In this document: one piece after another, positions 1 through 64,000 of the stretch
How the letters are laid out: each line of letters begins with the position of its first letter
How positions within the stretch are numbered: the stretch's first letter is position 1
Assembly: GCA_039621445.1 (NCBI GenBank)
Contig: CP154954.1
Coordinates: 38,487,703-38,551,702, forward strand
From: Euglena gracilis
Taxonomy: Eukaryota
DNA: 64,000 nucleotides
Reading direction: 5' to 3'
Notes under the pieces: model-generated
Told to the model about the DNA's origin: nothing
What the model saw: only the letters and a program-made list of their open reading frames with translations
The model's database searches: none
Made by a program: the position numbers and the translations under genes

Positions 1-140
1 TAAAGGGGGCTCCACAGCTCAGCTCAGTTGGGAGATGGCTGGAAAAAAAGTGCTGGCTTGCTGGCTGGACCATTCCCCCTGCCCCCTCTGGGGGTAGGGT
101 GGGGTCCGGCTTCAGAAATTCCCTGGCATACACCCATGGG

Positions 141-3100
141 TCAGCACACGGTGCAGTCGCCCTTCCGCCCGGGCTTCCCGTCAGAAGTCCGCCCGCCCTT
201 GGCCAGCGCCGCCTGCACCTCCTCCGCCACCGCCGGGGGAAGGTCCAGACCGCGGGCCAGCATGAGGGGGTCCCCCGGCTGCAGCTCCGGCGCCAGCGAG
301 GCCAGCGTCGCACTGCGGCGGACCGGTCGAGGCCATCCGGGTTCCGCTGGCGGTTACGGGGGGAGGGGGGCTGGACTGGCCCGGGGGGGGGGGGTGGTTG
401 GAGGTGAGAGGCAGAAGGAAGGTAGCCCAACCCTATGGGGGCTATGGGGGGGGGGGGCGACACACTTGCCCGGCAGCGGCACACAGAACTTCAGGTTGAA
501 CAGCCGGTACTGCTCCTCCTCTGGCACGCGGTTGTTCTCGTTCTTGAGTTTGGCTGCACAGAGCGGCGGCAACAATTATGTCCAAATGATTGCAAAAATG
601 CGCAAAGGAAGAAGCCTCATTCTATTTTCTCTGGGTAGCTTCCTCTTGAAATGAAACAACCCCCCCCAAATGACCTGGCAGGGCGCCCAACTCCTGGAAC
701 CATCATTTTGGCTTGCCCCTCGCCAAGTTATTTGCCAGGGGCAAGGACCCAACTAGTTTATTTGGGGGTTACAGGAGCGAAAACAGGTGTAACCGCACAT
801 TTGTGATCCTCCAACCCAAAGGTGTTGAGGGAATACAAAACATTTCCAGGTGGATGTGGGGGTCCAGAACCCCGTTGGTGTCCTGTGCATGACACTCTTT
901 CCTTGAATGCATTATACAACTCCCATTGAATGTGGTTTCAGTCGTTTGCCTTTTCATGCTGCCATGACCTCTGGAAACTCATTCCTCACTCCTGGAGGCA
1001 CACATACGTTGGCGAGAGATACACAGGTTGGGGCAAATGTGAAAAAATTGACAGATGGCAAACCAATGTGGCCACCATTGGCACCCAGGTGACCAATTGA
1101 CAACTTCGGTGACTCACCCACTGCCCTCTATCCCTCCAGGTTGTTACGTGAAAGATCAGCAGGTTCAGGATTGGCAATACCTTTCTGGGAGGCATGACTG
1201 CAAAAGATTCGTCACGGTGAAAAATGGCCATCGAAATCCGCGAAAACTGAGAATGCCCTCTCCCCCGAGCCCAGCGGCCCAAATCCCCACGTCGAGCAGG
1301 CCGAGGCACACCTTGGGCGCAGACCTGGTCCACCACTTTGCCCACCACCCACCGCCGGCTGAAGTACATGTGGCACGGGGCCAGGGCCGGGAGGGCCGGG
1401 CGAGGGAAGGCGGGACGGAGAGGGAGGGCGGGCAATCCCTAACGGCTCAAACACGCCCCCCCCCCCCCCTGTGGCCGGGCGGGGCGGGCCGCCGGGCCCT
1501 GGGAGGGGGCGCGGCGATCTCGGGGGCGAAGTAGACCGGGAACACGACGCGGTCCTGAGAGGACGATGGCGGAGGCACAGGGGGTGAGCCAGAATGGACC
1601 TCGGCATAAAAAGGCAAACAAAGCTCGAAAAACAACAACAAAGCAAACAAAGCAAATGGGGGGGGGGAGGGGGCAGCTCACAGTTTATGCCTTTTGGAGG
1701 TCCAGGCATGACACCCGGGTACAAACTGGTTCTATGGCATGCACCAATTACTTGTACAACGTCACACAAATATCATTTAGAGGGTCCCACATCACTCCAG
1801 TTTGAAACTCCGCAAATGCAAATTTATTTTTTGTAGCATTTAAATATTTAAATACAACAAAGAGACCAGATTTCTGGCCTGAATTTGGGCATGGCTGTTG
1901 AGCCTGTGAAAACCATTTTTTTGACCCCTGAAACATCAAAGTAAATGGCACTTCGAGGTTTTCTCCTTAAAATTGAGTTTAAAGGTGCCTTTACCCTCCA
2001 GTATTTAGCCAAAATGATTATTGGGGGGTAATAGCTGCCCAAAAATTTCGAAAATTTTCGAAGTCTCCCATGGTACCCAAAATAGCACCCAATAACCCCC
2101 CTTTGGGGTCATTTTTGCACTTTCTCATGAAATCGAGCATTTTTGAAGACCAGATGATCATAAAAGTCAACCTTTTTCTGTGATTTATTATCAGAGATGG
2201 TGATTTTTACCAACTTTTTCAGGTTTGGCCCGAAATTGGGGGGGGTATTCATTCGGTGACCGAAGTCGGACCCCGAGAGGGGGGGGGTATTATTTGGGGG
2301 AGGGTTTACAATAACATACTTTATCTGACCTTCTCAAACACACCACACAGAATTTCCACTTTGAACACAACACCCCTCACACTCGCCTCCTGTTTTCACT
2401 TTTCTCTTGTGGTCAAGCAAAATTAAAATGAGTTTTAGTCATTTGCGCAAATCAACCTTTTGAATCGCCAGTATATGTACACATTTGCGCACACCAACCA
2501 CCCAAATATACTGGCGATGCCCTTGGGGCTGGGTCCAGCACCATAAGAATATAAAAAAAAATTACAACAATTTCATCAGATTCAATTTCCAGCTCCAAAA
2601 ACGCTAACGTAGGGGGTCTTGGCTGGTTTTAAACATGGGTGTTGCGGGCAATGCACACATCGTCCATGTGTGCACTTGCGCACACCGACATTGTTTTTGC
2701 TGCTTTGTGGGTGTGACAGAGTCTTAAACATCAGTGGGTAGTGAAAAATAACTTGCCGCCGACTCAACAGGTGACAGGTGGCAATCCTGTGTTCTTTGTT
2801 CCCACCTCATCAACCAATAGCGGCAGAGTTCTCTAACAGCCCATTTCAACCTATTATTTTATATTTTTTTCATTTGTTGAATGTGAAAATCCACTCCATT
2901 TGTAACCAACTTCAAAAACCTCCACACCGCAGTTTAGGTTCAGAAAGCAAGCAAAGAGGTGGACCTGCCACCCCACCTCCAGAACGCCACCAGGAGGTAG
3001 TTGTCACACAAGAAGGGGGGGGGGTAAAAAGAGGAGTCTTTGTGTCCTTTTAATAAATTTCTCTCTTTGGGGGGGGTGAGTCCCGGTGATTTCGCACGTC

Positions 3101-6100
3101 GACGAGTTCGTTCAGCAGGCCAGACAGCATGTCGTGACAGTGTTCTGTTCTTTTTTGTTCGCAAGGCGTTGATCGTTGTCATTTCATGCATTTTTTTGAC
3201 CGTGAAAGATCACTCCCAGCCGAAATCTATGGAGGCAATGCAGAGACAGAAGTTGCGTGGGCAGAGTCCATTTCATTCCAGTGAGATTCTGTGGGGTAGT
3301 GGAAAACATCCACTTATGCGGCCAAACTCGCACTGGAGCTGTTTTGCGTCGGTGCGCACATTTGTGCACACCGATGCAATTTTTATCTTTGGAGGGTTGA
3401 TGTCCAGGTTTTTGAACTGCTTGTGACGTGCTGGAACTCCACTCGGAGGTTTTCACAATTTTCCAGCGGTGGCACCTGGGGGAATCTGAAAATCTTGGTC
3501 TTTTTGACACAATGAAAATAAACAAAATCATCCCCCAATTGAGAAAGCACCGACCTGAGAAGAGCACAATGCTCAATGGTTGATAAATGCGGAAAATACC
3601 GCAGAAAATGCATCATCACAAGAAGAAGGGCAGACAGCAGGGGGGGGGGGGACTGGAGGCACCTCGGAGGCCACGCTGGTGGGGCCGATGGCAGTCTGCG
3701 GGGTGTTGGCGAACCGCTGGGCCCCTAGCAGCAGGCACCAACGGTCATTTGTCATTTTGGGGCTCTGGTCGGCCTGGTCGGCCCTGGCCAGCAAATACTT
3801 GGCTGCAATCAGGGTGCATGCCAGTAAAAGAAAATAAAAAATAAGTCATAGAAATAAAAAAATAAAAATAAAATAAGTCATACCCCCCCCGGGCAATTGT
3901 CGCGTGACAAATTGGGCAGCACGGAGGGCGGTGACAATTTCCCGGGGTGACAATTTTGCCGGCACAGAGAGGGGTGACAATTACCCGGGGGCGTCAATTG
4001 CCCGGGGGCGTCAATTGCCCACCAATGTTAGCCACATTTGAACTAAATGACCAAGAACACCATCTAAATGACCAAGAACACCATCTGAAACACAAGTGAG
4101 TGCAGGAAAAATAATCTATGGTCGTGATATTGTGCAGAGCGTTTGGTATGCGAAAATTCTCAGCGCGTTGCAGCGAAATAGAAGATCAATTGAGTCATGC
4201 GGCGAAAAGAAAGTTCACAGAGCAATACTGCAAACGGGGGTGATAAATTGGGCAGCACGGAAGGGGGCGAAAATTTCCGGGGGGGGCAAATTGGCCGGCA
4301 CAACCAGGGGTGACAATTGCCCGGGGGCGTCAATTGCCCGGGGACGCCAATTGCCCGGGGGGGGGGGGGCACGGGTATGGAAAACAATATAATACAGTGA
4401 TAATAGTCATATACCACGACCACACAACACACTTCAATTTTTCTCAGGGTTATTTTGGGTCAGTGTGGCAATTTTCGTGCATTTTTGAGCACGTATTCTT
4501 GATGGAGTTGGCCATGTTTGGCCAATTTTAGCTGTTTTTGCTGGAGGTGAAGCATCCATAGACATTCATAGCACTTGCCGGCCCTCCGAGTTGCAGGTGT
4601 TATTTATTCTGATTATTACTGATATCATTGTTATCATTGCCATTACCATTGCTGTTATTTTATAATTCTCGTTGGATCGTTATCATTGTCATTACTACGC
4701 TATATATCCGTATTAATTTGTCACTTTTTCCAGTTGCCATTCTCCGGGTAGTCGGCAACGGTCGGGGCTGGTCAACTGTCGGTGCCTGCCCAGCAGGCCA
4801 ACTCGCCCCGCCGGCTCTACCGCCTCCTTCTTGGCCTGGGCCTGCAGCCTCCGGCAGGGCGGTCCGGGAAGACCCCTGAGGCGGGGAGGGGGAGGCAGCA
4901 GCAACCAGACCCCAACCGTGGGACGGGAGGGGGACCCCCGCCCACCCGCAGCGTTGCCGGGCGTCCCCGGCCCGCCCTGGCCGCCGGGCCCTCCGCTGCT
5001 GCTCCTCCCGCAGCCGGGGGCAGTCGTGGTCCTCCTGACAAGGGGAGGGGGGGGGAGGGGGGAACGCTCCTCCTGCGGAGCAGGTCAGCCCAGCACCCCC
5101 CAATCCGCGGACTGTGTCCCTACGCCCACTTCAACGGACAAGAGAGAGGGAGAGACAGGGAGTGGAGGGATGCCTCAGTCCAGACTTCACAAACCACGAC
5201 AGTGTGACGCGGGCGGTCTGCAGGCGGGTGATTGAGTGTCCGTCGGATGGCCAAAACGCCGACCCTGTCCGTCGTGGTACTGTTCTGTGCGGACAAAAGT
5301 CCTTTGGACTGGGAGTGAAAGCCAAAAATTGGTAACTGTGTAAAGGAAAATAAAAAAAAATGCCACCCGTGGAGAGGAAACCAAAATATTATTCTGCTCT
5401 GTAGAGCGCAGATTCCCCTTCTCAGACCGTCGCCCTTCAGGAATCCCAAACAGCATAGTACCCCCCCCCGCCTGTCCAACGACTGCTGAATATCGCTACT
5501 GACCGGGGGGGAGGGGTCGCTAATTTGTCCAAATATCGCTACTGACCGGGCGGGGGTGGTCGTTAGACAAGACCGGGGTCAACGTTTTCTTCTCCCGCTT
5601 CGCCCCAAGGGGGATGCTTCTGCACCGCATGCACCGCGTGTTTCGCATCGCGTGCGGCACCGCGCGCACCGTGCGGCACCGCATGAGCCGTGTGGCACCG
5701 CGCGACAAGAAGCAGGTACAACTAAAATGACTGAATGAGAGAAAAATGCATGCAAAAGCGCCCATCGATCACAAAATTGCAGTCACTGAATCTGTGCAAG
5801 TGACCACAAAATGGCCAAAGGGGCAAGAAGTGGATAAAAGCGATAGAAATGGCTAAAATGGCCACAAATATGCAAAAATAGCCAAAAGCAGCCGAAAATT
5901 GGTATAAATGAAGCAAAAAATGCATTCAAACAAAGTGGTCTGAATTGCCAAATGCAGCCCAAAATGGGCAAAAGTGGCCAAAAGTGGTCCAAACTGGCCA
6001 AAAAAAGGGGCCAAAAAAAGGCCAAAAGTTGCTGATTTGCAGGAAACTAGACAAAAAAAGTTGTGGGGGTGCAAAAACTTTGCAATTGTGTGGTCTATAC

Positions 6101-8497
6101 TCTGAGAGAACACAAACGTCTGGAAAAAATATCACCTGGAAAAATATCGCTACTGACCGGGGGGGGGGGGGGCGTTGGACAAGGGGGGCGAGGTACTGTG
6201 TACGAGGCTCAGAACTATATCTGGACGTATTAAAAATGGTTCTCACTTTTCATTTTTGACCCCGTTCGACCGCCAACTTGGCCGGCCCTTTGGCCAAGGG
6301 GGCGGTCCTTAAGAGACAGTCCTGAGTTTTAAAAAAAACTTGTCCTCCATGGACCTCCCTGTCTGGGGGGGGAGGTGTGGGAGAGGCAGCTGACCTGCAG
6401 GCGGTGTGGGACGCAGAAGGAGTTGCCGCATGCTTTGCAGCGGATGAGGACGTGCTCGTTGGCGGTGCAGTCCCGGAAGGCGCAGAAATTGAGGCGCTGG
6501 GGCTGCGGGGACGCGGTCTTCCCCTCCCGCGGGCAGCCCTAGGTGGGGGGGGGGGGGCACGCACGGTGGCGCTGCACATAAACTGGAAAAACAGTTTGGC
6601 GAGACGGGCACGCACTCACCATCACAATTGGGCTCACGGGGGTCCTGGGCCCCCCACCGTGGCTCTACTGGACAACCGCACACTGGCAAGCCGTCGTACC
6701 TTTTCCATGTGGACGGACACGGCGTGGTTTGGATCTTGGTTGTGAGCCGCAGGAAGGAGCGAATCAAATTCCATGTGAACTGACAATTCTGGCCAACATT
6801 CCTCCCCCATGACCCAGGGTCCTTGGGGGCACGAAGCACCAGAATTTCCTTTTGTTACACCCAAAACATGCCAGAGGTGTCCATTTTGGAACGTTGGGAA
6901 GGTATTTGGGATGAAAATACAAAAGAAATATGCACCATAACCTCGTCTCCACATTGGCGCAAAGCGACGGAAGACACTGTTTTTTTTCCTGTCGGGGGGG
7001 ACCAGACCCCCCCCATCTCCAGGGTGAAGTGGCCAGTGACTTTCCAGCTGGAGACTGCCAGCCAGTGGACCCTGGGATCCTTCAGCTTAGGCTTGCACAG
7101 CGATCCGGGCCCAATGGTCGTTTTGAAAGGACTGCCCCCAAAACAACAACAACAGGCTTGCCACCCGGGGAGGTCTGGCTCAGAGGATGAAAAATTTGGG
7201 CTGGCTGGAAAAAGGCTGCTGGTTGACCCCCCATGGCCACGCCCCATGCCCCAGGGCTGGAACAGGGCCTGACTGGGGGTTGAAACGGGTACCAAAAATC
7301 GAAACTGCAAAAATGTCAAAAAAATGGCAAATACAAAAAAACAACGATTTTTTGATCCAAAATTTGCCCTGGACAGCCCTTTTCTGACCCAATTTTCGCC
7401 CATTTTTGACCCGTTTTTGGCCGATTGTTGCACCCCCAAAAGTCAAAAATCTGTTGCCGTCCAGCAGCCCAAAGGTTGGTTGGAAATAAATAAAACTCGC
7501 TGATGGGTGGGGGGGGGAGGGAGGTGCAGGGCTGGAAAAAAGGCTGCTGGCTGAAAAAAGGCTGCTGGCGGGCTGGACCTCCCTGGGGTGCTGGGGTGGG
7601 GTCAAAGTCTCTTCTCGAGATGCGGCCTGTTTGCCGCGGGGTATGCATTTGCAAACAAACTGGGGGAGGAAAAAAGGCAATGCTCTTATGTGTAGTTGGG
7701 CATCTTCTCATTTGAGGGATGAAATGGAAATGACCCAGGGTTATAAATTGCCTGAAGGTCGATTTTTGTCAATCAATGGGATGTCAAAGGGGATGCCGTT
7801 ACCACCCGAATCAACAGGTTGTTCATGATAAACAAAACCCGTCCACCTCCCAAAGAGGAGAAAAAACTCATTTTTGAGTGTTTCTATTTTTTTGGAACTC
7901 CTCTTTGACAGCGAAAATGGGGGTGATAAGGCAGACAATACAGAGGGGGTTCTGGGGAGACACGCTGGCCGGCACATGGGGGGGGGGTTCATCAACATGT
8001 GTGTGGGAGGGGAGTTCGTTGTCAGCGGTGGTGCCACTGCTTTGGTGGCGAATGCATGGCGGATTATCTGAAAATGTGTGAGCTGCATCCATTCCAAACG
8101 GTTGCCAGTTGCACATACAGGGGGGGGGGCTTCCCATTCCAAGGTCTGCGAGTGGAGCCTTCGGCTGCCCCCCTCATTCGCACCGGACATGTTCGTGTGT
8201 GAGACCAAAGGTTGGCGATCTGCCCCTGGCCGTGGGGACCAACTGGCCGCACAGCGGGCACTCCGGCACCACCTTGTCGTAGTGGCCGCGGCAGTCGTGG
8301 CTGGCGAAGAGGCGATGGTCCTGCAGGCAACGGGACTGAAATGTGAGGCACATGGGGATGACACAAATGATGCACTTGACGGTTGCCCAAGCCGTGTGCA
8401 TCCCCTCTCCAAGAGGTGATCCCTTCGGCCACAGGGCTGGTGGAGTTAGGAGCACACATCGCACACATGTGCGCACGCACATGCGCATGCACGCTCG

Positions 8498-8535
<38 letters not shown>

Positions 8536-8754
8536 CACACACATATGCAAATATGTGCCCACACATGCACATCCGCATGCACAAGCACGCATGCACGCAC
8601 AAGGATGCACACACACACACACAGACACACACACACACACACACACACACACCTCACACAGGCTCTCCCCACACTTGTGACATGTGAAAGGAAGGTCCAC
8701 GAAAGTCCCGCAGCAGTGGCAGGGCTTCCCCTGCACCACGGATGCAAGTGACAT
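141..8754 (-). CDS. AN1-type zinc finger protein: two AN1 fingers (ZFAND2/AIRAP-like), ZFAND1-like ubiquitin-like domain, C-terminal CaaX; multi-exon
   Basis: Exons (minus): 8653-8754 MSLASVVQGKPCHCCGTFVDLPFTCHKCGESLCE; ~8227-8320 DHRLFASHDCRGHYDKVVPECPLCGQLVPT; 6700-~6742 NQDPNHAVSVHMEK; 6395-6538 GCPREGK..NFCAFRDCTANEHVLIRCKACGNSFCVPHRLQ; 4983-5034 EDHDCPRLREEQQRRAR; ~4820-4849 RLQAQAKKEA; 3663-~3724 RFANTPQTAIGPTSVASE; 1505-1554 DRVVFPVYFAPEIAAP; 1312-1376 PCHMYFSRRWVVGKVVDQVCAQ; 466-553 AKLKNENNRVPEEEQYRLFNLKFCVPLPG; 141-312 ATLASLAPELQPGDPLMLARG...KGDCTVC*. Most junctions are in-phase GT-AG; some are nonconventional. Family assignment by recalled motif similarity. Confidence 0.88.
1377..1504 (-). 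other. Nonconventional (non-GT-AG) intron
   Basis: 5' TCC-CAGGGCC pairs with 3' GGCCCTG-GCCCC; removal joins IAAP|PCHMYF in frame. Confidence 0.8.
3881..4377. mobile_element. MITE family A, copy 1
   Basis: TA-Cn-GGGCAATTG ... CAATTGCCC-Gn..TA ends; two ~115-bp direct arms of GTGACAATT / GGCGTCAATTGCCC motifs around a conserved core; homologous to 22970-23466 and 46728-47218. Confidence 0.85.
4850..4982 (-). other. Nonconventional intron with residual 8-nt direct repeat
   Basis: 5' GGC-CAGGGCGG / 3' CCGCCCTG-CCGGA; joins RRAR|RLQAQAKK; junction octamers CCGGCGGC vs CCGGAGGC (7/8). Confidence 0.7.
5459..6195. mobile_element. TA-flanked MITE family B
   Basis: TA-Cn..TGTCCAACG ... CGTTGGACAAG-Gn..TA; internal CTGACCGGGGGG..GGTCGTTAGACAAG motifs and low-complexity core. 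Confidence 0.75.
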
Positions 8755-10050
8755 ATGTGAGCCGGTCACATCAGGACGGCATGGCAAGGGCCCTGGAAAG
8801 AGCACAGACGGGCGGGAACACGCAGGCACCCCATCCCTGGTCCTAAAGGTTTGGACTGCAGGCTTGTCCTGCGAGACAGTTGGACAGAAATCATGGAGTG
8901 CGGCCTTGCCGCAGCGCATCAAAGATCAGATCCATTCCCACGATCCGATCCAGTTGGGGTAGACCCCCAAAATAGCAGCAACCGGTTTATTTGGGGGTTG
9001 GTTGTGTTTGGAATTTGCTGATTCTGCCGCTTTAATGCCATTTCCTTCATGTTGTCCAGTTAGAGGTCGCTTATATTTTGGGTGTCAGCCGAAAATCGGC
9101 CAAAATTACACCTTTGGAGAATAATTTGGATGAGTGAGTGCATTTTCATCAAATTATCTGAAGGAACTCAATCCTTGGGGTCAGTGATTTGATGAAAAAA
9201 ATGCAACTGCCTTCAAACTTGCCTGTTGGAGCTATGAACTCCTCAAATGGAAAAAAAAGGAGGAGGATGGCTCAGGGCTTGTAAGCCTCCTTGGTGTGCA
9301 CACGTTCCAGTCAGACATCCACTTAGTGTGTTCACAAAGACGCTGGTGAACACAAATTTTTTTTTGGTGAACACAAGTGAACACACTGAGAAATTTGGGT
9401 GAACAAGAAAAAAAGAAGGCTTTTTAAGGATTTTCTTAGCATGTGTCAGCGAATGTTTGAAAATCTTCTGCCTGGAGTGTTGCTTCGAAACGTCACAAAC
9501 ATTCTTATTCACATTCCGGGACGGCGTGCCATTTGCCAACCCCAAAGTATTGGGCTCAAGCAAGCAAAAAACGCTCTTGCAATGCCGCCACAGTTGTTCC
9601 TCTTTCCAAGACCCGGGTCAAAGTGCAACAAATCTCATTTTTCCATTCACGCCCGAACAAATGCCTATCCCCTTTTGGAGGGACAAAAAAAACTTTGATA
9701 TTCTTCGCAACACCTTTTTTGGTGAACACAAAAATACTTGGTGAACACATGCGAACATAAAAAATTGTGAACACAGGTGAACACAAAATTCCTCTTGGTG
9801 AACATGTGATACACAGAAAAGTTTTTTGGTGCACACTCTAAACGCCTGGCCCCGGCCTGGCTGTTGGCACTCCCTTGCCTGTGTTATGGTCCTTCAATTC
9901 TGGGGGGCTAGTTTGGGCATCGGTTTCGGCATGCGTGCCTGGGGGGCACTTGGCATCAATGCAAAGCCCCAGTGTGATAATCCACACTCTATTCACACAG
10001 GGTCAAGAGGCGGGGTCGACATTGACAGGGGGGACAGCCCAGGTCGGGGG

Positions 10051-13000
10051 CTACGGGGCGTAGTACGGCATGGGCCCGGGGCCGTAGCCGGTGATGGTGG
10101 GGGAGAAGGAGCGCAGCACGTTGGTACCGGGAAGCACGGGGCTGGCCGGGGCGAGCTGCGCACTGTGCTGCAGGGGCAGCAGCGGGTACCCGTGCCGGCC
10201 CGCCAATGCCTGTGTGTGTGTGTGTGTGTGTGGGGTGTGGGGAGAATACAACCCGTACGCAAACGATGGACCCGGGGAAATGCAACTTTGGGGCTTCAAA
10301 GATGTTCCCTTTTTTGCAAGTCGGGAAAGCGATTGGATTGGGGCTCAGGCTTCTCTTCAACCCCGGGGTTCTGTTTGGTTCTATTTGGGGGTCTTACATT
10401 TGGGGGGGGGCCTGCCACTATCCGCGGATCGGCCCTGCTCAGCCTGACAGGCAGCAGTGGGGCCGGGAGGCCGGGCGGGGGCCCTCGAGGTGGTACGCCT
10501 GCAGCTTGGTGGCCGGCTGCAGGGGGACGGTCGAGGGGGGCACGCCCGCACGGCGGCGTTGGGGGACCACCGGGCCGGGGGGTGTCGCCCAACCCGTTCG
10601 TGGCCCATGGTTGGAACCTTTGAAAGCAAAAACGCCGCTTCTGTTCAGTTCATTCATCGGCGGACCTCCGACGGTCCTCCACGGTCCCCCCACCTGTCTG
10701 CGTGCGGCTCTGGGCCTGGGTCAGTAGTCGCTCAAGACCCGAAGCGTTCAGGCCGCCGAGAGGGGGGGAGGGGCAAACGCCGCCGCGGCCCAACAGAGGC
10801 GGAGGGGGCGCGTAGGGCGGCGCGGCGGGGGCGGCCGGGGCGGCGGCGGCGGGCGGCCCGGCGGCGTGGGAGGAGGGGCGGCGGGGCTGGGCGGCGGCGA
10901 TCATCTCCGGGGCCAGGCCGGGGCCCCCTCTGCCCCGGGGGACGGAGGGGGGGGGGGCAAATCGCCGAGCCGAAAAATCCCCCAAATCGGCCAAAAATGC
11001 CATTTTGGGCACTCTTTTGGGAAAATATGCCCAAAAATGACCTTTTTTGGGTGAGGGTTAGGTTTTGGGTGGGTGGATGGGTTGGTTGACCCCCGGGTGA
11101 GGGGCGGGGTCATGGGTGGGTGGGTTTTCGAAAAGTTGGTGGGTGGGCTTGGGCCCGGGGGTCAACTCCTTCCCAGGGAGTCGCTAAATGAAACTTTGTT
11201 CCGGGCCCCTGGCTCCCAGAAAATCTGAAATCCTGACTTTTGGTTATCTGAAGCATCTGCGGATGCTCTGCGGAGGCTCCTCCAGGCAACCAATTTTGTT
11301 GGGACCGACCAGTCTTTTTGGTGCTGATTACAAAGTGGAGATGAACTGCGGAGTCGGGTTAGGTTCGGGGTGGAGGAGGGGGGTCACCCCTCCTCCTGCA
11401 GCGAGCAGCGTTCCGGACCATAGATTCACTTAACACCTGTGTGACTTCCCGGGGGTTTTCGAGTGTGAGGGGTGGGTTGGGGCCTCTGGACCCACCCCGG
11501 GGGGTGTGGGGTGTGCCATGAGTTGGTCAGGGTCTGGAATCTTCTCTTTGCATTGAACCATGGGGGGGGGGCTCTTTGGGGGGAAGGTTGTGCCGACGAC
11601 CGTCGTGCGGGGGGGGGGGGCTAAGGCTGGGCGGGGGGGGGCATTGGGGCCACCGCCTGTGCGGGGTGATGCCCTTGACGTAGGCGAACCCATCGGAGGG
11701 CTCTGCGGCCGTCGGGGGCGGGCGAGGCCGGTCCCCCGTCGCGGCGGAGGTCTGCGGGGGCGGCGAGGGGGAGGGCGGCGCAGGCCGGCTGCGGCTGGGC
11801 CGTCTGGGGTGGCCAGAGGGTGCACACTGGGCCACCGTGCGGAGCGCGGCGTGGGAGGGATTGCTGGGGGCATGCGAGGGGAACCGGGGCACGACACCCA
11901 AAAAAAGATGAATTATTTGCGTCCAGCCCGGGGAGGAACGAAGGGCGGGCCGGGGTTTTGGCGCCGCCGGGAAACCCCGAAAATTTTATTTCTTTGTGTC
12001 TTTTTTCGGGTCATTCCAAATTGCAATTTGTCAGGGGCCCTTCTTGACAGTCAGAGCTTGGCCAATAAATCCTTATCTTCAGCCTGAACACATAACCCCC
12101 TCGCCATTGAGAAATTGGTTTGTCGGACCTGTTTGCTTGGTCGGCAGGGTGGGAGGGGGGGGAAGAGTTGCAAAAATGTGCTGGCGATGTGTCAGAGGGG
12201 TGGGGGGGGTGGGGGAGAAGAGCAAGACCAAAATGAATGAGTCCCTTCCCCCGAGGCCGGGCCTGGACAGAGAGGGGCCGGAGGGGGGCGGGGGCAGCGT
12301 GGGCGACGCCGTCATCCCCCGGCCCGCCGTTCGTGCCCGCAGCCCTCCCCACGCCACTGCTTGGCCGCACGCAAGAGGGCGGCGGGGACGGACCCATCCA
12401 TCGTAACGGGACACTCGAACCCCAGTTTGTAGTGGCGGAGTTTTGGGGGGGGGGTCGACCCCCTTCTTTTGAAGGCGCCAAAAGAAATTTCTGGCCTGAA
12501 AATTGGCGCCGCTGGAAATACGGGAAGGCCAGGTGAGGGGTGGTTGGACCTGCCAGGAAGGGGGGTCGATGATAGTCCGAGTGATAAGTTAGATGTCCGT
12601 GGGGGGGGGGGCGAACCCACCTAAACATTGATGCAGCCAAAAAAATTATGCACCAACAATTTTTACGCCCCAAATTGGCAAATTGGATCGGTTTTAGGTT
12701 AAAACTTGCCAAAAATTTTCGGAACCTAGCGCTGGAGAAAAAGCCCTTTCGGGGGGTGGACGACCATTTTGGGCAGTTTTTGGCAAAAAAAGGACAAAAA
12801 AAATTTCGGCGTGGAGCACCGGAAGGAAAAATCCGACCTTTTCTGGAGAGGAGTCCCGGGTCCCCCAGGGTCGGTCCAGACCCCTTGGCAGGTGTGGGGG
12901 GGGGGTCCGGATCCCGCCGTCTGGCCCACGAGGGGGAGGGAACTTCTCCCTCTAACCCGAACACCCTCCTTATCGAACCCTGGTCGCTCCCCCCCCCCCA

Positions 13001-16000
13001 GGATTCCCAAACAGCCCTGAGGCCAGGCAGGTTAACCCAACCTCTGGCTGACAGCGAGGGGAGCATTCATCACACAGAGAGAAAGGAAGCCTGTCAACCC
13101 CATTGTGCGAAAGGGTGTGACTAGAGCGAAAGCAATGGCACGGCTCCGAAGCCTTCAGCCATCCGTCCCCCGCAAGGCACAGCCGAGTATGAGGGGGGGG
13201 GGACATTAACAGAAAACCGGAGTACTGTCACCGACCGTACAGCTGTCGACTGTCGGTCCGCTGGTTGTTGTTTATGACTCTTTGGATGGATTGCAATATT
13301 CAAAATTTTGATGTCATCCATTTGCGTTGGTTCCAAGACATAAGTTGGTTTTTATGTCTTGCCAACTTTCTGGGACTTCATGGCAAGGGTGCATTGCAAA
13401 AATTTGTCCATCTTCGTGAAGAGGTTGAAAAATGATACTTCATTTAATACAAACCACTGAAGAGGAGACTGTTAAAGACGGCTGGGCCCCGGCCCCAGTG
13501 CTGGCACACGGCGTTGCAGGCGTGCGACTCGAAGAACTTGTCGATGCCGCGCTGCCGCATGTCCGCCTTGCCGAAGGGCCGCTCCGAGGCGATGGTGTTG
13601 ATCTGCGGGTCCGTGTACAGCTCCGGCCCGGGGCCCTGGGGGTGCGGGGGAGGGGGTAAAGAGCGCAGCCCTGTCCCCAAACCATTTCTAGACAATTGCA
13701 GAAATTGATCTTTGAGCCCCGACAGAGAGTTTTCTACCCGGGGTCCGGGCTCACCCACCCGCCCCTTAGGGGGCCAGGGGGACAGGCTGGGGGACACGCG
13801 TTTAGGGGGGGGGAATTTGGGGTACAAAAAAAATTGGCGCTTCGAGACGAAAATAGAAATATATAATGTAATAATAATATATGATATATAATGTTATAAT
13901 TATACAATATTAAAATATATGATATTATAATATATAGTACTACAATATTATATGTAGAAATATGTAATAAAATGCTGTTTGATAATTTTTTTTGGAAGCA
14001 CTGACACTGCACGGGGAGAGTTTTTTTTTCAATTCATTAGATATATTTTTTTTTAAAAAAAATGAGCCAAACAGGGAGCAACTAGCAACTATGGAGTACA
14101 ACAGCAACCCATTGGCAGGGGTGGCCCCACCAGGGCTCCAAGCAGGCACCGTTTTCCAATCCGGGGGTGCTTCTCCCCTCAGTCACAGCCGCACCAGCTG
14201 GGGCCAGGGAGACGCACGGCCGGCACACACCTCCGACACAAAGCCCTGGATGTCCGCCACCACCAGCAGCCCCTCCGAGAAGTTGAACGTGAAATGACTG
14301 AAGGCCTGCGGGGTCGGCCCCAGCCCGGCACTGATTGTCATTCCAGCTCCGAGCCAGGCTTCTGTTTGAGACCCCCTGGGGGCTGGGGAGAGGGGAGGGG
14401 GGGTACCTCCGGCCAACTCGGTGTAGGACCCCCCTGGTTTCTTCCCCGATTTTTGGGGACCCAAAAATCAGGTCATCTGAGGGTGTCTTCAAAAACTTTC
14501 CGTTGCTTGCTCCAGACGGAACCCATACCCAGACCGGCCCTGGACCCAACCCCCTGCCTCTGAGTGCCTGGGACTCCCCCCCCCCTGGCTCACTGGCTCG
14601 AGCAATGTCGGCCCCAACAAGGTTTCGGGGAAGGAGGCCCACCCCTGGGGGTGGGGCGGCAGGGTCTCACTTTCTCTCAATGTTCTCGGGCAGGCCAGTT
14701 CCCCTTGGGGGGGGGTTCCCACCCCATTGTGTGTACTGCGTGGCACTGCTTCTCATCGGACTCATGCCAAGGATTTGCACGGGGTGTTGCAAGGGGAACA
14801 GTTGGGTGGCAACATGCAGTTGGGCACCAAATTCAAAAGTTCCAGACAGCGACGACGAGCCCATCTTTCGATCGCCCTCTTGCAATAACCGACCAAAACA
14901 GATAATCGACTTTTTTGCAAAACAAAAAAATCGGCCCTCACTAATGTTCGTCTCCGACCGGGGGGGGGGTTTTAACAGGGGGGGGGGCAAAAAGTAGGTA
15001 CTGGTATATGGCCATTTTGGGCTGTTTTTAGACATTTTTGGCATTTTGGTCACTTTTGGCCAGTTTGGGCCAATTTTTGACCATTTTTGACCATTTTGAC
15101 CATCCTTGGCCAATTTCGGCCAACTTTCCACAATTTTTTATTTGCTGTTTGCTGTTTGTCACAATCTCGCACACTTTCATTAAATTTTGTCATTTTGGGT
15201 AATTTGGAACATGTTTTTTGGAGTTATTGGCCTGTTTCATGCCATTTTGAGGCATTTTCAGCCAATTTATGGTGATCATCCCAACGAATTGCAATAAAAA
15301 GTTTCTCTGAAACACGGAAATGCAAAAAAAAAATCATACAAATCCAACAATTATTGAACAAACATCGTATACAAAAAGATTGGGGGTGGTCGTTGGACAA
15401 GTCTGGTCTTTGGACAAAGGGGGCGGGGGTACAAAAAAAGTCCCTCGTGGTGGGCCAACCATAATTCAGAGGGTTGCCATATTTGGACATGTAAAGCAAA
15501 AGCTCAATGGTGCACTGCTCCCAATGGCAATGACACGAGATCGCTCATTTCATTCATTCAAAAATCATCAACATTGGAAATGAATGCCACCATTGCCCCG
15601 AGGCAAAATCAACCGCAACGGGGTCGAGCTGGCTGAAGCGTTGGGGAACTTCGGGTTGACCCAGCCGAAGTTGTTGGTGTACTTCACGAACGTCCCGGCG
15701 ATGTACTTCTCCGCGAGGAGCACCAGTACGGCCGCAGCCCGCCCAACGGAATGTGGGCCACGGGGAGGGGGCGGGGCCCACCCCCCTGTTCAACCCACGA
15801 GAAATCATTCGACCGGCAGCACCATCAACCTGACATCCTGACCCCAAACTCAAGCTGACATCCCAAACTCACTCCGGCATAATATGAGCCTTCTGCAGGG
15901 AAGCGACACATTCCTGGGGTTCAGGGGTCCCGCAGCAGGTTGGTCCAGACACCCCCACCCCGCCGCAACACAGTTCTTCGCGGGTTGTGGGGGGGGGGGG

Positions 16001-18474
16001 GGGGGGGGGGGGGGCCACCCTGCAGACTTGCCAGAGGCTTTTTTTTTGAGACGCAGGGGAGTCAGCACCCCTGATCCCCTGGGGTTGGGGCCCAGCTGCT
16101 CAGCATAAGGTGCGGAGCTTTCTTCTTGGGGTTGGTGACTGAGGGAAGTCCGGCTGGGGGTGGGGGTTAGGCCGAGGGGGTACCCTGTGGAAGGGGGGGA
16201 GGTTCCTCCCCCCCCCTTCCACTTCTGCTTTTCGGCACAGAGCGCCAAAATTGTGGGGAACTGACTCCACCGGGGTCATTTTCAAAAAGGAGGTCCCGCC
16301 GCGCTGGCGGGCGGGCCGCGGGCGGCTTGCCGTCTGGGCCACATCGCTCGCTGCACTCCATCACCCAGGCCGACAGGAACCGGACCTGCCGGGGTGGGTG
16401 GGGCAGGGGGCGGGTGCAGCCTTCAGGGGGGCGGGGAGGCTGGGGAAGGGCGTTCCCTTGACGACCCCTCCATAAAAAAATGGATCTTTGCGGACTCCCT
16501 CCCACAGAGAAGCTGCCACCAAACAAGTCGCCAACTTCAACGCGAACAATTCTAGGTGGCAAATTCAACATGAAAAAAACGAGGTCCAGCGAACCCACTA
16601 TGCCATCAACGAAGCCACAAACAACTATGCACAGGTGTGAGGATGATTTATTAATCGACAAAAGGTTGCTCTGGTTGAAACACTATAAACAACACCACTG
16701 TCGAGTACCAACAACACTGTCGACAGCTTAACTTCAACTTTAAAATATAATCACTCATTCAACCCCAGGCGGATCAGCCACTTGGGGATCCATGTGAAAT
16801 TGACCAAAAATGAAGAAAATGGGCAAATTTTTAATATTTTCTTTAGTATTTATTCACACTGGATCTAATTATGATCTGTGGTGTGTGCGTACATTTTGTA
16901 CATGAACACATTATTGATTGTGTGAACGTGGCAGGCATTGACACACCTGTTTTTTTCGTTGGATGATTTGTTGCCCATTTGAGAAAGGAAAAGTCCTGCC
17001 ACCTTGAACGGCGCTACACGGGACATGGGGCCTGCCGTGCCCCGGCACCTTCTATCCTGTGGGTGTGCACCCCTCCCCAGCCTGCACCGGTTGAACTGCT
17101 CCCCGTACCACTGAGCCGTGGCTTGCATCCGGGCCGCCCCCAGGGCAGGGATGGCCGGAAAGAGCGGCACAGATGAAGCACGGTGCAACGCGGGGGGGGG
17201 GGGGGGGGGCAGAATAGACCCTCAAAATGTGACACAACAAATCAACCCCCCCCCAATCGTTTGGGGGATACAAGGAAAATGTCAAAAAAGACATGATTTT
17301 CACAATCTGGGGAACATGCTGATTCTAAAAATATGGAATTTGCTGAGCCAAAAAAAAAGACAAAAGATGACCAAACTTTGGTGGTCTCAGGGAAAAATTA
17401 GGTCCAAAATTTGGAGATTTGCTGAACTGAGATCATTTCCCAGGAGGCTTTGCAAAACGCGGGGGGGGGGGGCGACAAAAAACCGCAAAAAGCCAACAAA
17501 TTTTGCCAAAATAGAAAAAAAATTGAAAAAACGCGTTGTGTGCTGCCCTGCCCTGGCCTCCAGGAAATACTCATCGCGGGGCTCGCGGGCGTTCTTGCTC
17601 CACTTCACCACGAAGTCCTGCTCTGGGCCCGGGGGGCAGGGCCTGCCCGTCTCCGCTCAGCAACAAACGCAGCACAAAGGAAAAGGGTCCGCCACAAGGA
17701 TGCAATGGGCGTCGGGTAAACCGTGCAACGAAACAATTCCCCAGTCAAATAACCCGATGCTAAGAAGCAAAGTCCCTTCAACAACAGCGTTTGGTCGACC
17801 GACGGCGACTCCAAGGGGAGGGATATTATCTGGCGAGAATTGTTGCAATTTTGGGTCAAAATTTCAATCACGGAAATGTGTTGAACAACCCCAAAGTCCA
17901 TGTTGGGGGGATATTATTTGGGCGGCTGAACTTGGGCTCTGGAGGGAGTATTATTTTTGGGGGGGAATACAACTTGGGGGGGGGGGGCTTACAAAGCTGC
18001 TGATTAGAATTGCAGCCACTCCCCACCACACAGCAACCCCGGAACTTCAACCTCACCCGAGCATGTGGTGAGGTCCTGAGCAATGGCCGGTCCAGGTTCT
18101 TCATGTAGTAGACATGCCGCAGGGCTCCCTGGAGGAACAAGGTGCATGGATACAAGGTGCATGGCCATGTGGGGCCATTGGCACACAGCATTTGCACTCG
18201 GTTGCCAGACGCTGTCCACGCATGCACCCAGATGTCCACGCATGCATCGGCACTCCCACACATGCACACGCACACACACATATTTGGGGGGGTGTCCAAC
18301 ACACCTCCTGCCAGGGGTAGGGGTCCAGCCGCACACGGGCAGGGGTGCGCTGCCACGTGGCGGTGTCGAACTCGTAGCGGAAGAGCGTGACGGGCTCCCC
18401 GGCCGGCGGGGACGTCAACTGGCCGGAGGAGTGGGGCGGCAGGGTTGTGGTCAACAGGGCGGTTGGTCACTGGC

Positions 18475-18550
<76 letters not shown>

Positions 18551-18602
18551 TGTATGCGTGGCTGTCTGTGTGTCTGCGTGTGCCTGTCTGTGTGTGTGTG
18601 TG

Positions 18603-18646
<44 letters not shown>

Positions 18647-21600
18647 GGTGTCTGTGTGCCTGTGTCTGTATGCGTGTCTGTGTCTGTGTCTGTGTGTGCC
18701 TGTCTGTCTGTGTGTGTGTGTGTGTCTGTGCGCGTGTCTCTGTGTGTGTGTGTGTCTGTGAGTGTGTGTGGGTTCGGGCGTGCGCGCGCGTGGGCGCGCG
18801 TGTCTCTGTGCGCGCGTATCTCTCTCTCTGTGTGTGTCTGTTTGTGTCTGTATGTGTCTGTGTATGTCTGGGTTGGGTGGGTGGTGGGTGGGTGGGTGTG
18901 TCTGCGTGTGCGTGCATGTGTGGATTGGGTGGGTGGGTGGGCGGGCCGGTGGGTGTGCATGACATAAAATGTACGTGCCTCCAAAAGTGCAATCCACCTC
19001 TCCTCAGCATGGACCGTCTCTCTGGAGCACAGGTTCTTACACCATCATTTTGTCAGAGGGGACACCAACCGGACGCACAGCCGCCGACAGGAAAACCCCG
19101 GGCGTCTTGGGGTGTGGCCGCGGCCCGACGAGCCCTTGCAGGCCCATGCCCATCCCCAAACCAACTGCTTGTGAACGCCGGGGAAGTCGTTGCAACAATA
19201 TCTTCACCGAACACTTTTGCCAACATCCGTCGGGGAGATCATGGCCTGCTTTGGGTGGGGGCACTGTTGCCGCATCAGGGTTAGGGGGGTAGCGGGTTTG
19301 GGCCTGGGCCGCCCTCCCGCCTCGCCACCAACGGCGAGGTGTGGTGCCGGGTCCGTGTAGGACGCCGGCGGTGGCAGAGGTGACGGCGAGACGGGGGCGA
19401 GGGCGGTGGGGGGCTGGGGGGTGGTGGCCCGCAGGGCGGTGAAGGCAGAGGCGTTGGAGGTGGAGGAGGAGGACGATGCGGTGGGCGCTGTGGGCACGAG
19501 CAGGGTAGTCTGGTGGTGGCATGGGGTGGGGAAGTCAGGGACTTGGGAACACACGCTGTGCAGGGATTCGCCACATCAGAGCGGGATTTTGGGTGTACAA
19601 TCCGGACAAAAATAATAGGAAACAAGAATGATGGGAGAAATTGACGGGAAAAAATGATGGGAAAATGTCGGGTTTGGAAAAGGTAATGATGGGAGAATTC
19701 AACTTTTCACAGAAATTGGTGGTAATTTTCCCACTTGCGAGGAAGGATTTTCAGCAAAAAAAAAAAGCAATTCAAAATGGTCAAAGTGGTCCTAGTTGCA
19801 GTTTTGTGATTTTTTCATATAAAAAAAAGACCCCAAAATTCACAGCTCCCTCAAAAGGGCATAGAAAGGGTACGGCGGTGGGGGGGGGGATGACGGGGGG
19901 GGAAATGATGGGAAACATTGGGTGGTTTCCCATGCTTTTTGTTTCCTGTCATTTTTGTCCGGACTGTAAAAGAAAATGTCTCCCTGGGATAAATCTTTCA
20001 TTCCCATTCACGGGAATCATCAAAACTGGAAATGCACAAAGACCGGGCACCCAACACCGGCTTCCTGTGGCCTGGACCTGGGGAGCGGAGGGACACCACC
20101 ACCAGTCACATGAAGAAGCGGGAAGAGGTATAAAGTCAGGCACCATTGCGCAACAAAAGGTTGAAGGTCAGCCGGACCACCCTGGCCCTCGGCGGCTGCG
20201 CCGCGGCCGACTGCCGGGCAGACAGCGGCACGACGACGCCCCCGTACTCCTCCCACTGCAGCGGCTCCTCCCGGACCGCGGCGGGCGGCGCGGTGTAGGC
20301 GCTGGGCAAGTGGTCGCGGCCCATCGGGGCCTGGCCGCCCAGCAGAGGGACAGGGGGGGGCAGGCCCTCCTGGCGGCCTGGGGCGGCCAGGGCGGGGGAG
20401 CAGAGGTGGCGCTGCGCTCCGCGGCGGCGGGGGCCGGCGGCGGTCCCGGGGAGGCGGCAGGGGACTCGTCCAGCGGGCCGGAGAGCTGTAGCGCAGCGGC
20501 GACGGGGGACCGGGGCGGGTAGTACGGGGACGGCGGGGGCCGCCGCTGACCTTGTCCACCGGTGGTGGGTTTTGCGGGGTTGGGGCCACAGGGATGCCGC
20601 TGGCCATCGCCGACCGCCCAACCACACAAAACACATCAGAATACGGGGCGCATGGGTTTGCGGAGAACATGTTCACCGCCCACCGAACCCACGGTATTCG
20701 GGCCCTCACAGTTTCCCAGGTGCGGACCCTCACGGGCATATGTGACAATTTGGGGGGAGGGGCAGGCGTACCACAAACCCGCCCGTTTCCCCAGAGGCCA
20801 AAGCCGGCAGCCCCATCGGGGTCCGGTCTGGAGCGACGGGCGTGGACGGGGTCACGGACCGGCGGGACAGCGGCGGGGGCGGCGGCTCGAGGTCCAGCAC
20901 GGGCGAGAGGGACCGCCGGGAGGTGGGGCCAGGCCACCGCAACAGCGAGGGAGGGACACCGTGGACGAATGGTCTGGGGGGGGGGGGCACTGATGATCTC
21001 AAAATTTTGTTCTGGAAAATTTTCCGAATTTTGAGCAAAAAAGAGAAATGGCAAAATTTCGGGGAAAAAACAGGCCAACCTCGGGAAAAAATTCTTTCTG
21101 GCATCGCTGGAGCAGTGTATCCACCCAAATCTCAAAAGAAAAAGCATGTTCTAACATTTTGATTTTTAACCTGGATCGATGTTGGTTCGATGCTGGGATG
21201 GCTCTTTAACTGCCCTTGGAAAATAGACGTTGCCCATGTCGGGGGGTCGACCTTGCAAAGAAAAACTTTTCCGTATTTCGAAGATTGGCAACGTGCACCC
21301 CCCAGCCTCCCCCCAGCACGGTCACTCCCTGATGGTGCAAAGAGCTGGGGACGCGGAAAAAATGCTGAAATCCTAATTTCAAGCGCAAAAAAATGCTGCA
21401 AACTGTGAGATTTTGGGATTCTGAGTGCGAAAAAATCATGGGACCTTGACAACGTCCAATACAGACAAATTGACAGCACCGCTACAGTTTCCTGGGGAAG
21501 ACCCTGGCAATCTCTCGGGCATCACAGTTCCTCAGGGGAAGGCAGGAGGGCGGGGGATGGGTGGGTTTGTTGCCGACCACCTGGGCACGGTGAGCAAAAC

Positions 21601-24600
21601 ACTTCAAAAAAAAACACCAAAACAGGCGGCAGGCGGATTGTCCCCCAGTTTTCTGAGCTTTTCGGCGGCACCCACGATCTGACAATACGTATGCCGCCCC
21701 TGCCAGGGCCGCCTGGGAGGGGCTGGGGCCCGGCAGGGAGGGGGGGGTGGGGGGGCCGGCCGGGCCGTTGGGCCGAAGGGGTGGGGGGGGCAGGAGGGGG
21801 GCCGGCGGCGCGGGCACCACCCCGCGGGGCAGCGAGGGGAGGGGAGGGGCCGCCCGCACCGCTGGGGGCACGGTTGGGGGAGAGAGGTCTCCCTTTGAGA
21901 GCCCGGCCCTTCCACCCACCTTTCTCCTTTCTCTTCGCAGCACATTTTGCGTGTTTTTTTGTTGTTTTTTTAATACAGGATCCACAAAAACTATGGTACA
22001 AAAAATTACGGGTAAAAAATTACAGTAAAAAATATTTTGGTAAAACTTCGATTTTGGAAAATGAATTTTTGGTAAAATTCGGTATTCAACCACCTCTTAA
22101 AACCTTTTTTTTGTCATGTGTCTAGGAGTCCTGTCCATTTCATTGGGTAAATCGAACTAATTCTGGCCATTTTGCCTCAAAATCAAGGGTCAGTATTTAC
22201 CAACATTTGTGCAATGTTTGTCATTTTTTGGGGGCACAAAACCATTTCTCAGCCATTTTTTGCTATATTGGGCTGAGGCTTCACAAAAGAGGGTGTGGGA
22301 AGTTGACACCGGTCGGAAACTGCGGTAAAAACAATTTTGGTAAAATTCTGATATTTTACAAAAACAAAAACTTGTCACTGTAGTTTTCGTCCACCCTTCA
22401 ACAATGCCAGTTTCTCCACCAGGTTTGTGGCCCCGAATGTCTCACTCAACATCGTTGAAGCTGAACACCTCCACTTCTCCTCGCTCCCCATGGCCACAGG
22501 CAGGGAATTCATTAAGCCGGGCCCCACCCCACCCGGGAGGGGACGGGGGGTTCAGCCAGCCAGGGCCTTTTTCCAGCCAGCAGCTCCCATCTGGGCTGCG
22601 GACCCCTCTCTCCGGGGAGTGGGGTCGAGTGGAAATAAAGTTCTCACAGCCTGGTGAAGCTGGGCTGGATCAAAAAAAACTGGCATAAAGCGCCAAAAGC
22701 TTTCTAAAAAAAATGGGTCAAAAATGACAGCAGATGTCCGTTTTGAAAGTTTTGGGGTTCACCTCAAAGTTTTGGCTGGAAAAAAACTCAAGCTGGATTT
22801 GAGCTTTTTTTGCCTGTTTTCGGGTGCCATCCAGGTTCAGGCTGGCAGCCGGTTAAACCCACCCTCAGAGGGGTGGTCCGGCCAGCACCTTTTTTCCAGC
22901 CAGATGGCTGGATCCCCCCGGGTCCTCAAAAAACTGTGCTCTGTTCCCTGGTCATGGGAGGCACCCTCGTACCCGCCCCTCCCCGGGCAATTGTCGCGTG
23001 ACAAATCGGGCAGCACGGAGGGGGGTGACAATTTCCCGGGGTGACAATTTGGCCAGCACAGAGGGGGGTGACAATTGCCCGGGGGCGTCAATTGCCCGGG
23101 GGCGTCAATTGCCCACCCATGTAGGCCACATTAAATCCAAATGACCAAAAACACCATCTGAAACACCAGTGAACACGCAAAAATGCAGCTATGGTCGTGA
23201 TATTGTGCAGAGCATTTGGTATGTGACATTTCTCAGCATGTTGTGGCGAAATAGACGATCAATCGAGTCGTGTTGGTGAAAAGAAAGTTCACAAACATCT
23301 TCTGTAGGGGGGGGGGTGACAAATTGGGCAGCACGGAGGGGGGTGACAATTTCCCGGGGTGACAAATTGGCCGGCACAGCCAGGGGTGACAATTGCCCGG
23401 GGGCGTCAATTGCCCGGGGGCGTCAATTGCCCGGGGGCGTCAATTGCCCGGGGGGGGGGGGGGGGATGCCACCCAACCACCTAAAAATGTATGCTTCTGC
23501 AGGCGGGAGGCTGGGATGGGGTGCCAAATGGACGGAATGGAAGTTGAAGGGGGATCAGCACCGATGGCCAAACCCCAAACCGCAGCAGCCCTGACGGAGG
23601 GCACGAAGATGCGTGGCTTTGGGGATCACCCCGTCGTGCCACAGCAACCACCTCTGCGGGGCGCTCCCCGGAGTTCAGCGGTGACCCCATCGGTGGGCGG
23701 GGACGACGGTCTGTCAGAGAGGTCAGCGGCGGCCGGGACGGGCGTGGCTGGGGTTCCCTGGGGGGCTTCAGGGTGCGGTAGGAACTGCCGCCAGATGACC
23801 GCCAGCTCTGAAGCCGGAAACAGGCAGAGCGCAACCCGGCAATCAGGGTTGCATTCAAAAAGACACTCCAGTCATTTTTGGTCTTTTTTTGCTGAACCAA
23901 GTTGGCTATTGTATTGAAAAAAAGTAAGGGTGAACTTCAGTGAACTCTGCTTCCCAAAAAAGACAGAGCTGTCCCTGGCCCACCGTGGACAGCCTCCCCC
24001 CAAACGCTCAGTCACTCTGGAAAAAAAAACCAGTCCGCCAAACCCTAGGGTGATATGGCGAAACCCAGGAATGAGAAATCACGTGGCGGCAGCCCAAAAG
24101 AACAGAGGAGAAGCGAGATGCTGCGCAGGGCTGCCCAGCGGTTTGGCGGCTCGGGCCGGGTGTCTGTGGGGCTGATGGGGGGGGGACACCCCTGCCTGGG
24201 AGGTGCCGCGCTTCCTGTTGGGGACGTGTTGTGGGGATGCTCCCTGCCACCCGAACCCCTCAATCAGAAGCCCCCTGGGGGCAACTATTTGGTCACGGTG
24301 CAGAAAACCCGGGGACCATTAAAATCAGAAGATGGGCTACTTTAATGTTTTCGGTGTACGGGTGGCAGGTCTGTGGTGCTGGGACACTATTCGGGAGGGC
24401 CTGGTTTTACAGTATTTGGGGGGGGGGTCTGCGATTTTGAGTCTTGGCTCAAATTGTAGTTATGGTGTTCGGGGGGGGGGGGGTCTGATGGCAGTCGCCA
24501 GACACCGCCCTCGAGGCTGGAGGTCTTGGGGGGTGGACAAGAGACCAGCCGAGGAGCTGAGCGTTCCCCTGTCCTGACTTGCCCGCCTGCCACCGCACTC

Positions 24601-27600
24601 CAACCCGCACCGGGGTTGGGTCGACACCCACCCACTGCCCCTCCTGCGATCGGTCCCCCGAGCAGGCAGGCTGGCCCTCAGGGCCATGCCCACTTGCAGT
24701 TGGCCCATTGGGTTGTGCCAACGACCCTGATGATCTCCCGGAGCGACTCTGGAAGCTCCTGGTCCCCGGGGGGGGGGGGTGATCATGGCATTTCCCCGGG
24801 GGAGGGGTGGGCATCAGCATCATAACAACACTTGTGGGGGGGTGGGAGCAAGGATAGCTCTGGGAGGAGGGAGCATCGGCGGGCTGAGAGGCCGCCAGAA
24901 AGGGCTGTGTGTCGGGGGCTGCGCCGTTGTCGGAGCCGGAGACAGAAGGAGCCAGCTGTGAAGAGTCGCACGAGAGTCCGCGAGGTCGCGGGTGGCAGCC
25001 AAGGCACTGGCACAGAAGGAGTGCGTATCAATGAACGGAGTGTGGGTCAGGTTTTGGTTCAATAACGCCCCCCAATTTCCCAGAAAGCCGAAGCCAAATT
25101 TACCCCCCCCCCCTATGTCCAATGACCGGTAACCTCTGTCCTCTGACCGGGGGGGTGGTCGTTGGACATAGGGTAGTGACCAAAAAGGTGTCCTCTGACC
25201 GGGGGGGTGGTCGTTGGACATGGGGTCAAAAGAAAGTTGGTGGGTACCCGGGTCCCTACCCACCCAAAAATGCCCAAATTTTCCCTTCCGGCGCTTCGCG
25301 GCGAAAATTTTGGGCAATTTCAACAAATTTTTGTCCAAAAAGTGTCAAAAATGGCATTTTGGCCAAATTTTTGGCCAATTTTTGGGCAAAATTTTTCGTC
25401 CCGGCGCGAAGCGCCGGGACCAAAAATTTGGTCAAACCTCCGAAAAGGTGTCCTCTGACCGGGGGGGTGGTCATTGGACATAGGGGGGTCGTTGGACATA
25501 GGGGGGGGGGTAAGCAACGGATTGCTCAAATTTGGAGGGCAGAGTTCAAACAAAATGATGCCGCCTGTGCCAGCACACCTCCCGGGGTATATTTGGGCCA
25601 GGCAGAAGGGGGACGCGGGGCCTCAGGCTCCCAGGCGGGCGTACTGCTGGATGGTGAGGTGGCGGTGGGAGTGGAGGGCGTCGACGTACTCCCCGGGGGA
25701 CTGGCCCCGCCGGCGGGCACCCCACAGTGGGAGGAGAGGGTTGGCGTGCCGGGCGGGCCCGCCGGTGGCCGGGAGCGGGCGGAGTCGGGGACGAGGGGAT
25801 GGTAGTGCAGCGGGGACCGCGCCTGGAGCCGCTGCCCCACCGGTGTGGTGGGGGACGGCTGCGCGATGGCGGGCGGCACGGGCGGGGAGGCGGGCACAGC
25901 CGCCCACTCTGGCTCCACACAACACTTGCAAAGAAACGCACGAACCTCGAAAATAATGCGGGCCGATTATATTGGTTGGTCTGCAGTTTGTGTATGTTTT
26001 ATTCAGCCAAAGCTCAAATTCTCACCTCTAGTGTTGAAATTTGGGGTTAAAACAACGCCCAGGACTTCATTACTAAGAGACCTTTGTCATTGCACGGAAC
26101 TGAATGCGAAAAGAAAAGCTTTGCTGACTGGACTGAAGGCTTCTTGGCGCAGCGGAGGGAAAAACCGGAACGGAGGAGGCCCTTGCCCTTCCACGTTGTC
26201 CTTTTACACCAAATCACATCCTTTCCTGTCGAAGCCAGCCGCGTCCTTGCCACACAAGTACGCTGCTCGGCTCAAAAGGTGGGACGGTCGGCCATCGGAG
26301 AGGGGGGGCTGGTTCGGGCGTTGGCCGTCGGGAGCCCCGAACTCGGAACCGCGGAAGGGGCGGGCTGGTGCCACCAGTGGGGAGGAGCGGCGGTCCACCA
26401 CGAGGGGCAACTCCATCTCCACCGACAGCTGGTCGCACGTCGCCGGCAGCCTGGGCTGGTCCGACTCCTGTGCCGCCGCCACGGCCTCCCCCCGACTGTG
26501 CCCCCCCCCCCCATACACGCGCCAGGGCTTTTGTCAGAGCAAGGCGTAGCTGGGGGGGTGGACTCACCCATCCCCAGGGGCCTGTGCAACCCCCAGTCTT
26601 CTCCAAAAGCACTGAGAAAGAAAAGCGACAGAAAAAAACAAGGGCAAGGCAATCCATGCCCAACAAAACCAGGTGGAGAAGCTGCCGGCTCTTGGAAACC
26701 TCCAGAGTGGCGAGGGTTTGCAGGTGGTCATTTTGCGGGAGGTTGGGAGGCCGATTGGTTGGATCGCCGAGCCCTGTTACCCTATTTCTTCAAATAACCT
26801 CAGAAATTCTGTTTTTATGATCGATTTGCGGTTTGGATTGGGCCGCGGCTCTCAGCCGTGGGAAAAAAATGGAGTTGAACAGGATTGGTTGGGATGCAAT
26901 GCGGTGGGAACTCACACGAACCAACCTCCCGTGACCTCCCACCTAAGTCTGTATCTGGTCAGGGGAGATCGTGCCCATGGTGAGCTCCTCGGGGTGCCAG
27001 AGCAACTGCATGGTTGCCGCCAGAGGGTGGGGTGGGGGGGGGCCAGCACAAACCCAGGGACGAAAGGCAGTGACGCTGGCTTATTGCTACCCCAGGCCCC
27101 CATCTCTGGAAAGGCGTGGCCTGAGGTATTGGCGTGAAACCTTCGGGTGTTGTGGTCGACATAAGTACCAGTCACCCCTCCCCCCCCCCTGAAAAGTCGG
27201 CAGGCGCAGCAATGTTTCCACCGCCCAATCCCAACCCCGATTCCGATGGGGTTGGCCGTCCAGCCCCCCCCCCCCCCCTGGCTGGGGAGACAGCGCCGCC
27301 CGATGGCCGCCGCTGGAAGGCGTCCTCTGTGGCAGGGTCCGCGCGGGGCCATCGGCGGCCCAGGCAAGGGATAGAGAGGGAAGGGGAGGGAGGGGAGAGC
27401 AAGGGTGTGAGGCGCGGCCGCCCATGTCCGGGTGATGGAGGCGGCGAAGATCCGCAGCTGGGACATGGTGGGCGGCTGCCGTTGTGGGCAGGGGGCCGGC
27501 CCCTTCCAAGGTTGTGTGTGGTGCGCAGGGTTGTGTACGTGTGTGTGGTTGTGGGTTTGGGTGTGCATCCACAGGGGTGGGTGGGTGGCAGGCACGAACA

Positions 27601-30600
27601 GTCGCTTCCTGGGTTGGTGCTCTTGTCTGCCCTGGTCGGCCCTGGTCAGCAAATGATTGACTGCAGGTGAAGGGTATGCCAATATAAACAAAATGAGCAT
27701 TTTTTGGCGAATTCGGCAATTTCGACCGTTTTGAACATTTTGCCAAAAATAGCCAAAAAAGCAGCCAGAAACAATCGGAGACTGCTGAAAAACAACAACC
27801 AGAAGCAGCCAAAAGTAACCAGAAGCAGTCAAGGCAGCCAGAAGCAGCAAGAAGCATCACCCACTTCCGAAAAATCAGCAAACAAAACACATAATCGGCT
27901 CATGCACAATCAGCTACAGACCTACCGACACAAAGGGCAAAAATGGGCCTCCTGGAGTGTTTTCCCTGAGCTGCTGGTGCGTCCTGTACAAGAGTGCCGG
28001 CGGCGAGCTTTTTTTTTTTCAGCCATGCCCCCCCAACCACCTTCCGATTCCGCCTGGACGGAGCCGCTTCCAGTTCGGGCAACCGACGCGAGGAGAGGCG
28101 CAGCGGGCCAGGGCCCTGGGCCGGGGGCGGGGCCCTTCCGCACGTACGGGTGTGGCGGCTCGTCGGTGTCGATGGGCGCCTGGAGCGCCGGGAGGGGCAG
28201 CGGGGGGCTGGCGGGCCGCGACTCAGGGGGGGGCGGGGGGGGGGGGGGGGCGGCGGCGGGCGAGGTTGGCGGGAGGCTGTCGCCATGGGCGTCACTTGCA
28301 CAATTGATGAAAGTCGGTGGAGCGCAAGCCTGAACCTGTTTCGGCCCCGGGAGGCAGAAAATTACCGGGGGGGGGGGGGGGGGCTCCGGTGTTTGACCTG
28401 CGGGATACACACCCAATGGCTAGTGTGTAATATGGCTAGCCTATTGAAGGTTTCGGGTTAAACACAGGGTTAGGGTTAGGGCACATTGGGCCCAATCTCA
28501 TCATAACTTCCTCATTTTGGCCTAATTCCGACCCTCACCCCTTTCTTGACGACAAATGCAATCCAAACCCTGTCCCTAAAAGTAACAGAATACCTAAAAA
28601 TGTCCATCAGCATGCAATTAAAAAAGTGGGTTCCGCTGGTTAAAAACTGGGCCCATCGCGGGGGACAGTAATTTAAAAACTCCAGAGGCAATGACTAAAC
28701 GATTATACCGGGGAAACTTGCGGCTGAGTTAAAGGAGCAAGAAAAGTGTGGTCCGTTGCGAGCGGCGGCTTCACTGGAGTGGGCGGATCAGGTGAGGACA
28801 CGACCCAATCCCACGAGGCGGTTGTTGCGTTGCGTGCCAGCCGCTGGATTTGACGGATGCAGCCGGTGGGAAGCCAGAGAGCTGAAAGGACCAACGGAAT
28901 GCAGCAAACGTCCCACGGATTCCATTCATCGCTTGGCATGATTGCGCATCTCTTCGGATCAAAAGGCTGGGGGAATGCAAAAACCCACCCGGAGTACAGA
29001 CCCCGCCGTTGTATATGGCAGGACTTCCAGACCCAAGAAGAAGGGCAAAGAAACAAAAGATGGGAAAGCAACCTTCCCAGGATTATATGTTCTTTTAAGA
29101 ACATAGGGGCTTTTCAGGGCAATTTTTTTCGCATTTTGACCCAATGTTCCAGCACCAGATCTCCGATGTTCCGGAATGTTGCCCCGTAAAAAAAGTTTGT
29201 CTGTTGAATTTCAGTCCTAAAAGCACGTTAGTGTGGATTTTGGGAAATTTTGTGGGTGCAAATTACAACCACGATGCATAATATTCCTAAAGACAGCCTG
29301 GAAGCACCATGCTGTCGGGCTGTTCTGGCCCATTTTCCCAAAATGTCACCCAATGTGGCCCAAATTGTCACCACCACATCCCCAAACATGTCGGATCATT
29401 GCTTGTTTAAAAAATACTCCATACTGCATGGTTTTGCTGTTCCTGACGACCGCTGGCATCATATACGACCGCTGGCATCATATGATTGTTCTGGTATACG
29501 CATTCTGCAAAATACCTCCATAAAAACCCCATTTTCCCGAAGACCTTTAGAGCCCTTGTGAAACTTCCAGGACCAACTTCCCTGTGAAATTTCTAGGATT
29601 TTGTGATTTGAGAATTTCTACAAATTTTACAATTCTGCATGTGTGTATGAAATTCAGTTTCGAAAATTAGTTAAGCCATAAGTCAGTTAGGTAAAACAGT
29701 AATTCGCATGCACCTGGCGCAGTTTGGTGATTTGCAGACCTTGTTCAGCAGTGCCACCTGCTGAAACTGGTTTAGTTTTGGCTTTGCCCCTCAAAGCTTC
29801 TTTGGGGGACTTTAAATGACTGTATTGAGTGTTGGTTGACAAACTTCTTTCACTGGAGTCGCACTGTACTGTGCTGCACTCTGTTACAGATCTTATGAGG
29901 TGAAGGAAGTTAATTGGATCAGGGGAGGGGCACAAAACATTTCAAAAAAAAATGCCTCAGATCACCAAACACTTCAAAAATGCCTCAAAGCACCATTCTC
30001 TCATCCAGCACTTTTTGCCAGAAATTTTCGGCAACCCCTGTTTCAGGGTGCGCTGGCTTGCGAACCCTTAGACGGCCGGGAATGCACTTTTCTTGTTGAG
30101 TCACAAAATTTAGGCAGTTTTAGTGAAAATGCGCATCCGCGCATTTTGGACGCGGAGTGCGCAGGTGCGCATTTTGCATGGTTTGATGCCACTTCCAGAC
30201 TGGGGGTAAACACCATAAAAATGAGCTGTTTGGATTTAACGCGACCACAGAGGAACCACCCCCCAGTATTCTGCTTCAACCACGTATCATGCTGTTTACA
30301 GCTGTTTCACGACGACTGTGGTACAGTGCGTGGATGGACACACGCTCAGCACACTCCACACGGCATGCGGAACACAGGTGACGCAGGGAAGCCTGGACGT
30401 GGGGGTGACACCTTGTGTTCACCGATGCGTGCTGATGGCTTCTGGGGGCAGGGCCTGGTGAACCCGGGATGAGCATGGGAGGGAACACCTTGCAGCCACA
30501 GAGACACAGCCCTCCCAAGGTCAAAACAATGGGGGTGTCACTGAGTATCAGGGCCGAAGAATGCGCACCTGCGCATTTTTTGGAAACCCAAAAGAATGCG

Positions 30601-33600
30601 CAGGTGCGCATTTTTTGGAATGGACACAGGCTGCGGGAAGGGGGAATGCGCACACGCGCATTGATGTTGAAGGACACACTGGGTATGGCCTGTTGTTTGC
30701 CTGCCTTGAATGCGAGCTGTGCACCGCTGTGATGTGGTTTCGGGCTTGCAGAACATGGGTGTGTGAGGGGCAATTGAACCAAGAGAATAACCCTGGGCAA
30801 TCATGTCGCTGTACCAGACCACACCTTGAAACACCACACCCGCAGCAGCATGGAAAACCCTGGGCTCGGCGACGGCAGGTGTCAAGGCACAAATTCATGT
30901 CCTTCAGTGACAGGGGAACTGCCCTCCTGCAGCGTAAGTCACCGAACAAATCAGAATGCGCACCTGCGCATTCCACTTCACCCGCTGCAGTCCAGTGCCC
31001 AGCCCAGCTTACGCTGCTCTAATGAACGTGTGGAGCAAGTCACAACGCACATGCAACCGTCCCCCACCTGGGGGAGGTGATAGGGAGGCTGCTGCCAGCG
31101 TTGTCCGACCCCACGCCCCAGAGCGTGCATGGCAGCACACAGCCAATTGGCTCCCTGAACAACCTTATGTTGGGCTGCAGTGCACGGTGCCAGGAGCACT
31201 GCGCCCCACAATTAGGGTCAACGCAGGGGGTTGTGTCTGGTTCCACACACAGTGCACACGGGGTTGGCACCTCGAGAGCGAAACACGCCTGTCACCACCT
31301 TCGGCATTATTGCCAAAAACGGTCTATAAACACAGACTTAATTAATTCACAATCCAAATGGACTCAAAGAAGCGAACACCACTGGTTAGTCCTTGCCCCA
31401 AATTTTCTCCAGACCCTTGATATCGTGAGACAAGCACAAGCACATCACAACAAAAACTTGCCGATAAACCCAGGAAGTTTTTCCGTTCTGCTTTTTCTGT
31501 GTATTACACTGTGTCGTACCAAGGGCATACGGATGAGAAAGGGACTTCAGTGCCCGAGGAAATTCCTCGGTGACGGGCACCCTAATTCCCAAATGCGGTC
31601 AGCAGTCCTTCATGGCATGAGTGAAAAGCCAGTGAATGCGCACATGCGCAAAAAATCGTCCTGTGCCTTTCTTTGAATGACAGCCACTCCGTCGAATATT
31701 TGCACTCCCAGGTGGGTATGCCACCACCCACGCCAACTCCCCCTGCCTGGCCTGGGTTTGAAACCACACAGTTGAAGTGCAGACCTCCCTGTGAGGATCC
31801 AATGGTGTCCGAGGACGAAGCAGCCCTGGAGCGAAACACGGCAGAGGATGACCACCACCTGTGGCCTTGTTGGCAACAAACGTCACCCACCACATAGAAC
31901 ACTTTTTATCATGTACTCAGAGTCAACGCTCCAGCACTGCAAACTACACAACCCCTGGCGGCTGTGAAGACCAAGGAAAGCAAACACACTTTCTCCACAC
32001 CTCATCCGCAATGGCTGCAGTCAAACATGGCACATCGGGGTGAATGCGCACATGCGCATTCCCTTCTTGTGTCTCCCCTTAAAGCACCCTGGTAGGAGGT
32101 TGCTGTACAGGGCCATGCCAAACAACTCAGCACACAAGGTGGAGGCACACCCCGGGAGACGTCCACCCTGCTCTGGCGGCATCCACCTGTGCAATGAGAT
32201 GCCTCTGAAATCGCTAACAAAAAGGCCAGCAGTGCACCATGGGGGTGGCCCTGCCACAATGCTGTGCTGGCACTGGGTTCAGGAGTGCGAGACACAGCTC
32301 CCCACAGCACAGAGAATGCGCACCTGCGCACTCCCCCTCATGAAATGCGCAGGTGCGCACTCTTGTGGATGCCCAGCGCTGCTCCCCTCCTGCTCTCCTG
32401 CAGATAGAATCATAGTCAGCCAGCGAAGGAATGGCCTCAAGAATGCGCACGTGCGCATTCTTGTGCCTCATGCAACCTCGGAGAGGAGCCATTTACATCG
32501 TTTGTGAGGGCTGTTCTGGAGGGTGTTGTCTGTGGCAAAAAGGGTTGAAGTGGGGCTCCGCTCCGTAGCTTTTAAAACCAGTGACACACAGGAGAGGAGT
32601 GCAAGCCAGCCCCCCCCCCTTCCATACCCAGCGGCCCATCCCAAACGTCACACCTAAACACAGGTGGTCGCACATGGTGATGTGCCGTGGTGCCTATGAG
32701 AAGACACATGCGGAGCAGACTGCGTGCGCCACTGGAGGGATGCTGTGCCTGCAACTGTCACAGAGGGGTGCAGTGCACCGTGTGGGATGGCAAACAGCAG
32801 GCAGCCTGAGGAGGGTGACGAGCCCTCCCCAACACACATCTGGTGTGGATTTAAACACACACACCCCACCACTCTCTGAATGCAGACTACACGCACACAC
32901 CAAACACTCGCCAGAGCCCCCTCGTGCCCTGCTTCCAGCACAGGGCACAGAACCTCCTCTCCACTCAAACCGCAGAGACAACAGTGCCCCCTTCCCACAA
33001 CCACCCCCGGGAGCCACAATAACCGTCCAGAACTTCGGGAAAAGGCCGGGACGGGGAGGGGGGTGAATGCGCACCTGCGCATTCACTGGACACCACAAAA
33101 CAGGGGGGACAGCGACAGGTACAACGCCTTCACCTGACGAGGGTTCGTCCTCGTAAAACAGTGTTTTGTGTCGCACCTACTTCGGCAGACGGGGGTTTTC
33201 CCCCGGTCGGCGGAGGTGGAAAACCACCATTTCAAAACGAAAAAAAGTCGGTTTGCCCAGAAAAAAACCCGGGGGTCGAAAGTAGTGGTACCTCCCCCCC
33301 CCCCTTGTCCAACGACCACTAATGTTCGTCTCCGGCCGGGGGGGCGGTCGCTAAAATGGCCAATGTTCGTCTCCGACCAGGGGGGGTGGTCGTTAGACAA
33401 GGGGGGTGGACCCCAAATCGGAGGAAAATTTACCATAGATAGGGTATATGGCCATTTTTGGGCTGTTTTTGGCCATTTATGCTATTCCTTGACTACGGTT
33501 GGCCACTTTTGGCCATTTTTGGACATTTTTGGGGCACTTTTGGGAATTTTTAGGCATTTTTGACCGCTTTTCGCCATGTTTGGTCGCTTTTGGCCACTTT

Positions 33601-36600
33601 TGGCAACTGTTGGCCACACTTTGGCCCCCTTTGCCCATTTTTGGCCACTTTAGGCTGTTTTTGGTTACTTTTGGCCATTTTTGCCTTATTTTTTGCTATT
33701 TTTGGCAACTTTTTGTGAACTTTTGGCCATCCTTTGGCCATTTTAGGCCATTTTGGGCTATTTTTGACTGTTTTTAGCCAACTTTTAGCAATTTTGGCCG
33801 AACCAACATCGTATACAAAAAGATCGTCTCTGACCGGGGGGGGTGGTCGTTAGACAAGCCCGGTCGTTGGACAAGGGGGGGGGGGGATGTACCTCGTTTG
33901 GTACCAGGGGTTTCAGGTGACGGGTCGGCCGCCCCGTCAAGTGATGGCGACACAGTTGGTCACAAAAGAATGCGCAGGTGCGCAAAAAAACCACCAAAAA
34001 TGAAAAGTGCATTCCCGGCCGTCTAAGGAACCGTCAAGCGGGGGGGGGGGCGTACCGGACCCCCCACACAAGCTACCCCCCCCCCTGTGGCATTCTGAAT
34101 TGGAGGTACCTCCCCCCCCTTGTCCAACGACCGCTAAATATCGCTACTGACCGGGGGGTGGTCGTTAGACAAGACTGGGGTCAAAAACGCGAATGTCTGG
34201 GGAAAAAAAGATCACCTGGAAAGAGATCGCTACTGACTGGGGGGGGGGGGTTGGACAAGGCCAGTCGTTGGACAATGGGGGGGAGGTCAGCCTGATCAGA
34301 ACCTCATACACATAGGGCAGTGGGCACCTCCGACCAGACGGGGGGGGGGGGACCAGTGGCTGGGGCCTCCAAACCCGGGGCTGCATCCAGCGGGGCGGCC
34401 CCCGCCGCCACCGCGGCACTGGGGCTGCGGTCCGGCGCGTCCAGAGGGCGGGGCAGCCGCACCACCGGCGGAGGGGTGGGGCAGGGCACGCACCGATGTG
34501 GGAGAATACTTCGGCCGAACCCAGGCTTACATGGAAAGCCTCAAACCTGGCCCAAGTTCGGCCTTGGGTGGGCCGGAATCGCCCACAAAACCCTGACCGA
34601 CCATCAAAATAAGCAATTTTTTTCAGAAGTTTTTTTTATTGTTTTATCATCGTCGTCATCATCATCATCATCATCATCATCATAATCATTATTATTTTTA
34701 TTGAGTCGTGGCACAAAGTGGGGCCCCCATACCACCCCCATACCCCATACCACCCCCATACCCCCCCCCATACCAGGTTTTGAATAGTGCTGAGCTCTTT
34801 ATAAGCGCGCCCCCACCCCTTCATTGACCCCGGCCCGGCGGCCCGACGGCCCGGCAGCCCGGCGGTCCGGCCGGAGGCCCGGCGGCCCGGCCGGCGGCCC
34901 GGCGGCCCGGCGGTCCGGCCGGCGGCCCGGCGGCCCAGCGGCCCGGCCGGCGGCCCGGCGGCCCGGCGGCCCGGCGGCCCGGCCGGCAGCCCGGCGGCCC
35001 GGCGGCCCGGCGGTCCGGCCGGCGGCCCGGCGGTCCGGCCGGCGGCCCGGCGGCCCGGCGGTCCGGCTGGCGGCCCGGCGGCCCGGCGGCCCGGCGGCCC
35101 GGCCGGCAGCCCGGCGGCCCGGCGGCCCGAAAAACGCTCGTTTTCGGATCAAAGCAGTTTTTCTGGGTCCGCGAGGCCAAAAAACATCGTTTCGGGCAAA
35201 AAAAAATTTTTCGATTTTTTTCGACTTTTTTGACCCGGGTTCGACCCAAAGTCACTGGGTCGGCGGCCCAAAACGGGGCGCCGGCGGGTCGAAAAACGCT
35301 CATTTTCGGCTCAAAAACAGTTTTTCTGGGTCCGGGAGGCCAAAAAACATCGTTTTGGGCAAAAAAATTTTTTCGATTTTTTTCGACTTTTTTGACCCGG
35401 TTTTGACCCAAAGTCAATGGGTTGGCGGCCCAAAACGGGGCTGGCGGGTCGAAATACGCTCATTTTCGGCTCAAAAACAGTTTTTCCGCGTCCGGGAGGC
35501 CAAAGGACATCGTTTCGGGCAAAAAAAATTTTTTTTCGATTTTTTTCGACTTTTTTGACCCGGTTTTGACCCAAAGTCAATGGGTTGGCGGCCCAAAACG
35601 GGGCGCTGGAGGGTCGAAAAACACTCATATTCGGCTCAGAAACAGTTTTTCCGGGTCTGGGAGGCCCAAAAACATCGTTTCGGGCAAAAAAATTATTTCG
35701 ATTTTTTTTCGACTTTTTTGACCCATGATGCCCATCATTGGTCATGATGGCCATCCTCGGTCATGATGGGCATCATGGGTCATGATGGGCATCATGGGTC
35801 ATGATGGGCATCATGGGTCATGATGGCCATCATGGGTCATAATGGCCATCATGGGTCATGATGGCCATCATGGGTCATAATGGCCATCATGGGTCATGAT
35901 GGCCATCATGGGTCATGATGGCCATCATGGGTCATGATGGCCATCATGGGTCATGATGGCCATCATGGGTCATGATGGCCATCATGGGTCATGATGGGCA
36001 TCATGGGTCATGATGGGCATCATGACCCATGATTGGCATCATGGGTCATGATGGCCATCATGGGTCATGATGGGCATCATGGCCCATCAGGGTCATGATG
36101 GCCATCATGGGTCATGATGCGCATCATGGCCATCACGGGTCATGATGGCCATGATGGCCATGATGGTCGAAAAACGCCCATTTTCGGCTCGAAAACCCTT
36201 TTCCGGGTCCGGGAGGCCAAGAAGCATGGTTTTGGGTAAAAAAAAATTTTCGATATTTTTCGCCTTTTTTTGGCCGAAAACGGCTAAGTCCACCAGTGGA
36301 AAAAGTGTACAAAATGGCCAGAATCGGCTGAAAAACAGCCGTATCTCGGGATACGCGAACAGTTGTGGGGAAATCAAAATACCGGTAGATGGAGTGTTCC
36401 AAGGGCTTCAATTTAGGTCTCCGGACATTTCTTTTGATTTTGCTTCATTTTGGAAAAATTTTGAAACTATTGATTTTTGGCCGAATTTTGGCTGAAAACG
36501 GCTAAGTCGGACAGTGGAAAAAGTGTACAAAACGGCCATCCGGGCCGAAAACGGCCGTATCTCGGGCCAGGCGGGGAGTTGCGGGGAAATCAAAATACCG

Positions 36601-39600
36601 GCAGATGGGGCGTTCCAAGGGCTTCAAATTAGGTCGCCGGACATTTCCTTTGATTTTGCTTCATTTTGAAGATATTTTGAAAATTGACATTTTTTGGCCG
36701 AAATGGCAGAGTCCAAAGGGGGGGGGGGGTTGGCCAATCCTACCCAGTTTGGACCCCTTCGCGCGTGAATAACTCGGGCCTGGCGGGGAGTTGGGGGTCA
36801 AACCCAGGTGATTCGGAAACTAGGAATCCAGTCGCTCGCGACTGAAAAAAAAAATTTCGGGAACGGGGCCGGGATCATGGTGATAATCCGCCGGTTCCCG
36901 AGGTGGCCCCGAGGGGGGGGGGAGGGGGGGGGAGGGGTTTTCCCCCAGTGGTAAGCTTCGCTCTTACCCATAAAGGGATAAGAGCTCAGCGCCCCCCCCC
37001 CATACCCCCCCCCCCCATACCCCCAAAATTTTTTTTGCCCGAAAAAATGTTTCCCCCGCACCCGGAAAACTTGTTTTGCGCCGAATTTGAGATTTTTTCG
37101 GTGTTTGGGTCCAAAACGGAGCAAAAAAAGACGAAAAAATGCGAAAAAATTTTTTGTCCGAAACCATGGTTTTTGGCCCCCCAGACCCGGAAAACCTGTT
37201 TTTGAGCCAAAAATGAGCATTTTTCGACCGCGCGATGTATGAAACTGTTCGAGTGCCCAGGGGGGGGGGGGCTCCCGCCCGCCCCCCCCCCCGGACCCCC
37301 CCCCGGCAACAAAAATAACCTCATCTTTGTCTACCGACTTTTTTTGTGGGCAAATCGCACGACGTATGAAACTGTTCCAGTGCCCGGGGGGGGGGGGGCT
37401 CCCGCCCCCCCCCCCCCCGGACCCCCCCGGCAACAAAAATAGCCTCATCTTTGTCTACCGACTTTTTTTGTGGGCAAATCGCGCGACGTATGAAACTGTT
37501 CGAGTGGGGGGGGGGGGCTCCCGCCCCCCCCCCCCCCCCCTGGACCCCCCGGCAAAAAAAATAAACCTCATGTTTGTCTCCGAAGTTATTTTGCGGACAA
37601 ATAGCGCGATATATGAAATTTTTCCAGTGGCCCGGGGGGTGAGGGATTGCAGGATCTCCCTTTTTCAGCCAACCACATCAACAATATCCCCAAACACTAT
37701 CCCACCATACCCCCCCCCTACCCCCCAAACCCATACCCCCCACACCCCATACCACCCCCATACCCCCCATACCCCCCCCATACCTCCCCATACCACCCCC
37801 ATACCACCCCCATACCCCAGGTATGGGGGCCCCACTTTGTGCCATATGTGTTTTTATTACAAATAATCATTATTGGTCGTCAAAAAAAAGTTGAAACGGT
37901 GTTTTTTAGTGGTTTACGGTAGATTACTATACTGGCATCATAGCCAATGTTTTACAACAAATAAGTGTTATTTTTTTATTATTTAAAAATAGGTTGTGGT
38001 GAGACATGGGGGCGGGGGCCATTGTTGGCCAACTCAGATTTGCCCCGTGGCACCCAATCTTTTTTCCCCCCCATGCTGGTTTGGTTCAGCAGTTGGGTTA
38101 GTGCCGGACAGCCCAAGAGGAAGCCGGGGAGAAGAAGAAGTCGTCCTGCCTGCAGATGACCGCAGCTCTTTGATAACCATCCTGCGGGGAAACTATGGAA
38201 TACGCCCAACCATGCCTAGCAGGTCTTGGCACAAATTTGAAAAATAGACGAAAAATCCTAATGTTTTGGCAGCGTCGCTGCCATCCCTTGCATTGCTTCC
38301 ATTCCCCCCCGGATGGCGAAACGACACAGGGTTTGCGTTGCATAACTTGGACCCCATGATATTCCCTTCGACAACCAAAGCACGTTGGGTAGTTTTTTGC
38401 GCGGGAGGGCTAAGAACAACAAGAATAGGGTCAGGGTTAGGATTCGGGTTATGGTCCGTCATGGTGTTTTCCCCGAAGCACCCAATTGTCAGAACGTTGC
38501 ACCGTCGAGAAACCGCGCCCTGCCCGTGCCCTGGGCCATGGAGGGGGCAGGGTAGGGGGCAGCGGGCGCCCCGGCCCCGGCGGCCCCCAGCCGGCCGGAG
38601 GCAGGCTCGGAGCGGTGGGGGGACGCCAGCGCGGCGGGGTAGTACTCCCCGAGGAACAGGGACGGCGGGGTGGGGCTGTCGGGGGAGGCGTAAATCTCAG
38701 AGTAGCCACCCCCAGCCTGGAGCAGCCCCCGCCACTCGTCGCCTGGCAGGGCTCTGCGTGCCGCGCCGGTGGGGGAAAGCCCAACCCTGTGCTGTGGGGG
38801 GGGGGGCACCCACAATGCGGCCGTTTGCCTGCGATTGGCACAGGCAGAGCCCTGGGCAGGGGGAGGCGGTTGAGGATTGGCCGGGCTCGTGATCCGCCCC
38901 TTGCTCAACAGCGTCCATTGCTGTGTGGGCCGGGTGGGGTATGCGCATGTATCACTTGTGTCAATGTGCCACGGCAGGTGTCACTTGCAAGCGCCTGTGA
39001 GTGTGTGTGCAGCTGTGTGTGGGTCATGACAGGCCGGGGCTTCCGGGGGTTCGGGTCCCGGCCGAGCCCCGCCGCAGGGAGCGGTTGCGGTCCGGCGTCC
39101 GGCGGCGATTCTGCTCCGCGGCCAGCTGCTGGATGGAGCTCCAGCTGGTCCCCGGCAGCGCCGCCTCCCTTTAAGCCACCCCCCCCCCCCAGGGCTGCAT
39201 GGGACGTCCTGGTGCAAGAGGTCAACTCTGGCACTCGGGAGGTGGGGGGCAGGCACCTATGGTCACTTCCCATTTTGGTGCTCTGGTCGGCCCTGGTCGG
39301 CCCTGGTCGGCCCTGGTCGGCAAATAGTCGGCCATAGGTGGGGGTATCCGCCACAGAAAAAATGTGAAGGGATGCAATGATTTTCTGAATTGTCTCGCCA
39401 AGATCAAAAGGAAGTGCCCCATAAGGCCTCCATTGGCAAGCACCTTCGGTCACCCACCCGCATCGCCCTGCATCGCCCTGCATCGCCCTGCATCACCCTG
39501 CATCGCCTTGCATCGCCCTGCATCACCCTAGAGCCATCCAATAATACCCTATAACCGAAGACCAAAATTCAGGCACACAAATACAGCAGGGGCACTGGAA

Positions 39601-42600
39601 GGGTACTGCAAACACGACCACCTCACCCTCCAGCACCCGCAGCTCCTCCAGTTGGTCCCACCGCTGCCTCTCCAGCCAGCAGCAACCACTGCCAGTCGTG
39701 CTTCTCCCGACCACGCAGCTTCCTCCACTGAAGGAGAGGACGCTAGTCAGCAAAGGCCTTTGGGGGTCACACTTCCCGGGGGTCCCGCTTCTTGGCCTCC
39801 AACCAACCTTCCTCGACATCCAACTCGCGACTTTGTGTATTAAATTCGCGGCTCGTTGGATGCCAATCCTTCCAAAGGCGCAGTATGCGCACCCTACACA
39901 TGCGCACATGTGCATTCTCGGATTCACATGCCCTACAAGCATCCACGGATGCACATGCTCATGCACATGCCTACAACCGCAACTACAGTCGCCCGTTTAT
40001 CCCACAACTTAAGATTCCCCCCATAACCTCCCTCTCCCACCAAAGCATCCACTCCAAGGAGTCACTCAGGGAAGACCAGACGAGCCATCGTCGACTCAGG
40101 TACGAAGCAAGCACCAATGTGGAGTCTGTAGGCAGGTATGCAGCAGGGGCACGATACCTTCGGCTCCAGGGGAGTCACACACCTCCCGGAGGGGGACAGA
40201 GAGGTCCAGCACAGCAGCAGAGGCAGAGGCATGGGCAGACATGAAGGGCATGCTGGAGTGGTCTGCGGGGGAGGGAGGGTGTACCCAGCAGTATAGGCCC
40301 AAATATGGACCCTACTTCAGCCATCCAAAAAAAAGCATCGCCCAGCATCGGAACCCCACCTCTGTCTCCAAAAATCCAGCATCACCCAGCATCGCCCAGC
40401 ATCGCCCTGCATCGCCCAGCATCATCAGAGGTGCTTGTTCCAGAGGGAAAGCTGCCGAATTCCTTCATCCATTCCCCTTCGGTCGGCCAACCACATGCAA
40501 CTCGGCCCTGGTCGGCCCTGGTCGGCCCTGGTCGGCCCTGGTCGGCCCTGGTCGGCCCTGGTCGGCCCTGGTCGGCCCTGGTCGGCCCTGGTCGGAACTG
40601 GTCGGCCCTGGTCGGCCGTAGGTGCCTGGTGGGGGGGCCGGATCCGTCCCACCCACCCGGGGTGGGCCCCCCGCCACCCATCGGGTTTCCACAATTCCCG
40701 TCCGGTGGGCTTGCGACGGGGACCGGCGCTGGCCTTCAGTTCCCCCCCTCGAGGGGGGCCGGCCCCCGCGGTCCCGGCGGTGGGCCGCGGGCCGGCGGCG
40801 GCGGCGGTGGTGGGGCGGCGGGGGTCGGCCCCGGGTGGCGGGGCCCGGGGGGCGGCGGGGCTGCCGGGCAGGGACGAGCCGCTGTGGGACCGCGGGAAGC
40901 CGGGGAGGGGGTCCCGGGCGGGGCAGGGCAGTCAGGAGGGGGGGGGGGGCACCGGTGTGCGATGGGGTCCCTCTGGGGGGTGCTTCCTGCCTGGGGTCGA
41001 ATGCTAGAGTTGGCCACTGGGACGTCACTTAGTGACCCCCCCTTGGGGGGGGTCAGCTCAGAAGCTGGAAATTCGGGCTGAGTGGAAGAAGGCTGCTGGC
41101 TGACCACCCCCCCCTCCCGGGGTGGGGACCCATGCTGAAGCTGGCCGAAAACTGGGTCCAACCAGATCGACCACAACTGAAAGTTCCACCACAAATTGAA
41201 AAGGCAGAAAAGCCCAAATTAGCCAGTTATGCAACCTATTGATTTTGAGACCCAAAACTTCAGTTAGGCAGACCAACAAGTCAAGCAGACCAAATGTGGC
41301 CCAGTTTGGCACCTTCCGCGCGGAAGGGGAAGCATGAAAGCTTGTCGATGGGGGGAAAAGGGGGGGTCCAGGGCTGGAAAGAAGCTGTCTGTGAAAAGAC
41401 TGCTGGCTGGCTGGACCCCAGGGGTGGGGTTTCCTTCAGCTTAAGCGACTCCATGCTGTCCACACACGTTGGCACTGCGGCACATTGAGGATGGGGGAGC
41501 GCAGTCCTGTGCCGGACAGCTGCGGGCTGGCCGTGGATGGGGAAGTCTGCCAGGGCGTCAGGGACGGACGCGGAGGGCGGGGCGGGGCTCAGCCGGGCCT
41601 TCAGCAGCGCCGGGGAGCGCCGCCGTCGCCCCCGTGCGCCAGCCGGCGCCCCGGCGGCGTAAGTCATGCTTGGGGACAGCCTGGGTGGGTCGAGCCCCCA
41701 CCGACGATGGTGCTGTGCGAGAGAAAAATACTTTTGTCACTAAAAAGAAAACTGAAGACAAACCTGTGGGCCTGGAAAACCGGGGAGAGGGAGGGGCAGC
41801 ACCACAGGGTTGCCGGGGGGGGGGGGGGGGGGAGGGGGGGGGGGCCCAGCGGGGGGGCGGGGGGGGCGCGGCCGGGGCTCTTGGTCGGGGTGGTGGGCTG
41901 CGCCTTGGGGGACGTGAGACCCCTGGCGGGCCCCAGGCCCCCGGCGCCAGGCCGCCAGGGGAGGGCCGTGGCGCCGGGCTTGCCGGGGGGCGCCGGCACG
42001 GGGCCAGGGCGGAGCCGGAAAGCCGGGCAGGGGTGGGGGGCCAAATTCTGCATAACAAGCCCACAGTATCCATGGATATGTGCGCCATTCAACCCCCCCA
42101 ACCCCCCCCCCCCGGTGTTTGCCCAGCTGACCTGTTCCCGGGGGCTGGTTGCACTTGTTGGCACCCCCCATTTTTGGCATTGAGGCAATCTGGCTGTGAA
42201 AATCACGCCCCCCCCCCCCGATTTATACCGTTATTTGGGCACCCAAACTGGGGGTCCAGGGGGGGTATTTGGGCACTGCTGCCTGAACAGGTTCTTCCCG
42301 AACAATGTCCGATATCAGCGTGGAGGATACCTTGTCCAGGAGTGCATCCCTGGCATCTGGAAAGCGCCGCCAAAATGCGGTCAGCCCATTTTTGAAAAAT
42401 GAGCAATTTGGAGCACGAAGCAATGAACCCAAAGAACAAATTGTCTAAGGTCCTCCGTCAATCGGTTCTGACCTTCAAATATATACATATATATGTATAT
42501 ATGTATATATATAAAACCATGTCTGCGTGAGCACTCCTGGACAAGAAATACATCTGCTTATGAACGTTGTGCACGGGGGGTGGGGGTCTCGGTGTCTTAT

Positions 42601-43086
42601 TTGGGCGAATTCGGCCCCCAAGGGGGGTGTTATTTGGGGGGGGGGTTATTTGGGGGGGGGGGGTTAATATAATGCATGTGCATACAAAAAGTTACTGTGA
42701 TTCAACTACGTGTGATACATGAAATTAAACGACTATATAATAATATGAACAACCACACAAAAATATGAAAATAACAGTCGGGGTCAGTGGGGAGGGGGCG
42801 GACATTCGGGAGGCGGGGGGGGGGGACCCCAACCTGTATCAAAGCTTGCAAGAGCAACTCCTTCCCGGCGAGAAACAAATGGGAAAAAATGGACGTTCGA
42901 ACGACAGGCTACGTGGAGTTGCCGGAGTCCTGGGCAGCCCTGGGTGCGGCTCATGAGGAGACTGCCGGCCGGGGCGGCGCTGCGCACAGCGGAGCGAGCT
43001 GGCGCCAGCGCCGGGCCCGTGCGTTGAGGTGGGGGGGGAGGCCAGGGGAATGGCGGCAAGAGGTCCAGCGGAGAACCCCAACAACG

Positions 43087-43176
<90 letters not shown>

Positions 43177-43248
43177 GCGTGCGTGCCTGCATGCGCATGT
43201 GTGTGTATTCACAAACACACCCACACCCACTCGCGCACACAAGCACAC

Positions 43249-43282
<34 letters not shown>

Positions 43283-45310
43283 CTCTCTCTCTAGTTCTCT
43301 CACTCTCGCTTTCGCTCCCAGGCTGCGCATATGTGTGGGGCCAGTGCTGGTCCTCACCTTGTCCGGGGTGGCGGTTCGGCCCATCGGACTGCCGGGGGCG
43401 GGCGGCCGCAACTGGGCCGGGGCCGCGTTGGGGCGGGGGGAGTTGTGGTCGGATGGCGTCCGGCCGCGGGAGGGGCCCGCCGTGGCCTTCGGCACATGGC
43501 CTCGGGCTGGCCGCAGAGCACCGACCATCAACGGAACCGCCAGGCGGGGACACAGGCGGGAAGGGGGAGGGGCGGGAGGCAACGCTCTGGGGGGTCCGGC
43601 GGGGCTGCCCATGCCGTGGGGGGCGGCGTACTGGCGGCCGGTGAGGGGGTGGCGGGACTGGCACACCGCGGACCCGAGCTGGTGGAAGACGAAGAACGCC
43701 CCCTCCACGCCGTAGACCCAGCCGGGGGGCAGGTCGGGGAATGGCGGCGTGGCGCTGCGGCGGCGTCGGGCTGTTTGAGTGAACGGGAAGAAAGATGATA
43801 CGGGAGGATGGGAAACTTCATGGTGAATGGGGGAGAATACGCAGAGAAGTATAAATAGAAAGGCGAGTGTACGGAAATATGAGGAAAGCAGTATGTTCAT
43901 ATGTGGCTGAATGCGTAGTTTCGCATGTTTGTGCACAAATTGCCTTCATCCGTTCCCATCGCAAAGATGTGGTTTGGGGAAACATCAGAAACAGGACTTA
44001 CAATTGAAAAAAAGAAGCATTTCAAGAAAAAGATACGACAAGGGACAGAAAAAATAGATCTGTTTCAACCCAAGGTTGTGGGCAAATCCAAACTGTTCAC
44101 AAGTTTCAAACGCTTGAGTCTGTCCCATCACCTTTGCAAACACCGTCAAAACCTCACAGCACCCACGGAACAGGGTCGTTGCAAAACCCCTCCCCTCTGC
44201 ATGGCTTCCGCAGCCCCACGGAGGCCGTCGCCGGGCGGGGGGCGGCCGGGCCCGAGGCGACGAGGGCGGCCCGGCCCACCCCCGGCTTGCTGGGCGAGTG
44301 GTACTCCTGGCGCGTGGTGGGGTGGGGACAGGGGCGGGGGGGGGGGGGGGGGGGGGGAAGGGATGTGTGGGAAGCCCTGGGGAGGGGGTCTGGACCCCCC
44401 CCAACCCGAAAGGGGCTGGGAAAATTTTTGGTTCTATGAAAAATGGTTCCGGAAACCAGGCCAGTTTTTTGAAGAATTCCTGATTTTTCTTTGAAAAAAA
44501 AATCCAATAATGTTCTTTGTGATTTTTTAATTTTTGAACATCTTTTTTTGTGTGGAAAACACCAAACCATCAAAAAAAAAAGTGCAATGTGTTTAAAAGT
44601 GAGCGAAAAGAGAAAATTTTCTTGCATTTTCTGGCGCTGAGGGAACCAGCCAAGGAGGGGGGGTGGGGGGTCTGGTTCCCCCTCCCAACATCCAGTGGGA
44701 GGGGAGCGGGTCCGGACCCCCCCCCAACCACCTCACCCCCCAGGGTCCGGACCCCCCCCCCCTACCACCCACCTCAAAACCGAAGGGCTTCCCATCTATG
44801 CCTGGGGGAGTCCAGCCCCTCCCAACATCTAGGGGGTGGGAGAGTTGTACCTACCTCCCTCAATGCCAACGGGCTTCCCATACATCCCTGTGGGGGGGGC
44901 TATGGCACGCAAAATGCCAACAACAGAATGAGGAGAGGTTTGCCATCGAAATGCGCCAGGAGAGCGATGCAGGCGCTCCTTACAGACCAACAGAAGCTAA
45001 CTTGGTCGAATGGTTCACTCCCAAATCTCGGCCAAAAATCTGGAACAAAGAAGCCACTCCATCTACTTGAGGAAAGTTGAAAGCGATTGAGAGCAGTCAC
45101 AAGAAGGGAATGAATCATTTCTTTCGGGTGTGTGTTTGTGCGCACGTGCACGTGCGCGTCGCGCAGTGTGCACGCTGTCTCGGTGAGCGCCCTCCCTGGG
45201 TGGCTGAAGGTGGTGGTGGACGACGCCTCGTCCAGGAAGATGTACCGGCCGCTCGTCAGGAGGCGGCACTCCCAGCCCGGCGGCAGCGGCGGGAACGGGT
45301 CTGCCGACAT
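10051..45310 (-). CDS. Probable single large gene: two WW-like domains + long Pro/Ala-rich linker + alpha-kinase domain + Pro-rich tail
   Basis: ATG 45310 ([38 protein letters not shown]); GC-rich exon islands at ~44220-44323, 43350-43760, 42900-43080, 41870-42030, 41480-41660, 40700-40930, 39030-39240, 38537-38890, 34326-34478, 28050-28290, 27280-27530, 26270-26500, 25600-25910, 24860-25000, 23590-23820, 21690-21870, 20800-20940, 20180-20550, 19290-19500, kinase exons 13490-18470, then ~12270-12400, 11660-11860, 10735-10925, 10445-10610, 10051-10200 (..GPMPYYAP*). Continuity across 28.3-38.5 kb is inferred from intron-end pairing; linker frames not fully resolved. Confidence 0.55.
13490..18470 (-). 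CDS. Alpha-kinase (eEF2K/MHCK-type) catalytic domain exons
   Basis: 18305-~18470 [29 protein letters not shown]; ~18080-18128 [15 protein letters not shown]; 17559-~17650 [22 protein letters not shown]; ~17088-17135 [16 protein letters not shown]; 16324-~16400 [25 protein letters not shown]; 15635-15727 [31 protein letters not shown]; 14231-14315 [28 protein letters not shown]; ~13490-13635 [42 protein letters not shown]. Hallmark alpha-kinase motifs (GAxR, QAFSHF, DIQG, TDPQI, HxCNxxC) in order. Confidence 0.95.
14316..15634 (-). other. Nonconventional intron (contains a MITE)
   Basis: 5' AGC-CAGCTCG / 3' CGGGCTG-GGGCC; joins [13 protein letters not shown] in frame. Confidence 0.85.
14860..15431. 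mobile_element. MITE family B, degenerate copy
   Basis: CTAATGTTCGTCTCCG, TTTTGGCC-rich core and GGTGGTCGTTGGACAAG right end as in 33289-33891. Confidence 0.6.
15728..16323 (-). other. Nonconventional intron with non-CAG stem
   Basis: 5' GCC-CGCGGCCCGCCCG / 3' TGGGCGGGCTGCG-GCCGT, same +4/-6 register; joins [12 protein letters not shown]. Confidence 0.75.
17136..17558 (-). other. Nonconventional intron
   Basis: 5' GGC-CAGGGCAGGG / 3' CCCTGCCCTG-GGGGC, perfect 10-bp stem; joins EYFLE|ARMQ in frame. Confidence 0.9.
18477..18960. repeat. (GT)n-type compound microsatellite; similar tracts at 8500-8652, 43088-43280, 46232-46310, 63795-64000
   Basis: Direct inspection. Confidence 0.95.
22970..23466. 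mobile_element. MITE family A, copy 2
   Basis: Same arms and core (aaatgaccaa..caccatctgaaacac..gtgatattgtgcagagc..aaagaaagttcaca) as copy 1. Confidence 0.85.
25101..25512. mobile_element. TA-flanked MITE family B variant
   Basis: TA-Cn-TATGTCCAATGACC ... GGTCGTTGGACATA-Gn-TA. Confidence 0.8.
30066..34028. mobile_element. ~4-kb TIR DNA element with dispersed internal palindromes, no recognisable transposase
   Basis: Perfect 27-bp TIR CCTTAGACGGCCGGGAATGCACTTTTC (30066-30092 / 34002-34028); AAC on both flanks; 13 copies of AATGCGCAnnTGCGCATT-like motif; nested MITE at 33289-33891. Confidence 0.85.
33289..33891. mobile_element. MITE family B nested in the 4-kb element
   Basis: TA-CCTCn-TTGTCCAACGACC ... 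GGTCGTTGGACAA-Gn-ATG-TA; a short sister copy at ~34107-34286. Confidence 0.8.
34827..35129. repeat. GC minisatellite (CCCGGCGG)n variants
   Basis: Direct inspection. Confidence 0.95.
35129..35722. repeat. ~162-bp tandem repeat, ~3.6 copies (resumes at ~36166)
   Basis: GAAAAACGCTC-type unit starts at 35129, 35291, 35451, 35616. Confidence 0.9.
35722..36165. repeat. 19-bp palindromic minisatellite CATCATGGGTCATGATGG(C/G), >20 copies
   Basis: Direct inspection; one inverted unit near 36020. Confidence 0.95.
40502..40616. repeat. 10-bp minisatellite (TCGGCCCTGG)n
   Basis: ~11 copies; shorter runs at 39282-39320, 3763-3790, 27629-27648. Confidence 0.95.
43630..45310 (-). CDS. Two divergent WW-like domains (N-terminal exons)
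   Basis: [40 protein letters not shown] (45202-45310 + 44323 down) and [39 protein letters not shown] (43630-43750): LPPGW, aromatic central strand, terminal HP. Confidence 0.75.
44324..45201 (-). other. Nonconventional intron
   Basis: 5' ACC-CAGGG / 3' CCCTG-TCCCC; joins [11 protein letters not shown] in frame. Confidence 0.8.
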
Positions 45311-46240
45311 CCCGTGCGGCCGCCCGCCGGCCTTTGCTGCACGGGCTGGCCCTGGGGGCCATCTCTGGGGCGGTCGGCTTTCGGGCTGGTGGGAACCGGG
45401 CCGTGCTGTCCCAACCCTGAAATCTGGGGGGGGGCACCAAGAACCCCAACCCGCCATGAAAAGCGGTGGCCAAGGAAAGGCGCCAAACCATCGAAGTCGA
45501 CCCGTTTGCAGCCCAGCGGGGGGGGGGGGGGGCTTCCTGGCCACTTCCAGCCCATCACAAACGTCCCTGGCCCTGGCCCGGCAAGGCAGTGAAATGCTTC
45601 CCTTGGGGAAAAAGACCTTCAGCAAAGGCCTGCCTGGGGGCCCGGCACATCCACCAGGGAGTCGCTGGCGCCGAAGGCAAGGGGCGGCCACGAGAGAAAG
45701 CGACAAAACTCTGCAGACAAGCGGCCAAGGCAAACACTCCGGCAAAAAAAAAACTTACTTTGTTTGGCTCCTGTCCCAAATTGCCTGAATGGGGTGTGAC
45801 AATTGCCCTGAATGACTGGAGGCCCGCAAAGGGGCCCTCCAATAGTACAAAAGCCTTGTTGCTGTGGCAATTTCATCCCACTTCTGGAAATCATGAGGAC
45901 ATGAACCAAGAAAAGAAAGCACTGGATAATGCATATTTCATGTGTTAGTCTTTGCTTCCGCCAATCCAAATGTTGGGTCTCTTGTGTCCGATCGATGCCC
46001 CCCCTTCCCAGGTGGAGAGGACAGTGCTGCATGCTAACTCGGAAAAAACCCACAATAGCATTGGTGTGCGAACATTGGGACAGGAGTAATGTGACGGGTC
46101 CATTAGTAAAAAAAAACCCAAAAAATTGATTTTTATGGGTAATACAGAGATTTGTGCTTTTGGAATTTTCAAATGTGTACGTGTGCATGTATTCAAATGT
46201 GTATTATGTGTTAAATATACATGTATATTAAGATGTGTGC

Positions 46241-46314
<74 letters not shown>

Positions 46315-46727
46315 GTTCACCCCCCAAAACTGGACTTTTTGGTTTACACTGCATGTATCTAGAAGAGCAATGGACCCAAACCAATATTATTATTGACATT
46401 GGTGTGAATGTCAGAAGCAACCATAATATGGTTGGGCCCACTTGGAAAAAAATGGCCCGTCCGCAGTTTTTGGACAGAAAGGACATCTTACGCATATCTT
46501 CCTGCTCTGCCCCAGATTATTTCCCTTTTCCCTCGAAGTCTGGCATCCAAAACTACACACCTTGATACAATCAATGCAAAATTGTATACACATAGCCTAT
46601 TTCGTCTTGGCCGAAGCTCGAATTTTGTTCTGCGCTCATGGATTCAAAGTGGGTCCAAATGCGATCTTTAATTAAAATCGGGCCGTCTGAGGGTATTTCC
46701 CCCCCAAAAAAATTGCGCCAAAACCCA

Positions 46728-47218
46728 TACCCGCCCCCCCCCCCCCCGGCAATTGTCGCGCGACAAATCGGGCAGCACGGAGGGGGGTGACAATTTCCCA
46801 GGGTGACAATTTGGCCGGCACAGAGGGGGGTGACAATTGCCCGGGGGCGTCAATTGCCCGGGGGCGTCAATTGCCTACCCATGTAGACCACATTTAATCC
46901 AAATGACCAAGAACACCATCTGAAACACCAGTGAACATGCAAAAATGCAGCTATGGTTGTGATATTGTGCAGAGCATTTGGTATGTGACATTTCTCAGCA
47001 CGTTGTAGCGAAATAGAAGATCAATTGAGTCGTGCCGGCGAAAAGAAAGTTCACAAACGTCTTCTGTGGGGGGTGACAAATTGGGCAGCACGGAGGGGGG
47101 TGACAATTTCCCGGGGTGACAAATTGGCCGGCACAGCCAGGGGTGACAATTGCCCGGGGGCGTCAATTGCCCAGGGGCGTCAATTACCCGGGGGCGTCAA
47201 TTGCCCGGGGGGGGGGGG
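46728..47218. mobile_element. MITE family A, copy 3
   Basis: Same structure as copies 1-2; right end abuts hAT-like MITE sequence. Confidence 0.85.
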
Positions 47219-47337
47219 ACCCAGCCGGGACCCACCCCCGGGTCGGTCCGGCCCCAAACCCACCCACTGGGGGGGGGGGGTCTGAGTTTAAAAGAAGCGG
47301 CCCGCCGGACCCTCCCCCCAGGAGAAAACCCCCGGTC

Positions 47338-47602
47338 CAGGCTTCTTTTTAAGACCCCCGGGGGGGGGGGAGGGGGGGTCACCCCCACCCACCCAGGGTG
47401 GCGCGGCACCCCCCCGGGGGGGGGGACCCCCCACAAAATCGGGCCCGCTAAAGGCAATTTTCAAAAAATTTCGGCTCTTCGCGCCGAAAAGGTATACCCA
47501 GCGCCTTCGGCGCGGGACCCCCCCCCGGGGGGGGGGGGGGTCCGGCCGGGACCCACCCACCCACCCCCCGGTGGGGGGGCTTCTGGCTTAAAAAGAAGCC
47601 TG
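47338..47602. mobile_element. hAT-like MITE
   Basis: 16-bp TIR CAGGCTTCTTTTTAAG / CTTAAAAAGAAGCCTG; perfect 8-bp TSD CCCCGGTC. Confidence 0.9.
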
Positions 47603-48385
47603 CCCCGGTCGGGAGGACTTGGGAATGGGTGCAAATGATGATTGCAATCCTACCCTCACCCTCCTGGGAAACTGTGATACCAGAGAACCTGTCAGGGTCG
47701 CACCTGGGAAACTGTCAGGCCCCCGCACCGGCCCCCGGTTTAAACCTCACCTCTCCCCCCACTTCTCCCACCAACCCCCCCCCCACCTACAAACCCCCCC
47801 TTGGGCCAACAAACCAAAGGACGACTGACTAACCCCCCCCCCCCCCGGTGAAGAAAAATGAAAAAGACGCCGGGGACGATTTATTTGGTTGCAAGACACC
47901 AACTGATTTTTGTCAATTTTTGTGTTCCCAAGAATCATCATGAAAAATGCCATTTTCGAATTCTGCCAAAAAAAAATGCATTGCAGAGGGGTGTTTTGGG
48001 CATTTTGGGGGGTCGGATTTGACCAACTAACCCCCCCAACTACTAACCACCCACCCCCGCTTCGGCCCAAGCAAACCAGATCGTACTGACCCCAGGGGGT
48101 TAGTCAGTGGGGGGTTAATGATACGATAAGGACTTGTCAGGGGGTGGGGAAAAAAGATGCTAGCTGGACCCCCCGGTGGGGGGTTGGATGCAGGCGTGAA
48201 TGTTAAGAGACACAAAAGTTGCGGAATGAGAAATGCCCCAGCACCAGTGGACACAGACAGCAACGCAGTGGCAGGAAAGAACAGCGATGGTGGAGTGCGG
48301 GTGCCACCCATATGTGTGTGGGGTACGGGGGTGCCACAGGCACACACCCGCCGCCCCTCACCGAGGTGTGTATTGTGCCGGGCTG

Positions 48386-58775
<10,390 letters not shown>

Positions 58776-58784
58776 GGCGTGGCC

Positions 58785-58805
58785 CTGGGAAGAAGAGGCG
58801 GATGA
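58785..58805 (-). promoter_or_regulatory. Candidate splice acceptor (possible spliced-leader trans-splice site) 9 nt upstream of the WD40 gene ATG
   Basis: Minus strand CCGCCTCTTCTTCCCAG|GGCCACGCC-ATG; SL trans-splicing is established for euglenozoans; site use is inferred. Confidence 0.35.
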
Positions 58806-61800
58806 GGCACCGGCCGTTCCCTGAAGCGCCAGCATGGTGGTGTGGGGGTTCTGCAATGTGTGTGCCTTCGAGCCAGAGGTTTTTGGGGGCGGGGGGGGGG
58901 GGGGAACCCCCCAAACCCCCAAAAGTGGGTTGAAAGGGGGTGAAGGAAAGAGGCACATCGGCAGGCAAAAGCCTGGACTGCAAAAACTGCAAAAAAAAAA
59001 TGCCACAGCATAAATACATTTGCACGTTCTGGAAGAGTTTCCGCACTCAAGGCTGCCAGTTGTGGATTGAAAACACACACACACATACAAACCTGGCACA
59101 AAAAAGCTACAGACAATATCTGACAGCCTGCAAAGTTGTTTCAACAAGCATGTGGGGCCGCCATTTTCAGAATGGGCCGCCATTTTCAGAGTGAGGAAGA
59201 AAGAACGAACATTTGCCAAACTTCCATTATTTTCTTAGGGTGAGAACCCCAGCCAAAACAGCCCTACACCGTTCTGGGATTGGACCAAGAATTAAATTCA
59301 CAGTGCAGTGCGAAAGAAAAGTTTTGCCCTGTAAGGCGGAGGGTGAGGTCTCCAAATACTTCCTGGGGAGTCGATGCGGCTTGATGGGTGAAGGGGTCCG
59401 GACCTCTTTCAGTCAACCAGGGACACTTCTTCACCTGTTCTTAATAGGGAAAAGGTCAGGAACAGGAACAGGGTTTGGGTTAGGGTCAGGATTTAGTCCG
59501 TTAGGAGTAAATTTAGGGGTCCCCCTCCCGTTCACTGACCAGGACTGGTCATATGGTTAAGGTTGAAAAGCTTGCCCAAATAATAACCCTCAATGGTTTG
59601 ATTCCCCTTAAATCACCACAGTGCAGAAAAGGTCCCTGTCGTTGCTTATCCATTTCAGTCATCAAAGCAAACACCACTCAGAGCAGTTGTCTGTGAGGGA
59701 TGAAGCTGACGCCTGCAAAAAAAGTAGTGTTTGGAACACGCATAAAGGGTGCGTTTTAAGAATACTTTCCAATGAATCCTGAGTTTGTGAGGAGGTTTTT
59801 GATCAGTGTTAAAAGATAATCAAACCAAAAAAAAACAAGTTTTTTTATGAGCACCGTTTCTGGTCGCGATCCAAATCGCAATACACTCGGAGATCAGACG
59901 AGCCTCGTGTCCTCGCCTCCACGGGCTTCACAGCTGAAAAGCTGCAAAGAGCACAACTGACTGTGGCAGGTGCAATACATCACCTGAAATCCTTAATGCC
60001 ATCTGCCTCTGTTCCCCGGCAACAATGCATGACACCTTTGCAATACACCTCCATATGGAAGGTTTTCCTGTACCGCTTCATTTCACAGGTCCGGAGGCTC
60101 ACATCTTGCCCAGCAGAAGCAAGGCGTATTTACTTTGGCAAAAGAGAGCACATCCGAGGGTTCAGGGTTGGGGGGAGGGTGGCCTTGGGGGGGAGGTGGC
60201 TACGTTGATCCCAGGGGGATGCTACGTTGGTCCCAGGGGAGTGCTGCGTTATGCCCAGGGGAATGCCACACTGGTCCCAAGGAGACCACCTTGGTCTTGG
60301 TGGGATGCCACGTTAGTGGCAAATGGGCAAGCATTTGGCACTGGGAGTCAAAAGGCATTTCCTGTTGTGCCAAAACGAGCCAAAAGTCTCGCCAACAATC
60401 ACGTGAAGGCCAAGTGTTGTGGGGAGCCTTTGGGCCACTGGTGCCCAGCCCCTCTGGACTTTGCTCTGCACAGAATCAGTGCAGTTCCAACAACTGGATA
60501 AGTGGATCTTGTTGTTGTGAGGGTGCCCCAAGAAGAGCATGGATGCTCGTTTGACAAACTGGCGAGGTTTGAAATTGTGCCAGCCTCCGCCAGAGCCCGG
60601 CCGTCGACCTGAGCAAAGAGTGCAAAGAATAGGCACATCTTTGGAGTCAGCAGGCACAACAGGAAAAATGTGATTTAGGCGGCCGATGCCGCCCTGAACA
60701 GGTGGTCGGCTGGGGCCATTGGCGCAACTGCGCAGAAGTACTTTTTACTTGAAGTCGCAACGCCTGGCACTCAAAATCTGCATAATTTACTTCGGGAGGT
60801 GCTTTGACAATTAGAGTGCACCCAGAGCAGGTATCACCGCGGCATAGGGGGCACAGCCGCCCAGCATGTGTGCCAGGGGACCTTCCAACGCCTCATCAAC
60901 GTGGGACGTTGCTGGAAGGATTTGGGGCAGGTGGGCCCAAGCCCTACACGATGCCCACACTGAATTTGAAACAGACCTTTTACGCAACTGTGCAGGGGCC
61001 CTTTCAGATGATGGATTTGCCTAATTATGTGGAAAATTTAACCCATTAAGTTTTATAAAAAAAATGGATTATGACAAAAAGCTCTGCCTTCTGGGCCCGC
61101 ATTTGGGCACAGCAGGGGTGAATTGATATCGGAGGTCGTGGGAAAATTTGCAGAAAATTTGCGGAAAAGTTGTGGAAATTGCGGTTTGGAAATGTGGAGG
61201 GAACGAGAAAATTCACAATTTTTTTCATTTTGCAACATTGGTGTATATGTGTATTTTGAGCTGTTATTCACACTCTTTCCAACAAAAAAAAAATCAAAAA
61301 AAAAACATGCTTCTTGCAGTTTTGGGGAAATACTGATTTTAGAAGTATGAAATTTGTGGCTGAAAATCCGAAAATGACAAAAAATTGACGAAGAATTTGG
61401 TCTCAGGCAAAAATTTGGTCCACGATGCAGAATTTTTCTGAGTCGAAATTATTCTCGGCAGAAATCGGTAATTTTATTTTAGAAAGGCCAAGAAATTGCC
61501 AATTTTTGCCATAATTTAAAAAATTAGAAATTTTGGCAAGCAACAAAAAAAAGCACCTGGTTCTCTGTGGTGAAACGTTTCGCCTTCACTTTCAGGTTCG
61601 TGTGGAAAAAAACTGCGGAAAAATTGCGGGAAATTGAGGAAGTTGCAGGGAAATTGCAGAAAATTGCGGGAAAATGGGGTTATCAATTCCCCCCATCAGG
61701 GGTTTTTTAAAGAACGGGGGGGTCCCCCACCCACCCGCCCCCGGAGGGCACTTTTGGGGGGGGGGGGAGGTATTTTTGAGAGGCGCGACAAAGATAATGC

Positions 61801-63388
61801 CATAAAAAATTCGGCGCCTTCCGCACCAGGCACCCACCAGCCAAAAAAGGTACCCCCGGGGGGTCCGGCCGGAGCCACCCACCATATCCCACCCTCCTGC
61901 AGGCATTCACCAACTGAGTCTGTAGAAAACTTTTTGACCTTTAAAACATCAAAATAAACACTAATTAAAGGTTTATCCTCGAAAAAGAAGAAGTTTCATT
62001 CGGCAGCAAGATTTTAGTTGGCCCGGGAGGCAAGGAAAATCTCCAGGGGATTCCAAAAAATTTAGTGTTATTGATAGAGTTGTGTTCATACAATTTTTTA
62101 CCGACCACCGAAAGGGAGGGGGGGGTCACTCCACTTTTCGAAAACCAGTCAGTCACTTTTTTCGGGAAACCAGTCAGTCACTACCCCCCCCCCCGGGGGG
62201 GTCGGCCACTCTGGGATCCAAAGGAAACTTGATCAAAAACCAAAAATTTTCCGAAAAATTTCCAAAAATTTTCCGGCACCGGGTCACTTTGGTGGATTTT
62301 TGCCCCCCCCCCCCCGGGGCGGGAGGGGGTCCGGGCCAAAAACCAGTCAGTCATTCCGGAAAAAACAGTCACCCCGGGGGGGGGGGGTGTCAGCCAGGGG
62401 TTAGGGGTTCAGCCTAACTTTAGGCCTAACTTGTACACCTAACAACCGTCTAGGCCCAAAGTTAGGCCAAACTCCCAACCCTAACCCTATTCCATCAATC
62501 CCAATTTTTTTGCGGACCCCCCCCTGGAGATTTAACTTGCCCTCCCCGGGGGGGGACAAGTGAAATCTTGCTGCCTTCCATTCACCCCCGCTGTTTCGGT
62601 CCAGAAATGAAGCACGGTGCATTGCTGTGAATAGATGGATTTATTCACTTAATAAAAACCCGGCTTTCAGGGGGAGGCAGCACAATGCCCTGGCACAATT
62701 TTTTGGGGCCCTCTAACACACTGCACAACACCTCCACTTTGTGGAGTCCTTGTCTGAGAGAGAAATAACCAATTTTAAGGCTTCAAAATTTAAAAAAAAT
62801 GGTTTTGGTCCACTTGCGCAAATGCGCAAATGAACCATTCTTGTGATCATTTGCGCAACTGTGCAAGTGGCCCATTCAACGATCACAGCGATGTTCAAGG
62901 GGGGGGGGGTCCAGCGGCACAGGGCAACATGGGAGAGGGAGCACCACAATTCTGTCTGTTGGTTGGCTTTGAAGTGGCCCTTTTGCGTAATTGTGCAAGT
63001 GGTCCACGTGCGCAAATGGACTTTGCATTTGCTGCTGTATGTCTGTCCCAGAGTGTCTCAACGCGAATGGGTGATGTGGTTTGCCTGCCACGGAACTCAA
63101 CTGGTTCTTTACCCCCTCCATCAACCGCAATTTCCAGAAGTCCGTTTCTAACTATCACATTTGTTTGTTGTGTGAAAATGCAGTGCTTTCGTGACCCACC
63201 TCAAAAACCTCCACAGGGTGCTGCACAACTTCAAAAAACATTCAAAAGGGTGGCCCGTCCTCCATTTACCGAACATGTACTCGCACATTGCAGTGCCGTT
63301 GTGCTCCAATGTTGTGGGTGTGGGTTTGGGGGTGTGGGTGTGGGTGTGGGTGTGGGTGTGGGTGTGGGTGTGGGTGTGGGTGTGGGTG

Positions 63389-63791
63389 TACCTCCCCCCC
63401 TGTCTACGCACCGGAAAAGATGGGTAAGAACCGGGGGGGGGGGGGGTGCTTATTTTGCCAAAATATGGGTAAGAACCAGGGGGGCAGTGCTTAGACAAGG
63501 GGGAAAAATTGACTGCAAAAAAAAAATCCGGTGCTTCGCACCGAAAAGGAAAAATTCACCTTATTTTGGAAGTCCACTGTTGAACTTACACACATTTGGA
63601 TGCAGAAATCAGCAATACCACACCAAATCAGGTCTCAGAAGTTGCAGTCGAAATGTTTGAGAAATTTCCCTTAAAAAATGCACACAAAATAAACCTCCCC
63701 GTGACGATGACCAGATGGAAAAGATGGGTAAGAACCGGGGGGGGGGGGGTGCTTAGACAAGGGTGGTGCTTAGACAAGGGGGGGGGAGGTA
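63389..63791. mobile_element. TA-flanked MITE related to family B
   Basis: TA-CCTCn-TGTCTACGCACC ... GGTGCTTAGACAA-Gn-AGG-TA; internal ATGGGTAAGAACC x3; lies between GT-type microsatellites. Confidence 0.8.
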
Positions 63792-63844
63792 TTTGTGTGT
63801 GGTGTTCGTGTGGTGTTCGTGTGTGTGGGGTTGTGTGTGTGGTG

Positions 63845-63928
<84 letters not shown>

Positions 63929-64000
63929 TGTGTGTGTTTGTTGTGTGTGGTGTGTGTGTGTGTGTGTGGTGTGTGTGTGTGTGGTGTGTGTGTGTGTGTG

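Follow-up and report, generated by a model that had tools for sequence, protein, structure and literature searches.

An eight-base direct repeat at a nonconventional intron of Euglena gracilis, probably a decayed target-site duplication

Nonconventional introns and their flanking repeats

Most introns of Euglena are removed by a second splicing system, separate from the spliceosome code. The code of this system, 5'-N3CDG.../...CH'GN5-6 followed by R as the first exon base, has been genetically defined (PMC12501133). The same study showed that the exon bases on the donor side can be altered and that fully artificial introns of 50 bp with arbitrary spacers are spliced. Where nonconventional introns come from is called unclear by this code-defining paper of 2025 (PMC12501133).

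Short direct repeats at the borders of these introns are well documented. In E. agilis, for which 649,158 introns are annotated, they flank 84.4% of the introns and make them "slidable" (PMC12501133). For E. gracilis, the SI text of the same paper gives 72,771 non-slidable introns out of 413,446. Direct repeats at most nonconventional junctions are also reported in PMC3935182, along with the hypothesis of a MITE origin, and the term "TSD-like sequences" is applied to the repeats at such junctions in a review (PMC11282704).

A close published case is intron 4 of gapC in E. agilis ACOI 323, the only strain-specific intron of its study. Its left border joins exon GTCCC to intron aac and its right border joins intron gtccc to exon AAC, which amounts to an identity of 8/8 in the register from -5 to +3 that is also found at the locus described here (PMC4770533, Table S3). 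According to the discussion in that paper, the direct repeat is longer in the young gapC intron than in older ones, and double-strand-break repair is the favoured origin (PMC4770533). For the 54 nonconventional or intermediate entries in Tables S1-S3, at nine positions common to six strains, the identity lies between 1 and 6 of 8 and averages about 2.9; the 54 entries were counted by eye, and strains that share a position are not independent of each other. The tables agree with the remark on the longer young repeat and with the direction of the possible age gradient of octamer decay suggested in the first-pass annotation, the young side of the comparison consisting of one intron. Published work already covers direct repeats at nonconventional junctions, the repeat of eight nucleotides at a young intron and the idea of a MITE origin. 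To these, the present locus contributes an intron confirmed by RNA, whose flanking repeat of eight bases is near-intact, and a second RNA-confirmed intron of the same gene, itself one copy of a repeat family that carries eight-base duplications. The published idea of a MITE-like origin is thereby made countable.

The intron and its host gene

A stretch of 64 kb of GC-rich nuclear DNA of E. gracilis was analysed (the window). RNA and DNA were compared over its positions 1-8480. The RNA data were two contig runs of RNA-like character and one run of raw RNA-seq reads, and the DNA data were one run of contigs. In this comparison, a gene on the minus strand appears as ten exon pieces between 8322 and 131. 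Its introns comprise five with GT-AG ends and four with other ends, and all nine joints keep the reading frame open. A match to zf-AN1 lies in the exon 6537..6394 (E 3.5e-7; score 30.7 bits, cut-off 27.9), and the gene looks, from its translation, ZFAND1-like with two AN1 fingers. The intron under study interrupts the linker just past the second finger. It is preceded by the exon 4983..5033 (minus strand; joints 5033->6394 and 4846->4980), with the last part of the second AN1 zinc finger, and followed by the exon 4792..4849 (minus strand; joints 4846->4980 and 3726->4792).

The RNA joint 4846->4980 on the minus strand omits 133 nt. It is supported by one contig in each of the two RNA-like runs and by 14 raw RNA-seq reads with 14 distinct starts. 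The DNA run lacks the joint; a contig of 867 nt from this run is collinear over 4357..5222. Because three letters fit on either side of the joint, four placements of the intron are compatible with the RNA, from 4847-4979 to 4850-4982, and all of them yield the same mRNA. Read on the minus strand, none of the four begins and ends as GT/GC-AG introns do. Only the placement 4850-4982 has CAG at +4 to +6, CTG at -8 to -6, a tail of five nucleotides and a purine as the first exon base. The first-pass annotation had predicted the intron with these borders and had asked for confirmation from cDNA; removal of the intron is seen in RNA, and the predicted borders are the one placement, out of the four compatible ones, that fits the code.

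The intron 4850..4982 (minus strand, GC 0.79) has the form GGC-CAG...CTG-CCGGA, followed by G as the first exon base. With a slash at each border, the minus strand reads ...GCCCGGC / GGC CAGGGCGG ... CCGCCCTG CCGGA / GGC TGCAG.... The intron is hence a nonconventional, non-GT-AG intron that is removed from RNA, and its register is that of the published code. Its ends form a terminal inverted repeat, with a 5' arm CAGGGCGGGCCGGGGA at 4964..4979 and a 3' arm TTCCCGGACCGCCCTG at 4855..4870, both given on the minus strand. The arms are complementary at 14 of 16 positions and the first eight pairs are perfect; the MFE structure and the centroid structure both contain this terminal helix. In fold energy, the whole intron has no advantage over shuffled sequences (z +0.72).

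Three other introns of the gene are not GT-AG, and all three are defined by RNA joints on the minus strand. The next intron downstream, 3727..4791, is a nonconventional intron of 1065 nt. Its octamers, CTGCTGGG (4796..4789) and CTGCTAGG (3731..3724), agree at 7 of 8 positions, and this pair was absent from the earlier list of junctions. A second joint of this intron, at 3726, may reflect either an allele whose repeat is perfect (8/8) or a slide of the cut by 1 nt. A third nonconventional intron of the code type, 1377..1504 (128 nt), has the octamers CCCCCTCC and GCCCCGTG, identical at 4 of 8 positions. The fourth, 6746..8228 (1483 nt), is off-code: its spacers sum to 4, only a four-nucleotide repeat, CGGC, adjoins its CAG...CTG, and the geometry of 3 + 5 is broken.

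The octamer repeat and its comparison with chance

At the borders of the 133-nt intron, two octamers resemble each other closely. The 5' copy, CCGGCGGC, lies at 4980..4987 on the minus strand, consists of five exon and three intron bases and directly adjoins CAG. The 3' copy, CCGGAGGC, lies at 4847..4854 on the same strand, consists of five intron and three exon bases and directly adjoins CTG. Each spans -5 to +3 of its junction, and they are identical at seven of eight positions, with the single mismatch at the fifth base. This pair had been noticed in the first-pass annotation and was found again at 4987..4980 / 4854..4847 on the minus strand. The further pairs that had been put forward were likewise recovered with the same identities, namely 58733..58726/58144..58137 (7/8), 45206..45199/44328..44321 (5/8) and 17563..17556/17140..17133 (5/8). 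These junctions, at 58.7/58.1, 45.2/44.3 and 17.6/17.1 kb, are predicted from the code and from the frames open across them. To anchor the junction at 58 kb, longer proteins were searched with 57553-57996 (minus strand), and none matched at E<=1e-5.

A simple explanation of the repeat is chance similarity of two GC-rich octamers, in which case the intron would be real and the 7/8 match meaningless. Both octamers are indeed GC at seven or eight of their eight positions. Decoys were collected from both strands of the window as every pair of N3-CAG...CTG-N5 followed by R within 30-3000 nt (n=67,275); as the decoys carry no purine preference at intron +1, chance is somewhat underestimated. Among decoys with a helix of 3-5 bp, an identity of at least 7/8 occurs in 55 of 65,854 (rate 0.00084). 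When both octamers are GC at seven or more positions, at least 7/8 is reached by 17 of 1,264 decoys and at least 5/8 by 264 of 1,264; an identity of 5/8 by itself is not unusual among GC-rich octamers. The first-pass annotation had cautioned that high GC inflates chance matches and had proposed a GC-matched null. In the GC class of the target intron itself, 7/8 is reached by 6 of 425 decoys, and in a comparison of all octamers around its two junctions with each other, at least 7/8 is found at a rate of 0.0017 over 10,609 pairs. Taken alone, the match (p about 0.002-0.015) is suggestive and not decisive, because at least seven junctions had been inspected in the earlier annotation.

Other code-type introns were used to extend the comparison. 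A prediction of introns from the code alone across the window was tried and set aside: it returned 1,421 candidates with a helix of at least 6 bp, mostly false, and the positional profile was too noisy alone. Six-frame ORFs are uninformative in DNA this rich in GC.

Among candidates with a helix of at least 8 bp (n=120), five reach an identity of at least 7/8, against 0.19 expected from decoys matched by GC class. The five correspond to four loci, one of them palindromic and counted on both strands. The excess depends on the register. The count of pairs with at least 7/8 is 5 at shift 0, 3 at shifts of one base to either side, 1 at -2 and 0 at +2, and it is 0 at shifts of four bases to either side and at -8, -12 and -16. 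Furthermore, six introns were pooled, that is the three RNA-confirmed code-type introns of the host gene and three introns predicted in the earlier annotation. Their junction identity is 35/48 inside -5 to +3 and 28/120 at 20 flanking positions (Fisher p 4e-9), which places the identity above the flanking background. The three RNA-confirmed introns alone give 18/24 inside and 13/60 outside (p 9e-6).

The pooled evidence over candidates and introns for a repeat beyond chance is decisive. The flanks share the GC-rich context yet match little, so the repeat cannot be put down to GC content. The second pair with 7/8 in the same gene belongs to a GC class in which only 6 of 5,665 decoys reach at least 7/8, and the register control peaks at shift 0. 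Even with several junctions inspected beforehand, chance is thus an unlikely source of the match at the target intron.

The similarity might also stem from what the splicing system or the coding sequence prefers and not from history, for instance a purine at +1 of both intron and exon or a bias towards GGC triplets. The code includes a purine as the first exon base (PMC12501133), and the consensus features given in PMC4770533 are a purine at the start of the intron, another at the start of the exon, and C at exon +3. Such preferences affect two or three positions and not seven. Moreover, the exon bases on the donor side can be freely changed and introns with arbitrary spacers are still spliced (PMC12501133), and 54 old E. 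agilis introns average about 2.9/8 in a count by hand from the published table. Preferences are hence a very improbable cause of the repeat.

Transposon-like elements in the window

The downstream intron of the same gene, 4791..3727, is a member of a repeat family and has the ends of that family, CAGGCACC.../...GGTGCCTG. Over about 100 nt, its terminal sequence can be aligned with 39250-39375 and 27589-27700 (BLAST and alignment), and the alignment of the family comprises 126 columns, 61 of them invariant, with a mean column identity of 78%. An element of this family occupies 39242..40636, with a body at 39250-40628 between two copies of GTGGGGGG that are identical at all eight positions. For the copy at 27.6 kb, the right end was not found: the sole GTGCCTG within 5.4 kb has unrelated flanks. 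In the DNA run, the read depth exceeds 20,000 at the repeats 3680-4528.

A second family was found further along the window. An intact MITE-like element at 47330..47610 has a body of 265 bp (47338-47602) between two copies of CCCCGGTC (8/8). It carries perfect inverted ends of 16 nt (CAGGCTTCTTTTTAAG), and its duplication adjoins CAG/CTG. An older relative lies at 53124..53608, with a body at 53132-53600 and the flanks ACTGAGGG and ACTGGGGG, which agree at 7 of 8 positions. The duplications of the elements at 39, 47 and 53 kb and of the intron 4791..3727 all adjoin CAG...CTG.

A transposase was searched for among the ORFs of the 64 kb, and none of 139 had any Pfam match. The set was drawn from 232 ORFs of at least 120 aa, as the 150 longest minus 11 in simple repeats (18.1-19.3 and 50.4-51.6 kb).

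In the 64-kb window, multiple copies with different flanks exist for the intron 4791..3727, and a BLAST search with the 133-nt intron returned one match, which is the intron itself. The latter stands on a single DNA contig at ordinary depth (9.5 in its bin, 8.8 and 10.5 in the adjacent ones). This situation could also be expected from another origin, the fill-in of a double-strand break with an eight-nucleotide stagger that was repaired with filler DNA and without any transposon, as was proposed for the young gapC intron and favoured by the authors of that work (PMC4770533). A fixed length of eight bases adjoining inverted CAG...CTG ends, however, recurs in at least two multi-copy sequence families with different flanks. 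Such a constant length at inverted ends is expected of a transposase, and random breaks would not give it. Break repair is hence considered an improbable origin of the octamers.

An old transposon insertion probably left the octamers of the 133-nt intron as its target-site duplication, which has since decayed. Reading the repeats as TSD-like is well supported as a property of the class. The first-pass annotation had seen in them a residual duplication, and much of this idea stands: the octamers lie exactly where an 8-bp duplication would be, their similarity is confined to -5 to +3 and the neighbouring intron belongs to a duplicating family. The part that concerns the transposon origin of the 133-nt intron itself, which has no second copy in the window, is something we infer. 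By this reasoning, the intron would have begun as an element with CAG...CTG ends, and the single mismatch would be decay.

A possible origin of the splicing geometry

The mechanism proposed here would begin with a small DNA transposon with CAG...CTG termini, which would insert and duplicate 8 bp at its target. In the intron RNA, the short inverted-repeat ends would pair and draw the junctions together. The nonconventional splicing system would then cut three nucleotides outside CAG and five nucleotides outside CTG. As 3 + 5 = 8, the cut would take out the element and, with it, exactly as many bases as one duplication has. The mRNA would keep a single copy of the duplication, and the reading frame from before the insertion would be restored. 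The repeat is not needed for this splicing, since artificial introns with arbitrary spacers are spliced. The identity of the inverted repeats was considered as a proxy of age and rejected: selection for splicing acts on the helix, and its identity gives no clock.

On balance, we lean slightly towards a general form of this proposal. The spacers of three nucleotides before CAG and five after CTG would correspond to the 8-bp duplication of the CAG...CTG transposons that seeded the introns, the splicing machinery would act as a precise excision, at the RNA level, of the element and one duplication, and the slidable junctions of Euglena introns, roughly 80%, would for the most part be decaying scars. 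In the text of the literature consulted, PMC11170887 and PMC12621601 included and figures and bioRxiv supplements aside, neither a statement that the 3 + 5 spacers equal an 8-bp duplication nor a named Euglena transposon family serving as nonconventional introns was found.

If this is true genome-wide, a clock for intron gain would lie in the direct repeats, which are discarded by annotators as ambiguity. The cutting geometry of 3 + 5 would in turn be a clue to what the splicing machinery evolved to remove.

Comparison with known systems

Non-autonomous elements of the hAT type make an 8-bp duplication and have ends beginning with CAG or TAG. The elements of the window resemble them in their CAGG... 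termini and in their 8-bp duplications, which are intact (8/8) at the elements at 39 kb and 47 kb. The likeness is one of ends and duplication, with the Pfam search of the 139 ORFs within the 64 kb giving 0 matches.

MITE-derived or introner-type introns, as described for Micromonas and others (review PMC11282704), share with the 133-nt intron the inverted ends, the duplication at the junctions and a removal from RNA that makes the insertion harmless. In contrast, introners are removed by the spliceosome and the duplication forms part of their splice site, whereas the intron described here follows the separate CAG/CTG code. Intron 4 of gapC shares a direct repeat of eight nucleotides in the same register from -5 to +3. 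It differs in that its repeat is perfect (7/8 in the 133-nt intron) and in that its core ends are CAT...ATG.

The slidable introns of euglenids (PMC12501133, PMC3935182) differ in nothing essential from the 133-nt intron. In these studies, the repeats are set aside as a nuisance, without a measurement in the eight-nucleotide register. The intron of the ZFAND1-like gene shares with them the ends that are not GT-AG, the form N3-CAG...CTG-N5 followed by a purine, the helix that pairs the ends and a repeat that blurs the borders, here by three nucleotides.

Two joints at the 1065-nt intron

The nonconventional intron 4791..3727 of the minus-strand gene with two AN1 fingers, whose flanking octamers agree at seven of eight positions, is removed through two joints of the same length, as seen in RNA reads and contigs. 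The joint 3726->4792 is carried by six raw RNA-seq reads and a contig of the RNA-like run X15, and the joint 3723->4789 by 12 raw reads and a contig of the RNA-like run X16. The resulting mRNAs differ solely by an A or a G at the single mismatched position of the octamer, and the codon is Leu either way. Either an allele with a perfect 8/8 flanking repeat exists, or both cuts slide by 1 nt (N2/N6). The published code, N3-CAG...CTG-N5|R (PMC12501133), would not lead one to expect such a slide.

Numerous two-state differences were also found among the raw RNA reads across the exons in 240-8296, e.g., C>T at 6524 (23/41 reads) and A>G at 483 (40/60). They suggest that the strain sequenced carries at least two alleles, or more than one copy of the gene.

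Repeats related to or nested in the intron

The repeat family of this intron, with copies at 39242-40636 and 27589-27700, has the ends CAGGCACC and the subterminal repeats CTGGTCGGCC. The copy at 39 kb is flanked by an 8/8 duplication; for the 27.6-kb copy, a right end was looked for and not found. A very high-copy repeat (3680-4528) is nested in the intron. Its word depth in the DNA contig run reaches 21,750-30,113, compared to about 9 in the flanks, and copies about 84% identical lie at 22977-23437 and 46739-47194.

Further structure of the host transcript

Judging by a loose end seen in 31 raw reads, the transcript extends upstream past 8322 to an exon near 8660-8700, and the intron in between contains a (CA)n tract (8502-8660). 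This exon encodes the first AN1-like finger; no Pfam match was obtained for it. A minor joint, 1429-3630, skips 2200 nt in one X15 contig only (depth 11.2); it could reflect alternative splicing or a splicing error.

Comparison with the published splicing code

The non-GT-AG intron 6746-8228, confirmed by 32 raw reads, departs from the published code. It has both CAG and CTG, but its spacers total 4 and its repeat is the 4-nt CGGC. At 47330-47610 lies a clean MITE-like element with a 265-bp body, perfect inverted ends of 16 nt and a perfect 8-bp duplication, CCCCGGTC. Its sequence fits the nonconventional splicing code in either orientation.
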